A stretch of 60,405 nt of DNA, filler included, from Candidatus Fermentibacterota bacterium (GTDB lineage Bacteria > JAFGKV01): the NCBI GenBank assembly GCA_016928395.1. It is 5 parts of 5 records of this genome, joined end to end, with 100 filler letters (N's around TTAATTAATTAA, not from the genome) between each part and the next. Parts side by side here need not be neighbours in the genome. Positions count along the whole stretch, not along the records: positions 7,747 to 22,065 come from JAFGKV010000041.1; 4 more parts are not named here. One strand, 5' to 3'. This document shows, in pieces, positions 1-60,405 of this stretch. The notes under the pieces were generated by a model. It searched no databases, was not told where the DNA came from, and saw only the letters and a list, made by a program, of their open reading frames with translations. Made by a program: the position numbers and the translations under genes. Within the stretch, counting starts at the first letter, position 1. Every line of letters begins with the position of its first letter.

Positions 1-29
1 GATGTATCGTCCGGGCGAGCCCGGGGCCC

Positions 30-127
30 CCACTCGTTTGAGAGTACACCCCAACTTCGCGCTCGTACTCGTACTCAAAGCTCCCACTCCGATACCGATA
101 GCGATAGCGACCCCCGCTCCCTCCCGC
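30..127. repeat. Composite intergenic repeat (GAGAGTACA...CTCGTACTCGTACTC...CGATAC/CGATAG hexamers...CGACCCCCG)
   Basis: Similar modules recur at 7355-7455, 7567-7646, 57345-57420 (reverse) and 58970-59070. Confidence 0.6.
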
Positions 128-153
128 GGGCGACCAGAGACGGTCGCCCCTAC
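128..153 (-). repeat. GTAG-type REP-like hairpin
   Basis: GGGCGACC-AGAGAC-GGTCGCCC-CTAC; the reverse strand begins GTAG followed by a palindrome; degenerate copy at 59084-59109. Confidence 0.6.
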
Positions 154-186
154 GACGGCAACGGTTCCTCGTGGCGCTGGGCGGGC

Positions 187-238
187 CTGATAGCTGAGAG
201 CCGAGAGCTGACAGCCGATAGCCGAGAGCTGAGAGCTC
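187..238. repeat. Degenerate heptamer tandem repeat (CYGAVAG-like units)
   Basis: ctgatag ctgagag ccgagag ctgacag ccgatag ccgagag ctgagag. Confidence 0.8.
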
Positions 239-240
239 GT

Positions 241-2601
241 TCACGCCGCATACAGCAGCGTTTGCAGCTCATTTACGGCATGGACGAGGCGGTCCTCGCC
301 GCCGAAACGGCGGGCGATCTCGATGACGTTGCCGTGGCGGGAGATGGGAGGTAGCTCAAGCACATCGGGCAGAGCGAACTGGGTGACGCCGTGCTCGGCA
401 TACTTGTCCAGCAGCTCCTCCAGGATCTCACGAGCTTCAGGCCCATACTGCTCGAAGAAGTCTCTGCTCTGTGCGCGAAGTCGCTGGGCCCGCTCCCGGC
501 GTGTCCGCACGGGCGCATTGAATGCCAGATGGCACAGGAGATCCAGGGGGTCAGCCTCGGGTTGATCAGTCTGCGCGGCCAGTTGATCGAACTGAATGCC
601 TCGTTCGGCGAGCTGGTCGATCACTTCCTTGCGCCGATGGGGATCTGCCCACTGGCGCCGGAGGACGGCGGCATTGGCGTAGAGGGTGCGCACCTTGTCG
701 GCGGTGTAGTCGGTGTAGCGAACGACCCTGAGCTGCCGGCCCTCAGGGTCCAGCTCATAGACCAAGTGGGTCGCGATCTCCACCTGACCACCGTCGAAGT
801 AGAACTTACGGCGTTCCCCCGTGGGCGGCTCGCTGATGGTGACTCCACCACCCGCATCTCCTTCTCTTGGGAGCGGCTCTTCCGGCAGCACCGTTCGCTC
901 GGTGAGCGTCTCACCCTCCTCGGAGATCTCCTGTTCCGTGATCAGGGCAGGCTCGCCGTCGAACTCCGGATCGGCGAAGAGCCGGGTTGCGGAGCCTGTG
1001 TAGTCGAGGATGCTGAACCAGAGCTTGCCGTAGTCATCGCGCACCCGCGTGCCGCGCCCGATGATCTGCTTGAACTCGGTCATGGAGTTGATGGTCCGCA
1101 CCAGCGCGATGGTGCGGCAGGTCGGCATATCGACTCCGGTGGTGAGTAGTTTGGAGGTCGTCAGGATCACGGGCGTGGTGCGCTCCACATCCTGGAAGTG
1201 ATTCAGATGACCGGTGCCGATGTCGCCTTCGTCGGCAGTCACGCGGCACACATAGTCATGATGTGACCGCACCAGATCCGCATTCAGGTTGGAGAGCACC
1301 CGGCGCATCTCGTCGGCATGTTCCTGATCGACGCAGAAGACGATGGTTTTGGCGAACCGATCGGTCTTCTTGAGGAATTCGGTAAGATGGCGGGCCACTG
1401 CCTGGGTGCGCGCCCGCAAGGCCACGATGCGCTCAAAGTCGGGCGTCTGGTACTCCTCGTCGGGGATCTCGCGGCCATAGCGGTCCAGATCCCCCTGGCT
1501 CGGCCGCCACCCGGCGGCATCCCAGGTGGTGATGACGCGATGCACACGGTAGGGCGCCAGAAATCCATCCTCGATGCCCTGGCGCAGCGAGTACTGGTAG
1601 ATCGGATTCCCGAAATAGCGATAGGTGTCTCGGTTGTCTTCCCGTAGCGGCGTGGCGGTCATGCCAAGCTGAGAGGCGGGCTCGAAGTATTCCAGGATCT
1701 CCCGCCAGTTGCTCTCCTCCCGCGCGCTGCCGCGGTGACACTCATCCACGATAATCAGGTCGAAGAAACCGGGATCGAACTCCCGGTAGAGCCCGGGCCG
1801 CCGCTCATCGCGGGCAATGGCCTGGTAGGTCGAGAAGTACATCTCGCGGCTCTTCTTGGCATCGCCGTGCTCGATCTTCCAGCGGGCATCCCCGAACGGC
1901 GCGAAGGTCTTGTCCTTGGGGTCGTCGATGAGGATGTTGCGGTCGGACAGATAGAGGATCCGAGGCCGTCGATGCTCCCCTCCCCTATTCCAGCGTGCGC
2001 TCGCCAGTCGCCAGCAGATCTGAAACGCAACCAGCGTCTTGCCCGTGCCGGTGGCCAGGGTCAGGAGCACGCGCCGCGTGCCCTGGAGGATGGCCTGGAG
2101 CGCCCGGTTGATCGCGATTTCCTGGTAGTAGCGAAGGGGCTTGCCCTTGACCGGATAGCCTGGTACCACCAGCCGGGAGGAGATATCGTCGGAAATGGCT
2201 TCGGCGCCTGTGAGTCGATCCCAGAGCTCGTCGGGAGTCGGGAAGGTCGATACTTCCTGCTCGAGCCCGGTCAGAAAGTCGATCTCGATGATGGTGTGCC
2301 CATTGGAGGAGTAGGCGAACTTCAACCCGAGGGTCGTAGCGTAGTCCTTGGCCTGCTGCACCCCGTCGCCCGCTGTCTTGTAGGATGCCTTTGCCTCAAC
2401 GACCGCCAGCGGGAGGTCGGGCGTGTAGCGCAGCAGGTAGTCTACCCGTCGCTGGGTGCCCCGATGGGAGACGCCCCCTATGACTGAGATGCGGCCATCG
2501 GTGAAGGTGACCTGCTCCCGGATCTGATGCGGATCCTGCTCCCAACCGGCCGCCTGCAGCCGGGGAACCACGAATGTCCGACAGGTGTCAGCTTCGTTCA
2601 C
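241..2601 (-). CDS. hsdR: Type I restriction enzyme R subunit (EcoAI/EcoEI-like, type IB)
   Basis: N-terminal NEADT and PD-(D/E)XK nuclease (VDYLL...VVEAK...QAKDY); helicase motifs [25 protein letters not shown]; EcoEI_R_C-like C-terminus. Confidence 0.93.
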
Positions 2602-2732
2602 CAGGTCCTCTCAGGTTGGAGCCGACGAGGATGGTTCGGCGACGCCTGCATGTTCCTGCGCCGGGTGAGGAAACGCAAGGGATGAGCACGATGATGGGCG
2701 CGTTCCCAGAGCCGCCCACGGGCGTATGAGGA

Positions 2733-2948
2733 GGATGGACGGACGGATGGATGGACGGATGGCCGGATGGATGGCACGGATGGATGGATGGACGGATGGA
2801 TGGATGGGACGATGGGATGGATGGACGGATGGACGGATGGACGAATGGATGGACGGATGGACGAATGGATGGACGGATGGACGAATGGATGGATGGATGG
2901 ACGGACGGATGGATGGATGATGGGATGGATGGCTGGGACGATGGGATG
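2733..2948. repeat. Imperfect (GGAT/GGAC)n tetranucleotide tract of about 215 bp
   Basis: Directly visible ggatggacggacggatggatggac run between the permease stop and the hsdR start. Confidence 0.95.
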
Positions 2949-3085
2949 CGGCTTCAACCGTCCAACCTTCCTATGGTCCAATCATCCCGTGCAGGGGACG
3001 GATGGGGAAACAGTTGCCCCACGAGCACGGCCCCGAGGCCATACTCGCACCCGGCTTCCGGTTTAGTGCGCTGACTGTGTACTGC

Positions 3086-5146
3086 CTACTCCCGACTGGT
3101 TCTCAGCTCGGGATAAGGCGTGCGGATGCGCCAGAGAGCGGCGAAGACCGCGAGCAGAATCAGCGCGGCGCCGGCGTAGTGCAGCGTGGTCAACTCGGCC
3201 AGGTCCAACTCGAAGTGACCAAGGGCAATGCTCAGGCCATTGTTCAGCGCATGCCACAGCATGGCCGGGAACACCGACCCGGTGAGCAAGGTGACTCCTG
3301 ACAGCACGATGCCGATGAAGGCCGTGGGGACGATACGAAACAAAGCGACGTGGAAAAGGCCAAACACGGCGCCAACCACCAGCACCAGCGGCACCGGGTG
3401 CAGGGATTTCCGCAGGCCGTACAGCAACGTGCCCCGGAACGTCAGTTCCTCGAACACACCCGGCAGTACTGCGATGAACAGCACGAGCTGCCAGAACGGA
3501 ATTTCCTCGGGCATCAGGCCCTTGCCGAAGGCCTCCAGCATCTCCTTGGGAACAGGCAAGACAAGGCTGGCCAGGCGGAATACACCTGCGGCAGCCAGAA
3601 GCCCCGCCGGGGCGCCGATGGCCACCAGCGGCCAGACCCAGGCCCGAACCGGCCTGAAAGCAAACACACGGCGGGCGGATAGGCGGTGCATCCGGATGAG
3701 CAGGAGCGAGCCGCCGAAGAAGATCACGACCAGGTTCACCAGCAGCTCAATGCGCAAATCCATCCTGCCTTCGACATTGGAGGCGAAGATGAAGAACACG
3801 GCCCACATGATGGCGAAGGCCGGGAGCACGCGTCGTGTGAACACCGCCTCTCCCGATCTCTGGCCCGATTCCCCCACGGTCGGCACGATGAGCCGTTCGG
3901 TGGAAAGTACCCGTTCCGCCAGTCGCCGCACATACCAGGCCGCGGCGGCGGTGACGGCCCAGGCGGCAACGATAAAGGGCCAATCATACCTGCCCACCAG
4001 CACTTCCTTGATCGCAAGCGCGATATTGGCGATGGGCACCAGGACCGCTGCCGAGCGCAGAGAGAGCCCGGGCAGGAATGGGGCAACCGCAGGCACGATC
4101 CCGATGAGCAAGACCGGGAAGAAGTAGAGTTGCGCCTCCTTGTAGCTTCGCGCATACCCCGATGTCAGCAAGAGCACGCCGGATACCAGCGCCGCCAGGG
4201 GAATCAGCAGAACGAAGATCAGCGCCGTGACCTCCGGCGGCACATCCAGCACGAATCCCTGAGGCAAGGGGATAAGCTTCAAGGCCACATAGGCGAGAAA
4301 GTTGAGGGACTGGATGACCGCGATGATCAGAGCCACCGCCAGAATGACCAGATGCTTCGCGGCGACAATGTCGGCCCTGGAGGCCGCGGTGGTCAGCAGC
4401 GTCTCCAGGGTGCCGCGCTCTTTCTCGCCTGCCAGCGTGTCCACGGCCACCACCGACCCGCCCGAGAGCATGAACAGCATGACGAACAATACCAGATATC
4501 GGCCGATGTGAAGGCCGGCCACTTGCCGGGCCCCGGCCAGATCATGGCGTTCCACTACCCCGAACCCGATCATCTCAGCCAGACCGCGCGACTCGAGCAT
4601 CTCGACCCTATGCGCCCGTCGTAACTCGTCGAAATGCCGGCGAAGCATGCGCGCGCCCCGTTCCGAAGTATCCCTGTCTTCCCGGAAATGGAGGATCAGT
4701 GTGGGCACCGCCGCCGTGTCACCCCGGCTGATCTCGTCTCTTTCGGTCGTGTCGCGCCAGGCCTCCCCAGGGCTCAGGGCCTCGACAAAGAGATCCAACT
4801 CCCCTTCCGCCAGGCTCTGGGCAGGGTCGGAGGTTGCGGTCTGGAGGAGAAGCAGGCCCGCCGTGTCCGCGGCGGCCGCTCTGGCAATGAGATCGTGAGC
4901 TAGCTCGTGCGCACTACCCGTCACGGCATAGCGGACGTCCATGGTGGCCAACCGGCGTTCCCTTCTCTCCTGCACCCAGCGCGATCCGAACATGAGCAGC
5001 GGTGTGATGAACAGCGGCAGCACGATGGATACGACGATGGTGCGCCGGTCCCGCAGCAGCATCGTGAATTCCGCCCGGCAGATCGCCTTGATGACTTCGG
5101 TGGATCGCCGCGCCGCGGCGACACCGTTGCGGGGGACGCGACCCAT
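3086..5146 (-). CDS. NatB-like ABC-2 permease fused to a C-terminal CPBP (CAAX/Abi) intramembrane protease
   Basis: AGEKERGTLETLL permease motif; CPBP motifs FEELTFRG, FGLFH and AMLWHALNN; start placed at ATG 5146 next to the natA stop. Confidence 0.85.
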   Translation of the reverse strand: MGRVPRNGVAAARRSTEVIKAICRAEFTMLLRDRRTIVVSIVLPLFITPLLMFGSRWVQERRERRLATMDVRYAVTGSAHELAHDLIARAAAADTAGLLLLQTATSDPAQSLAEGELDLFVEALSPGEAWRDTTERDEISRGDTAAVPTLILHFREDRDTSERGARMLRRHFDELRRAHRVEMLESRGLAEMIGFGVVERHDLAGARQVAGLHIGRYLVLFVMLFMLSGGSVVAVDTLAGEKERGTLETLLTTAASRADIVAAKHLVILAVALIIAVIQSLNFLAYVALKLIPLPQGFVLDVPPEVTALIFVLLIPLAALVSGVLLLTSGYARSYKEAQLYFFPVLLIGIVPAVAPFLPGLSLRSAAVLVPIANIALAIKEVLVGRYDWPFIVAAWAVTAAAAWYVRRLAERVLSTERLIVPTVGESGQRSGEAVFTRRVLPAFAIMWAVFFIFASNVEGRMDLRIELLVNLVVIFFGGSLLLIRMHRLSARRVFAFRPVRAWVWPLVAIGAPAGLLAAAGVFRLASLVLPVPKEMLEAFGKGLMPEEIPFWQLVLFIAVLPGVFEELTFRGTLLYGLRKSLHPVPLVLVVGAVFGLFHVALFRIVPTAFIGIVLSGVTLLTGSVFPAMLWHALNNGLSIALGHFELDLAELTTLHYAGAALILLAVFAALWRIRTPYPELRTSRE

Positions 5147-5147
5147 G

Positions 5148-5906
5148 TCAGGTACCGTCCTCCCGATCAGTGGCGAAATAGACGAAGATGTCCTCCAGGT
5201 ACCGCTTGCCCGTGGCCGTGCGGAGCCCCTCCAGGGTATCACAAGCCAGCAGGGCGCCCCCATGGATGATGGCGATACGGTCGCAGAGTCGCTCGGCCTC
5301 GCTCATGATGTGAGTCGAGAAAATGATCGTCTTGCCCTGGGTCCGAAACTCCCCGATCACCCGCTGCATGTCCAGCGCATTGAGCACATCGAGCCCAACA
5401 GTCGGCTCGTCGAAAATGAGCACCGGAGGATCGTGGGCTACGGTGCGGGCGATGGACACCTTCTGCTTCATGCCCTGCGACAGCTTCTCGACCCGGGCAT
5501 CGGCATACTCCTCGATGCCGAACCGAGCGACCAACTCCCGCACACGACCCGGCACCTCATCAGGCGCATACCCGTTGACTCTGGCGAAAAACTCGATGGT
5601 CTCCCGGGCAGTGAGCCGGGGATACAACGCGGTAGACGATGAGTAAAACCCAAGGGACCGCCGCACCTGTTCGGGCTCCTCCCCCACCTCGCGGCCCATG
5701 ACCGTGGCGCTGCCTGAGGTCGGCTTGAGTATGGTCGCCAGCATTCGCAGCGTCGTGGTCTTACCCGCACCATTCGCCCCCAGAAGCCCGAAGATCTCAC
5801 CGCTTCGGCACTGGAAATCGATGCCGTCCACCGCTCTGACTTCACCACGGCTCTCATCGTAAAACATCTTGGTCAGCCCGCGGGCCTCCACGGTGATCTC
5901 ACTCAT
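5148..5906 (-). CDS. natA: ABC transporter ATP-binding protein (NatA-like Na+ export family)
   Basis: Walker A GANGAGKT, signature LSQGMKQK, Walker B IFDEPT, H-loop STH. Confidence 0.85.
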   Translation of the reverse strand: MSEITVEARGLTKMFYDESRGEVRAVDGIDFQCRSGEIFGLLGANGAGKTTTLRMLATILKPTSGSATVMGREVGEEPEQVRRSLGFYSSSTALYPRLTARETIEFFARVNGYAPDEVPGRVRELVARFGIEEYADARVEKLSQGMKQKVSIARTVAHDPPVLIFDEPTVGLDVLNALDMQRVIGEFRTQGKTIIFSTHIMSEAERLCDRIAIIHGGALLACDTLEGLRTATGKRYLEDIFVYFATDREDGT

Positions 5907-7180
5907 CTCACTCCTCCCTGCGCGCCGGCGTCACGCCCGCGCCACCGCTCCTTCAGAAGCGTGGTAAGGCTTCCTCCGTACGAGCCGACAATGACATCCT
6001 CGAACCGTAGCACAAAAACGGCCAGGCGCAACGAAATCGCCACCATTGCCAACCCCACAGCTATCGTGATGGCGATCTGCGGCCAGTGGAACACCCCGGC
6101 AACCGCCTCCCGGATCATCATCACGACATTCGCCACCGGCACCAGCGCCAGCGTCGTGGAGAAAGTCAGGCCCTGCTGCTGCAGGAGTATGGCCGGCACC
6201 ATCATGAGCAAGTAGAAGGGGGTGATCATCGCCTGGCCTTCCTTGAAGGTCCGGGCAAACGACGCGAACAGCATCATGACCGCGGCGATGAACCCCGCCA
6301 GCACTACCGCTCCCACCGCCATGACCGGCAGACCCGCCAGTGGCAATCCAAAATGAATCTCCTCGGCGCTGCCTGCCAGCAGCGGCTTCACGATGGCCCC
6401 CATGGTGAGAGTCATGGCAGCCAGGTTCAAAAGCCCGGCCATGGTCCCGAACGAGGCCACCGACAGATACTTCGCCGTCACGATGCTGGCTCGGGAGACC
6501 CCCAGCGACATGGTGGTTTCCCATGTCGAGCGTTCCCGCTCTCCGGCAGTTGCATCTACCGCGGGGTGATAACACCCCACCGCGGTCATAATGAGAAAGA
6601 ACAGCGGCAGCATGAGGCCCAACAGGAAGGCGCCCATCTCCTTGCCGCTGGCGCGGTTCTTCAGGCGGACCCTGAACCCGGTCCACTCCTCCTCGCCGAT
6701 CCCTGCGTCTCGAGCCTGAATCTGCAGCCAGTCATCGCGGTAGCGCTCGAGCACCACAGTGACCCGGCTTCTGGCCTCCTCGCTTCGTTCCCGGGAGGCC
6801 GTGCTGGTCAGCCTGACACGAAAAGTGCCCTGAGTTCCTTCCGCCTCCAGCGGGGAAAACTCGACCAGCGCGTCCAGCGAGCCTCCGTGAATGCCGGCCG
6901 CGGCGCCGGTGGTGTCCGAAGGGGCAATGAGCATGACTTTGCGAGCCTCCAGGCTCTCGGCCAAGGCTTCGTGCCCGGCCGGGAGCCCCACCACCATGAC
7001 CCTGGACAGCTGCCCCTCAGTCTGGCCTCGCACAAACATGATGCCGCTGAACATGGCCCACATCATGAATGGATAGAGAACGATGGGGATGACGATGGAG
7101 TTGATGACGATGGACCTCTCCCGCAAGGCGGCCCGCATCTCACGGGCATACAGAAGACCAACGGTATGCAGCGACTTCAT
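5903..7180 (-). CDS. natB: NatB-like ABC-2 permease
   Basis: AVDATAGERERSTWET and FARTFKEGQ motifs; N-terminal TM, extracellular loop and five further TMs; 4-bp overlap with the ATPase gene. Confidence 0.8.
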   Translation of the reverse strand: MKSLHTVGLLYAREMRAALRERSIVINSIVIPIVLYPFMMWAMFSGIMFVRGQTEGQLSRVMVVGLPAGHEALAESLEARKVMLIAPSDTTGAAAGIHGGSLDALVEFSPLEAEGTQGTFRVRLTSTASRERSEEARSRVTVVLERYRDDWLQIQARDAGIGEEEWTGFRVRLKNRASGKEMGAFLLGLMLPLFFLIMTAVGCYHPAVDATAGERERSTWETTMSLGVSRASIVTAKYLSVASFGTMAGLLNLAAMTLTMGAIVKPLLAGSAEEIHFGLPLAGLPVMAVGAVVLAGFIAAVMMLFASFARTFKEGQAMITPFYLLMMVPAILLQQQGLTFSTTLALVPVANVVMMIREAVAGVFHWPQIAITIAVGLAMVAISLRLAVFVLRFEDVIVGSYGGSLTTLLKERWRGRDAGAQGGVR

Positions 7181-7354
7181 GCGACTCCTCTTCCTGCCAG
7201 GGATGCAGGTCTCAGGGTTTTCGGTTCAGGGTTCACAGGCCACCCCATCATCCCGCCCACCCGCCCACGGAACTGGATGATTGGACGATTGATGCCGCAT
7301 TCCATTATCCCACGACTCGATTCATCGGCAATCCGGGCGTGACCCAGAATCGCC

Positions 7355-7646
7355 AACTTGTGTGAGAGAACATGCAAATCCCGTAATCGTACTCGTACGC
7401 GACTGCCCCAGCTCGTCGATTACGACTACGATAGCAATATCGACCCCAAGCCCCGCCGTCGGCGGGCGACTGACAGCTGACAGCCGATAGCTGACAGCCG
7501 ATAGCCAACTGCCGGCCGTCCTCTCAACCCCGATAAGCCTGAGTGCGCCCGCGCCCTCGGAGGCCCGACTTGTTTGAGAGAACATGGGAAGGCTCGTATT
7601 CGTATTCGTACTCGAATGCCCAGCTTGTCGATTCCGATGGCAATGC
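7355..7646. repeat. Two copies of the composite intergenic repeat flanking a CTGACAG/CCGATAG heptamer run
   Basis: acttgtgtgagagaacatg...cgtactcgtac...cccagctcgtcgatt versus acttgtttgagagaacatg...cgtattcgtactcg...cccagcttgtcgatt. Confidence 0.7.
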
Positions 7647-7746
7647 NNNNNNNNNNNNNNNNNNNNNNNNNNNNNNNNNNNNNNNNNNNNTTAATTAATT
7701 AANNNNNNNNNNNNNNNNNNNNNNNNNNNNNNNNNNNNNNNNNNNN
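7647..7746. other. Artificial contig linker (N-TTAATTAATTAA-N)
   Basis: 100-bp spacer with stops in all six frames, identical at four positions. Confidence 0.98.
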
Positions 7747-8178
7747 CGTCCCGCGCGCCGGTCCTAATTCGGTTTCTCGATCCACAAACCCCACAATGAG
7801 GCACCCATGGGGCTTCAGCACTCGGAACGCTTCTTGAAAGGCCTTGAGAATATCGTCAACGAAACAAATGGTTGTTACCATTAGCACAAGGTCAAACTCG
7901 GGAACTGAAAGAGGCGGCTTCTCAGCTACATGCCGAAAAACCCGGATACCCTGTCTTTCAGCCTTGCTCGCCATCTTCTCAGACGGCTCTACACCGATTC
8001 TTATACCCAGAGGCACAGCGAATTGACCTGAACCAACGCCTACGTCCAAACCCCTTGCTGGGAGAGAAGGCATTACTTGGCGTATCGCCTCTAATTCGGC
8101 ATGATAGAAATCGCGATGTCTTTCGAACCACTCATCATATCTGTCGCTATATTTGTCAAATTGCTCTATATTTGGCAT
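7747..8178 (-). CDS. Class I SAM-dependent methyltransferase (3' truncated)
   Basis: Motif I LDVGVGSG, IGVEPS, FDLVL, RVLKPHG; runs into the contig end. Confidence 0.85.
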
Positions 8179-8211
8179 ACCATACTCAAGTTCCTTACTA
8201 TGGCAAACAAA

Positions 8212-8571
8212 CTAGAAGGCTATGACCTTATCGCTTTCAACTATCCATTGTGCAAAATCTTTCATATTGCTTAATTTGATGCCTTCGATTAATTGAAGTT
8301 TGTCAATGCCTCGCGCTTCAGAACAACCACCACAACTTTTCACTTCCCCACCCTTCTTGATAATAGATTTCAGCATGCGTTCAATGTTATAGTAGCCAGT
8401 CGGCGTTGTTTGATTGGGCAAGCCACAAAGAACAGAATCAGCCATCAAGAAAATTCGTATTTCTACCGAATCGTCGTAGTCTTTCTGAAGCGTCATTGCC
8501 ATTCGCAATGCGTTGTAAGCCTTCTCCGTCCCATAGGGGGCGTCATTGATAATAATGAGTATTCTCCGCAT
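8212..8571 (-). CDS. DsrE/YchN-family sulfur-relay protein
   Basis: NDAPYGTEKAYNALR, FLMADSV, GYYNIERML, CxxCxEARG. Confidence 0.85.
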   Translation of the reverse strand: MRRILIIINDAPYGTEKAYNALRMAMTLQKDYDDSVEIRIFLMADSVLCGLPNQTTPTGYYNIERMLKSIIKKGGEVKSCGGCSEARGIDKLQLIEGIKLSNMKDFAQWIVESDKVIAF

Positions 8572-8587
8572 GTTGTCTTCTTTATGC

Positions 8588-8642
8588 GGATAGCGCACGC
8601 GTTTCAGATGCGGCGGGTGCCAGCTGCAACCGCTGGCGAGCC
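8588..8642 (-). mobile_element. Degenerate attC-like recombination site
   Basis: Minus strand GGCTCGC-CAGCG-GTTGCAGCTG...GCATCTGAAAC-GCGTGC-GCTATCC: hairpin arms retained, AAC and GTT cores mutated. Confidence 0.5.
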
Positions 8643-9488
8643 TGCTTGCGCCATTCCTGCGCGATCAATCTGACCGGCGCGCCCAAACCACATCGAGCGA
8701 GTTGATGCGATCATCAGCACCACGAACACCCACAGCACGATCTCATCGGTCAGGGTCGGCTGTCCTGGGAAGACGTAGTTCTTTGACGCGATTGAGGCAT
8801 GGTAGAGGATGGCGGGAACGAGGCTGCCGCCGGAACCGTAGTAGATCCAGGTGAACACGAAGGCGGTCGCAACAAGACCCATAACCCGAATCGCCATGGG
8901 ACCGAACCCCAGGCTGAGGCCCTGGCCTATCCACGCCGGTATGTGCCATAGGCCCCAGAACACGCCGAGCACGAGGGTCCCCACCAGCGCGCCGCGCCAT
9001 GCCTCGAGCCGAGGCAACGCGAAGCCCCGCCAGCCGATCTCCTCACCCACGGCGTTCGGAAGAGTGAACACCAGGGCCACGGGAATCATGTACGCCGCAG
9101 CCGGGCCTAGGATCACTCGCAGCGGCATCGGCCCGAGCTCGTAGGACCGACCCAGAACGCGGTCGATGCCCAGAGACAGACACCACCGCGCAGGCTCGAA
9201 CAAAAGTGCTACGAGGTACCACTGCCAGCGAACACGCCATCTGCCGAGCTTGCTGAACAGAGCGCCCAGGCCTGGCCCGCGCGACGAGAGAATCGTGAGC
9301 AGAATGGCCGCAAGGCCGGGAGACCATACCGTGAGCGCGTTCGCTGGCGACCTGGGCGACACGGCTGACTCGGCGAGTCCGAGCCGGTACCTTGCCTGTG
9401 GTATCCAGATCGTCCAGGCAATCAGAGTCAGCAGAAAGAACATCACAAGCTCAATCGCGCGCCTCGCTCGCGTGGCGTCAGCTTCCAT
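8604..9488 (-). CDS. CPBP family (CAAX/Abi) intramembrane metalloprotease
   Basis: GEEIGWRGFALP, WGLWH and AILYHA motifs; GGAGG RBS before ATG 9488. Confidence 0.88.
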   Translation of the reverse strand: MEADATRARRAIELVMFFLLTLIAWTIWIPQARYRLGLAESAVSPRSPANALTVWSPGLAAILLTILSSRGPGLGALFSKLGRWRVRWQWYLVALLFEPARWCLSLGIDRVLGRSYELGPMPLRVILGPAAAYMIPVALVFTLPNAVGEEIGWRGFALPRLEAWRGALVGTLVLGVFWGLWHIPAWIGQGLSLGFGPMAIRVMGLVATAFVFTWIYYGSGGSLVPAILYHASIASKNYVFPGQPTLTDEIVLWVFVVLMIASTRSMWFGRAGQIDRAGMAQAGSPAVAAGTRRI

Positions 9489-9494
9489 TGCCAC

Positions 9495-9602
9495 CTCCAA
9501 TACCCTGAGCGTAGCCAGCCAAAAGGCCGGGCCGCAAGACATCAAGACAGAAAATGATGCGAGCTCCGGCCTTCTTGGTCTTCGTTCATGCGATTGCTCG
9601 CA
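9495..9602 (-). mobile_element. Degenerate attC-like site
   Basis: Minus strand GCGAGC-AATCG-CATGAAC...CCAAGAAGGCCGG...CCGGCCTTTTGG...GGCTACGC-TCAGGGT-ATTGGAG: inverted arms with mutated cores, just ahead of the next gene start. Confidence 0.5.
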
Positions 9603-9618
9603 TTCCCGCAATTCTGGC

Positions 9619-9759
9619 TTACTTCTTGGGCTTCTCCTTAATTCCTTTCTTTCCTCCAGTCATCGGACCTTGACCAGGGCCTGTGCCCTTGCCCTTACCT
9701 TTGCCATGACCGTCTTTCGGTCCCTGACCTTTTGGTCCAGTTCCATCTTTGTTTGGCAT
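9619..9759 (-). CDS. 46-aa Gly/Lys-rich small protein (DUF5320-like MPxxDGTGPxGxGP N-terminus)
   Basis: Translated by hand: MPNKDGTGPKGQGPKDGHGKGKGKGTGPGQGPMTGGKKGIKEKPKK; strong AGGAGGTG RBS; below the ORF-track cutoff. Confidence 0.75.
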   Translation of the reverse strand: MPNKDGTGPKGQGPKDGHGKGKGKGTGPGQGPMTGGKKGIKEKPKK

Positions 9760-9798
9760 ATTAATCACCTCCTTCCCGTTGGTTAGCGCTAAGGAGCT

Positions 9799-9834
9799 CT
9801 ACTTGGTCGTTGCACGCATCCGCCTTGTAGGCTG
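9799..9834 (-). mobile_element. Remnant left half of an attC-like site after gpmA
   Basis: Minus strand CAGCCTAC-AAGGCGGATGC...; CAGCCTAC matches the complement of GTTCGCTG (upstream of gpmA) at 6 of 8 positions. Confidence 0.4.
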
Positions 9835-9845
9835 ATCCTACCTTT

Positions 9846-10592
9846 CTATTGAGCTTTACCCTGGTCCGCTACAGCTTTCGTTGCCTGATCTACATCTTCT
9901 GTATTTCCCAAATAGTAATGTTTGATAGGTCGCAACTCCTTATCCAACTCATATACCAACGGAATTCCGGTAGGAATATTGAGTGCGACAATGTCTTCGT
10001 CTGAAACATTGTCAAGATACTTCACCAGTGCCCGTAGGCTGTTGCCGTGAGCTACGATGATGGCTCTCTTTCCCGCTTTGACGGCAGGTGCAATAGATCC
10101 GTTCCAATAGAGTAAGAAGCGCTCGACTGTGTCTCTAAGACACTCTGTGAGTGGCAAGTCGCGATCATCCAATTCCCGATACCGTGGATCATGGGCCGGA
10201 TATCGTTCGTCCGTTCTCTCCAGGGCCGGGGGCTTGATATCATAGCTTCTGCGCCAAAGGAGTACCTGATCCTCCCCAAAGCGCGTTGCGGTCTCCGCCT
10301 TGTTCAGGCCTTGCAGAGCCCCATAGTGCCGCTCATTCAGCCGCCACGAACGCTCGACAGGAATCCACATTTGGTCAAGTTCATCCAGCACGATCCAAAG
10401 TGTGCGTATGGCGCGCTTCAGCACTGATGTATAGGCAACATCGAATTGGTAGCCTTCAGATCTGAGCGTTTTGCCGGCTTCTCGAGCTTCGATCCTGCCA
10501 TGGTCAGAAAGATCGACATCCGACCAGCCAGAAAAGCGGTTTTCCTTATTCCACAAGCTTTCACCGTGCCGCAATAGGGTCAGTTTCATCAT
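9846..10592 (-). CDS. gpmA: 2,3-bisphosphoglycerate-dependent phosphoglycerate mutase
   Basis: [50 protein letters not shown]. Confidence 0.95.
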
Positions 10593-10618
10593 CCCATCAC
10601 CCTGTGTTCTTCCTTGGC

Positions 10619-10703
10619 AGCGAACGATAAGGATCACGCGCGAGGGATGGCGCAGAGCGAAGCGGCACGCTATTCCTCGTCGCCGTCGATGGCTCTGTTG
10701 GGA
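10619..10703 (-). mobile_element. attC-like recombination site (near intact, 85 bp)
   Basis: Minus strand TCCCAAC-AGAGC-CATCGAC-GGCGACGAGGAATAGCG...CGCCATCCCTCGCGC-GTGATC-CTTATC-GTTCGCT: R'', L'', L' and R' arrangement with extrahelical bases. Confidence 0.72.
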
Positions 10704-11245
10704 TCGATCCATTTCACGACCCCGTTCTTTGTTACACTTCTCTCAACTGTGATCGGCAGATCAGAGCTCTTGATCACCGCCTCATAGATCGCGTTGCCCA
10801 TCTTTGATCCGCTATCTCCAGGGTGGATCGTGATGGAATGGTATTCTGACAACGTGTCCTCGAAAACTTCGTAATATCCAATTTGACCAATCCATCCGCC
10901 AAGACGACAATAAGTCCAGAGTCTGACCTGGGTTCCGATCTTCTCAAGGGAAACAGCCATGGTATGGGCGAAGAATTCCCCATACTTGCGATACTTTCCT
11001 GTGGCATTGCCAAGGTATAGAGTAAATTGGCCGCCGGCGTTGCCAAATGATCTCATGTCACAGGACAAGGCCATGTCTTGAATACCGTCCGAATTGAAAT
11101 CGGCAAGCATTCTGAAACGTTCACCGCTGTGGATATCGTCCTTCGCAACGGCTCTGATCGATGGATCGTCACTCCATTCAAATCCCGTGGCGATCACCGC
11201 CGCCAACCCAATGATTGTTGTGGCAAAACCTCTCTTCATTCTCAT
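10670..11245 (-). CDS. Secreted or membrane-anchored hypothetical protein (gene-cassette ORF)
   Basis: N-terminal hydrophobic stretch; one [10 protein letters not shown] Ca-binding-like motif; stop lies inside the attC; the frame is open upstream to ATG 11323. Confidence 0.65.
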
Positions 11246-11375
11246 GATCCCAACGGGGCCGCGGGTGAGCCGCATAACACGTATACAGCACTGTAACCTG
11301 GTTGAGGTTTTCCTTTGTAGCATCTATCATTCACCTCCTCCTTGACAAACCGGAGCCGCGTCTTGTGCAGATCCG

Positions 11376-11462
11376 AATAACACTCACGTTCAGCCTCACA
11401 GCGCATCCATCGGGCTCGCCAAGAGAAGGAGTGGTCAGTCTTCAGTTGTCGGTAGTCAGGTG
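11376..11462 (-). mobile_element. Highly degenerate attC-like site
   Basis: Minus strand ACCTGAC...AACTGAAGACTGAC...GGCTGAACGTGAGT-GTTATTC resembles attC ends. Confidence 0.3.
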
Positions 11463-11510
11463 AGCGCGGGGGAAGCGGAGACGCGAACCCGTGGAAGACC
11501 CCCCGCGGTG

Positions 11511-11925
11511 CGACGGAACTGGCAGCGGAAAGAAGTGGTATGGGACGAGAAGCATGAGCGCGAGATTCGATCGGTTCCATCACAGCCCCATTGTGAAGGT
11601 CGCTCTTGTAGAGGGATAGGCCGAAGGAAGAGCCGCGGCTCGAACCTGTCAAGGCGCCCAGTCCTCGCTCTATTCGGGGAGTGCTGTCCGACAAGGGTGC
11701 CAGCGTGCTTCGCCAGGCCATGAATCGTTATGTGGATGGCCCTTTCGCTCAGCAACTTGACACTTTGTCTACGTCCCTAGACCCGACCAGACACGCCCGT
11801 CTCACGACGGAACCGGTAGTGGAGAGACGGCGAATGGTGTGAAAAGCGTGCTCGCGAGATCCGATTGGCTCCATGACGGCCCCTGGTGATGGTCTCTCTC
11901 GGAAGGGGATGCAGCCAAGGAAGCC
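11511..11925. repeat. Diverged direct repeat of about 125 bp (11511-11636 and 11805-11925)
   Basis: cgacggaac.gg.ag.gga.aga...gcgagat.cgat.gg.tccat.ac.gcccc..gtga.ggtc.ctct...gggat...aaggaag shared between copies. Confidence 0.75.
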
Positions 11926-11985
11926 GGTGCCTCGTGCACGGTCAGGCACGCGCGGCCGTGCGACGACGGCGTGGTGCGTGGGGAA

Positions 11986-12936
11986 TCAGACTCCCCTCAG
12001 AAGCACGTAGTTGTGGAACCCGCCGATCTGGCGACCACGAAGAATGCGGCGCTCCAGGAAGGTCAGGAATCGGTACTTGGCCCGCTCATGCTTATGAGGC
12101 ACGCGCCGAGGATCCGGCGATCCCGAGTACTGCAGCCTGTCCCGCCAGTCCATACGACCGATCATGCCCGCCATGACCTTCGGGTGGGCGCCGGTGAACA
12201 CCGCAAGGCGATCCAGTGGGCCGTAGTCAAAGGGCCGTTCCTCTTCCGCGGGGACGCGATCCCGCCAGGCCACGCCACGGTGCAGCGTGGTGAGGGCGCG
12301 GCTCTTGCTCGTCATGAGGTGCGGCGGCCGTACCCATCCGTAGTGATAGATCTCCGCGTCCACCGCCGCCACCTTGAGCTTGTGATGCCCTTTGGGCTGG
12401 CGAGGCCCCTGGTAGAAGTCGAAACGCCGAAAGGACTGGGCGCTCTGCCATGAGTGAATGTCGGGCCGGTTGCGGATGATCCTGATCTCGTGGGGATACC
12501 AGCCATGACTCACGTGGTAGTGCTCGTAGTCACCCCAAAAGTGCGTGTAGCGGAACAGGAGGCCCTCAACTTCATGCCGACCCAGCAACTCCTGACATCG
12601 TTGTTGGATGACCGGCAGATATGTCTCGTGTACGACCTCGTCGGCCTGGAGGTAAAGGAGCCAGTCTCCCGAGCAGGCGTCTTTGGCGATATCGGTCTGC
12701 ACCGAGTTGATGATGCCCTTTTCGAAGAGCTTCTCGTCCCACACGGTATCGATGATGCGAACCTTGTCGCTTTCGATGGCGGCAATGGCGTCCCTGGTGG
12801 TATCCTCAGGATCGCCCCTGCCGACTGCTACCACGAACTCGTCGACAATCGGAAGCACCGAGAGAATCGATTCAACGACCGGATAGTAGAGCTTGAGCCC
12901 GTTTCTTACGAAGGAGAATCCACTTATCTTCATCAT
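11986..12936 (-). CDS. Glycosyltransferase family 2
   Basis: MKISGFSFVRNG...YPVVESILS, WLLYLQADEVVHE, IYHYGWVRPP. Confidence 0.85.
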   Translation of the reverse strand: MMKISGFSFVRNGLKLYYPVVESILSVLPIVDEFVVAVGRGDPEDTTRDAIAAIESDKVRIIDTVWDEKLFEKGIINSVQTDIAKDACSGDWLLYLQADEVVHETYLPVIQQRCQELLGRHEVEGLLFRYTHFWGDYEHYHVSHGWYPHEIRIIRNRPDIHSWQSAQSFRRFDFYQGPRQPKGHHKLKVAAVDAEIYHYGWVRPPHLMTSKSRALTTLHRGVAWRDRVPAEEERPFDYGPLDRLAVFTGAHPKVMAGMIGRMDWRDRLQYSGSPDPRRVPHKHERAKYRFLTFLERRILRGRQIGGFHNYVLLRGV

Positions 12937-13072
12937 GGTCATTCTCTTGGTCAGTATCCACGGAGTCCTATGCGGTCGGACAGGATTCTCCAACTAACCG
13001 GGCTTGGGCGCCCCGCGTCAAGAGCAGCCTGACGGCACGTTTCGTCTTTCCCGGGGAAACGGAGATCAGTGC

Positions 13073-13924
13073 ATGCAGCATGTGAGTGTAGTGATTCCAG
13101 TGTACAACCGATGCGATCTCCTGAGGAGAACCCTGCTCTCGCTGGCAAGCCAGAGCCTGGCGCCCTGCGAAATCATCGTCTCGGATGACGGGTCCGATGA
13201 AGATATCTGGGCTACCTTAATGGGGTGCGTTCCCCTGCTGAACTGCTCACTCGCCTATGTGCGACAGCCTCGGAAGGGCTTCAGGGCCGCACGGACTAGA
13301 AACAACGGGATTCACTATGCGAGCCATGACATCCTGGTGTTCGTCGACCAAGATATCGTGACGACCCGGGGCTACCTCGCAAGGCTGGCGCAGGGCACCG
13401 GACCAGGCACCTTCGCGGTGGGGTATCCGATACGGCTGACCCAGCGGCAGACGGCATGCGTCACCGATGCGATGATCAGACAAGGTCGATTCGGGGGAGT
13501 CGTGACGGCCCAGCAGCGTGGAAAGGTGACGCGCCAGTTCGTGAAGGACTTCTTCTATCACCACGCACGAAGGCATGGACTCATGCGCGCAGCGAGACCG
13601 AAACTCCGCAGCGGCGTGTTTGGGGCCTGGCGAGAGGACATTCTCCGCGTGGACGGTTTCGACGAGAACTTCGAAGGGTGGGGCAACGAGGACGACGACC
13701 TTGGTCGGAGGCTGTACGCCTCTGGAGTACGGGGCAGGAACGTGTGCTTCCGCGAATTTCCTCTTCATCTCTACCACGTGCCGCACCACAATGGTGGGTT
13801 CCGGGCGAATCAGGCCTTTGCTCAGGAGCGAATCCCCCGCATCCTCTCTGGAGAGGTACGCGCGTCCAGGGGCTTGAGCAGTACCACTCCCGAAGAGCGT
13901 CCCAACGCAACGTGGCTGCGCTAA
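13073..13924 (+). CDS. Glycosyltransferase family 2 (galactosyltransferase-like C-terminus)
   Basis: SVVIPVYNR, SDDGSDE, FVDQD, GFDENFEGWGNEDDDL. Confidence 0.9.
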   Translation: MQHVSVVIPVYNRCDLLRRTLLSLASQSLAPCEIIVSDDGSDEDIWATLMGCVPLLNCSLAYVRQPRKGFRAARTRNNGIHYASHDILVFVDQDIVTTRGYLARLAQGTGPGTFAVGYPIRLTQRQTACVTDAMIRQGRFGGVVTAQQRGKVTRQFVKDFFYHHARRHGLMRAARPKLRSGVFGAWREDILRVDGFDENFEGWGNEDDDLGRRLYASGVRGRNVCFREFPLHLYHVPHHNGGFRANQAFAQERIPRILSGEVRASRGLSSTTPEERPNATWLR

Positions 13925-14260
13925 GGCGTCTGCCTCGCGCAGGAATGGAAGTAACTGCGACGTGGGGCGTGTCTAGTCAATCAGCTCAAACCCTACGGGG
14001 CCGCATATGTCAGCGCAGGCCGGGCGTTCGGAAACGCCCCGAGTTGCCGCCGTGGGAGATACACCAGACGGTCACGGCGCCGAACGAGGCTCCCCCGCAC
14101 CGCAGAGACAATCCGCCCTGCACAGCGTATGACCGTACACTGCGCTGCCCTCACGCCGGCAAGAGCGCGCCGCGCCATAATCCTTCATTGACAGGGGCCA
14201 GCCTAAAGACGAGGTTCACGTGGTGTCGTCAGAGGGGAACTCTGCGAGGGAAAGCGGTTA

Positions 14261-15484
14261 GTGACTATGGGAGTTCCTCGACAAGGCGCGCCCATTGCAG
14301 CAGGGCGCATGCCTGGGCCACCTGGTGGCTACCATGAACAAGGAGCATACGTGACCGGCCTTAGCCTGCTCTTCATCAACTCCGCCAAGCGAGCCTCCGG
14401 GGGAGAATACTGGATGGCGCAGGTGGGGGGGGAGTTCGTACGAAGAGGCCACCGGGTAACCTTGGTCTGCCGCCCGTTCCGTCCGTGGGCGGAGCACGCG
14501 CGGGATTTGGGCGTGACAGTCTATGAGCATGGGCTCCGCGGCGACATCAATATGAACGCGGTGGTGCGCCTTGGATTGATCATGCTGCGGCAACGAGTAG
14601 AACTGGTCTGCACGGTATTCGAACGGGAAGCTCGTTTGGCGGGAATGGCGAAGCGCTTCTTCCCATCCGTTTCCTTGGTTCAGCGCAAAGTCGTTCCCCG
14701 GATCAAGAACCGCCTCCAGTACCGGGCAAGTTATCGCTACCTCGTCGACAAGATCCTCGCGTCCAGCCACAGCATAGAATCGCAGCTCACGCGGTACCCG
14801 TGGCTGTCGCCCGGCATGGTCGAGGTCGTTCCCAACGGCATCGACCTGACGCCGTTCACTTCCTTCAACCCGTCACGTCATGTGGCGAAACGGCTTGGGA
14901 TCCCGCGCGGGAGGGTAATCGTTGGGTCGGTTGCCGACCTTGTGCCCTCCAAGGGGCACGAGATGCTCCTCGATTCCCTGCCCAAGCTCCTTCTGCTGGC
15001 ACCGCAAGTTCATCTGCTGCTAGTCGGAGAGGGACTGATGCGGAGACGTCTTGAGCGGAAGAGCGAGGAGATGGGCCTTGCGGATCGCGTTACCTTCGCG
15101 GGATTCCGGCGGGACATTCCCGATGTTCTGCGCAACGTCGATGTATTTCTACTCCCCTCACGCTCGGAAGGGGCTTCACTGGCAGTACTGGAAGCCATGG
15201 CGGCGGCCCGCCCTGTGGTAGTCAGCGATGTGGGCGGAAACTCGGAACTGGTGATCCACGGCATCAATGGATTCCTCTTTCCCTTGGATGATCCGCTCAT
15301 GATGATCCAGCACGTGGCCCTTCTTGCGGCCAACCCTCGCCTGCGCAAGAGGATGGGGACTGAGGGCAGACGATGGGCCGAGCGCGAGTTCACCCTAGAC
15401 AAGATGATCGACAAGGTCGAGACCATCTTCCTCTCAACTGTCGAAGGCAAGCGAAAGGGAAGAGGTCTGCGGCATCCACAATGA
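14261..15484 (+). CDS. Glycosyltransferase family 4 (true start probably near 14351)
   Basis: GGE motif, VPNGID, KGHEML, PSRSEG.SLAVLEAMAA.RPVVVSDVGG. Confidence 0.9.
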   Translation: MTMGVPRQGAPIAAGRMPGPPGGYHEQGAYVTGLSLLFINSAKRASGGEYWMAQVGGEFVRRGHRVTLVCRPFRPWAEHARDLGVTVYEHGLRGDINMNAVVRLGLIMLRQRVELVCTVFEREARLAGMAKRFFPSVSLVQRKVVPRIKNRLQYRASYRYLVDKILASSHSIESQLTRYPWLSPGMVEVVPNGIDLTPFTSFNPSRHVAKRLGIPRGRVIVGSVADLVPSKGHEMLLDSLPKLLLLAPQVHLLLVGEGLMRRRLERKSEEMGLADRVTFAGFRRDIPDVLRNVDVFLLPSRSEGASLAVLEAMAAARPVVVSDVGGNSELVIHGINGFLFPLDDPLMMIQHVALLAANPRLRKRMGTEGRRWAEREFTLDKMIDKVETIFLSTVEGKRKGRGLRHPQ

Positions 15485-15802
15485 GCGGCCTTGTCCTCGC
15501 ATGCGTGTGCGACGATGGCCGTGAACCTACACGCGCAAGGACGGCTTGATCCCAGTCGCGTGGGGGGGTAAGTTGTGGTTGCATCAATGATGAGATGAAG
15601 GATAGCCCCAAGAAACGGGGGAAGCCTTGGCAACGGTCTTCTTCACTTCTCCCTCCGTGATCCGGGCGCCTCAACGGCGTGGGGATCAACTCGCTCAAAG
15701 CGCCTTGTCGCCGGGTCGCACGACAGGGGCGGTGTCGGTCAGGGCCCGCTCTGGCGTGCGCGCCATCGAGGGAGGGGGTCTATCAGGCCGGGTGAATTCT
15801 CG

Positions 15803-16480
15803 ATGCTCTCTCCTACGGAACATCCTTCGGTTTCGCGAGTCGCACGTCGCCATGCAAGGAGCGGGGGTATGACCACATCGTCTACCATGGGACCCACGTT
15901 GGGCGTAAACCTACACAAAGCAGTTGTTGCACGAGATCTCCGGCTCGTCGAGACGCTCCTGGCCAAGGGTGCGGACGTTCGCGCCCAGGATGCACTCGGA
16001 CGCACCCCGCTTCACTGGGCAGCCGGATGGAGTTCCCGCGAACTCGTGCATGTGCTCCTCAAAGCGGGCGGGGCCTTGGCAATCGCTACGGGCGACAAGG
16101 AGGGACAGACTCCGCTTCACCTGGCCGCCCTCCAGGGCCATCCCGACGTCGTCGAGCTTCTGATCGATGCGGGGGCGAACCGAGACATCAGAGACGGTAA
16201 CGACATGACGCCCCTCGACCTGGCGATCATCCTTGACCGGCGAGACGTTCTCGAGCGGCTGCTGTCCAGGGGGGTAGACGTGAATTCGAGAAGCAAGGAC
16301 GGATGGACGGCCCTGCACACGGCCGCGCTCTATGGGAAGCGGGTTGTCGCGGGGGTCCTCATCCTTAAGGGCGCGGATGTGAATGCCCGCGACGCCGACG
16401 GCGACGCGCCTCTGGATATCGCGCTGGCGGAGAATCATCGGGAAATCGTCGATCTACTGCAGAGCAGTGGCGCCCGGTAA
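15803..16480 (+). CDS. Ankyrin-repeat protein (start possibly 15869)
   Basis: Repeated GRTPLHWAA, GQTPLHLAA, MTPLDLA, GWTALHTAA and GDAPLDIA units. Confidence 0.92.
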   Translation: MLSPTEHPSVSRVARRHARSGGMTTSSTMGPTLGVNLHKAVVARDLRLVETLLAKGADVRAQDALGRTPLHWAAGWSSRELVHVLLKAGGALAIATGDKEGQTPLHLAALQGHPDVVELLIDAGANRDIRDGNDMTPLDLAIILDRRDVLERLLSRGVDVNSRSKDGWTALHTAALYGKRVVAGVLILKGADVNARDADGDAPLDIALAENHREIVDLLQSSGAR

Positions 16481-16625
16481 GTCGCATTCGCGCGAAAGGG
16501 GTCGCCCTTGACTCTTCTCGCCCCGGTCATGACCCCGTTGCATCGTGTGCTGGAAAAAGGTCTTCAAGCCCGACACATCCCGTTCATTTCGCGGCGAGTA
16601 TCCCTCACGCGCCGGATGTCGAGGA

Positions 16626-17816
16626 TCACAAGAGAGCGGATCCTCGGGAAAGACTCTCCTCTCCAAAACGATCCCAGATCCTGTCCATAGCGCTCACCAG
16701 CCTTTTTCTCACCACAGTATCCGGGAAGAGCTGATCCTCCAGCGTCACCTCAACATCACGCCGCAACCCAGCCGCAGTCACGCCCACCAACCGTACGCGT
16801 CTATCCCTTTGTATCATACCCTTGAGCAAGCGGGTGGCGATAAACCTGAGGGTTGATGGATCATGGAGATCCTCGCGCGCGGATGTTTGTCGCGTATGAG
16901 TCTCGAAACTCGACCATCGAAGGCGGGTTTGAACCCGTGAGGCCTGAAGCCTGTCTTGACGAAGGCGCCTGCTGACCCTGTCGCACAGCACGGTTACCAC
17001 CGCCCAGAATTCGGGGCCGATCCTCACATCGTGCCCGAAGGTATACTCGTGCCCCAGTGATCGTTCCTTGATCGGCCCTTGCTCACCGTCCAAAGCTCCC
17101 TTCAAGTCATCTAAAAGGCGCGCCATTCGATCTCCGCAGATACGACGAAGCCGCACAGGATCATTTCTGAGAAGATCACCGATGGTTACGATGCCATGCT
17201 GTTCAAGAAGGCACGATGTCTTCTTCCCGATACCCCAGAGTGATGAGGCCTTGAGCGGCAGGATGGCACCCGGCATCATGAGAGGATGAAGCACAGTGAA
17301 CCCGCCGGGTTTGTCCATGGATGACCCTAGTTTGGCCAACAGCCTATTGGGAGCGATGCCAATTGAGCAACTCAAGCCATGGGTGGAGGTAATGGCTTCA
17401 GACAATGTGCGACCATGTTCGACGACCGCAGCCCACGTCTGATGAAACCACATAGTGCATTCATCAACGCTCACAACCTCAAGGCGGGGGGCGAACCGCT
17501 GGCATGTAGCGAAAACCTCCAAGGACGCCTGGACATACTTCGACCAGTTCCCCGTCAAAAATACTCCATGCGGACACAGCCTACGGGCCTCCTTCATACT
17601 CATTGCCGAATGCACGCCGAACCTTCTTGCTTCATACGACGCCGCGGATACGATCCCACGCCCTTCCCGCTCTCCGCCGACAATCACCGGCCTTCCCTTG
17701 AGGCATGGCATGTCTCGCTGCTCGACTGAAGCAAAGAACGCATCCATGTCGAGATGAACGACAACCCTTGCTCGCTTCGCGGACAGGTCATCGTGCATCT
17801 CCACCCTCCCATCCAA
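16626..17816 (-). CDS. dinB: DNA polymerase IV (Y family)
   Basis: HLDMDAFFASVE, AASYEARRFGV, SVDE catalytic motif, KPGG, WGIG HhH, VRLVGV little finger. Confidence 0.92.
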   Translation of the reverse strand: MDGRVEMHDDLSAKRARVVVHLDMDAFFASVEQRDMPCLKGRPVIVGGEREGRGIVSAASYEARRFGVHSAMSMKEARRLCPHGVFLTGNWSKYVQASLEVFATCQRFAPRLEVVSVDECTMWFHQTWAAVVEHGRTLSEAITSTHGLSCSIGIAPNRLLAKLGSSMDKPGGFTVLHPLMMPGAILPLKASSLWGIGKKTSCLLEQHGIVTIGDLLRNDPVRLRRICGDRMARLLDDLKGALDGEQGPIKERSLGHEYTFGHDVRIGPEFWAVVTVLCDRVSRRLRQDRLQASRVQTRLRWSSFETHTRQTSAREDLHDPSTLRFIATRLLKGMIQRDRRVRLVGVTAAGLRRDVEVTLEDQLFPDTVVRKRLVSAMDRIWDRFGEESLSRGSALL

Positions 17817-17885
17817 TCATCCGGCAGGCCATGTTCCGCGTTTCGAGTTTCCCATTCGGCGGACAGACTGCCGATTCATCACGTC

Positions 17886-18140
17886 TCATCCTTCCAGAAA
17901 TACTTTCTCGACCCGCCACTGAAAGGTTCTGCTGTGAAACGACAGCTCATAGTAATCTATGCCATTGTCGGATACCGAATAGAAATGCTCCTGATCCGCT
18001 CCCGAACGGCTCATCCAATGCGATGCCAGATGCCGTACGGGCAATGTTCGCCCACGCCACTGAAAACGCAGGGGCTTCAAACATCCGTCTCGGAATAGCC
18101 CGATCACGTTGACCGGCTCCTCCAGGGTCTCGATCCGCAT
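17886..18140 (-). CDS. Small conserved-looking hypothetical protein upstream of dinB (DUF6504-like)
   Basis: EPVNVIG...KPLRFQWRGR...W...YYEL.F...W pattern; AGGAGGTG RBS before ATG 18140. Confidence 0.7.
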   Translation of the reverse strand: MRIETLEEPVNVIGLFRDGCLKPLRFQWRGRTLPVRHLASHWMSRSGADQEHFYSVSDNGIDYYELSFHSRTFQWRVEKVFLEG

Positions 18141-18159
18141 GGTCACCTCCTTTCACCTG

Positions 18160-18188
18160 GTATTAATGTACAAATGTACAGTAGTCAA
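18160..18188 (-). promoter_or_regulatory. Promoter containing palindromic operator TGTAC-AAAT-GTACA (candidate LexA/SOS box, 18167-18180)
   Basis: Minus strand TTGACT-ACTGTACATTTGTACA-TTAATAC directly upstream of the small ORF-dinB pair. Confidence 0.6.
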
Positions 18189-18339
18189 GGAGAGAAGTGA
18201 CCAATGACCTCGGGCCTCTCCGGCTCGCGTGACACGATCCAGGGAGAACGGGGTCGACACCTTCATCTCACCTTGAGGGAAGCCCTTCCAGATCCGGCAG
18301 GTCACGATCATGAGGGTGCGGTCCGCCCGCTCCCTCCCT

Positions 18340-18392
18340 CCTTCACCCCTTCACCCCTTTACCTCCTCACCCCTTCACCTCTTCACCCCCCC
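18340..18392. repeat. Octamer tandem repeat (TTCACCCC)n
   Basis: ttcacccc ttcacccc tttacctc ctcacccc ttcacctc ttcacccc; a similar run at 57592-57615. Confidence 0.75.
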
Positions 18393-18660
18393 TGTGTCAT
18401 CGCGGCAGCCCAGGTGCTTGTTCTGAACGGGTCCCAGGGCTAAGTTGAACCGATCGGTTCACCCCTCCCGAACCTCGGTGCCGATTCCACGGACCACTCT
18501 GATTTCTTGCCAATGAGGGGCCCTTCGAAAGTCAGGCATGCACCCGCCGCGGAAGGCCGGGAGATTCCTGCTGGAACACCCGGCTGTGAAACGATCCTGC
18601 GGTGCCAAGTGCCCGCCGAAGGCTCAGCGGCGTGCATCCCTGCATATAGAGGAGATTGTG

Positions 18661-19863
18661 ATGACCTCAAGAGATGCCATGGCCATCGAAGAAGCGTATG
18701 GCGCCCACAACTATCACCCCATTCCCGTGGTGCTGACCAGAGGCGAGGGTGTATGGGTGTGGGATGTGGAGGACATGCGGTATCTGGATATGCTCAGCGC
18801 ATATTCCGCTCATAATCTTGGCCACGCCCATCCAGGAGTCCTGGCCGTTGCCCATCGTCAATTGGAACGGCTCACGCTCACCTCCCGGGCTTTCCACAAT
18901 GACCTTCTGGGGATTTTCTGCCGCCGGCTGGCGGAGTTCTGCGGGTTGGAGATGGTTCTACCCATGAACACCGGCGCTGAAGCAGTGGAAACCGCCATCA
19001 AGACCGCACGAAAATGGGGATATCAGGTCAAAGGCGTCGAGCAGGAGAAGGCGGAGATCATCGTCTGTTGTGAGAATTTCCACGGCCGTACCACGACCAT
19101 CATCAGCTTCTCCACGGACCCGGTAGCCCGCAATGACTACGGCCCCTACACGCCGGGCTTCACCATCATCCCCTTCGGCAACGCGGCAGCCCTCGAAGAG
19201 GCGATCACGCCCAATACCGTCGCCTTCCTTGTGGAACCGATTCAGGGTGAGGCCGGAGTCAAGGTGCCGCCCGACGGGTATCTGAGTGCGGCCCGTCAGA
19301 TTTGCACCCGCCACAATGTCCTGCTGGTTCTCGACGAGGTGCAGACCGGATTCTGCAGAACAGGTAAACGCTTCTGTCACCACTACGAGGATGCGACGCC
19401 CGACATTTTGGTCTTGGGCAAGGCTCTCGGTGGCGGTGTGATGCCGGTCTCAGCCGTGGTATCACGGCGCGACATCTTGAGCGTCTTCAAGCCCGGGGAG
19501 CACGGTTCAACCTTTGGCGGAAACCCCCTGGCATGCGCCATTGCCATGGCCGCCCTCGATGCCCTCGAGGATCCAGCGCTGCTGGCCAATGCCGCGCGCC
19601 AGGGCGAGCGATTCCGCTCCACCCTTCGGAGCATCGACAATCCCGTCGTACGCGAAGTGCGGGGCAGGGGGCTTCTCAACGCCATCGAGCTCGACGCCCA
19701 CAAGGCATCCGGCAGGAAGGTGAGCGAGGCCCTGCAGGCCCGGGGAGTGTTGGCCAAGGAGACCCATCAGAACATCATTCGTTTCGCGCCACCCTTGATC
19801 ATCGATGACGACGAGATGAGCTGGGCATTGGAGCGGATCATCGCAGTGATTCGATCGCTATAG
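18661..19863 (+). CDS. rocD: Ornithine--oxo-acid transaminase
   Basis: [66 protein letters not shown]. Confidence 0.93.
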
Positions 19864-19874
19864 AGGCACGGTTC

Positions 19875-20954
19875 GTGACCTTTGACGACCACGGTGTCGG
19901 TCCGCATGCGCTCATGGTGCAGCGCTCATCCCGTGGCTTCGTGCCGCTCACGGCCATCCTGGAACTTACTCACCGATGCAATGAGCGTTGTGTCCATTGC
20001 TACGTGATACAACCGCGGGGAAAGCCTCCCGAACTTACCACGGGCCAATGGAAGGATATCCTCGGGCAGCTCGCCGCGTCGGGAACCATCGAGGTCACCT
20101 TCAGCGGCGGTGAAGCCTTCCTCCGGTCCGACTTGTTCGAGATCCTGGAGGAGGCTCGCCGGCTGAACTTCTCCATTAAGCTCTCGACCAATGCCACCCT
20201 GGTGGGCTCTGAGGAAGCGGCACGGCTGAGCGAGCTGAAGCCGTGGGAAATAGGCGTGAGCCTCTATGCGGCCGATCCTGCCGTCCATGAAGCCATCACT
20301 AGACTGCCCGGCAGTTTCCACCGCACTGTGGCGGGTATCTCCGCCATGGTCGGCCAGGGAATGCGAGTGCGGATACGCAGCGTGCTCATGCAGGAGAATC
20401 TTGGCCAGGAAGAGGCACTTGAGGCCTTGGCGCTCCGGCTCGGCGCATCGTTCTCTCAAGATCCCTTGCTGACACCGCGCAGCGATGGGTCACTGGATAA
20501 TCTGCTCCACCGGCTCACGCCTCAGCAGTTGCGCCGATCCCTGGAGGCCGATGCACAGCGCCTCCTGGGCGAGGATGACCCCGCCCGGTGGGATGAGGTC
20601 CGCCAGGACAAGCTGCAAAGCTTCATGTGCAAGGCGGGCATCAACTTCGTGTCCATCGGCCCCGAGGGGCAGGTGCTGCCATGCGTGCAGTTTCAGCAGA
20701 TTGCGGGCAATGTATCGGAAAGACCCTTCGCGGAGATCTGGAAAACCTCGCCGGTGTTCCGTCGCCTTCGCGCAACTGTGAACGCCGACCTCGATACGTG
20801 CCGTGACTGCGAGCTTTCACCGTTGTGCTTCCGCTGCCCGGGAGAGGCGCTTCTCTCCAACGGCGACGCCTTCGGGCCATCGACCTATGCGTGCATGCGC
20901 GCAGGCTTCCTGAACGAGCTCAGGGCGTCCCGAAGAGGCTTTCCGGAGCGATAG
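19875..20954 (+). CDS. Radical SAM/SPASM-domain protein (peptide maturase-like)
   Basis: CNERCVHC (CX3CX2C) and SGGE; SPASM motifs CKAG...IGPEGQVLPC...GNV...IW...CRDC.....C..C...C. Confidence 0.93.
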   Translation: MTFDDHGVGPHALMVQRSSRGFVPLTAILELTHRCNERCVHCYVIQPRGKPPELTTGQWKDILGQLAASGTIEVTFSGGEAFLRSDLFEILEEARRLNFSIKLSTNATLVGSEEAARLSELKPWEIGVSLYAADPAVHEAITRLPGSFHRTVAGISAMVGQGMRVRIRSVLMQENLGQEEALEALALRLGASFSQDPLLTPRSDGSLDNLLHRLTPQQLRRSLEADAQRLLGEDDPARWDEVRQDKLQSFMCKAGINFVSIGPEGQVLPCVQFQQIAGNVSERPFAEIWKTSPVFRRLRATVNADLDTCRDCELSPLCFRCPGEALLSNGDAFGPSTYACMRAGFLNELRASRRGFPER

Positions 20955-20976
20955 ATGAGGGTGCGCCTTTTTTTTC

Positions 20977-21005
20977 TTGACACCCATGCGATACGTTCGT
21001 ACTCT
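20977..21005 (+). promoter_or_regulatory. Sigma70-type promoter for the small peptide gene
   Basis: TTGACA (20977-20982), 17-bp spacer, TACTCT (21000-21005), preceded by a T-rich tract. Confidence 0.6.
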
Positions 21006-21070
21006 TGTGCCGGTTCTGTATGTAGGTCTATTCCCTACTGCGATGTTCTCTACTCGTGGAGGTGTACCAA

Positions 21071-21313
21071 ATGAAGAAGGCGTATCGGAAGCCCTCGATC
21101 TTCTCCGAGGCGACTTTTGAGACTTCGGCGCTGGCATGCGGCAAGTCCACTGCCACCCCGTATGGCTACATCTGGACGGTGACCGGCCATCACACCGGCT
21201 CCAGCCACAGCCCCGGCACCGGCTCGGGCTGGGTTTCCAGTTCGGCAAGTTACTCTGACGGCGCGTACTGCGGCTATAGCGACGTCCAGCCGAACAATAT
21301 GTTCGCCTCCTAA
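21071..21313 (+). CDS. Putative RiPP precursor peptide, 80 aa
   Basis: GGAGGT RBS; leader MKKAYRKPSI (YxxP-hydrophobic) ...ETSALA; Ser/Gly/Thr/aromatic-rich core with 2 Cys; adjacent to rSAM/SPASM gene. Confidence 0.8.
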   Translation: MKKAYRKPSIFSEATFETSALACGKSTATPYGYIWTVTGHHTGSSHSPGTGSGWVSSSASYSDGAYCGYSDVQPNNMFAS

Positions 21314-21330
21314 GACTAGAGCAGAGTTTT

Positions 21331-21365
21331 AAGCCGGGGCTGCGGCTTTCGCAGCCCCGGTTTTT
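21331..21365 (+). terminator. Rho-independent terminator
   Basis: CCGGGGCTGCG-GCTTT-CGCAGCCCCGG followed by TTTTT. Confidence 0.85.
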
Positions 21366-21635
21366 GTATGCCCACGGCGTGGTCGTGCGTGAGTGTCGGG
21401 GTTATGATGACAGAAAGCCCTTGGGAGTCATGGTCAGAACTCACTGCAGCGGAGGGCGGAAATCGAGCGCCCTGGAGGGATTCGCTTCGACCCATCGAGT
21501 GCGCCCGCCCTGAGCCCGCACTGGTGTGTGGTGTGCGAGGGCCTCCAGGTCCGACACGTTCGCTGATGCGTGCGGGGCCACCCGCAGAGAAGGACTCGGA
21601 ATCCAAAGACGCCGAGCCCAGCGCCCCCAGCCGGA

Positions 21636-22064
21636 CTAGGCTGGTGCGCCTTCCGGGCGCACGCTGAAGTACTCGGCGTCGGGATGATGCAGAATCAGCC
21701 CGGAGGTGGAGCACTCCGGTAGCAGTTGCCATGCTTCGGTATGGGAGATCCCGATCCGTTCGGGCGCCAGCAGGGCGAAGAACTGCTCATGGGCCTCTAT
21801 GGCCGGGAACGCGGGCATGCCCGGCGCATAGGCCTTGCCGCCGGCACCCAATCCCCACTCAGTCACGATGGATGCCCGCACCATGTCAGCCAACGCCTCG
21901 GTCAGAGCCATGATAAGCCCATGAAGAAGGAAATAGCGAGAATAGAGGCCGTTGTTCCGTGCCTCCTCTGCCGTGGCAAGGCTTTTCGCACCCATGGTCG
22001 CCATGAACGCAGCGACCACATCGCCTGACGGCGCCACATAATCCTGAATGGAGCGACCCCCACC
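21636..22064 (-). CDS. metH: B12-dependent methionine synthase, C-terminal activation domain (5' partial)
   Basis: HGL..ALTEALA, YAPGMPAFP, LLAPERIGI, QLLPECSTSGLILHHPDAEYF. Confidence 0.8.
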   Translation of the reverse strand, partial: GGGRSIQDYVAPSGDVVAAFMATMGAKSLATAEEARNNGLYSRYFLLHGLIMALTEALADMVRASIVTEWGLGAGGKAYAPGMPAFPAIEAHEQFFALLAPERIGISHTEAWQLLPECSTSGLILHHPDAEYFSVRPEGAPA

Positions 22065-22065
22065 C

Positions 22066-22165
22066 NNNNNNNNNNNNNNNNNNNNNNNNNNNNNNNNNNN
22101 NNNNNNNNNTTAATTAATTAANNNNNNNNNNNNNNNNNNNNNNNNNNNNNNNNNNNNNNNNNNNN
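22066..22165. other. Artificial contig linker
   Basis: N-TTAATTAATTAA-N. Confidence 0.98.
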
Positions 22166-22197
22166 CGTCCCAGTCCATCGCCATCCGCGCAATGACG

Positions 22198-22250
22198 AAG
22201 TGTTACCTATGTTCTGAACCTGAAACGTTACCCATGTTCTGACTTGACCC
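22198..22250. mobile_element. Probable insertion-sequence end (IS481-like subterminal repeats)
   Basis: GTTACCYATGTTCTGA twice (22202-22217, 22227-22242) at the contig edge. Confidence 0.4.
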
Positions 22251-22255
22251 CTGGG

Positions 22256-22418
22256 CTGCCTACCGCCAACTGCCAACCGCCAACTGCCAACTGCCTACCG
22301 CCAACTGCTGACTGCCAACTGCCGACTGCCGACTGCCGACTGCCGACTGCCAACTGTCGACTGCTGACTACCAACTGCCAACTGCCGACTGCCGACTGCC
22401 AACTGCCAACTGCCGACT
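22256..22418. repeat. Heptamer tandem repeat (CTGCCRA)n, over 20 degenerate units
   Basis: ctgccaa ctgccga ctgccga... immediately after the xerD stop. Confidence 0.92.
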
Positions 22419-22419
22419 C

Positions 22420-23346
22420 TCACCCCCGCGGGTGGAATGTGCGGTGAACCTCGCGGAGGAAGTCGCGATCGAGGTGGGTATAGATCTGGGTCGTCGTGAT
22501 ACTCGAATGGCCAAGAAGCTCCTGCACTACCCTCAGATCCGCGCCGCCCTCCAGGAGGTGGGTCGCGAAGCTGTGGCGCAGCGTATGGGGGCTGACATCC
22601 GGCCCCAGGCCCGCCCGAAGTGAATAGGTTTTCACGATATGCCAGAGCGTAATGCGAGAGATCCGGGTGCCCCGATTGGTCAAGAACAGCCAGTCGGCGT
22701 GCCGTCGTGCCAGCAGTGGTCGCGCCCTGTCGAGATAGTCTCCAAGCCACCGTCGAGCCACGGCGCCGAAGGGCGCGATGCGAACCTTGCTTCCCTTGCC
22801 CAAGACCCTCGCTACTAGATCGGTCAGTGATGCGTCGGCAACCCTCAGGGTGATGATCTCCGAGGCTCTCAATCCCGCCGAATAGAGCAGCTCCAGCATG
22901 GCTCGGTCACGGAGCCCCAGGGGTGTCGCGGCATCGGGCTGCGCGAGAAGTGCCTCGACACTCGAGACGGATAGCACCTTCGGAAGCGTGCGGAGCATTC
23001 GGGGAAGCGAGACTGTCGCCGCGGGATCTGTCGAAACGATTCCCTCCGCTACGGCGAATCGGAACAGACTGCGTATGGCCGCGAACGCGCGGCGCTGACT
23101 GGCGCGGGCGAGCCCGATCTGTGCCAACTCACCCAGGTATGCCGACAGGTGTTTTTGCCGTACAGACGCGGGCTCAGCCGTGCCTTGGGCAAAGAGCCAC
23201 CGCAGGAGCCTGAACACTTCATGCTGATACTGGGAAACGGTGAGGGGAGAGAGGTTGCGCTCCACGGCCAAGAAGGTGAGCCAGTGCGCCACGAGATCGT
23301 GGTATGGGGGCGGCAGTTGCCTATCCACCGTCCTCGTCATCCCCAT
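22420..23346 (-). CDS. xerD: Site-specific tyrosine recombinase XerD
   Basis: RDRAMLELLYSAGLRASE, GKGSKVR, SPHTLRHSFATHLLEGGADLRVVQELLGHSSITTTQIYTH, HRTFHPRG end. Confidence 0.92.
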   Translation of the reverse strand: MGMTRTVDRQLPPPYHDLVAHWLTFLAVERNLSPLTVSQYQHEVFRLLRWLFAQGTAEPASVRQKHLSAYLGELAQIGLARASQRRAFAAIRSLFRFAVAEGIVSTDPAATVSLPRMLRTLPKVLSVSSVEALLAQPDAATPLGLRDRAMLELLYSAGLRASEIITLRVADASLTDLVARVLGKGSKVRIAPFGAVARRWLGDYLDRARPLLARRHADWLFLTNRGTRISRITLWHIVKTYSLRAGLGPDVSPHTLRHSFATHLLEGGADLRVVQELLGHSSITTTQIYTHLDRDFLREVHRTFHPRG

Positions 23347-23457
23347 GCCGCAGGCCGCCTCCGCAGAGCCATACGGGGCGGCACAGGCAATAGGCTTGAC
23401 GCGGAGGCCATCCCGATCGAGCTTGCGGAAAAGCCTCCACGCCCACCGGAGTAGTTC

Positions 23458-24312
23458 ATGTTCGCCATACGCTCATCGATCCGCTTCGCAGCCATCGTCA
23501 TCCTCGGCCTGCCCTGTATGAGCAGCGGCGCTCCCGCCGATTACGTGAACTTCACGGCCGCCGACTCTGCCGGTCTGGCGGGTGTCACCGTGGAGCGTTT
23601 CTTGTTCCGCAGCGGTCTTGAATGCCCATACACTCTGATACGTCACGGCGATGGAGAGGTCAAGGGGTTCCTGGTCTTGCTCCATGGCGCCGGTGACAAT
23701 CCCACCAATTTCACGAAAATCGCGACCCGCCTCGGTCTGCGCGGCATGCAGCATATCCTGCCACGGGCGCCTTTCCCCATGAGCATTCGTCTTCCCGATC
23801 CCCTCACCGGGCGAGAGGAGTCATTTGCGGGGTACGGATGGCTCGACGATCCGACCAGCCCCTGGGTCGACCGGGGGACCGCACTCTCGGCCTTCACGGT
23901 GGGCTCCATCATCGATGAGGTGCGCCCTGCCCATGCCGAAGGCCCTCCTCTCGTGCTGGCCGGGTTTCGGCAGGCCGCGGGCATCGCGGCCCTGTGGGCG
24001 GCCGCCAATCCCGGGCGTGTGCAGGGGCTGGTACTCGTATCAGGGTATGCGGAGCCTCCCGTGCAGGAGGCACTGGCCGCCGGAGGGAGGGGGCTCGCCC
24101 TCCAGGATATGCCGTGTCTTGTCTTGATAGGAATCGACGCGCCCGACGCGGTCGACAGCGGCGATCTCGCCGCAACGGTCCGAGATCTTGGTGCCCGTAT
24201 TGAGCCGCACTTCGTGGCCCGGGGCGCGGACTTCAGTGAACTAGACTACGGGCTCATCCGTGCCTTTGTCGAGCGATGCACTGGCGCCATCCCTGCGGCG
24301 GAAGACCGGTGA
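23458..24312 (+). CDS. Secreted alpha/beta-hydrolase (phospholipase/carboxylesterase fold), apparently lacking the catalytic Ser
   Basis: Signal peptide; LVLLHGAG, PRAP, GYGW; nucleophile elbow reads GFRQAA instead of GFSQGG. Confidence 0.75.
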   Translation: MFAIRSSIRFAAIVILGLPCMSSGAPADYVNFTAADSAGLAGVTVERFLFRSGLECPYTLIRHGDGEVKGFLVLLHGAGDNPTNFTKIATRLGLRGMQHILPRAPFPMSIRLPDPLTGREESFAGYGWLDDPTSPWVDRGTALSAFTVGSIIDEVRPAHAEGPPLVLAGFRQAAGIAALWAAANPGRVQGLVLVSGYAEPPVQEALAAGGRGLALQDMPCLVLIGIDAPDAVDSGDLAATVRDLGARIEPHFVARGADFSELDYGLIRAFVERCTGAIPAAEDR

Positions 24313-25223
24313 TGGCGGCGCGACACCGCGTTGTGGTAAATCCCTTCAGTGGTAATGGGCACGGGCGTCGCATCGGCACGTTGCTGCCCGGCATTTTTGC
24401 GCGATTGGGCCTCACCGCCGAGTTTCACGAGAGCAGCACTGCCGAGCACTTCAAAGCCCTTGTCGGCGGCAGGCCGGCCGAGCCCGGAGAGCGTGTGGTG
24501 ATCTGCGGGGGCGATGGCTCACTGAACATGGCGCTTTCGTGCGTCACGCCCGGCACCAGGCCGGCATTGGCTCTGGTGCCCTGCGGTAGAGGAAATGACG
24601 TGGCCAGAAGCCTCGCCATCCCCGCCCATCCCGATGGCGCCGCCGCAGTGCTGGCCGAGGGTCGTGAACGCGCGATGGATGTCGGCTATGTGAACGACCG
24701 GCCATTCGCATCCATCGCTGCCATGGGCTTCGACGCCCTGGTCTCCTTGGCCGCCTCCAGGATGAGGCGAGTGAAGGGCCGTATGGTGTATGTCATAGCG
24801 GCGATCAAAGAGCTGGCTCGGTTCCATCCACCCTTATTCACCATAGAGAGCGACACGTTCACCTTCCAGGGTCGCGCGATGATGGTATCGGTGGCCAACT
24901 GCCCCTACTACGGCGGCGGCATGATGCTGTCGCCGGATTCCAAGATGGACGATGGTCTTGTGGAAATCTGCGTGGTGCTGCCGATGTCCAAGCTCGGCCT
25001 GTTGCGGATGCTACCGAAGTTGTTCACGGGCGGCCACGTTGACTCGCCCTACTTTCTGATCGCGTCCGCGCAACGAGCCACCATCGGCTGCGATCCCGCC
25101 GTGCCTATCTGTGCCGACGGGGAGTATCTGACCATGAGCCCCGCCACGATCCGCATCGAGCCTGCCGCCGCGACCGTTATGGTTCCGCCAATGGGGATCT
25201 CTGCAGGAGCACCGACCCCGTGA
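24312..25223 (+). CDS. Diacylglycerol kinase family lipid kinase (YegS/DagK-like)
   Basis: NPFSG, GGDGS, PCGRGND, GFDA, NCPYYGGG, DDG and ADGE motifs. Confidence 0.9.
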   Translation: MAARHRVVVNPFSGNGHGRRIGTLLPGIFARLGLTAEFHESSTAEHFKALVGGRPAEPGERVVICGGDGSLNMALSCVTPGTRPALALVPCGRGNDVARSLAIPAHPDGAAAVLAEGRERAMDVGYVNDRPFASIAAMGFDALVSLAASRMRRVKGRMVYVIAAIKELARFHPPLFTIESDTFTFQGRAMMVSVANCPYYGGGMMLSPDSKMDDGLVEICVVLPMSKLGLLRMLPKLFTGGHVDSPYFLIASAQRATIGCDPAVPICADGEYLTMSPATIRIEPAAATVMVPPMGISAGAPTP

Positions 25224-28200
25224 TCAGCCCGATGATGCTGTGCATCGCCTTGGCAGGTGAATCACTGCCTCCGGTGATCAGCGTGATCCCGAGCCCGCCG
25301 GATCGGGTGATCCTTGAGGCACATTGGGAAACCGTATCGATAGCCCGCGATTCCTCTGGCCGGCTTCGAGTGATCGCGCCTAGTTTGGCCTATGCCATGC
25401 CGGTGGGCTCTCCTGATCTCCCTCATGGGGCAGTGGCCGTTGCCCTGCCTCCCCGAGGCGACTATGAGGTGAGCGCGTTCCCATCGGGAGTGACATCCCA
25501 CACCGGGCTCATCGCCGCGGTGGATGATACCCTCAGGACGGGGACCATGCGCGTGCCGCAGACCTGGCACGCGGTGACCGCCGAGGGCTGGCTGCGGCAT
25601 CAGCGCATGATGGAGCTGACTCTGTTTCCCGCGATCCCAAGCCCGATGGGGCTCAGCACCGCACGGCGGGTTCGGGTGGAGATTCGGTTCACCGACATCG
25701 GAATCGGAGGGGGAACTGTCAAGGAAGAGCCCTCCTTCGAGGCCGTGTACCGGGTGGCGGTGAATCACCAGCAGGCAACCGCCTGGCGGGCGACGCCCCC
25801 GGTGACGCTGCGGCGAGATCCCGTTTTGCCACCGGAACACGCGGTGAAAGTCTACGTTGACCGGCGGGGAATCACCGCCCTCTCCGGCGCCGATATGGAA
25901 ATCGCCGGCATCGATATCTCCACGGTCGACCCATCAACATTACGCCTCACCTGCCGGGGCGAAGATGTTCCGTACGCGTTTACTGGACTCGGCACACACA
26001 TCCTCTCCCCCACTGACTCCCTGCTCTTTTTCGGGCATCCCAACTACCGTGCCGACGAAGGCTGCCGCCTGGTTGACTGGTGGGATCACTTCAGTGCCGC
26101 CAATGTCTACTGGCTCTCATGGGGGGAGGCTCCAGGGATACGTTTCACCCAACGCCCGGCCGCGCCGTCGGGCGCGCATCCCGTGGTGGAATGGCACGCG
26201 GCTGTTGCGCACGCCGAACAGGACCTGCTGGCCTTCCTCAGCAATGAGGGCGACGCGCCATGGCCTACCGAGTGGTATTGGCAGAGATGGAGCGCCGGCA
26301 CGCAAGGGGTCACAAAGGACTTCACCGTGGTGGTGGATTCTCCGCGACCGACCCAGAGCGCTCTCCTGCTGCGCGCGTCACTGCACGGGTACTCCAATCT
26401 GAGCGGCGTACAGTGGCAGTATCATACGACATTCGCGCTGAACGGCAATCCCCTGGGTGATGTGTACTGGGGCCAGTGGAACGGGCGGGTGCCGTTCTGT
26501 TATGACAGCCAGCAGCAGGGAGACCTGATCCAGGCGGAGTGGATACAGCAGGGCACCAATACGTTCGCCGTGCGGCTGCTGCCGGACATTGACCCGGAGA
26601 AGGGGCCGCTCAGCACCGCCTATTTTGATTCGTGGAGCCTCCGGTATGACCGCATACTGAAAGCCGTTCAGGATACTCTGGAATTCGAGGCCCCGCCGGG
26701 AACCGGCGCGGGAATGAGAACCTTTCGAGTCCAGGGCGTCTCCACGGCGGACGTGGTCTTGTTGGACATGGTGCGCCAAGAGCGGCTGATTGGCGCCGAT
26801 CATATCGGCACGACCCTGACCTTTGAGACCAGCGTTGCTGACTCGACGCGGTTTGCCCTGGCCTCCCGGGCCCGGCTTGTCCAGCCGCTCAAGATCGTCA
26901 AGGAGCGGCCAGCGGATCCGCCGCTGTCTTCGGGAGACGCACAGGCTGCCTACCTGATCATCTCCTATGACCGGGAAGAGGCGGGCGATGCGGATCCCTA
27001 TCACAACCTGTTTGATGCGGCAATCAACCTGGCTTTGGCCAGAGATGCCGTCGTGCCCACCAGGGTTTTTGACGTGCAGGACATTTACGACGAGTTCAAC
27101 TGGGGAATCATCGACCCTGAGGCCATCAGGGATTTCCTGAAGCATGCGTTTTCCACGTGGAGCCTCGTCCCGCCCGAGTATGTGCTCTTCTTCGGAGACG
27201 CTTCGTGGGACTACTTGGGGCGATCAGGCCCCACGGCCAAGAAGAGCTTCGTGCCATGCTGGGGCTATCCCATCTCCGAGAACCACTTTGTCGAACTCTC
27301 CGATGGCGACTTCTTTCCCGATCTCCATATCGGTCGCCTGCCGGTGGAGAACTCGTTCCAGGCGGACAATGCGGTGGCCAAGGTGCTGGCCTACCCGGCG
27401 CCGTACCAGGAAGACGAAACGTGGCGGAAACGCGCCCTCATGGTAGTGGGAGGATTCACTGACTCCGAGCAGACCATTTTCGAAAGCCACGCCGAAAGTA
27501 TCCTGACCGGCTATGTACTTCCTGCGCCTTTCCTCGGGGACCCCAGCCGGGTCTACCGCAGCCTGACCGGCTATCAGCCGGGCTACTACAACCAGCGGAT
27601 CGTGGACGCCATCAATGACGGGTGTGTGGCGCTGAACTACATCGGCCACGGCGCCGCACTCACCTGGGGTATCATGTTCGACGTCACGGATGTCGGCTCA
27701 CTCACCAATGATCTCTCGCTTCCCGTTACCATGGGCCTGACCTGCAACTCCAATGCCTTTGGCGAACCTGACACCAGTTGCCTCGGCGAGGTGTTCCTGC
27801 GCCTTGGAGATCCGGCCCACGGCGCCATCGCCTCGTGGGGGGCCACCGCCCGAGCCAATGAGTATTCGGCCTGGCGCGGATCCCTGGCGTTCTTCCAGGC
27901 CCTCTGCATTGATCTTGAACGTCGCGTCGGGCCTTTGACTACCGCAGGCAAGATCGCAGGCGGCTCATCGGTGTGGACCATGTTCTCGCTCCTGGGAGAA
28001 CCCCTGGTGGAGTTGCCGGTACCCACGGGCCCTGACCTTGTGATCAATGAGGACAGTCTCTCAGTGACGCCCTCCGTGGTGGGAGAGAACCATGATGTCG
28101 CCATCGATGTCGTGGTGGAGAACCACGGCAGGGCCTCTCCGGAACAGGTAATCGTGCGGTTCGCCGCCGGCCCCGAGGGAAGTTCCTCAGAGATCGCGGC

Positions 28201-31200
28201 GGTGTCCGACACGTGCGGCATGCGGCGCCGGAGCCCGTACACGGTCACATGGAACACCGGCGCGGGCCTGGGACCGCGCATTGTCTCTGCATCCGCTGAT
28301 CATCTTGACGTGATGGCCGAGTTGCGGGAAGACAACAATGTGGCGACGCTGCCGTTTGAGGCGCTCCTGGCGCCGCCCTCGGTGGCGGCCCCCTTCGATT
28401 GCCAGGTGAGCACTACGGCCTCGGTGTGGCTCACCGTGAACAACCTCCCGGGGCAATCGACGGGGCGCACCTATGAGTTCCAGATCGCTCGTACGGACAG
28501 TTTCACTCCTTCATCACCAGGCTTCGCCAGTTCCGGCGCGGTGAGCCAGCAGCAGGGCTCTACGGGCTGGTCTCCGCTGGGCCTGATGCAGGGGACGACG
28601 TACTTCTGGCGATGCAAGGCCATGGAGGGTTCCTTTGACGGCGCATGGTCGCCCACGGCAAGTGTCACCATTGATACCACCGCATCCGGCACGGTCTGGG
28701 CACAACGGCATGGCGCCCAGTTTGCGGCGGATTCCCTGGCCCAGCTCGTCGTGGACCGCGAGCTGCACACCGTGGTGCTGCGCGCCCAGGTGAATCCGAC
28801 CGACTATGCCCACGTGGATCAAGGCGCCACCGTACCCTTTGTCTCCAGCTACATGACGCAGCCGTATACAGACCCCCTGAATCTCATTGGTGAGGATATC
28901 GGCAGCGGCGCCGGCCAGTACGGCCAATTCCTGTTCGCCAACAACGACTACGCGCAGGAAGCCCTCATCGATCTCGGTCAAGAACGAACCATTGGAATCG
29001 TGGGATCCGAGCACTGGATCGGTCTGGACGACAGGCCGGTCTGGTCTTTCTACCGGATCAGTTCTTCCTTGAACAATGTCGATTTTGAAGAGTGGGGAGC
29101 GCTGGGCCCCTACACACTGCCCAGTCTGGGCAATGTGCCCACGCCCATGTTCTTCTCGGTGGAAACACCCCGCCCGGTGAAGTTCCTCCGGTTCCAGTTC
29201 GGACAGGGCCTCCCCCACCCCTTCCCCGGCGGTGCATTGTGGGGATCCCGGATCTATGAGGTGTTTGCCTATGCAGTGGATTTCTTGCCCTCCGGCACGC
29301 TCACCTCCTCCGCAGCAGGCCCCGCTGCCTCTTGGCAGCAGGCGACCTGGGATGCCGACATTCCACCGGGGGCATCCTTTACCGTCACCGTGCTTTCCTC
29401 ATCCACCGCGACGGGCCAGTTCCTTCCGGTTCAAGGCCTGGGTGGTTTGAGTGCCTCCCCCGTTGATCTGAACGCAATCACGGATCCCTACGTGAAACTT
29501 GTCGGGACCGCCTCCACCACCGATCCGCGAGTGACACCAGCGTTGCACCAGTGGCGCCTCCGGTTCCAAGGAGGCGTGGATATGGCGTTCAGGGGCGGGC
29601 TCTCGGTGACGCCGCCTCTTCCGCCCGCAGGGAGTGTGGCCCAGATCGGCGGTGTGATGGTCAACCAGGGTATCTCCACGGCCGACACGGTGCGCTTCCT
29701 GCTGCGCGATACGACGACGTCGGCCGCTGTTGACATCATGGATACCCTGCTAATCGGGCTTCAACCGGGAGCAGTCTGGCAGTTTGCCGTGCCCTGGTTG
29801 TCAACGATCGGGCGGCACACCGTCACGGCATCCGCCGAGGTCCGTGGAGGGGCTCCTGAAGTGGCGCCGGGAGACAATGAGGCCGCGGTGGAAGTCGTAG
29901 TGCTTCCAGACCCGGCGTGCCTGGCCCTCAGGGCTGTTACGCCCCAACCCCAGCAGTATGGCGCCTTGCTTCTGGAGGGGATCATCGGCAACCAGGGATC
30001 CGTCTTGACCGATTCGGTGCCCTGGGTGCTTGAGAGCAAGGGCCCGGACGCGGCGGCTTTCGTCGCTGTGGATTCGGGGGCCACGGGCTTCGTGACACCG
30101 GGCGAGAGCATCGCGGTGGCCATCCAGTGGCCCCCGCCGCGCACTCCCGGGATGCATGATCTCCTCTTTGCCGTGGCATACTCCGGCGAACAGGTCAGCA
30201 TCGCCAATGATACGGTAGAGATCAGCATACGAATCGCGGGGGCCGCTGATCTTGTCATCGATTCCCTCGCATTCTCCAATAGCCAGCCTCCTGCCGGTGA
30301 CCCGGTGGGGGTTCGTCTGCGTGTCCTCAATGCCGGCGAAGCAGGCGTCGATAGTGTTTTCCTCGTGCTCTTCCACACTCCCCCCGGGGGAGATGAAGCA
30401 ACGTTGGCGGTATGGGAGCTCAGTGTGGAGGGGGGGCAGGCCCGCGCCATGGAGGCGACCTTTGTCACGTCCGGTCTGCCGGGGCTGCACCGCATTCGGG
30501 CGGTAGCGGACCCGGATGACGTGATCCCGGAGGCCGACGAAGGCAACAACAGCAGAGCCGATTCGATCACCGTACTCAGCGGCGCCGACCTGCTGTGTAC
30601 GGGGCTGTCCCTCGCACCCCTGCCGGTGCTCACTCGCGACACCGTAGTAGCCTTCGCCACCGTGCGGAATGCCGGAGAGATCGCCGTCGGATCCTTCGAG
30701 CTCGCGTGGGAAGCAGCGGAGCTTCGCCTTCTTGCTGGTGACGGCACAGTAGGTGGCCTGGATGGAACATCAGAGGAGCAGGTATCCGCCACCTTTCTTG
30801 CGCCGTCTGTGCCTGCGGAGGGAGTCATACGCCTGATGATCGACGCGCCGGACAGCGTCGAGGAGACCAACGAAGGGAACAATGTGGCGGAGAGCGCGGT
30901 GGGCATTGTGGCCGAGCCTGACCTGGCAGTTCGCAGCGACGAGGTCCGATTTGATCCTTCGGCACCCACCGAGGATGATACCGTGGCGGTACGCTTTGTG
31001 GTCCGCAATAGCGGGGGAGCGCCCAGCGAGGAGTTTCTCGTTTCAGTCGCCCACCGCCCCGGCGGATCCGGCGCGTGGACCGAGTTCTTCGCCAGCACCT
31101 TCAGCTCCATTGCCCCCGGTGGGTTCGCGGAGGGCCACGCAGCATGGATTGCAGACGACTACCGCCTCACCCACTGGTTTTGCGTTACCTGCAATCCTGA

Positions 31201-31864
31201 CTCTGCGGCCCGGGAGCGTCGGCTTGACAACAACAGCGCCGAGCGATCGTTGATCGTGAGCCCGAAAGACCGCGACCCGCCCGTCATTACCCTGGCCGTG
31301 GCCTTGCCCGGCTTCGGCGATTCGGCCTGGGTGCCGCCCATGGTGCCGGTGATCTCCCATCTGACGGATGCGGAAACCGGCATCGATACGGCCAGCGTGA
31401 CGGTCTACGTTGATGATGAAACCTACCCCGTCACGCCCGTATGGCAGGTCGTCGATCCCGGGTTACGTCTGGAGACAACGGTTGGTCCGTTGGCCCCCGG
31501 CCTGCACGCCCTTCGTCTTGAGGGGGCAGATCAGGCAGCCAACCGCGGCGTCAGCCCGACAGTGATGGTCACCGTGGCGGAGGAGGCAGCCGGCATCAGT
31601 CTCGTGGCCATGCAACGCGATCATCTAGACGAGACCGTGTTCGTGGTGCGGTGCGCGTTCGAGGAATCGGCGGAACTCGGTGTGTACACCGTATCGGGTC
31701 GGCTGCTGATGCGCTGGGGCGGGGAGATCGCACCCCCCATGACCATGGTGTGCTGGGATCGCCGGGATCGCGACGGTGACCGGGTGGCCAACGGCGTCTA
31801 CTTCGTGCGGGCGGAGACCCAATCGGGCCATCGGGCAACCACCACCATGGCCCTCCTTCGCTAG
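25220..31864 (+). CDS. C25 (gingipain/PorU-like) cysteine peptidase with CARDB repeats and a FlgD-Ig/T9SS-like C-terminal domain
   Basis: DIYDEFN, FGDASWD, IGRLP, NYIGHG (His), LTCNSN (Cys), LLGEP; multiple PDL...NN CARDB units; C-terminal YTVSGRLL...WDRRDRDG...NGVYFV. Confidence 0.85.
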   Translation: MISPMMLCIALAGESLPPVISVIPSPPDRVILEAHWETVSIARDSSGRLRVIAPSLAYAMPVGSPDLPHGAVAVALPPRGDYEVSAFPSGVTSHTGLIAAVDDTLRTGTMRVPQTWHAVTAEGWLRHQRMMELTLFPAIPSPMGLSTARRVRVEIRFTDIGIGGGTVKEEPSFEAVYRVAVNHQQATAWRATPPVTLRRDPVLPPEHAVKVYVDRRGITALSGADMEIAGIDISTVDPSTLRLTCRGEDVPYAFTGLGTHILSPTDSLLFFGHPNYRADEGCRLVDWWDHFSAANVYWLSWGEAPGIRFTQRPAAPSGAHPVVEWHAAVAHAEQDLLAFLSNEGDAPWPTEWYWQRWSAGTQGVTKDFTVVVDSPRPTQSALLLRASLHGYSNLSGVQWQYHTTFALNGNPLGDVYWGQWNGRVPFCYDSQQQGDLIQAEWIQQGTNTFAVRLLPDIDPEKGPLSTAYFDSWSLRYDRILKAVQDTLEFEAPPGTGAGMRTFRVQGVSTADVVLLDMVRQERLIGADHIGTTLTFETSVADSTRFALASRARLVQPLKIVKERPADPPLSSGDAQAAYLIISYDREEAGDADPYHNLFDAAINLALARDAVVPTRVFDVQDIYDEFNWGIIDPEAIRDFLKHAFSTWSLVPPEYVLFFGDASWDYLGRSGPTAKKSFVPCWGYPISENHFVELSDGDFFPDLHIGRLPVENSFQADNAVAKVLAYPAPYQEDETWRKRALMVVGGFTDSEQTIFESHAESILTGYVLPAPFLGDPSRVYRSLTGYQPGYYNQRIVDAINDGCVALNYIGHGAALTWGIMFDVTDVGSLTNDLSLPVTMGLTCNSNAFGEPDTSCLGEVFLRLGDPAHGAIASWGATARANEYSAWRGSLAFFQALCIDLERRVGPLTTAGKIAGGSSVWTMFSLLGEPLVELPVPTGPDLVINEDSLSVTPSVVGENHDVAIDVVVENHGRASPEQVIVRFAAGPEGSSSEIAAVSDTCGMRRRSPYTVTWNTGAGLGPRIVSASADHLDVMAELREDNNVATLPFEALLAPPSVAAPFDCQVSTTASVWLTVNNLPGQSTGRTYEFQIARTDSFTPSSPGFASSGAVSQQQGSTGWSPLGLMQGTTYFWRCKAMEGSFDGAWSPTASVTIDTTASGTVWAQRHGAQFAADSLAQLVVDRELHTVVLRAQVNPTDYAHVDQGATVPFVSSYMTQPYTDPLNLIGEDIGSGAGQYGQFLFANNDYAQEALIDLGQERTIGIVGSEHWIGLDDRPVWSFYRISSSLNNVDFEEWGALGPYTLPSLGNVPTPMFFSVETPRPVKFLRFQFGQGLPHPFPGGALWGSRIYEVFAYAVDFLPSGTLTSSAAGPAASWQQATWDADIPPGASFTVTVLSSSTATGQFLPVQGLGGLSASPVDLNAITDPYVKLVGTASTTDPRVTPALHQWRLRFQGGVDMAFRGGLSVTPPLPPAGSVAQIGGVMVNQGISTADTVRFLLRDTTTSAAVDIMDTLLIGLQPGAVWQFAVPWLSTIGRHTVTASAEVRGGAPEVAPGDNEAAVEVVVLPDPACLALRAVTPQPQQYGALLLEGIIGNQGSVLTDSVPWVLESKGPDAAAFVAVDSGATGFVTPGESIAVAIQWPPPRTPGMHDLLFAVAYSGEQVSIANDTVEISIRIAGAADLVIDSLAFSNSQPPAGDPVGVRLRVLNAGEAGVDSVFLVLFHTPPGGDEATLAVWELSVEGGQARAMEATFVTSGLPGLHRIRAVADPDDVIPEADEGNNSRADSITVLSGADLLCTGLSLAPLPVLTRDTVVAFATVRNAGEIAVGSFELAWEAAELRLLAGDGTVGGLDGTSEEQVSATFLAPSVPAEGVIRLMIDAPDSVEETNEGNNVAESAVGIVAEPDLAVRSDEVRFDPSAPTEDDTVAVRFVVRNSGGAPSEEFLVSVAHRPGGSGAWTEFFASTFSSIAPGGFAEGHAAWIADDYRLTHWFCVTCNPDSAARERRLDNNSAERSLIVSPKDRDPPVITLAVALPGFGDSAWVPPMVPVISHLTDAETGIDTASVTVYVDDETYPVTPVWQVVDPGLRLETTVGPLAPGLHALRLEGADQAANRGVSPTVMVTVAEEAAGISLVAMQRDHLDETVFVVRCAFEESAELGVYTVSGRLLMRWGGEIAPPMTMVCWDRRDRDGDRVANGVYFVRAETQSGHRATTTMALLR

Positions 31865-31873
31865 GGTATTCCC

Positions 31874-34800
31874 GTGTGGGTCGTGATGCTGGTAGCTGCC
31901 GCGCTGGCAACGGCCGATGAGCCGAGACTCCTGTGGTCAAGCCCCCAGGCGGCCCAGTTCGTGGTTGAGGCGGACACGGCCTCCATTCTGCGCGTGATCC
32001 GCGCTGGTGTCCCCTGGCCGGGCACACCGGTGCTGGTGGCTACCTCTGGTCCTTCTCGAGTGGAATGGACATCCACCGAAGCCCCCATGGCTTTGGCTCT
32101 TCCCGACACCGCCACGGCCTGTGAGCTTGCTCCCGTGGCCGCCATCGAGGGTGAAGGGTTTTTTCGTTCACAGCACGTGAGTCGAGTGCTGGTGCAGCCG
32201 CTGCAGCGTGGGCGCGAGGGCTGGGTGCTGTACGGCCATGTGATCGTGACTGTCACCTTCCCCCACGGAGACAGGCCGCGTGCCGGTACACCTGATCCGC
32301 TTATCGCCGATGTGCTGGCGCCGCTGGTCATCAACGGCCCTCTGCAGCCGACGGGCCCCCGAACGCGTTCGCTTCGCGAGATTTCGCCACCGCCGGAACC
32401 GTCGTGCAAGATCGTTGTGGATCACCGGGGACTCTATGCAGTCACCTGGGATGACCTCGTCGCGGCGGGGGTGAACATGGGCATTGTTCGCAGCGCCAGC
32501 CTGCGCCTTTGGTATCATGGCGTAGAGCAGGCGTTTCTGGTGAATGATGGCGGTGACGGCAGATTCGGCCCAGGCGATTCCATGGTGTTCTTCGGTGATG
32601 AGCGGTTCAGGGACAACCCGGCCGGTCGGAGAATCGACTATGTGAGCCAGTACTCCCGCGAGGCAACGTACTGGCTTTCATGGGGAGGGGGTGACGGCCT
32701 ACGATGGACCATAACCGATGCAACTGCCGGGGCTGGTGACCCTGCGGCGCCATGGTACTGGGAGTGGGTTCACGCTGAACAGGAGAATGTTGAGTTTGTC
32801 GGCACCCACAACGAGGCATTCAACAATGAGATCGAGTGGTACTGGCAGCAGCTAAATGCCAGTACCGTCACACGGGAGTTTGCTGTCTTTGTGGATGAAA
32901 TCGCCGCGGCGGATAGCTTCGTTCTTCGGGTGGGCCTCCAGGGTGGCTCGACGGGGGTTGGCCATCACTCCCAGTTTTTTGTCATGGGAACTCAGGTCGG
33001 CGAGTCATGGTGGGGAGATGTCTCCGGCCGGGAGGCCTTGGTGTTCGACAGCGCCGACTCGGGCATGGCACTGCCCGTGGCTTTGTTGAGTACTCCTGCC
33101 ACCACCATCGGCCTCAAGGAACTACCCGACGGTCCCTCAGGCTCCGGCGCCTACAGTTTTCTTAACTGGATCGAAATAGGCTACCCCCGCGGCCATGTCG
33201 CGGGAGGGGGCATTCTCGGATTCGCCGGCCCCCAGGGCTCGATGGGTGAACGGTACCGTTTCGGCGTGCGGGGTTTGACCGATGCAGATGTGTGCCTGGT
33301 GAACGTCACCCGATCCCAATGGCTTACGGGCTCCGCCATGAGCGGCGACACGTTGCTCTTCTCCGCTGACGCGGGCATGGATGACCTCATCTGGTTGCAG
33401 CATGATGCCGTTGCCGATTCAGTTGTGTCCATCGTGCCATATCAGGCCGTGGATCCGCCACTGGACTCCTCTCAACGGGCCGCAGACTACATCGTGGTGA
33501 CGCATCCGCTCCTTTCGGCCTCTGCCGACACCCTGGTTGCTCTGGCTGGTCAGGCCCACGGGCTTCGATCTGCACGCGTCGATGTCTACGATCTCTACGA
33601 CAATTTCTCCGGAGGAGAGCCGCATCCCGATGCCGTCAGGGACTTCCTTGTGTGTGCCTTCGAGAACTGGGCGCCTCCCGCCGTGTCCATGGCAGTGCTT
33701 CTGGGCGATGCAAGTTGGGATTTCCTTGGGGTGTCCGGTCCTGAGGCGCAGGCTAATCTCGTGCCAACCTGGGGCAATCCGGGGAACGACTTCTACTTCA
33801 CCCGGCTGACCCATGACGGGTCGGGTACCTATGACTGGATACCCGATATTGCCGTGGGGCGGCTTGCCGCGCGGAGCGAAGACGAGGCGCGGGTCATGGT
33901 GAATCGCGTGGCAGTCTATCTTCGCCAGAACCACACGGCCAAGGGTCTGCTGTTCGTGGCCCACGGCAGCTCCGACTGGGAGCATCAGAGCTTCGCGAGC
34001 CTCTCGAACACCCTGGCCGAGCAAGGAGTTCCCTCGGAAATGCTGGCTATCCGCGATACCGTGTATGCCGATCCTGAAGGGACTCCCGGTGCTCGATGGT
34101 ACAAGGACGATTTCGTGAATGCGCGGCGGCGCGGACCGCTGTTGGTGCATTTCATGGGCCGGGGAGACTTCTATACCTGGTGCATGGAGTCGCACACCAC
34201 CCTGCCCGATACCCTCGTCCAACCACTGCCTCTCCCGTTCCTCATAGGTGGCTCCTGTCATAGCGGGCGATTCGCCATGCCGGACAGTTCCTGCCTGGGC
34301 GAGGTCGAACTCCGCGCCGCACTTCCTGGTGCGGGCTCCATCGGGATCGTCTCTAGTACGGGTATCACTTCCATTGGCCAGGCCTATGTGTGGTCACAGT
34401 ATGCACTCACGGGGCTATTGTCCGGCCAGCCGGTGGGCAACGCCTATCTGGCGGGTGTGCTTTTCGCCGGGAGTTTTCTCGCGCAACGCTACATCCTTCT
34501 GGCAGACCCCGCATTCGCCCTGGCGCGGCCCTCACTCCCCGACCTGACGGCGCCAGAAGGATGGTTGACGGTAGACCCCCCCGAACCATCGGAAGGTGAT
34601 CCCTCATCGTACCTCCATGCCATACTCTCCAACGATGGCTGCGCTGCGGATGCATCCCACGATTCATGCTGGGTCGTGTTCTCCGATAGCAGTGCATCGG
34701 GGGTAGGGTCGCTGGGCCAGTTTCGGGTCGGGCTGCCCGTGCAGCGGGACACAATGTTGGTGCTGCCGTGGATTCCGCCGCCGGCCAGGGGCCTGCACCG

Positions 34801-36055
34801 CATCTCGGTGACTATCGATGCAGACAATGAGATCCACGAGTCCGACGAGACCAACAATGGAGCCGCCTGCGACGTCGCCGTCTTTTTCGACGCACCCGAG
34901 CCCTCTGCGCCATCGGATGGCGGGCTGATCCGCCACGCTGTCCAACTCGTGGTCGCCAGTATCCCGGGTGAACCGAACGTGTCGTACCGATTCCAGGCCG
35001 CCGCTGATCCCCGGTTTGCTTTCGACGAGACTTTGTACGACTCCGGCCTGCTGCCTGCCGGGGAGTACTACACGACGGCTACACCGCCGCCTCTTCCAGA
35101 ACGAACTGCCCTTTATTGGCGGTGCAGAGCCGAGGATGGCGACATCCCCGGGGCGTGGTCGCCGGTGATGTCTTTTGAGATCGATCGCCTGGCGTCTTCC
35201 GGCGGATGGCGGCAACGGCACTGGGGTCAGTTCGTGGCTGATTCGCTCCTGCAATGCAGGGTGGACACGGTGCAGTCCCTGGTGCGGTTAGCGACGTCCA
35301 TGGGCGCCGACGTCGCCCTGGCGGATTCCGGCGCAACCGTGGTCTCCACATCCAGCGTGTATCCTGGCTCGAGTCCTGCCAAGCTCATCGGCCCCGGGTT
35401 CTTCCTCTTCGGCAACAATGATCTGGATCAGACGGCGACAATAGACCTGGGCAGTACCCGTACGTTGACCGCCGTGGGCGCCGAAGTGTGGGCCGGCGCC
35501 ATGGACAGAGGCGTGTGGTCCTTGCTGGAGCTGGCCGGCAGCGTCGACGGCTCCGGCTATACCTCCTGGGTATACTACGGCGAATTCCCCCAGCCCAACC
35601 TTGAGATCCCGGCCAGGATCCACGTAGTCCTGGATAGTCCGCACCAATCCCGGTATATTCGCGCCCGATTCGGCGCAGGATGTCCTCACCCTGAGGCGCT
35701 GTGGGGTTCCCGTATCTACGAGGTGTATGCGTTTCCTCTCGTCCGGCCGGATGACGGCCGCGTGATTGGCCCGATGGTGGGTCCGGCCGCTTTCTGGTTG
35801 GAGTGCATGGCCGAGGCCCTGATCCCACAGGCCCGTGATTCGGTGCTGGTGACCGTCGCGGGCTATTCGGTCTCTCATCTGGCCTGGGAGCCTATTCAGG
35901 GCTTCATTGATCTCCCTGCGCCGGGATCCTGGTCGTTGGGTACGATCAATCCCGACGCCTATCCCTGGCTTCGGATGGAGGCGTCCCTCCGGGCCGGCGA
36001 TGAGGGCGAAGGCCCCGCGCTGACAGCATGGAGTGTTTTCTACGCACCACGATGA
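31874..36055 (+). CDS. Second C25-family paralog with the catalytic His replaced and no C-terminal sorting domain
   Basis: DLYDNFS, LGDASWD, VGRL, FMGRG (instead of GHG), GSCHSG, LLADP; one CARDB; shares WGSRIYEV with the upstream paralog. Confidence 0.8.
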   Translation: MWVVMLVAAALATADEPRLLWSSPQAAQFVVEADTASILRVIRAGVPWPGTPVLVATSGPSRVEWTSTEAPMALALPDTATACELAPVAAIEGEGFFRSQHVSRVLVQPLQRGREGWVLYGHVIVTVTFPHGDRPRAGTPDPLIADVLAPLVINGPLQPTGPRTRSLREISPPPEPSCKIVVDHRGLYAVTWDDLVAAGVNMGIVRSASLRLWYHGVEQAFLVNDGGDGRFGPGDSMVFFGDERFRDNPAGRRIDYVSQYSREATYWLSWGGGDGLRWTITDATAGAGDPAAPWYWEWVHAEQENVEFVGTHNEAFNNEIEWYWQQLNASTVTREFAVFVDEIAAADSFVLRVGLQGGSTGVGHHSQFFVMGTQVGESWWGDVSGREALVFDSADSGMALPVALLSTPATTIGLKELPDGPSGSGAYSFLNWIEIGYPRGHVAGGGILGFAGPQGSMGERYRFGVRGLTDADVCLVNVTRSQWLTGSAMSGDTLLFSADAGMDDLIWLQHDAVADSVVSIVPYQAVDPPLDSSQRAADYIVVTHPLLSASADTLVALAGQAHGLRSARVDVYDLYDNFSGGEPHPDAVRDFLVCAFENWAPPAVSMAVLLGDASWDFLGVSGPEAQANLVPTWGNPGNDFYFTRLTHDGSGTYDWIPDIAVGRLAARSEDEARVMVNRVAVYLRQNHTAKGLLFVAHGSSDWEHQSFASLSNTLAEQGVPSEMLAIRDTVYADPEGTPGARWYKDDFVNARRRGPLLVHFMGRGDFYTWCMESHTTLPDTLVQPLPLPFLIGGSCHSGRFAMPDSSCLGEVELRAALPGAGSIGIVSSTGITSIGQAYVWSQYALTGLLSGQPVGNAYLAGVLFAGSFLAQRYILLADPAFALARPSLPDLTAPEGWLTVDPPEPSEGDPSSYLHAILSNDGCAADASHDSCWVVFSDSSASGVGSLGQFRVGLPVQRDTMLVLPWIPPPARGLHRISVTIDADNEIHESDETNNGAACDVAVFFDAPEPSAPSDGGLIRHAVQLVVASIPGEPNVSYRFQAAADPRFAFDETLYDSGLLPAGEYYTTATPPPLPERTALYWRCRAEDGDIPGAWSPVMSFEIDRLASSGGWRQRHWGQFVADSLLQCRVDTVQSLVRLATSMGADVALADSGATVVSTSSVYPGSSPAKLIGPGFFLFGNNDLDQTATIDLGSTRTLTAVGAEVWAGAMDRGVWSLLELAGSVDGSGYTSWVYYGEFPQPNLEIPARIHVVLDSPHQSRYIRARFGAGCPHPEALWGSRIYEVYAFPLVRPDDGRVIGPMVGPAAFWLECMAEALIPQARDSVLVTVAGYSVSHLAWEPIQGFIDLPAPGSWSLGTINPDAYPWLRMEASLRAGDEGEGPALTAWSVFYAPR

Positions 36056-36083
36056 CGCCCCAGGGCGAGAAGAGTAGGAGTGC

Positions 36084-36884
36084 ATGCTTTTTCGAACGAA
36101 TCCATTGAACGAGTTTTACGAGTACCGCGAGCTCCTGCTGAACCTGGTGGCCAAGGAGTACAAGGCCAAGTACAAGGGCACGGTCTTTGGCTTCCTGTGG
36201 AGTCTTGTCGTACCCTTGATCATGGTGGGCGTCTACTGGTTCGCCTTCGGCTACCTCATGCGAGCTCCCATCGAGGATTTTCCGGTCTACCTCCTCTCTG
36301 GCCTGCTCCCCTGGACCTTCTTCTCCGGAAGCCTGATGGGCGCCGTGAGCTCCATCAGCGCCAATGCCAGCCTGATCAAGAAGATCTACTTTCCCCGGGA
36401 GATTCTCCCCATATCAACCGTCTTGTTCAATCTAGTTCATTTCCTGTTGAGTTTCGTGATTCTCTTCCCCGCTCTGGCGATTTTCGGGCGGCCCATTCGT
36501 CTGGAGCTCTATCTCCTACTGCCCCTGGTGCTCATCGTTCATCTCGCCTTGACCTGTGGTGTTGCGTTGTTGGTGGCCGCGTGGAATGTCTTTTTCCGGG
36601 ACGTGCAGCATCTGCTGGAAGTCCTCCTCATGGCATGGTTTTTCATGACGCCGATCATCTACGCATACGACCAGGTGAGCGGGGCGCTTCGGGGCCCGCT
36701 CCTCCTGCTCTACAACCTCAACCCCATGGTTGGGGTGGTTGAGCTCTACCACGCCATCCTTTACGGCGCCCGGTTCCCTTCGCCCATGTCCGTGGCTCAG
36801 AGCATCGGTTCCGCCGCCGTGTGGCTGGTAGTTGGCTTGGTCGCGTTCAAACGGGTCGAGCCCAGATTTGCTGAAGAGATCTGA
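36084..36884 (+). CDS. wzm: Polysaccharide ABC transporter permease
   Basis: KAKYKGTVFGFLWSL, LIKKIYFPRE, FFRDV, FFMTPIIY, LNPM, FAEEI. Confidence 0.92.
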   Translation: MLFRTNPLNEFYEYRELLLNLVAKEYKAKYKGTVFGFLWSLVVPLIMVGVYWFAFGYLMRAPIEDFPVYLLSGLLPWTFFSGSLMGAVSSISANASLIKKIYFPREILPISTVLFNLVHFLLSFVILFPALAIFGRPIRLELYLLLPLVLIVHLALTCGVALLVAAWNVFFRDVQHLLEVLLMAWFFMTPIIYAYDQVSGALRGPLLLLYNLNPMVGVVELYHAILYGARFPSPMSVAQSIGSAAVWLVVGLVAFKRVEPRFAEEI

Positions 36885-36885
36885 C

Positions 36886-38622
36886 ATGAGCCACATCGCC
36901 ATCCGGTTCGAGAATGTATCTAAGCGCTTCCGACTCTATCACCAGAAACACTACTCACTCAAAGAGAGCGTGTTGAACCTCTTCCGGGATCGCGGGCGCT
37001 GGGAGGAGTTTTGGGCTCTGAAGGCCATCGATATTGAGGTTCCTGCCGGACAGATGCTGGGTATCATCGGCGAGAATGGTTCCGGCAAGTCCACATGTCT
37101 CAAACTGCTGGCCAGGATCCTGGTGCCCGACACCGGCTCCGTGACCGCTCAAGGGTCAGTCTCGGCGCTCATAGAGCTGGGCGCCGGGTTTCAACCTGAC
37201 TTCACGGGTCGTGAGAATGTCTATCTCAATGGTTCGATCCTGGGGTTCACCCGCAAGGAGGTCGATGAGCGTTTCGATGATATCGTGCGCTTTGCCGAAC
37301 TGGAGAGGTTCATCGATACTCCCGTGAAGACCTACAGTTCAGGCATGTACATGCGGCTGGGCTTTTCCATCGCCACCCACGTGGATCCCGATATTCTCCT
37401 TATCGATGAAATCCTCGCGGTCGGGGACGAGCCCTTCCAGGAGAAGTGCCTGGAACGTATCCAGCAGTTCCGCCAGGCCGGTAAGACCATCGTCTTCGTA
37501 TCACACGCGTTGGGTGCGGTGGAGAATCTCTGTGACCGCGCCGTGCTCCTCTCCAAAGGCAGGCTGGTAGCTGATGCCCTCCCCGGCGAAGCCATCGAGT
37601 GCTACCGACGCATCCTGGGAATGGCCACCCAAACCCAGGTGCTTACCCCAATGCCGAGTCCTGAGCACGCCAGGTCTTTTGCGACTGAAGGGGAAGACCT
37701 TCAGCAGCAGGTCCGCACCCTCTGCGAGCGTATGGATTGGCTGGACCGCCGGATTAGCGCGCCGATGTCAGTGGAGAACGCCTTCCAGAGGATTGTACAG
37801 CTTGAGACTAGCATGGGAGTCGTGCACCGGCAGGGCGAGACTCGAGATCAGGCGCTTCGCGACCTGAACGCCAAACATGCGGCGCTGGAGGGACAGCTTG
37901 CCGCGACCGGGCACCGAGAAGTCACCTCGAGCGGACAAGGCCTTTCAGAGGCGGGTGTGGTCGGCGCCGAGCTGCCTGAGAGGCTCGCATGGCTGGAGCG
38001 CCGCATAAGCGGCCCCATCTCCGTCGAGAATGTGCAGGAGCGCCTTGTGCAGCTCGAGGACACCATGGGGGTGGTGCATCAGCAGGACGCGACGCGCGAC
38101 GGCGCGCTGGGGGATCTGACCTCCAGGATACTCCAGCTTGAGAGCAGGATTGCCACCTTCTTGGCCGAAGGCACTGCAATGGTGCCCCGGCAGTATGGGA
38201 CCAGAGCGGTTGAGCTCGTTGACGTAGTATTCTTCAACAGCGATGGCAAGGAGACAACGCATTTCCGAAGTGGCGACTCCTTGGTGATTCGCATCAAGTA
38301 CAGGGTGAGATCATCGGTGCGCACCCCCGTGGTCGGGATTGCCTTCGCTGACCAGCGCGGAGCCGTCGTTTTCGGCAGCAATACCCAGATAGACGACACC
38401 GCGGCAGACCTTCGCGGGAATGGCGAGATTGAGATCGTCATCACGCGTCTGGTGCTGCTCGCGGGCCTGTTTTACGTTACCATCGCGGCCCACTCCGCAG
38501 ATCACGCCGTTCAGTACCATCGGCTGGAAAACTGCTATAGCATCCAGGTTGAACCCCGTCGGGGTTTCGACGGCAAGGTCGATATGGAGTGTCGTTGGCG
38601 CGTGGTGGCCAACCGGGAATGA
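36886..38622 (+). CDS. wzt: Polysaccharide ABC transporter ATPase with a coiled-coil insert and a C-terminal Wzt carbohydrate-binding domain
   Basis: GENGSGKST, YSSGMYMRLGF, LIDEILAVGD; Wzt_C-like region YGT...V.F...GDSL...VFGSNT. Confidence 0.92.
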   Translation: MSHIAIRFENVSKRFRLYHQKHYSLKESVLNLFRDRGRWEEFWALKAIDIEVPAGQMLGIIGENGSGKSTCLKLLARILVPDTGSVTAQGSVSALIELGAGFQPDFTGRENVYLNGSILGFTRKEVDERFDDIVRFAELERFIDTPVKTYSSGMYMRLGFSIATHVDPDILLIDEILAVGDEPFQEKCLERIQQFRQAGKTIVFVSHALGAVENLCDRAVLLSKGRLVADALPGEAIECYRRILGMATQTQVLTPMPSPEHARSFATEGEDLQQQVRTLCERMDWLDRRISAPMSVENAFQRIVQLETSMGVVHRQGETRDQALRDLNAKHAALEGQLAATGHREVTSSGQGLSEAGVVGAELPERLAWLERRISGPISVENVQERLVQLEDTMGVVHQQDATRDGALGDLTSRILQLESRIATFLAEGTAMVPRQYGTRAVELVDVVFFNSDGKETTHFRSGDSLVIRIKYRVRSSVRTPVVGIAFADQRGAVVFGSNTQIDDTAADLRGNGEIEIVITRLVLLAGLFYVTIAAHSADHAVQYHRLENCYSIQVEPRRGFDGKVDMECRWRVVANRE

Positions 38623-38627
38623 GGTGA

Positions 38628-39338
38628 GTGGTGAATGAGATCCACCCCGCCGACGAACTGGATGTGCGGGAGATTCTGCGTGCCATCCGGGCCGAGGTCT
38701 CCGCCCCGACGCAGGAATCTGCGGAGCCATCCTCGGTGACGCACCGTGATTTGGAGATTCTGCGGTCACACCATGATGTGCGGCAGTATGATCTCTCCAC
38801 GGAGCGGTCTCTTGGGCCCCTGGTGGTGGGTGCCAAGAAACTCGTCGAAGCGGTGGTGCGCCCGTATGCAGGGCACTTCCTGGACAAGCAGGCCCATTTC
38901 AACGCAGCTCTCCAGCGGGTCGTCTCTCAGCTTCTCTCCCAATTGGAGGGCATCAACCAGCAGTTGGCGACAATCCAGAAGGACCAGCAGGCTTTGCAGC
39001 AACTGATTCGAAACGATATGGATGATCTCCGGACGAGGCTGGAGCGTCTCCGGGGAGAGATGGCACAGCGGCACCAGAGCCTTCACACGGCCTTGCACGC
39101 GGGCCTGGAGGAGCAGGAACGGCTGTTTGCAGAGCGGGAGGCCGCCACCAGCAACGAACTGCAGGCCACCGCCATCGGGCTTCATCATGGTCTGTCGGAG
39201 GCTGTTGATCGTCTCCAGGCCAGGCTCTCCGACGTTGAGAAGAAGTCTCTTGAAAGCCAGAAGGATATGCAGGATCGTCTCTCCAAGGAGATCGCCGCAG
39301 TCGTTGATTTCATCGAAGAAGTGCTGCCGGTGCTGTAG
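38628..39338 (+). CDS. Coiled-coil protein in the glycan-export locus
   Basis: LGPLVV.AKKLV...VRPY...Q.HFN motif followed by heptad-rich helix. Confidence 0.7.
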   Translation: MVNEIHPADELDVREILRAIRAEVSAPTQESAEPSSVTHRDLEILRSHHDVRQYDLSTERSLGPLVVGAKKLVEAVVRPYAGHFLDKQAHFNAALQRVVSQLLSQLEGINQQLATIQKDQQALQQLIRNDMDDLRTRLERLRGEMAQRHQSLHTALHAGLEEQERLFAEREAATSNELQATAIGLHHGLSEAVDRLQARLSDVEKKSLESQKDMQDRLSKEIAAVVDFIEEVLPVL

Positions 39339-39340
39339 CC

Positions 39341-40867
39341 ATGAGGCGGCGAGCCAGCTTGCCTAAGGAGGACAACGTGGCGCATGGGAAGGAATTGGAC
39401 ACGGGGGATGACCTCCAGAACGCTGAAGGCCCCTCCCCCATCACGGCCAGACTTCGGGCCATACGGGCCAGGGCCAAGGCCAGTGATGAACGTATGGACA
39501 TGGTCATGCAGGCAGTCGATGAGGCAAAATCACAGCTGGAGGATCAACTGATCCGTACGCAGCGCGACCTCGATGACCGCGTGGCAACCGCGGAGACGCG
39601 AAGCCAGGAGCTTGAAACCAAGCTCCTGGAGATTCAGAGCGGTGCAACGGGTCTGCATACCCACGTAGCAGGAAGCGTAGAGTCAATGAAGGAATGGCTT
39701 CAACAGAAGATGGGGGAACTCGACCAAGAACTCTCAGGCCGGCTGGAGAGCATGGAGCGAGGCGAGCAGGAGGTGGAAGGACGTTTGAAGCGATTCGAGG
39801 ACGTCGGCGAACGTCTGAAGGCCATGATCTCCGCCACCGAAACTATGGGGCCGGGCCTGAAGGAACTACTGGGCGCGGTGGACGGGATGAAGGAGGACAT
39901 AGGCGCCAGCATCGAGACGATGGCCACTGTTCGCGAGGATTTGCACGGCAGCATTGATGCCCTGACGCAAGCCCAGGTCGATCTCGCGCGACGGCTTGCC
40001 GAGATTGAGACTGTGCAGACACAAGGCCAGGCCGATCTCTCCCGGCGTCTTGCGAGCCACGACGCCGCGTTGACCCAAACTCAGGGCGCCATCGATGCCG
40101 CGACCACGCAGGTGCGCGCCGCCCTGGATGAGGCCTTGGCGGTCTTCGATCGGCGGGCGGCCGAGGTGAGGGAGCTCACCGTGCTCTCTCCCAGCGATTT
40201 CCCCTACTTCCGCTTCGAGGATTTGCATCGCGGAAGCGCCGATGCCGTGCGGGATCTCATTCGTCCGTTCGTCCGTCATTTCGTCCGATGTCAACGCGTG
40301 GCTGATCTGGGGTGCGGCCGTGGCGAGTTCCTCGATCTCTGCACGCAGGAAGGGATCGGCGCGTATGGAGTCGATTCCAACGAAGACATGGTACTGCACT
40401 GTCAGCGTATCGGCCTTGACGTGAAGTGCGAGGATATCGTCGAGCATCTTTCGGGGCTGAGTGCCAAGTGCATTGACGGGGTGTTTTGTTCCCAGGTCGT
40501 GGAGCATCTCCCCATGCAGAAGGTCCAGACGCTGTTGCGCGAGTGCTACCGGGCGCTCAAAGTCGGCACCCACATGGTAGTGGTCACCATAAACCCGCTC
40601 TCGTTGTTTGCCCTGGCCAACAACTTCTTCCTCGACCCTACCCACGTGCGGCCGCTCCCACCTGAGACCATGCGGTTTTTGGCAGAGGACGCCGGCTTCC
40701 GAAAGCTCACGGTGTCGTATTTCTCCCCGTTTGGGCCGGACTACAGCCTGGTTCCTGTTCGGTTCGATCCGGAGAGTGACGAGCAGCGCGCAATACGAGT
40801 GAACTTCGATAGGCTGAACCACGTGGTATTCGGCTACCAGGAGTACGCGCTCATTGGGCTCAAGTAG
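39341..40867 (+). CDS. Long coiled coil plus class I SAM methyltransferase (candidate glycan chain terminator)
   Basis: FEDLHRGS, DLGCGRGEFL, SQVVEHL, TINP, FFLDPTHVRP, YQEYAL. Confidence 0.85.
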   Translation: MRRRASLPKEDNVAHGKELDTGDDLQNAEGPSPITARLRAIRARAKASDERMDMVMQAVDEAKSQLEDQLIRTQRDLDDRVATAETRSQELETKLLEIQSGATGLHTHVAGSVESMKEWLQQKMGELDQELSGRLESMERGEQEVEGRLKRFEDVGERLKAMISATETMGPGLKELLGAVDGMKEDIGASIETMATVREDLHGSIDALTQAQVDLARRLAEIETVQTQGQADLSRRLASHDAALTQTQGAIDAATTQVRAALDEALAVFDRRAAEVRELTVLSPSDFPYFRFEDLHRGSADAVRDLIRPFVRHFVRCQRVADLGCGRGEFLDLCTQEGIGAYGVDSNEDMVLHCQRIGLDVKCEDIVEHLSGLSAKCIDGVFCSQVVEHLPMQKVQTLLRECYRALKVGTHMVVVTINPLSLFALANNFFLDPTHVRPLPPETMRFLAEDAGFRKLTVSYFSPFGPDYSLVPVRFDPESDEQRAIRVNFDRLNHVVFGYQEYALIGLK

Positions 40868-42944
40868 GCTGACCGTAGTGGCCCCCCCACGGGGCGTCAA
40901 TCGCGGCTACTGGTCATCTTTTACGGCCGCGATGCTGCCCAGGCTGCAACGCTTCTGGGAAGTGGTGATACAAAGCACGCCGACTTCCAGCGGCTTTGGG
41001 CCAGCCCACGGCAGTGACCCGGTGGTCGGTATCGGTCCATCCTGCGAGAGCACCCCTCCTCCCGGCCGTCTTGTGTGGATCCCCCGAATCGGCGAGCCTG
41101 TGAACCGCTCCCACCCCTGGTCCACCGCGGACCTGATATTACTGCCGCTGGGTGTCGGCCCGGTGGACGCCACGCTCCCCGTGACGCATTTGGGGTCAGG
41201 CCTGCCTGAGCGGGGCCAAGGCCATGAGGTTGATGCCTCCGCCGCACCGGTAGCCACAGTGATCTGGCCGGAGGAAGAGCACGGTCTCCCCATGTTTCTC
41301 CAGACCCTAGCCCGTGGGAGCATTCCTATTGTGCCCGCCAGGGATGCTTTGCTGGCCTATCTCTGCGAGCGAGGAGCCATGGGGTTACCCTGTCGCGACG
41401 AGGCGGAGGCGCGTTCTGCGGTGGGCTACCTATCGGCCAACCCCCTTCTCGCCGCCCGCATGCGGGAGGCAGGTCGTCGCTTTGCCCGGAGGTACTTGTC
41501 GTGGAGCCGGGTCTTCCAGCGTCTTCACGCAGGGCTTCGCGCACTTGGCGAGGCGTCGTCTTCCGCCCATGTCATCGTTCTGAACTGGAACGGGAAAGTC
41601 CTGCTGCCGGACTGTCTTGAAGCCCTTCGTGACCAGTATTACCCCCGCATGGTGCCGGTCATGGTGGACAATGGCAGCCGCGATGGCAGCTCCCGCTTCA
41701 TCAGGGATGTCTTTCCCGAATGCAGGGTGCTTGAGAACCGAACCAACCTGGGGTTTGCCGAGGGCAACAATGTAGGTATCCGGGCCGCCATGGCTGAAGG
41801 GGCGGACTACATCGTGCTTCTGAACAACGATACCAGAGTCGCCCGCGGATGGCTTCGCGCTCTCATCAGGCACGCGGATGAGGACCACTCCATCGGTGCG
41901 GCGGGATCGAGGATGCTCTTCTTCGATCGGCCACGCACCGTGAATAGTGCAGGCGGTGCCATGAATCAGGCTCTGTACGGGTGGGATAGGGGAGTATTCG
42001 AGCGTGATGGGAAACGATGGCGGCAAGGGCGTGACTGCCTCGCCGTCACCGGAGGCTCAATGCTTCTCCGTGTCGAAGCCTTGCGCCGTGCCGGCCTCTT
42101 CGACAAGGCTTACTTCGCCTACTACGAAGACAATGACCTCTGCCACCGTATCAGGCTTGCCGGATGGCGGGTCGTCTATGTTCCCGATAGCGCAGTGTTC
42201 CACAAACTATCCGCAACCTCAGGGCCTGTCTCTGAGTGGAAGACATTCCTGCTGGAGCGTTCCCGCTATCGATACATCCTGAAGAACGTACCGATGCGTT
42301 ATCTGGCCCGGCATGGCAATGAGCTTCTGGCCCAAGAGTGGTCTGAACTCAGATCGTGGTGGCGAGCCCGGGAGTATCGCAGAATCCTCACGCAGATTCG
42401 AGCAGCGTGGGGGGCAGGATCAAGGCTTCCGGACGTCCTTCTCTGGCGTCTCCTGCGCAGGTCAGGTCGAGAGACAGGGTGGACTACGATGCTCATCAAG
42501 GGGTTCTCACGACCCGGGTTCCCCGGCGTGGTGGACGAGTTCGTGGATCTCTACCGCGGCATGACACCAGAGGGCCGTATCATCACCACATGCGTCTGCC
42601 AGCCCCTGCGGGGAGATTGGTCTCCCGTGCAGCCGACATTCCCGAAGCTCAGGCTCTTGCAGGGATGCGGCACCGTCAGCATGACCAACCATCGCATAGT
42701 CGAAGGTTACCTCCAGATCCACCTCTTCCTCTACCCGGAACATGCGCCCGCGGAACTTGAAGTTTCGTGCCGGCCAGGGCACGATAGCGGCGTGGCCATT
42801 GCCACTCCGGGTTGGCACACCTTGGCAATCCCTGTCTGTGATGTCCCGCCCCGGGCGGTCGTACGACTGGTTGCCAACCGCTCCGTAGGAATCAATGAGG
42901 TAAGCCTGCTGCCTGCGGACAGCCCACTTCTTCGCGCCTCCTGA
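40854..42944 (+). CDS. GT2 glycosyltransferase with a degenerate N-terminal GT-B-like region
   Basis: IVLNWNG, VDNGSRD, NLGFAEGNN, LLNNDT, FDKAYFAYYEDNDLC. Confidence 0.85.
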   Translation: MGSSRLTVVAPPRGVNRGYWSSFTAAMLPRLQRFWEVVIQSTPTSSGFGPAHGSDPVVGIGPSCESTPPPGRLVWIPRIGEPVNRSHPWSTADLILLPLGVGPVDATLPVTHLGSGLPERGQGHEVDASAAPVATVIWPEEEHGLPMFLQTLARGSIPIVPARDALLAYLCERGAMGLPCRDEAEARSAVGYLSANPLLAARMREAGRRFARRYLSWSRVFQRLHAGLRALGEASSSAHVIVLNWNGKVLLPDCLEALRDQYYPRMVPVMVDNGSRDGSSRFIRDVFPECRVLENRTNLGFAEGNNVGIRAAMAEGADYIVLLNNDTRVARGWLRALIRHADEDHSIGAAGSRMLFFDRPRTVNSAGGAMNQALYGWDRGVFERDGKRWRQGRDCLAVTGGSMLLRVEALRRAGLFDKAYFAYYEDNDLCHRIRLAGWRVVYVPDSAVFHKLSATSGPVSEWKTFLLERSRYRYILKNVPMRYLARHGNELLAQEWSELRSWWRAREYRRILTQIRAAWGAGSRLPDVLLWRLLRRSGRETGWTTMLIKGFSRPGFPGVVDEFVDLYRGMTPEGRIITTCVCQPLRGDWSPVQPTFPKLRLLQGCGTVSMTNHRIVEGYLQIHLFLYPEHAPAELEVSCRPGHDSGVAIATPGWHTLAIPVCDVPPRAVVRLVANRSVGINEVSLLPADSPLLRAS

Positions 42945-42947
42945 AGC

Positions 42948-44189
42948 ATGCGGTTCCTCATTGTGACGCCGCTGTACTGGCCGGACAGCTCAGGCGCGAC
43001 TAGGCTGCTGCAAGGGTATGCAGAGGGGCTTGCGGCCAAAGGGCATACTGTCGAGGTGTGGACCACTGAAGCCGCGGAGAACAGGGCGCTGTACTTTGCT
43101 TCGGCGGCGCGGGTCTCCGTACGACAGACTATGCACGGGGGGGTGGGCATCCGGCGCTTCCGTTTGTGGCATCCAGCACACAAGGCGCAGTCCTTTGGCA
43201 AGGCGTTCCGGCTGCCGATGCCCGGGTCGGGGTATGCCTTCGACGAGCCCCATGTAACCTCGCTGGGTCTGCTCCGGGCCGCCTTCCTCTGGCGCGGCCG
43301 GTTCGACATGGTGCTGGCCGGCTATCTTCCGTTTACTGCTTTCATCTACGCGGGTTCCCTCGTAGCCAAGCGCCATGGGATTCCTCTGGCAGTCCTGCCG
43401 CTTCTCCATCTGGGAGAGCCCAGCGATCACACCCTGCTGGCCTCGTTCGGCCGGCCGTTGCAACGGAGGGTTCTCCACATGGCAGACATCCTGCTGGCCA
43501 ATACCGACGTCGAGGTCGCCGCCCTTCGACAATGGGGAATAGAGCCTCGGCGGGTCGCTGTCGTTGGCGCCGGGATCGATCCCTCTACCCTGCAGGACGG
43601 CGTTGCCCACCGCTTCCGGAGGCAGTACGGGCTTCGGCACCCCATAGTGTTTCAGGTCTCGACCCAAACCCACGACAAAGGCTCTCATCATCTGGTGGAG
43701 GCAATGAAGCAGGTGTGGGCCACCGGGACGGAGGCACACCTGATCTTGGTTGGCCGCGTCCTCCCTGATTTCGATGAGTATTTCTCCCAACAGCCCAGGG
43801 AAGTCCTGGAGCGTGTAGTGTGCACGGGCCATCTGGGCGAACAGGCCAAGGCTGATTTGCTGGCCGCAGGAGACGTGATGGTCATGCTTTCCCGGGCGGA
43901 GAGTTTTGGCATCTCCTATCTGGAGGCCTGGTGGTACGGCAAGCCCGTCGTGGGCAGCTATGCTGGCTCGCTTCCCGCACTGATCTGGGATGGTGTTGAT
44001 GGGTTCCTTGTCCCGTTTGCGGATGTGCACATGCTGGCGGAGACTCTGGTGAGATTGCTCACCCGGCCCGACTTGCGCGTCCACATGGGTGAGGCGGGCA
44101 GATCCAAGGCGCGTTCGTCGTTCTTGTGGCCCCAGCGGTTGGACCGTCTGGAGCGTGCGCTCTATACCGTGGACGGTAGGAAACGATGA
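42948..44189 (+). CDS. Glycosyltransferase family 4
   Basis: YWPDSSG, DKG, SRAESFGISYLEAW..GKPVV. Confidence 0.88.
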   Translation: MRFLIVTPLYWPDSSGATRLLQGYAEGLAAKGHTVEVWTTEAAENRALYFASAARVSVRQTMHGGVGIRRFRLWHPAHKAQSFGKAFRLPMPGSGYAFDEPHVTSLGLLRAAFLWRGRFDMVLAGYLPFTAFIYAGSLVAKRHGIPLAVLPLLHLGEPSDHTLLASFGRPLQRRVLHMADILLANTDVEVAALRQWGIEPRRVAVVGAGIDPSTLQDGVAHRFRRQYGLRHPIVFQVSTQTHDKGSHHLVEAMKQVWATGTEAHLILVGRVLPDFDEYFSQQPREVLERVVCTGHLGEQAKADLLAAGDVMVMLSRAESFGISYLEAWWYGKPVVGSYAGSLPALIWDGVDGFLVPFADVHMLAETLVRLLTRPDLRVHMGEAGRSKARSSFLWPQRLDRLERALYTVDGRKR

Positions 44190-45331
44190 TCCACAGGATA
44201 GGCATCGATATTTCCAGAACCCTGGGCCAGCCCGGAGGAGTCGGTTTGTTTGCGGATAGATTTGTCCGTGCTCTGGTGCGAGTGGACACGACGAATCGGT
44301 ACACCCTGTATCCGTTCTTCTGGTTCTGCCATCCTCCAGACTATCGCCAGGCCTTCAAGCCAAAGACCAGAAACTTCCGGCTGCATGACCAGAATCGAAG
44401 CTTCGAGACTCTCAGGCGGCGGTGGTCCGGAGAGGATCTGCCGCCGCGAGAGCTCCTCGGGCCCGTCGAGCTTCTTCATTCACCGGGATACACAGCTCCC
44501 TATGTGCCCGGAATCAGGCTGTGCGTGACCATCCATGACATGAGTTTCCTGACCCATCCCCATTTCCACACGGAGGAGAATCGGAAGTTCTGTATGGTAC
44601 AGTCTCTTCGTGCGGCACGGCTCGCCGACGCGATTCTCTGTGACTCACAATCCACGGCAGATGATGTGCGAAGGTACTTGCACGTTCCATTAGACCGGCT
44701 CTTCGTCATTCCCGGTGCGGCGGGTCCGGAGTTCCGGAGGCTCGAAGACTCACAGGCGATCGCCTTGACCCTGCTTCGACTCGGGATCACTGAGAACTTT
44801 CTGCTCTTTGTGGGATCCGTCGAACCGAGGAAGAACCTTTCCGCGCTTATCGAGGCCTTTGCACGGCTGAAGCTGGGCTCCCAAAGGCCTGAATGGCTGG
44901 TCATAGCCGGCGGGACAGGGTGGAAGAATGAACAGATCTACGAACGGGTTCGCGAACTCAAACTGGAGCACGCTGTACGGTTTCTCGGCTACCTACCCGT
45001 CGAAGACCTGGTGGTACTCTATAATGCCTGCCGGGCCTTCGTCTATCCCTCACTCTACGAGGGCTTCGGTTTGCCGGTGCTCGAAGCAATGTCATGCGGG
45101 GCGCCGGTGGTGAGTTCGGGGGTCTCGTCACTGCCCGAAGTGGCCGGCGATGCCGCGCTTCTCATCGATCCCCACGATGGTGACGCTTTGGTGGAAGCAA
45201 TGGAAGCGGTACTTGACGACGCGGGACTCCGGGCCACTTTGCGAGCGAAGGGGGTGGAGCAGGCGTCGCGGTTCTCCTGGGAACAGACGGCCCGGCTTAC
45301 CGTGGAGGTGTACCAGAGATTTCTTTCGTAG
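44186..45331 (+). CDS. Glycosyltransferase family 4 (WbdB/MtfB mannosyltransferase-like)
   Basis: VTIHDM, FVGSVEPRKNL, PSLYEGFGLPVLEAMSCGAPVV, SSLPEVAGDA, FSWEQTA. Confidence 0.92.
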   Translation: MIHRIGIDISRTLGQPGGVGLFADRFVRALVRVDTTNRYTLYPFFWFCHPPDYRQAFKPKTRNFRLHDQNRSFETLRRRWSGEDLPPRELLGPVELLHSPGYTAPYVPGIRLCVTIHDMSFLTHPHFHTEENRKFCMVQSLRAARLADAILCDSQSTADDVRRYLHVPLDRLFVIPGAAGPEFRRLEDSQAIALTLLRLGITENFLLFVGSVEPRKNLSALIEAFARLKLGSQRPEWLVIAGGTGWKNEQIYERVRELKLEHAVRFLGYLPVEDLVVLYNACRAFVYPSLYEGFGLPVLEAMSCGAPVVSSGVSSLPEVAGDAALLIDPHDGDALVEAMEAVLDDAGLRATLRAKGVEQASRFSWEQTARLTVEVYQRFLS

Positions 45332-45370
45332 GAGTGTGTGTGACCTGCGGAAGATAGAAGGAGGTTTTCC

Positions 45371-45856
45371 GTGAGATCGAGAATCATGCGCATTGTTTCT
45401 GCGGCTCTGCTGACGGGGCTTCATTGCAGCACCAGCGAGCCGTCGGCGCACTGCGTTGCTGATCCCGGCCTGGACAATCGGCTGAGCTGGGAAGCACAGC
45501 ACGCGAGCATCGCCGAAGGCACCGCCATCCTGAAGAGCCCGGATGGCATCGAGGTCGCTCAGGTACGGCAGAAGCTCGAGACCCTCAAGCCTCATACGAA
45601 CTACAATCTCTCCGTGAGGGTTCGGGCATTGCATACCCCGAGCGCACAACTGAGCCTCGACCTGTTCCTTGATGAAGGCTATGACAGCCCCGACCAGGAG
45701 CTGCTGGTTCTTCCCGATGCCATCGACGCCACCTTTCGGACTTTTCATCGAACGATAGGCACCAATGCCTTTCCCGAGCAGCCCTATCTGAGAGTGTTCA
45801 CGTTCAGCACCGTACCTGTCGAGGTCGATGAGATAGGGCTGGTCGAAACGAAGTGA
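45371..45856 (+). CDS. Putative lipoprotein with a galactose-binding/CBM-like beta-sandwich
   Basis: GGAGG RBS; signal peptide ending in Cys; LKPHTNYNLSVRVR...VDEIGLVE pattern. Confidence 0.55.
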   Translation: MRSRIMRIVSAALLTGLHCSTSEPSAHCVADPGLDNRLSWEAQHASIAEGTAILKSPDGIEVAQVRQKLETLKPHTNYNLSVRVRALHTPSAQLSLDLFLDEGYDSPDQELLVLPDAIDATFRTFHRTIGTNAFPEQPYLRVFTFSTVPVEVDEIGLVETK

Positions 45857-45936
45857 TGAGTCCTCCAGTGTCATCCCCGGTCCGTCAGGTTTGATTCCGG
45901 CATACAGCGCATGGGGCCCGCGCGGAGCCTGACCCA

Positions 45937-47157
45937 GTGAACCGAACGGCGCGGGTGGTGCTGGTGCTGGCGGCTGCGGCGCCACTTGTGATGTCACGTG
46001 TGGTTCCGGTCGTGCGCTATGGCGACGCCAGCGACTATGTGATGATGGCGATGAGCATCGCCCGCGACGGTGATTTGCGGTATGACGACGGCGACCTCCA
46101 GCGGATCTTGGCGGACCGGCCGCCGGCGACGGACTACCCCGCAGGCATGTTTCTTGTCCGCGATCGAGTCGGCGGGCTTCACATCGGCGGCCACAGTTTC
46201 TACTACCCCTTGATTGCCACACCATTCTACATGGCCTTTGGCTTTCGTGGGTTCGCCCTGCTCAACGCGCTCTTGCTGGGGGTTTCCTGCTTTCTTGTGA
46301 GCAGGCATTTTCAGCGTACAGGGTATTGGGGATCCGTCGTGTGGGCGGCCGCGGGGATACTCTGCTCGGCCAGCGCGACCTATACCATCTGGCCGACTTC
46401 AGAGGTGTGGCTTCTGTTTCTGAGCCTGGCGTTTCTGAGTGCGTATCAAAGCCATCGTATCGCCGTGGCGGGTTCTCTTCTCGGGCTTGCCGCCGCAAGC
46501 CAAGCGCCCATGGGTCTGTGGGTAGTGCTCCCCGTGGCAGATTGGATTCGAGGCCGTCTCGGTCTTCGTGACCTGGTTCGCCTCGGGGTGCTGGCACTGA
46601 CGCTGGCGGCACCACAGGTGATCCACTACGCCCTCGTCTCGGGTCGCGCACACATTGCATGGTTGGACCTGCGTACCTCAAGTCGCTTTCTTTATTACCC
46701 GGTGGCATTTCCTGGTCAGGCCCATTTCGACCGGGCCGCGCACGCAGTGGCCTTCTCTGGTTTCTCCCGCCTGGAGCATTTCCATCCGGGCGATATCGTC
46801 CGGGCTCTGGTATCGCCCAGACTGGGGCTGCTGTGGTTCTATCCCCTTTCGGCACTGGCAGTACTGCGTATGTGGCGAGAGCGCCAGGGCGGACTTGCGG
46901 CAGGGGCGGCCCTGGTGGTGCTGGCGGCCTTCTGCACCGCCGGGCAACTCACCAGCCATCAAGTTGGGCTCCGTTACCTCAACCCTGTATACCCTGCCTT
47001 GCTGGTGGGATTTCGTTCCTTTCGGTGGGATCGAGTGGAGCGGGCGCTTCTGGTGATCGGAGTGCTCCTTGGCCTGAGCTTCCTCTTCTTTCCCCGGGCC
47101 AACTCCAGCGAACTCATCACACACAAGGCTGTGCCTACCACCGTGCTCTATCGGTGA
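45937..47157 (+). CDS. Multi-pass membrane protein, GT-C-like
   Basis: GDASDYVMMAMSIARDGDL loop after TM1; many TMs; GLRYL motif. Confidence 0.6.
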   Translation: MNRTARVVLVLAAAAPLVMSRVVPVVRYGDASDYVMMAMSIARDGDLRYDDGDLQRILADRPPATDYPAGMFLVRDRVGGLHIGGHSFYYPLIATPFYMAFGFRGFALLNALLLGVSCFLVSRHFQRTGYWGSVVWAAAGILCSASATYTIWPTSEVWLLFLSLAFLSAYQSHRIAVAGSLLGLAAASQAPMGLWVVLPVADWIRGRLGLRDLVRLGVLALTLAAPQVIHYALVSGRAHIAWLDLRTSSRFLYYPVAFPGQAHFDRAAHAVAFSGFSRLEHFHPGDIVRALVSPRLGLLWFYPLSALAVLRMWRERQGGLAAGAALVVLAAFCTAGQLTSHQVGLRYLNPVYPALLVGFRSFRWDRVERALLVIGVLLGLSFLFFPRANSSELITHKAVPTTVLYR

Positions 47158-47408
47158 GGGCTCCCGACACCGCGATCTCTCGGCATTCGGACGGTCTGTT
47201 CGAAGGGCGGTGTTCATTCATCTCAAGGATGGCGAGAGGCTGGCGAGAACGACGGGCGCCTTCCATTGCCAAGGGTCGGCACGCTGAACGGTTTCCTGGG
47301 TACTCTCACGAGCTGGTTCGCCTGATCGGGACGCACGGGAGATCCTTGTGTGGTGCCGCACAGGTGTATCTGAGGGAGTAATCGGTTCCTTGGAGTTCGG
47401 CGGGGGAC

Positions 47409-49376
47409 TCAGCCTGCCCACCCTATCCCCAGCTCCTCCAGCTTCCTCCCTTCGGGGCGTCCGGTGAGAGGATCCCATCCGCGAAGGTGATAGTATTCAT
47501 CGAGAACCCTGCGAAAGCTTTCGGCCTTCATGGACATCGGCCTGCCCACCAAGGGATTGATGTGATTCTCCGGAGCCGAGAAGTAGGGAATGACGGCTTC
47601 ATCGTGATTCCGAGAACGGCTGAAGAGTCGAATCTGAATGCACCGATCGAGATTCACCACGCGCTCACAGATCGTTTCGAATTCGCCCTCGCCGATGTCG
47701 TGCCCGGTGGCAAGGCGGTACATCTCATGTTCGAATGACGGCCCCGGGATTCTTCTTCCTTCGAAGATCACTCGGGCAAAATGATCGTCGGTATGCAGAC
47801 TGAAGATACGCGGGTAGATCTGATCTCCGACCGTGAGCGAATCCTTGATCACGCTTCGGTGCTGATGCCACACTGCGGGATAGGCCTTGGCATTGTACCC
47901 GCTGCCAGGGCTGAAGGCGTCACGCGAGCCGTACACCCGCTCCCCGAGGCTCTCGATGATATCCCACTTTAGGCCTTCCACGGGCGAGCAGGACTTGGAC
48001 CATCCCATTACATTCTGTACATAGCCGTGACCGCTGCTGATGGGATCGCGAGTGTCGGTGGCCCATTGAAGAGCAGACACCAGCCAGTAGGGGAAGTAGA
48101 TGAAGTTGATATGGTCGCCGTGCCCGTCCCAATGGCCGGCATACCCCCATGCGGGATAGAACTCGCCGATGAACTCCTGGCCGAATCCCAGGATTCCGGC
48201 CGCGCGGACCCCTCCCTCCGCCAGGGCGTCACCGATCCCCTCGCGATACGCGATCTTGCGCAGCAGGCGATGCCAGATGACAGGATCGGAGAGATCGAAA
48301 GCCATGCCATCGAAATCCCGCAGCATGCCCTCCTGATGGCATCTCCTCAGCCACGGGATGATTCCCACGAGCAATTCCCAGTGGTTCAGACCGAAGTCGT
48401 TGGCGTAACGCCCCACCTCGAATCCGGCCTCAAACCCGATGTTCCAATCATAGAAGGTTCCCTTCGGCCCCGGAAACAACTGCGCGATGCAGTCCACCTG
48501 CCCCGAATGAAGGCCCTTCCCCACCACTGCCGGGACATTACGGTAGTACCGGGCGTCCCAACACTGCACCTGGCACTGCTGCGTGCATGCATGGTATCGC
48601 TGGCCATACTTCTCCACCAGGTCTCTGTTCAGAGGGCGTGTGCGCGGCCACCCGTGCGAGCCGTGGGCCTCATTTGCAAGAAGCCTGCAGAATGAACTGA
48701 ACCGCTTTGGATCGGCGATGCGGATGGCGCCGCTGCCTCGAACGACGAGTGCCTTCAGCTTCTTACCTGCCATGACCGCACCGAATCCGCCTTGGCCGGA
48801 TGCGGACTCGGTTTCCGTGGCCATGACGGCGATGCGACAGAGGTTCTCTCCCGCGGGGCCAACAGCGAGGATCCTGCAGTCGCGGCCATGAACTGCCATG
48901 AGATCTTGCTGGGTCTGGTAGATTCCCTTGCCCCAGTGGCAGGCGGCACGGCGGAGTTGAATGGTGCCATCTTCGATGAGGAGATACACTGCATCAGGGG
49001 ATATGCCGGTGATCACGATGCCGTCGAATCCCGCATACTTGAGGGCGGGGCCGAAGTGTCCGCCGAAACTAGAACGGGTGAACCACGGTACGGGCCACCC
49101 CTGAGGCGCCAGGCCGCAGACCGTTGTCCGTCCGGAGAACGGCGCCGCTGTTCCCGTAAGTGGACCGGTCATCAAGATCAGAGGCGAATCCTCATGAAAC
49201 GGATCCGCCGGCGAGGGCACCAAATCCCATGCCAGCCGCGTTGCAACGCCTCGGCCGCCCATGTACTGGTAGACATACTCGCGGGAATCCATGGTCGAAA
49301 TCGACCCGGAGCTCAAGTTGACCGTGAGGATTGCTCCCTGCCAGCCGTTCATGGCTGGCTGCGTCACCCTATTCAT
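47409..49376 (-). CDS. Aldehyde:ferredoxin oxidoreductase family (tungstopterin) protein
   Basis: YMGGRG, GPLTGT, GGHFGPALKYAGFD, GPAGEN, GFGAVM..KKLKA, YYHLRGWD...G.P...LEELG. Confidence 0.9.
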   Translation of the reverse strand: MNRVTQPAMNGWQGAILTVNLSSGSISTMDSREYVYQYMGGRGVATRLAWDLVPSPADPFHEDSPLILMTGPLTGTAAPFSGRTTVCGLAPQGWPVPWFTRSSFGGHFGPALKYAGFDGIVITGISPDAVYLLIEDGTIQLRRAACHWGKGIYQTQQDLMAVHGRDCRILAVGPAGENLCRIAVMATETESASGQGGFGAVMAGKKLKALVVRGSGAIRIADPKRFSSFCRLLANEAHGSHGWPRTRPLNRDLVEKYGQRYHACTQQCQVQCWDARYYRNVPAVVGKGLHSGQVDCIAQLFPGPKGTFYDWNIGFEAGFEVGRYANDFGLNHWELLVGIIPWLRRCHQEGMLRDFDGMAFDLSDPVIWHRLLRKIAYREGIGDALAEGGVRAAGILGFGQEFIGEFYPAWGYAGHWDGHGDHINFIYFPYWLVSALQWATDTRDPISSGHGYVQNVMGWSKSCSPVEGLKWDIIESLGERVYGSRDAFSPGSGYNAKAYPAVWHQHRSVIKDSLTVGDQIYPRIFSLHTDDHFARVIFEGRRIPGPSFEHEMYRLATGHDIGEGEFETICERVVNLDRCIQIRLFSRSRNHDEAVIPYFSAPENHINPLVGRPMSMKAESFRRVLDEYYHLRGWDPLTGRPEGRKLEELGIGWAG

Positions 49377-49818
49377 AGAGGAGGGCACCGAACATGCAGG
49401 CCTCGACGCAGAGGGGCGCCCCCAGGCAGGTATCGCACTTGATCACAATCCGTGCTGCCTCGTCCCAGAAGATGGCGCCCCAGGGACATGCCTGGATGCA
49501 TAGTCGACAGCCGTCGCATCGCAGAGGATCCAGTACGACGATACCGGTACGCGCATCCGTGCTGAGTGCATTGTTGGGGCACACCTCAAGGCATTGTGGG
49601 GTCTCACACTGTCGACACACGGTGAGGATCGTGTCGCCCCCGAAGGGATCCAGCCCTATCCTGATTCGTGACGAGGACGGGCTCTGATGGTGCGCCTTGC
49701 CAAGGCTGCATGCGGACATGCAAGAAAGACAGCCGGTGCAGAGGGTCTCGTGGAAGCGAATTCGACGAGGGTTCGAATGCGGTCGGCGGCGATCCTCATT
49801 CCGGGGCATGGGCGGCAA
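49369..49818 (-). CDS. 4Fe-4S dicluster ferredoxin subunit (DmsB/HycB-like)
   Basis: CTGCLSCMSAC, CRQCETPQCLEVCP, CDGCRLCIQACP, KCDTC...CVEAC. Confidence 0.92.
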   Translation of the reverse strand: MPPMPRNEDRRRPHSNPRRIRFHETLCTGCLSCMSACSLGKAHHQSPSSSRIRIGLDPFGGDTILTVCRQCETPQCLEVCPNNALSTDARTGIVVLDPLRCDGCRLCIQACPWGAIFWDEAARIVIKCDTCLGAPLCVEACMFGALLYE

Positions 49819-49953
49819 ATGCTCCTTGTGACTGTGGAAGCCCCTGCACGCAATGGGCGGGTAGAGAACACGGCGGAGAGGGGAAGAGTGCGCCGGACGA
49901 GGCCACGAGCTGAGGGGGAGCAGCCGAAGCTGCTCCCCGCCAGCTCTCGAATG

Positions 49954-52008
49954 CTACCGCAGCAGCACGATCTTCTGGATGCTGGCCCCGGCCCCACTGC
50001 GAACCCTCAACGCGTAGAGTCCGGTCGTCGGGCGGCCCATGGCGCGAAGATCAATGCCCACTCGATGGGATCCACAGACAAGAGTCCCCAAGTCAACGGA
50101 GCCCACCAGTCTGCCCGCCATGTCGAGCATGTCAGCGAAGACCTGTTGCGTGGTTCCCACCGACAGGCTAAGGGAGACAAAGCCCTGGCATGGATTCGGG
50201 TTCACCGCATCAAGGGAAAGCGCCGAGGGTACCGCTGTTGGAATGTCCGAACCCTGTCCCTCGAAACCCAGGGTGAAGTTGATATTGGTTGCCGGCGCCA
50301 TGACCTGGGTGGCATCGAACGGCACCTGTACATACGGCATGAAGCCGTAGAAATAGTAGTAGCCGAAGGGCATGAAGAAGCCTAACTCAAAGGGCGGCAT
50401 CTCGGCGGGGAGTTCCTCGTACCACTCGTCGGTGATCACGACCACCGCGTCAGGGTTCAGCATCCCATACCAGAACCATGAGAAGAAACTCCACGCGCGC
50501 ACATAGTGGGTGCTCCCGCTGTACAGGCTTCTGATCTCGTATCGGCCGTCTTGCCAGGCCTGGTCGGTGGTGGGGTTGATGCCGCTGGGGGCGAATCCGC
50601 TCAGATGCCCGGTCAGGTCGTACGACGCCACAATCACCCAGTTGATTGGATCGCCGCCGTCTTCCCTCGTCACCACGCCGCTGATGGTGGCCGTGCCTGG
50701 GGCCAACGTGATGTTCACGTCAGATCCGTATGTCTGGCCGGCAACCAGCGTCAGGGACCCGCCCTGATCGAAGGTGTGGCCTCCGCCATAATAGCCGACA
50801 GCCGCCTGCGCGCCGTAGGGTACCGCAGCGATCTTGACGGGCCGGGCGGGTAGGCGTCTGATCCGGTATCCCGCACAGAATGTGTTGTTGTCATCATCGC
50901 AGACCGGTGCCTCGTCGGACACCCCGATGCCCACGGGGAAGCCTGACTGCGCGTCATAGGCGATGAGCACCACACTGACATCGGCATCGCCGGCCGGTGA
51001 ACCGTCGGGCATCGAGACGAACCCCTGGACAATGGCCTCACGGTCAAGCTGCACGTCGATTCCCGTGGTGGACTGCCCCTCGGTGACTTGTACCGGCGTC
51101 GCCTCTTCGAAGTTGGATGTGCCTCCGTAGTACTCGGAACAGAAACCGATCTCGCCGTATTCGGCGAACTGCGTCGATACCCAGACTCTATAGCTTCCTG
51201 AGGGAAGGCCCAGGATGGTGTAGCTTCCGTCAGGCTGTACCGGCGCCGGGAAGAGGAACCAGAAGTCTTCATCCTCGGGGGGGAACTCCTCCGGGTACGC
51301 AATCACAAACTCGACGATCTCCGTGATGTCTGCGGCCCCCGGGGCAGTGACCCGGCCCGTGATCGTACCCCGGCTGGGTAGCGCGAAATCGATATTGTCA
51401 ACGCCGCCCATACCCACTGTGACGATGGCGGCGTCTTCGAAGGAATGGGCATCGTCATAGTACAGGGGGATCATGGGGTATGGGAACCCCTGGAGCGAGA
51501 CCTTGTAGTCTCCCTCCCGCAATCCGCCAACAGTATACGGGCCAATTCCAAAGGTAAGCCCCGAGGCCACCTCACGCAGGCTGTCATCGAGAGAATAGGC
51601 GGAGATGAAGAAAATGGTCTCTTCGAAGGCGCCCGGCGCATCCGACGTGATCTCGCCATTGATGGCCCCGCCCTGGGAGAGCACGAAATCTATCCCGGAA
51701 GTCGTCTGGCCTGGCTGGACCAGCACCAAGTCGGCGGTGTCTTGCGACGGCTTGTCGTCCCACCATTCGTTCGCATAGTCCGGGAACATGAAGCCGGGCG
51801 ACGCTCGCACGGCATACTGCCCGGGTGGCAGCCCGTTGACCGTGTAGGTGCCGTCCCCCATGACAATGTCCGAAGCGAAGAATTCATCCTGGCCGGATTC
51901 GTACACTTCAATGGTGACGAACATGGCAGGGGAGCCGTCATCCAGGCTCACCGAGCCACTGATGTTTCCTCCCGGTGGGAGGTTGAACTGTATGCCCGAG
52001 ATGGTTTG
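49954..52008 (-). CDS. Secreted multidomain protein with carboxypeptidase-regulatory-like repeats and a T9SS-like C-terminal domain (5' partial)
   Basis: Repeated G.I.G.V...DGSYTI.GLP.G.Y...EYY units; C-terminal NPNP...DMAGRLV...GLYALRV...KIVLLR. Confidence 0.75.
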   Translation of the reverse strand, partial: QTISGIQFNLPPGGNISGSVSLDDGSPAMFVTIEVYESGQDEFFASDIVMGDGTYTVNGLPPGQYAVRASPGFMFPDYANEWWDDKPSQDTADLVLVQPGQTTSGIDFVLSQGGAINGEITSDAPGAFEETIFFISAYSLDDSLREVASGLTFGIGPYTVGGLREGDYKVSLQGFPYPMIPLYYDDAHSFEDAAIVTVGMGGVDNIDFALPSRGTITGRVTAPGAADITEIVEFVIAYPEEFPPEDEDFWFLFPAPVQPDGSYTILGLPSGSYRVWVSTQFAEYGEIGFCSEYYGGTSNFEEATPVQVTEGQSTTGIDVQLDREAIVQGFVSMPDGSPAGDADVSVVLIAYDAQSGFPVGIGVSDEAPVCDDDNNTFCAGYRIRRLPARPVKIAAVPYGAQAAVGYYGGGHTFDQGGSLTLVAGQTYGSDVNITLAPGTATISGVVTREDGGDPINWVIVASYDLTGHLSGFAPSGINPTTDQAWQDGRYEIRSLYSGSTHYVRAWSFFSWFWYGMLNPDAVVVITDEWYEELPAEMPPFELGFFMPFGYYYFYGFMPYVQVPFDATQVMAPATNINFTLGFEGQGSDIPTAVPSALSLDAVNPNPCQGFVSLSLSVGTTQQVFADMLDMAGRLVGSVDLGTLVCGSHRVGIDLRAMGRPTTGLYALRVRSGAGASIQKIVLLR

Positions 52009-52009
52009 A

Positions 52010-52109
52010 NNNNNNNNNNNNNNNNNNNNNNNNNNNNNNNNNNNNNNNNNNNNTTAATTAATTAANNNNNNNNNNNNNNNNNNNNNNNNNNNNNNNNNNN
52101 NNNNNNNNN
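52010..52109. other. Artificial contig linker
   Basis: N-TTAATTAATTAA-N. Confidence 0.98.
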
Positions 52110-52158
52110 TGCGAGAGAATGCCCTTCGTTTCGGATTTCGTGCTTTGGGCGTCTTCCG

Positions 52159-52749
52159 CTAGGGCCGCATGTGTGGCGGAAGCTGGGCGGCCAGCTCAGG
52201 GGGCAGGTCGGCGGGTTTCAGCCGCCCCTCCTGGTACGAGGACGACTCTGGGTCCGCCTCGAAGTGATGGCTTGTCAGATAGAGGAGAACGGCATCCTGG
52301 CCAGTGGTGTTATGGTAGCCGTGGAGCACTCCCTGGGGTATGCCCAGCAAGGTGTCGCGGTAGCCCAATACTACCTTGTTCATGGTGCCGCACGTTGGCG
52401 ACTGAGCCCGCAGGTCAACCATGAACGCCGTGAGCCGCCCGAATCCGGGCAGGACATACCAGGCCTCCCTTTGCTCGGGGTGCACGTGGAGGCCCACGGC
52501 GCAGCCCGGCTGGACCACGCTGAGATTGATCTGCTTGACCTCCAGGTTGAATCCCGCCCGGGCCAGCTCTTCATGCACGCAGCCGCTGAGGCGCGCGACC
52601 TCTCGGAAGCTGCCGCCATTCTCGGGATCGGGGAACACCCGAGCGAGGGTCACCACCGCGGCGCCGTCGACGCGGGCGCCGGTTGCATAGACTTGCCTGG
52701 TTACTTCGCTTTCGCCTGCCAGGCCTCGGACCCGATCGGACCAGGTCAC
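52159..52749 (-). CDS. dTDP-4-dehydrorhamnose 3,5-epimerase-like cupin
   Basis: GGSFREV, QINLS..QPG..VGLHVH, VDLR..SPT, IPQGVLHGY; GGAGG before GTG 52749. Confidence 0.8.
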   Translation of the reverse strand: MTWSDRVRGLAGESEVTRQVYATGARVDGAAVVTLARVFPDPENGGSFREVARLSGCVHEELARAGFNLEVKQINLSVVQPGCAVGLHVHPEQREAWYVLPGFGRLTAFMVDLRAQSPTCGTMNKVVLGYRDTLLGIPQGVLHGYHNTTGQDAVLLYLTSHHFEADPESSSYQEGRLKPADLPPELAAQLPPHMRP

Positions 52750-52926
52750 ATTGCCTCCCATGAGATGTTTCGGTTGACTTGCCGTATAGACACCCCAATA
52801 TAGCACTCCATGTCATGGAATGCCCGTATGAAACGGGTTTTTCGCCAGCCACACGCCGGACGGGTTCTTGGATAGCCCGGTTCCGGCGATCGTACACGAC
52901 CCCCCGTGTCTCACCGAGGAGGAACC

Positions 52927-54144
52927 ATGTACTACCGAATTGCCTTGCTGTGCCTGCCCTTCGCCTTGCTGGCGGCATGTGCTCCCCAGGAAGCCCCCGC
53001 ATCCCGCCCGGATCTGGGACCTTCCGGCGTGCTTCTTCTGTGTCAGGCCCAGTTCATCACGGGCGACCAGGGAGCTCCCGTCCCGGGCCCGGCCCGGCTC
53101 GAACTGGTGCGCGTGCTTGACGGCCGGTGGGACCGTGCAGTGCTTGAGGATCCCCTGAGCAATGTCTTCCACAAAGCAATGATCGTCATCTCTGAAGAAG
53201 ACACCGCGTTATTCACCATCGGCGGCAATGCCGCCGCGTTGACGCGGTGGAAGACCGGCCGCATTCCCTCGGAGCCGGAGCGAATCTGGCAGCCGGTTTT
53301 CGGGGGCAAGCACAATCGCGTGCGCGATATTGAGCGGGGCGACGTAGACGGCGACGGCCTGGCGGATTGGGTGATGGCAACCCATGATCAGGGAGTGGTA
53401 GCGGTGGCGCGCCGGGTGGGGGAGGATTGGGAGATAGTCGAAGTGGACGGTTCGCCTGACACCTTTGTCCACGAGATCGAGATCGGGGATGCAGACGGTG
53501 ACGGGCAGGTGGAGTTCTACGCGACGCCCAGCAAACCGAACCGCGCCAGCGGCGAGTCCCAGGCCGGTGCCGTGCTGCAGTATGCCTGGGATGGCCAACG
53601 CTGGGCGCGCGCGGTGGTGGACAGCTTTGCCGATACCCACGCCAAGGAGATCCTCGTGGCCGACCTCGACGGCACTGGTGACGCGCTGTATGTGGTGAAG
53701 GAAGCAGTGATCTCCCCGGGCGTTGCTGAGCCTCTGGCTCCAGTGAGCATCGTTCGGTATCGAAAGACCGATGATCAGTGGAGAAGCGACACCGTGGCCA
53801 CCATACCTGACCGGCAATGCCGATTCCTCCTCGCCACCGACCTGGACGGCAACAACTCACTGGAATTAGTTGCCGCGGGATTCAAGACGGGGCTCTGGTG
53901 GATCAAGCCAGGTGCGACCGTGCCGTGGCAGCGGGAGCTGATAGACGGTGATTCATCCGGGTTCGAGCATGCATGCACCTCGGCCGATATGGACGGCGAT
54001 GGCACCGAAGAGCTGTACGTGGCCGCCGATGACCAGAAGGAACTCAGAAGGTATGTGCGGCGCGGAGGCGTGTTCCAGCGCGAGGCCATTCTGCCGCTGA
54101 CCGGAGACGTCATCACCTGGGGATTGACCGCAGGGAGAATGTAG
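52927..54144 (+). CDS. FG-GAP/VCBS-repeat lipoprotein
   Basis: Lipobox LAAC; repeats GDVDGDG, GDADGDG, ADLDG, TDLDGNN, ADMDGDG. Confidence 0.82.
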   Translation: MYYRIALLCLPFALLAACAPQEAPASRPDLGPSGVLLLCQAQFITGDQGAPVPGPARLELVRVLDGRWDRAVLEDPLSNVFHKAMIVISEEDTALFTIGGNAAALTRWKTGRIPSEPERIWQPVFGGKHNRVRDIERGDVDGDGLADWVMATHDQGVVAVARRVGEDWEIVEVDGSPDTFVHEIEIGDADGDGQVEFYATPSKPNRASGESQAGAVLQYAWDGQRWARAVVDSFADTHAKEILVADLDGTGDALYVVKEAVISPGVAEPLAPVSIVRYRKTDDQWRSDTVATIPDRQCRFLLATDLDGNNSLELVAAGFKTGLWWIKPGATVPWQRELIDGDSSGFEHACTSADMDGDGTEELYVAADDQKELRRYVRRGGVFQREAILPLTGDVITWGLTAGRM

Positions 54145-54188
54145 CACGTGCCACGCTGGCCACTTCGGTCGGCATCGACGCGTCTCCC

Positions 54189-55700
54189 ATGACGACGTCT
54201 GCCCGGGCCGAGAGTGTCCGCCGGTCGCGGTTCGACATCGCCGTGGCCAATACCGGCGCCGGTGTCGGCGGAGAAGTCGCGGACCTTGGTCTGCGCACCA
54301 TGGGGAGTCTTCTCATGGCGCGTCTTCTCGGTCCGGCGGGCCTTGGTGCATGGCTGGTGGCGCGGGCGGTCGGTTTCGATCTGGGCGGCATTGCCGCGCG
54401 ATGCGGCCTGGATGAAGCTGCCGTACGATTCGTGGCGCGCAGCCGTGGTCGTGAAGATCCCCGCGGCGCCCGGGGGGTTCTCCGCGCCGGCCTCCGGTGG
54501 TCGGCGTTGACCGCTGGTCTTGCGACCGTCGGGCTTCTGGTCGTCGCTCCGGTACTGGGGAGCGCGGTGTTCAAGAAACCGGAGGTGACAGGGCTCATAC
54601 AGATCCTGGCGCCTTCACTCCTCTTGTTCGCACCCGTGATGGTGCTGTTGGGCGCCTTGCAGGGCATCGACCGCGTCGCCCTTCGGGTCGCGGCGCAGAA
54701 GGTGGCGCTGCCCGGGGTCCAGATGGCGGTGTTGGCCATAGCCTTGGCATGCGGATGGGGAATGAGGGGAGTGATCGCGGCGCACTATGCGGGTGTCGCC
54801 GCTCTGGCCGTGGTCGCGGTCTCTGTCGGGCTGCGGGCATGGCGTGCGTCCGTTGGGCGCGGCCCGGGCACCTACGACAGGCGCGAGCTGGGCCTTTTCG
54901 CTGGCCCCCTGGCACTCTCGGAGCTGAGTACCTTCGTGATTCTGTGGATTGACATTCTGATGCTGGGTGCACTGAGCACCCAGACCGAGGCGGGAATCTA
55001 CGGGGCAGGCCAGCGGGTCGCGGGTCTTGTCGCCTTGCCTTTGAACGCGGTGAACATGATGTTCGCACCCATGATCGCGTCGCTGCACGGCCGGGGCGAA
55101 AGGGAGGGTCTTGCGGAGATGTTCAGGCTGACCACCCGCTGGGTGCTTTTTGCCAGCCTTCCGCTTTTTGTCCTCATCGTGTACGCGGGGAAAGACATCC
55201 TCGGCCTGTTCGGCGCGGGATTCAGTGCCGGCTATGGGGCGCTTGTGCTTCTGGCCGTGGGCAAGCTGGTGTCGTCGGCTACGGGCTCCGTGGGGTATGT
55301 GCTCAATATGACCGGCCATCAAAGGCTGAACTTGCTGAATACCGTGGTTCTGGGAACGGTCAACGCGGGGCTGAACGTGCTCTGGATCAGTCGCTATGGC
55401 GCCAAGGGCGCCGCGGCCGCCGCGGCGCTGTCATTGGGGTTGGTGAACATCCTCCGCGTGGTCGAGGTTCGATCCATTCTCGGATTGCGCCTGATCAGCA
55501 GAGGATATATCGTTGTTCTCGCCGGCGCCGTTGCCGGAATCGTGTGTGTCTGGGCACTGCGCGGCGTGGTGAGCGGTAGTGCGGGGTCGGTGGCAATGGG
55601 CGTGCTCTTCTTGCTCGTGTACGGCGGCATCGCTGCCATCTGGGGGCTTGACGACACCGACAGGGAGGCCGCCAAGGCGGCGCTCAGGAGGATTCGCTGA
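54189..55700 (+). CDS. Wzx/MATE-like polysaccharide flippase
   Basis: ARLLGP..LG, IDILMLG, AGIYG...R, about 14 TMs, N.LWI..YG..GAA.A. Confidence 0.88.
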   Translation: MTTSARAESVRRSRFDIAVANTGAGVGGEVADLGLRTMGSLLMARLLGPAGLGAWLVARAVGFDLGGIAARCGLDEAAVRFVARSRGREDPRGARGVLRAGLRWSALTAGLATVGLLVVAPVLGSAVFKKPEVTGLIQILAPSLLLFAPVMVLLGALQGIDRVALRVAAQKVALPGVQMAVLAIALACGWGMRGVIAAHYAGVAALAVVAVSVGLRAWRASVGRGPGTYDRRELGLFAGPLALSELSTFVILWIDILMLGALSTQTEAGIYGAGQRVAGLVALPLNAVNMMFAPMIASLHGRGEREGLAEMFRLTTRWVLFASLPLFVLIVYAGKDILGLFGAGFSAGYGALVLLAVGKLVSSATGSVGYVLNMTGHQRLNLLNTVVLGTVNAGLNVLWISRYGAKGAAAAAALSLGLVNILRVVEVRSILGLRLISRGYIVVLAGAVAGIVCVWALRGVVSGSAGSVAMGVLFLLVYGGIAAIWGLDDTDREAAKAALRRIR

Positions 55701-55702
55701 GG

Positions 55703-57331
55703 ATGCATCGAGTCTTGGTGATTGGGCTAGACGGGGGGACCTTTCGTGTGATCGAGCCCTTTGCCCGGGAGGGGATCATGCCCTGTCTTGGTGGGCTTAT
55801 GGCTCGCGGCGCATCGGGTATCCTGCGTTCCACGGAACCACCCTACACCGGGCCGGGATGGAGTTCCTTCATGACCGGTACCAATCCGGGGAAACACTCC
55901 AACTACGACGTGCAGCGGCGAACCCTCGACTACGCGGCCCTTGAGCCCGCGGGATACCACACGCTGGCCGGTACCACGCTCTGGGACATCGCGTCCGCTG
56001 CCGGCCGACGAACCGTGCTGCTCAATATGCCTATGACCTATCCGCCCCCCGCTATAAACGGCATCGTGGTGACCGGCCCCCTGACCCCGCCCGGCATCGA
56101 GTGTTTCACCTACCCCGAGGCATTGTCCGAGGAGATCAGGCGGAAGTTTGGGCACTATCTTCCCGATCTCCCATGGGCGTCCTACGGCATCGAAGACCAA
56201 GGCGCCATGCTGGATGAGCTGGAGCGCATGATGGACCAGCATGAACAGGTGTCTCTCTGGGCCTTGGCACGAGAGAGATGGGACCTGGCTGCCGTGGTGC
56301 TGGTGGCGCCTGATAGGATCCAGCACTCACTCTGGCGCTGCCTGGGTATTGACGGCCCCGTGGCCGACCATGACAAGGCTCTGCGCGACCGCGTTCGCGG
56401 GCTGTACGCCACAATGGATCGTACGGTCCATCGGCTCATGGAGGCGGCAGGGTCCGACGCCAATGTGATCGTGGTCAGTGACCACGGATTCGGCCCCATC
56501 AAGGCTCGGGTGGATCTCAACAATCTGTTAGCGGATGTGGGCCTGCTGGCGTATCGCGGAGAGCGAGGCCTTGTGGATTCGGTCGGAAAGCGGCTGCACG
56601 CGCTGGGGCTGCGGCGCCGTCACGTGGCCGCTGCACTGCGGCCCCTGGGAATCGGGCGAGGGCTTGTAGACAGCCTGGAGTCGGGGAATCGTCTGCAGGG
56701 AGCCGGCTCAGTCACCGACTGGGGGGCAACCAGAGCGTTCAGCCTTATCACCAATGGAGTATTCGTGAATCTCTGTGGACGGGAGCCCGAGGGCATCGTG
56801 GCAACGGATGAGTATGAGGGAACCCGCCAGGAGATCATAGAGAAGCTCTGCGCCGTGCGTGATCCGGACACGGGAGACCAGGTGATCCATCGGGTGCAGC
56901 GGCGTGAGGAGGTCTATGCCGGGCCCTACTTGGACTATGCACCGGATCTGATGATCACCGAGTATGATGAGCGGTACTACTTCCATTTCTTTCCCCACAG
57001 CCATTTCACCACAGCCTTCAATGACCCAGACCCGGCCTCGGGGAACCACGCTCACGACGGCATTCTCATCGCCCAGGGCCCGGATATCGCCGCAGGCGAG
57101 GTTCAAGGCGCCCGTCTCGTGGACATGATGCCCACACTCTGCGCCCTGCTGGATTTGGCTATTCCGCCCGAAGTAGATGGAGACGTTCTGGAGAGCCTGC
57201 TGCGGATGCCGCGCTCGTCCGCCAAAGCCCCCGGCTCCCCAGGCCCTTTGCCCGATCCCACCCGGCGAGGCCTTACCGAACAGGAACAGCAGGGTCTTGA
57301 GGAACGCCTTCGGGGTTTAGGGTATCTGTAG
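55703..57331 (+). CDS. Alkaline-phosphatase superfamily nucleotide pyrophosphatase/phosphodiesterase
   Basis: VIGLDGGT, LRST.PP.T.PGW.SFMTG.NPGKH, DRIQH, VSDHGFG, GNH; C-terminal EERLRGLGYL. Confidence 0.88.
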   Translation: MHRVLVIGLDGGTFRVIEPFAREGIMPCLGGLMARGASGILRSTEPPYTGPGWSSFMTGTNPGKHSNYDVQRRTLDYAALEPAGYHTLAGTTLWDIASAAGRRTVLLNMPMTYPPPAINGIVVTGPLTPPGIECFTYPEALSEEIRRKFGHYLPDLPWASYGIEDQGAMLDELERMMDQHEQVSLWALARERWDLAAVVLVAPDRIQHSLWRCLGIDGPVADHDKALRDRVRGLYATMDRTVHRLMEAAGSDANVIVVSDHGFGPIKARVDLNNLLADVGLLAYRGERGLVDSVGKRLHALGLRRRHVAAALRPLGIGRGLVDSLESGNRLQGAGSVTDWGATRAFSLITNGVFVNLCGREPEGIVATDEYEGTRQEIIEKLCAVRDPDTGDQVIHRVQRREEVYAGPYLDYAPDLMITEYDERYYFHFFPHSHFTTAFNDPDPASGNHAHDGILIAQGPDIAAGEVQGARLVDMMPTLCALLDLAIPPEVDGDVLESLLRMPRSSAKAPGSPGPLPDPTRRGLTEQEQQGLEERLRGLGYL

Positions 57332-57344
57332 GTCCGCCGCGATT

Positions 57345-57420
57345 GGGGGGCGGGGGTCGCTATCGGTATCGCTATCGGTATCGCTATCGGTATCGGGATC
57401 GGGATCGCTATCGGTACTCG
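57345..57420. repeat. Hexamer tandem repeat (ATCGGT/ATCGCT)n; reverse copy of the module at 90-127
   Basis: gggggtcgc tatcgg tatcgc tatcgg tatcgc tatcgg tatcgg gatcgg... Confidence 0.85.
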
Positions 57421-57495
57421 GCGAACCGGGCGCTCCAGTCCGAGAACGAGCTTCCCGTGCACTCTGGAACGAGGCCTGCGCTCCTATTCGAAGAT

Positions 57496-57525
57496 GGGAG
57501 ATAGGAGATAGGAGATAGGAGAAAG
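57496..57525. repeat. Heptamer repeat (GGAGATA)n
   Basis: ggagata ggagata ggagata ggagaaa. Confidence 0.8.
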
Positions 57526-57776
57526 GAGTGAGGAGCGGAACGACGAACCTTCTGACTTCCTGGATTCCGAGTGCTTCGTGCCGCCGACTGCCAACCCCTT
57601 TCACCCCTTCACCCATCATTCCCTCATCCAGTTCTCCGGTCGGCCATCCCTCGCAGTACCTACGCTGGATACCGAGTGGTAGGAGCTACAGCCCGTCGAG
57701 TTCACGGCGATTCGGAGGGCAGGGCAACGAAAAAGCGATCGTAGAGGTCTTCCATCTCTCCCATGAGCAGCATCAA

Positions 57777-57876
57777 NNNNNNNNNNNNNNNNNNNNNNNN
57801 NNNNNNNNNNNNNNNNNNNNTTAATTAATTAANNNNNNNNNNNNNNNNNNNNNNNNNNNNNNNNNNNNNNNNNNNN
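57777..57876. other. Artificial contig linker
   Basis: N-TTAATTAATTAA-N. Confidence 0.98.
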
Positions 57877-57878
57877 AC

Positions 57879-58895
57879 GCCACGACAGGCTACACGTGCG
57901 CAGTTCAGGGACTCGCGTTTTCCTCAGCGGGAAGAGCCGTGAGCGGTGAGTGCAACGGCACGGCAGGCATCGGGGTTGTCGGCTGGGCAGGTGCCACGAC
58001 GGGCGGCGCCAACGGCGTCTTCGGGTACGCTGCCTCACCCGCGGGAGCGGGCGTGGTGGGCCAGGCCGCGGCGACGACGGGCGGGGCACACGGGGTGTAC
58101 GGAACATCCGCGGCCAGTGAAGGCAGGGGTGTCACCGGCATTGCCACCGCGGCCACCGGCATGAACTACGGCGTGTACGGGCAGAACGACTCCGCAGCGG
58201 GCTCCGGCGTCTATGGCAGCGGCTACCATGGCGTCTGGGGCGACGGCCAATACGGCGTCTATGGCGACGGCTACTACGGCGTCACTGGCCACACCACTTC
58301 GACGTATGGCTATGGTGTCTACTACTCCGGCGGCCTGGCGGGCACCGGCACCAAGAGCTGCGTGGTCAAGACGTCGAAGGGGCCGACCCTGATGTACTGC
58401 CAGGAGAGCCCCGAGAACTGGTTCGAAGACTTCGGGGAGGGGCAGCTCGTGAGCGGGAGAGCGCACATTGAGCTGGACCCGGTGTTCCTGGAGACGGTGA
58501 CCATCGATGCGGCGAACCCGATGAAGGTGTTCGTGCAGCTCGGAGACGACTCTCGGGGTGTTTTTGTCAGGAAGGGGACCACTGGTTTCGATGTGGTGGA
58601 GACCCAGGGAGGGGCATCTTCCATCCCATTCGACTATCGTGTCATTGCTAAACGCCAGGGCTTCGAGGCGAAGCGTCTGGACGTGTGCGAAGCGGCGCGG
58701 ACGGATTCCTACCTGTATCCCGAGCTGCGCGAGAGGGAGCAGGCAGAGCGTGAGGCGTCAAAGGTGAGGCATGAGGAGGAGCGGGCCCGACGCGAACAGG
58801 AACGGGTCCGGATGGAGCAGGAGCGCGCACGAATGGAAGCGGCGCACACCCGGCGAGACCCGACGGGGCCTGCCCAGGCAGCGGTGAGCGACTAG
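57879..58895 (+). CDS. GVYG-repeat fibre-like protein with a conserved C-terminal ESPE-type domain and coiled-coil tail (5' partial)
   Basis: Many GVxG repeats; GTKSCVV, YCQESPENWFEDFGEGQL, FDYRVIAKR.GFE..RL. Confidence 0.75.
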   Translation, partial: ATTGYTCAVQGLAFSSAGRAVSGECNGTAGIGVVGWAGATTGGANGVFGYAASPAGAGVVGQAAATTGGAHGVYGTSAASEGRGVTGIATAATGMNYGVYGQNDSAAGSGVYGSGYHGVWGDGQYGVYGDGYYGVTGHTTSTYGYGVYYSGGLAGTGTKSCVVKTSKGPTLMYCQESPENWFEDFGEGQLVSGRAHIELDPVFLETVTIDAANPMKVFVQLGDDSRGVFVRKGTTGFDVVETQGGASSIPFDYRVIAKRQGFEAKRLDVCEAARTDSYLYPELREREQAEREASKVRHEEERARREQERVRMEQERARMEAAHTRRDPTGPAQAAVSD

Positions 58896-58916
58896 GCCCG
58901 GAGGACCAGGGTTTTG

Positions 58917-58946
58917 GGGGACTATTCTAATATTAGAATAGTCCCC
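58917..58946. repeat. Perfect 30-bp palindrome
   Basis: GGGGACTATTCTAAT-ATTAGAATAGTCCCC. Confidence 0.9.
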
Positions 58947-58969
58947 TGCGCTATCCCGCATGGTGCCTT

Positions 58970-59109
58970 CTCGAGGGTACATCGGAAGCTCATACGCATA
59001 CTCGTACTCGTACTCGCACTTGAATGACTGGCTCGTCGATTTCGAGTACGCTGCCGATACCGACCACGAGTTCCTTCCGAGGCGGGCGATCAGGGCTGGT
59101 CGCCCCCAC
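58970..59109. repeat. Composite intergenic repeat plus degenerate REP hairpin
   Basis: gagggtacatc...tactcgtactcgtactcg...ctcgtcgatt...cgataccgacc followed by GGGCGATC-AGGGCT-GGTCGCCC. Confidence 0.6.
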
Positions 59110-59430
59110 GGGGCCGACGGTATCGTGCACACCGCCCACGGGAGGGGCCCCTGTCAGCCAGCTCGATCTATCCGACTGCCCCCCGTTGCGCGTCTCCCTC
59201 ACCACGAATGCGGGATCACGGCGTCGAAGCCGCGTGCCCACCATCACTACGCACAGATCCCAGCCGACGAGCGGGTGCATGTGCCTGGCGTACCGGCTCT
59301 GTCACAAACACCGTCATTGAGGAACATATGGGTGAGCGCGGAGAACGCCTCTCATCCCAGGGCCGACCACACTGCGTCACCCGCGAACGTAGCCTGCATC
59401 CTCCTCGCGCGGCGAGGAAGGAGGAACCCT

Positions 59431-60000
59431 ATGCGAAGATGGATCCTGGCGGTCACCGCGCTTTGTGCGCTGTCTGCCGTGGCCTCAGCCCAGACCTACT
59501 TCCTGCGGGAGTCAACCTTCGGCACGGCGGGCGGGGCCATGACCGGCTCGAGCTACGCCGTGGCCGGGACCCTTGGGCAAGCGTCGCCGGTGGGGACCTC
59601 GGCAGGCGCCACGTATCAGACCTCCCACGGGTTCTGGCACGCGGCAGGTTGGGCGCCGTTGGAGGCGATGGTGCTTGCCATCACGCTCGTAAGTTCGACG
59701 ACAGCGCGGTTGAGTTGGGACCCGGTGGCCCTGGCGACCGCGTATGACCTATACCGGAGCACCAGCGCATTCTTCACGGCGAGCGGGAGCCCGTGGCAGA
59801 CGGTGAGCGCCCCGACAACAGTGCATGACTTCACCGATGGAATCGGCGACCCGTCGGTGACATACTTCTTCAAGGGCACGGCGCGCAATGCCCAGCAGAC
59901 GTCCGCGGAGTCGAACACGGTCGGCGAGTTCGAGCGGAGCACGGCAGGGGTTGCGAGGGGGAAGGGGGTAGTGTTTCCCGGAATCACAACGGAACGATGA
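59431..60000 (+). CDS. Secreted protein (Gly-rich GGAMTGSSY...GTLGQ...GFW domain plus FN3-like domain)
   Basis: AGGAGG RBS; signal peptide ending ASA-Q; LSWDPV..AT.YDLYRS. Confidence 0.75.
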   Translation: MRRWILAVTALCALSAVASAQTYFLRESTFGTAGGAMTGSSYAVAGTLGQASPVGTSAGATYQTSHGFWHAAGWAPLEAMVLAITLVSSTTARLSWDPVALATAYDLYRSTSAFFTASGSPWQTVSAPTTVHDFTDGIGDPSVTYFFKGTARNAQQTSAESNTVGEFERSTAGVARGKGVVFPGITTER

Positions 60001-60153
60001 GCGTTGCGGATGACACCGGAGGTTTGATGCGCACGATCACGACTGAAGTCGTTCCCACAGCGCTGACAACTGAGAGGCAAGAGCGTCGAGTGAGACGCGG
60101 CTGACTGTGAGCCGTGAACCGTAGACTGTGAACTCTCACCAAGGAGGAGGCCC

Positions 60154-60405
60154 ATGAGGTCGATGATAGTGGTTGTGCTGGTGGTACTGGCCAGCGTCGC
60201 GCAGTCGGAGATTCCGACTGTGATGAGCTACCAGGGAAAGGTGACGGATGCATCGGGGAATCCGATCGCGGATGACACCTACACCATGCGATTCCGAATC
60301 TACGATGTGTTAAGTGCGGGCACGCAACTGTGGGACAGCGGTGACTGCTCGGTCGCCGTCGCCGGTGGCGTGTTCAGCGTGCTGCTGGGGGAGAGCCCGC
60401 AGCCC
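60154..60405 (+). CDS. Secreted fibre-like protein N-terminus (3' partial)
   Basis: AGGAGG RBS; MRSMIVVVLVVLASVAQSEIPTVMSYQGKVTDASGNP...FRIYD...GTQLW...GVFSVLLG. Confidence 0.75.
   Translation, partial: MRSMIVVVLVVLASVAQSEIPTVMSYQGKVTDASGNPIADDTYTMRFRIYDVLSAGTQLWDSGDCSVAVAGGVFSVLLGESPQP

Follow-up and report, generated by a model that had tools for sequence, protein, structure and literature searches.

Several described systems share features with the locus reported here, and peptide maturation by a radical-SAM (rSAM)/SPASM enzyme working with a PqqD protein is already a known kind of chemistry. In the PqqE/PqqD/PqqA and MftC/MftB/MftA systems, as here, a stand-alone PqqD-family protein goes with a three-cluster rSAM/SPASM enzyme that has no RRE. 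The maturases of ranthipeptides (PapB, freyrasin) and of sactipeptides (AlbA, SkfB) likewise combine an rSAM/SPASM enzyme with a Cys-containing precursor. PapB-type ranthipeptides are recognized by conserved Cys-X3-Asp/Glu motifs in the core, with CX3D motifs repeated in PapB substrates, and triceptides by conserved aromatic-X-X substrate motifs. SynChlorMet (SCM), known here from NCBIfam/TIGRFAMs model names alone, since our literature search found no paper on it, has the same parts list: ScmC, the PqqD-like ScmD and the rSAM/SPASM proteins ScmE and ScmF. A PEPCK/HprK-fold P-loop protein together with a precursor carrying a conserved C-terminal Ser also recalls the HprK-like lasso-peptide kinases PadeK, ThcoK and PsmK; according to PMC9266682, such kinases phosphorylate the conserved Ser that ends lasso precursors.

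The window analysed is a stretch of 60,405 nucleotides of joined contigs from a Candidatus Fermentibacterota genome, in which contig C326 (window 7747-22065) carries an rSAM/SPASM gene followed by a small peptide gene. We consider it likely that the two form a working module, an RRE-less rSAM/SPASM maturase and a precursor of 80 aa that has a promoter and a terminator to itself, belonging to a widespread RiPP family whose canonical five-gene cassette is dispersed in this Fermentibacteria-type lineage.

The probable maturase and precursor genes

Table 1. Features of the locus in window coordinates
Feature	Position	Strand	Basis
Ornithine aminotransferase (OAT) gene, conserved upstream neighbour	18538-19863	+	NCBIfam TIGR01885, 549 bits vs cut-off 378
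Radical-SAM/SPASM peptide maturase gene, 359 aa, GTG start	19875-20954	+	Pfam Radical_SAM and SPASM matches
Promoter-like site: -35 TTGACA (20977-20982), 17-nt spacer, -10 TACTCT (21000-21005)	20977-21005	+	Read from sequence
Ribosome-binding site GGAGGT, 7 nt ahead of ATG (21071)	21058-21063	+	Read from sequence
Precursor peptide gene, 80 aa	21071-21313	+	dN/dS, homologues, leader profile, RNA-library contigs
Predicted leader, residues 1-22	21071-21136	+	Ala-x-small/Cys site and S24/S26-like gene in cassettes
Predicted core, residues 23-80 (Cys23 to Ser80)	21137-21310	+	Ala-x-small/Cys site and S24/S26-like gene in cassettes
Intrinsic-terminator-like hairpin, 14-bp stem, 5-nt loop, T run	21331-21365	+	Folding

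The enzyme matches the Pfam models Radical_SAM (5.1e-22; PF04055, 79 bits against a cut-off of 29.5) and SPASM (1.2e-10; PF13186, 42 bits against 21.5). Both its CX3CX2C motif (C35/C39/C42) and the seven-Cys SPASM set (C252, C270, C309, C312, C318, C321, C340) are invariant in an alignment of 15 clade sequences. Only about 34 residues precede the cluster motif, which leaves no room for a fused RRE, as the initial annotation had proposed. The gene begins 11 nt after the end of the OAT gene, and the order OAT, rSAM, peptide is conserved in both of the family relatives searched (G001 and G002), whose rSAM orthologs are 77% and 63% identical to the window enzyme.

To the curated NCBIfam models the enzyme is only distantly related, falling below every cut-off. 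Ranked by E-value, NirJ2 (137 bits) and AhbD (132 bits) come first, with NirJ at 112 and a cut-off of 500; ScmE and ScmF reach 110 and 90 bits against 400 each. Of the full-length alignments the best is with MftC, whose positions 10-309 of 339 cover residues 23-318 (132 bits against 265), and PqqE scores 118 against 381. The PapB model NF047865 is absent from the 25 best matches and reaches 65.7 of the required 340 bits on a member of the enzyme clade. The nearest solved structures are peptide maturases, PqqE (1.4e-17) and then SkfB (7.9e-15). In an rSAM tree whose rows were picked for nearness to family peptides, with NirJ, Ahb and MftC sequences left out, the peptide-linked enzymes stand apart (SH-aLRT 97) from seven outgroup rSAM/SPASM genes, namely six paralogs from the same genome and a weak match in locus L030 of G001. 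Within this tree the window enzyme groups with its own paralog on contig C3 and with long-core acidobacterial enzymes (support 88).

The elements that had been listed from the sequence (an rSAM/SPASM gene, TTGACA-N17-TACTCT, GGAGGT, an 80-aa peptide and a strong terminator) are all present, and the peptide is identical to the string then read, including CGYSD, YSD twice, WTV and WVS. The 80-aa ORF is a real gene, because comparison with the three orthologous copies of G001, which holds two in tandem, and G002 gives a dN/dS of 0.05-0.14 with dS near 1, because gene order is kept, and because contigs from RNA libraries cover it. Cys23, Cys67 and Ser80 are invariant among the peptide homologues compared. 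The locus goes beyond chance, as relatives share the ORF, the gene order and both promoter hexamers. In G001 both hexamers are identical and the spacer differs, and GGAGGTGTAC is found upstream of the peptide ortholog there as well; G002 has TTGATA...TACTTA. A consensus scan of 18300-22060 returned no promoters and no terminators, missing the promoter-like site because its -10 hexamer fits TATAAT at just three of six positions. We retain both readings on account of the conserved hexamers and the strong folding of the hairpin (21331-21363 plus the T run, -31.8 kcal/mol, z = -4.8, none of 200 shuffles equally stable).

The RNA-library contigs come from four runs in four studies, one per run, at 95-99% identity, and span 21025-21325, 21047-21316, 21065-21323 and 21094-21321, the longest thus starting downstream of the promoter-like site. 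They are assembled contigs from close relatives rather than raw reads, showing neither transcript start nor strand, and RNA libraries can contain DNA, which limits this evidence to a hint that the peptide gene is expressed. The rSAM gene has no contig cover in the same four runs, which is uninformative on its expression.

Contig C326 stops about 750 bp past the peptide gene, and that stretch contains a convergent metH-type fragment. The earlier statement that no protease or transporter is adjacent therefore stands for the downstream side, but only over this short distance.

A peptide family and its five-gene cassette

The precursor belongs to a family defined by the N-terminus YxKPxI..FETSALxCGK, the FETSAL leader. 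A Protein Atlas search with the window peptide gave only unnamed clusters with scores below 0.9, and none of the 48 clusters homologous to it is named. A 31-position leader profile, run against 1.84 billion protein representatives clustered at 50% identity, retrieved 736 clusters with E <= 0.001, of which 231 had E <= 1e-10, so that the family comprises at least 736 clusters; it is common in soil and peat Acidobacteriota. The 150 listed representatives are all 51-120 aa long. Two core Cys are present in 139 of them, the last Cys lies seven residues from the end in 127, and 142 end in Ser. Between these constants the core is highly variable in sequence and 13-74 residues long, a typical short example being C-H-S-N-R-K-T-S. 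Genomes hold several divergent copies. The window peptide fits the leader form Y-x-K/R-P-x(7)-F-E-T-x-A-L-x-C and has the second Cys and the C-terminal Ser; its core is roughly three times as long as usual.

All 150 listed representatives have Ala at position -3, and 141 have S, A, T or G at -1. The break between leader and core had been placed at precisely this conserved junction of Ala-x-small with Cys. A lipoprotein or Sec signal, which the string ALAC might suggest, was rejected: the leader is charged, lacks a hydrophobic core and has Ala instead of Leu at -3. A lasso peptide, considered for the YxxP leader and the kinase, was also rejected, there being no Asp or Glu at core positions 7-9 and no cyclase gene.

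Pfam and NCBIfam models gave no real match to six family peptides. The lone NCBIfam row was a chance-level hit at E 0.011 to the model for ribosomal protein S27e, which scored 15 bits where 70 are required. Our literature search, whose scope was material outside subscription journals and supplements, found no description of the FETSAL-leader family or its strings. We thus could not find this large and widespread family described in Pfam, NCBIfam or the literature searched.

In other bacteria, mostly Acidobacteriota, the peptide usually lies in a cassette of five genes: the precursor, an S24/S26-like peptidase, an ScmC-type kinase-fold protein, a PqqD protein and an rSAM/SPASM enzyme of the window clade. 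Starting from the peptide, 22 of 45 loci had an rSAM of this clade (33-78% identity) in the flank, and 19 of these 22 also had a PqqD gene. In the other direction, the rSAM alignment was used to scan metagenomes and yielded 565 relatives of the enzyme, and among the best 80 the PqqD gene lay immediately upstream of the rSAM in 77. Of 40 enzyme-anchored loci with enough upstream DNA, 33 had a peptide with the same leader immediately ahead of the peptidase gene, as counted with a relaxed pattern in that region only; the strict FETSAL pattern was found in five of 80, as position four of the motif varies (M, T, R, Q or L). Peptide family and enzyme clade occur together in Acidobacteriota, Armatimonadota, Firestonebacteria and the distant genome G016. 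No transporter lies within the cassette, and no dehydrogenase or other cofactor-pathway gene was found among the cassette genes scanned with Pfam and NCBIfam.

The predicted structure of the ScmC-like protein (pLDDT 90.9) matches the PEPCK fold (E 2e-7) and the HprK/P fold (E 3e-5), and its Walker-A Gly and Lys, one His and one Asp are invariant. ScmC is its top NCBIfam match at 36-43 bits against a cut-off of 125; HprK-related models are marginal (21-31 bits against 200), and a PDB sequence search gave no matches. On the PqqD-type partners ScmD gives 25-43 bits against 100. Since the ScmC-like, PqqD and peptidase-like proteins all fall below curated cut-offs, the names kinase and leader peptidase are used here on the strength of fold or motif.

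Dispersed parts and a proposed pathway

In the window's genome the locus holds just the rSAM and peptide genes of the cassette, and the remaining parts lie on contigs C3, C53 and C340. Of four PqqD genes, only the one on C3 falls in the cassette clade (support 99 in a PqqD tree); it adjoins a paralogous rSAM, 42-43% identical to the window enzyme, in a pair that forms a conserved operon. The sole genome homolog of the cassette peptidase is also on C3, at about 33 kb, and ScmC-like genes are on C53 and C340. Contig C53 further encodes a second precursor type, whose leader is near-identical to the window type through residue 26 and which reads C-[QDE]-x-A at the Cys. No precursor was seen upstream of the C3 PqqD, and 14 other accessory loci contained no family peptide. 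Nor was there a family peptide within about 1.5 kb on each side of the ScmC-like orthologs of G001 and G002 (less at one locus, where the contig ends), so the nearness of the C53 ScmC-like gene to the second peptide may be chance. Because the genome is 94% complete in 343 contigs, missing partners may sit in gaps.

These results support the initial proposal of a candidate rSAM RiPP pair in a minimal or split cluster, with a long core and partners acting in trans. Across phyla, the rSAM clade is found together with the peptide family, and PqqD is the enzyme's usual neighbour, yet neither the window locus nor the orthologous locus in G001 or in G002 has an adjacent PqqD gene, and the only cassette-clade PqqD of the window's genome is on C3.

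Beyond the genes, their conservation, the family, the cassette and its dispersal, which are established observations, the parts suggest a pathway. The C3 PqqD would bind the leader through Y5-x-K-P8-x-I10 ... F16-E-T-S-A-L21. A complex prediction weakly supports this (0.53 against 0.02 for the best control, with at least 98% of contacts shared between runs and a partner pLDDT no lower than 52); of 157 solved complexes 116 reached the mark, as did two of 215 mismatches, but at <=0.60 it was reached by 18 of the 157 and by both mismatches, and the score may reflect memory of solved RRE-leader complexes. The window rSAM, with three [4Fe-4S] clusters, would then cross-link the core, most likely by thioethers via the two invariant Cys. 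The ScmC-like kinase-fold protein may act on the invariant C-terminal Ser, by analogy with the HprK-like kinases of lasso-peptide precursors. Finally, the S24/S26-like peptidase would cleave at A20-L-A22/C23 to release a 58-residue modified core.

A more specific version is possible, although we regard it as doubtful. It posits a new RiPP class in which the PEPCK/HprK-fold kinase and the rSAM/SPASM enzyme join the invariant C-terminal Ser to the Cys at fixed spacing in a C-terminal ring, for instance through Ser phosphorylation followed by thioether formation. A homolog of the ER-type signal peptidase would then take off the leader at Ala-x-Ala/Cys, and the Fermentibacteria variant would be a 58-residue, His/Gly/Ser-rich modified mini-protein made from genes at no fewer than four loci.

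Alternative readings and known systems

The initial annotation had seen in the core a CX3D ranthipeptide motif and aromatic cyclophane motifs, and the peptide might accordingly be a substrate for PapB-like Cys-to-Asp thioether formation or for triceptide-type cyclophanes. The window peptide does contain CGYSD, an acidic residue follows Cys67 at a distance of four in most close orthologs (CGYSD, CGYGD, CGYAD, CGFGE) and W35 is retained in the window-type subfamily; PMC13692751 also offers a precedent, a SPASM rSAM enzyme that puts ranthionines even on a protein-sized substrate. Neither motif is kept across the family, however. G002 has CGFGE, whereas peptide P0027 (CGSGN), the second peptide type (C-Q/D/E-x-A) and typical family cores have all lost the acidic position, and W54 is F, Y or S in orthologs, with no aromatic position kept family-wide. 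The single CX3D of the window peptide differs from the repeated motifs of PapB substrates, and the PapB model scores poorly on a clade member, which together make this reading improbable. Less improbable, but still unlikely, is that the window rSAM reads its peptide directly, independently of an RRE, and that the C3 PqqD serves only the neighbouring paralog and orphan peptides of the second type. An adjacent PqqD is missing from the module in all three genomes, which indicates a stable arrangement; PqqD and the paralogous rSAM form an operon of their own; and the predicted PqqD-leader complex is weak. Yet the near-identity of the two leader types through residue 26 points to a single recognition partner for both, in nearly all of the best 80 enzyme relatives a PqqD gene immediately precedes the rSAM, and the window enzyme has its short stretch of about 34 residues ahead of the cluster motif.

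Two further readings concern the enzyme's kinship. If the pair made a peptide-derived cofactor of the PQQ or mycofactocin kind rather than a secreted or bioactive peptide, with the enzyme acting at the conserved C-terminal residue as MftC does, one could point to MftC as the best full-length NCBIfam alignment, PqqE as the closest solved structure, the invariant C-terminal residue, strong purifying selection over the whole peptide and a cassette without a transporter. Scores far under the MftC and PqqE cut-offs, a core that varies in length and sequence and exists in several divergent copies per genome, unlike a cofactor precursor, and scanned cassette genes with no dehydrogenase or cofactor-pathway match make this very improbable. 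That the adjacency is incidental, the enzyme being of NirJ/AhbD tetrapyrrole type and the ORF an unrelated small protein, is scarcely credible: NirJ2 and AhbD are the top rows by E-value, but far under their cut-off, the usual neighbour of the enzyme is PqqD, and peptide family and enzyme clade recur together in Acidobacteriota, Armatimonadota, Firestonebacteria and G016. The initial annotation had held that homologs without a similar neighbouring peptide that also cluster with NirJ/Ahb would speak against a RiPP maturase; instead similar peptides neighbour the homologs, and the NirJ/Ahb scores are far too low.

On the reading we favour, of a two-gene module within a dispersed FETSAL system, the precursor family, the cassette with its S24/S26-like peptidase and ScmC kinase-fold protein, and the constants of the peptide (an N-terminal core Cys, a Cys seven from the end and a C-terminal Ser) are all absent from Pfam, NCBIfam and the literature searched. 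Automated tools probably label such clusters just 'ranthipeptide' or 'RRE-containing'. The window locus, as a stable dispersed version with its long core, is a natural test case for one PqqD serving two enzymes and for how much core the enzyme tolerates, and the system offers a testable role to the uncharacterised ScmC family.

Compared with the systems described above, the window enzyme differs from PapB, AlbA and SkfB in having no fused RRE; all three models are far under their cut-offs for FETSAL-clade enzymes, and CX3D is unconserved in the family. From PQQ and mycofactocin it is set apart by scores below both cut-offs and by an unrelated precursor with a variable core of up to at least 58 residues, and a cofactor is an unlikely product of the family. 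Unlike the lasso systems, the family lacks genes for a lasso cyclase or B2 protease, Asp and Glu are absent from core positions 7-9, and phosphorylation by its ScmC-like protein is putative. SynChlorMet is the system with the shared parts list. The proteins here score far below its equivalog cut-offs for ScmC, ScmD and ScmE, and the FETSAL family differs further in having an S24/S26-like peptidase and its own type of precursor (FETSAL leader, two Cys, C-terminal Ser), with its parts dispersed in the window's lineage.

An enzyme-peptide pair and its conservation

The window comprises four complete contigs and a portion of a fifth (C325, C326, C327, C328 and C332), with N spacers around a TTAATTAATTAA linker at 7647-7746, 22066-22165, 52010-52109 and 57777-57876; genes flanking a spacer are not physical neighbors. 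A radical-SAM/SPASM enzyme (rSAM1) and the adjoining precursor (type-1 peptide) lie on C326, which spans 7747-22065, with 116 nt between the two ORFs (table). The peptide sequence and the motifs listed for it in the initial annotation match the window sequence exactly. The -10 hexamer of the promoter-like site is weak, matching the consensus at 3 of 6 positions, and none of 200 shuffles was as stable as the downstream hairpin; a consensus scan for promoters and terminators called neither element.

Features of the enzyme-peptide locus and of related parts elsewhere in the genome (window positions unless a contig is named)
Feature	Position	Strand	Remarks
Ornithine aminotransferase	18538-19863	+	NCBIfam TIGR01885, 549 bits vs cut-off 378; stops 11 nt short of the rSAM1 ORF
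rSAM1, 359 aa, GTG start	19875-20954	+	Pfam Radical_SAM 5.1e-22, SPASM 1.2e-10
Promoter-like site	TTGACA 20977-20982, 17 nt, TACTCT 21000-21005	+	Sequence reading
GGAGGT ribosome-binding site	21058-21063	+	Sequence reading
Peptide ORF, 80 aa	ATG 21071, stop 21311-21313	+	Sequence reading
14-bp hairpin and T run	21331-21365	+	Folds at -31.8 kcal/mol, z = -4.8
metH-type gene, C-terminal part	Downstream of the hairpin, up to the contig end	Opposite strand	Pfam/NCBIfam searches
rSAM1 and type-1 peptide	C326 (window)
PqqD (106 aa), rSAM2 (paralog of rSAM1, 42-43% identical), tRNA-binding-domain gene	C3:17488-18938 (L018 11486-12942)	-
Type-2 peptide, 83 aa	C53:16782-17033 (L002 1459-1710)	-	Leader near-identical to type 1 through residue 26
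Second ScmC-like gene	C340
Cassette-peptidase homolog, 227 aa	C3:33.1-33.8 kb		Sole tblastn match in the genome, 37% identical over 128 residues

rSAM1 has both the CX3CX2C motif and the seven cysteines of the SPASM domain, all of them invariant in an alignment of 15 clade sequences. Because only about 34 residues precede its first cluster cysteine, the enzyme has no fused RRE. Its NCBIfam scores all fall far under cut-off: NirJ2 (137 versus 500), AhbD (132 versus 500), MftC (132 versus 265), PqqE (118 versus 381) and ScmE (110 versus 400).

Of the 40 other genomes searched, only G001 and G002 are relatives from the same family. In both, the aminotransferase, rSAM and peptide genes follow one another as in the window; the peptides are 83-93% identical, G001 carrying two copies in tandem. 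The region 3' of the peptide differs in each of the three genomes, and therefore the module ends at the terminator. The peptide is under selection, with pairwise dN/dS of 0.05-0.14 at a dS of about 1, leader and remainder alike. G001 has -35 and -10 hexamers identical to those of the window around a different spacer, and the G002 hexamers are TTGATA and TACTTA. The small ORF represents a genuine, conserved gene.

RNA libraries contain the peptide gene as a short stand-alone piece. In each of four runs from four studies (three of sediment, one of ice), it is represented by one contig, 228-302 nt long and 95-99% identical to the window. These contigs span 21025-21325, 21047-21316, 21065-21323 and 21094-21321, cover the peptide gene and little else, and have no loose ends; one difference, W54 to F, is the same as in G001. 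The small ORF is probably transcribed, the contigs being assemblies from close relatives that do not prove the transcript start and in which DNA carry-over is possible.

Elsewhere in the window, ORFs that overlap on the two strands at the start of C327 (22228-22514) encode short repeated peptide units (QLAVGS..., LPTAD/LPTAN...), suggesting a tandem DNA repeat. It adjoins a tyrosine-recombinase-like gene (22420-23346, minus strand), and the same contig holds a 2214-aa ORF at 25220-31864.

A peptide family defined by its leader, and its cassette

A profile from nine lineage peptides matched 48 clusters among 5.8 billion proteins, none with a source name other than 'hypothetical protein', and a scan of a genome collection gave 45 peptide loci in Fermentibacteria- and Eisenbacteria-labelled MAGs, many Acidobacteriota, Armatimonadota, Firestonebacteria and others. 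Common to all 45 is the N-terminus ...Y-x-K-P-x(7)-F-E-T-S-A-L-x-C-G/A-K. A leader profile of 31 positions, built from 61 leaders and searched against 1.84 billion proteins (representatives at 50% identity), matches 736 representative clusters at E <= 0.001 and 231 at E <= 1e-10. The 150 listed representatives are all 51-120 aa long and all have Ala at -3 of the conserved Cys, directly preceded by S, A, T or G in 141; their median core is 18 residues. Of these 150, 139 have exactly two cysteines, counted from the conserved one on, 127 place their last cysteine exactly 7 residues from the C-terminus, and 142 end in Ser. Similar constants were obtained for 142 distinct peptides from the loci and the 48-cluster proteins (135 Ser-ended), a set that partly overlaps the 150. 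The window peptide belongs to a long-core branch, with a 58-residue core and 13 residues beyond the last Cys.

We found no Pfam or NCBIfam model, and no description in the literature, of this leader family; six family peptides compared with both databases at E up to 10 gave nothing beyond one chance-level NCBIfam row. Clusters labelled 'ranthipeptide' or 'RRE-containing' are numerous in the counts of a peatland study (PMC13642348), and these are probably the automatic labels that leader-family loci receive.

The canonical cassette in Acidobacteriota, seen for instance at locus L063, starts with the precursor and continues with an S24/S26-like protein, a ScmC-like protein, PqqD and the rSAM/SPASM enzyme. 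On TIGR02228 (archaeal-type signal peptidase I, cut-off 51.85) the S24/S26-like protein reaches 48 bits, and on Pfam S24/S26 it falls slightly under cut-off; TIGR04249 (cut-off 125) gives the ScmC-like protein 36-43 bits. A long-core acidobacterial variant consists of a large protein with a ScmC-like C-terminus, PqqD, rSAM, peptidase and three tandem peptides (86-103 aa), and a distant genome, G016, has ScmC-like, PqqD, rSAM, 49-aa peptide and peptidase genes.

Peptide and enzyme are linked from either direction. A clade rSAM flanks 22 of the 45 peptide-anchored loci, together with PqqD in 19 of the 22; the remaining 23 include the lineage's type-2 peptides, additional peptide copies and short contigs, and precursors distant from their enzymes are therefore common in the family. 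Starting from the rSAM alignment, a scan of metagenomes recovered at least 565 relatives, the best 80 of which are 37-46% identical to rSAM1 and have PqqD immediately 5' of the rSAM in 77 cases. Of the 40 enzyme-anchored loci with sufficient upstream DNA, 33 have a same-leader peptide just 5' of the peptidase gene.

At many loci a large 'big' protein of about 750-950 aa, without a Pfam or NCBIfam match, often stands ahead of the cassette (L063, 3672-5936); that of the long-core acidobacterial locus L033 has a ScmC-like C-terminus. Directly after the three tandem precursors of L033 is a B12-binding radical-SAM methyltransferase-like gene (7391-9550, minus strand), which scores 127 bits, under cut-off, on a RiPP C-methyltransferase model and may encode an additional tailoring enzyme.

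Dispersal of cassette parts in this genome

In the window genome the parts are dispersed (table). No precursor peptide was seen next to the C3 operon of PqqD, rSAM2 and tRNA-binding-domain gene, the order of which is kept in G002; G001 keeps the PqqD. About 4 kb from this operon is another rSAM/SPASM gene, encoding a 460-aa enzyme extended at its N-terminus (L018 6557-7939). The type-2 peptide on C53 has a core that differs from type 1 and ends in ...AICQLAYLAS; its neighbors are a ScmC-like gene and a 226-aa ORF matching no known family, with no rSAM within about 9 kb. Beyond these are an ECF sigma factor, an anti-sigma factor and an HtrA-like protease, and C53 also encodes a 1599-aa gingipain-type Peptidase_C25 protein. 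In G001 and G002, the roughly 1.5 kb fetched on each side of the ScmC-like orthologs (less at contig ends) lacks a family peptide, and therefore the adjacency of ScmC-like gene and type-2 peptide in this genome may be incidental.

In a quick maximum-likelihood tree of 32 rSAM rows, chosen as neighbors of family peptides (truncated L061 omitted) and built without NirJ, Ahb or MftC references, the peptide-linked enzymes stand apart from seven outgroup rSAM/SPASM genes, namely six own-genome paralogs and a weak match in the G001 locus L030 (SH-aLRT 97). rSAM1 and its two orthologs form one group (100), and this group clusters (88) with the C3 paralog and with the long-core enzymes of Acidobacteriota. 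The PqqD tree mirrors the rSAM tree: of the genome's four PqqDs, only the C3 copy falls in the cassette clade (99), beside the long-core acidobacterial PqqDs (87). Other-clade sets in the same genome comprise PqqD, rSAM and ScmC-like genes on C329, rSAM and ScmC-like on C308, PqqD and rSAM on C88 and PqqD on C125; the genome therefore has several separate RiPP-like rSAM systems.

A proposed pathway and its relation to known systems

We propose that the single cassette-type PqqD would present both peptide types through their common leader, handing type 1 to the adjacent rSAM1 and type 2 to rSAM2. The rSAM would cross-link the core via the two invariant cysteines, the ScmC-like protein would act on the C-terminal Ser, and the S24/S26-like protein would cleave at Ala-x-small/Cys to give a leader of residues 1-22 and a core beginning with Cys. 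Signal peptidase I obeys a -3/-1 rule, which this proposed cut site fits. More speculatively, the constant Cys-to-Ser spacing suggests a C-terminal ring.

A two-chain prediction with the C3 PqqD and window-peptide residues 1-45, both entered as alignments, scored 0.53, with the best control at 0.02. Of 157 solved complexes, 116 attain the mark for such scores, as do 2 of 215 mismatches; only 18 of those 157, along with both mismatches, do so at 0.60 or under. Contacts agreed by at least 98% between runs, with partner pLDDT of at least 52. The prediction weakly supports binding of the window-peptide leader by the C3 PqqD. Because RRE-leader complexes have already been solved, the score may reflect likeness to these and not binding by the C3 copy.

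The ScmC-like protein gave a confident model (pLDDT 90.9, pTM 0.88). Its best fold matches in the PDB are ATP-dependent PEP carboxykinases, at E 2e-7 and a query TM of about 0.5, with HprK/P next at E 3e-5. Walker A residues G134, G139 and K140, together with H119 and D155, are invariant in a 15-sequence alignment, and in the Protein Atlas the protein groups with clusters bearing Pfam ScmC. The HprK-like kinases PadeK, ThcoK and PsmK of lasso-peptide clusters phosphorylate the precursor's conserved C-terminal Ser, according to a review (PMC9266682).

The initial annotation had read the peptide through cyclophane motifs and through CX3D, the ranthipeptide motif used by PapB. That reading does not carry over to the family: CX3D is not a feature across it, W54 varies, and the enzyme matches the PapB model poorly. 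Either a ranthionine or a sactionine link is possible, and the motifs by themselves are insufficient to carry either. A SPASM enzyme installs ranthionines even on a protein-sized substrate (PMC13692751). By sequence, the solved structure nearest to rSAM1 is PqqE (1.4e-17), followed by SkfB (7.9e-15).
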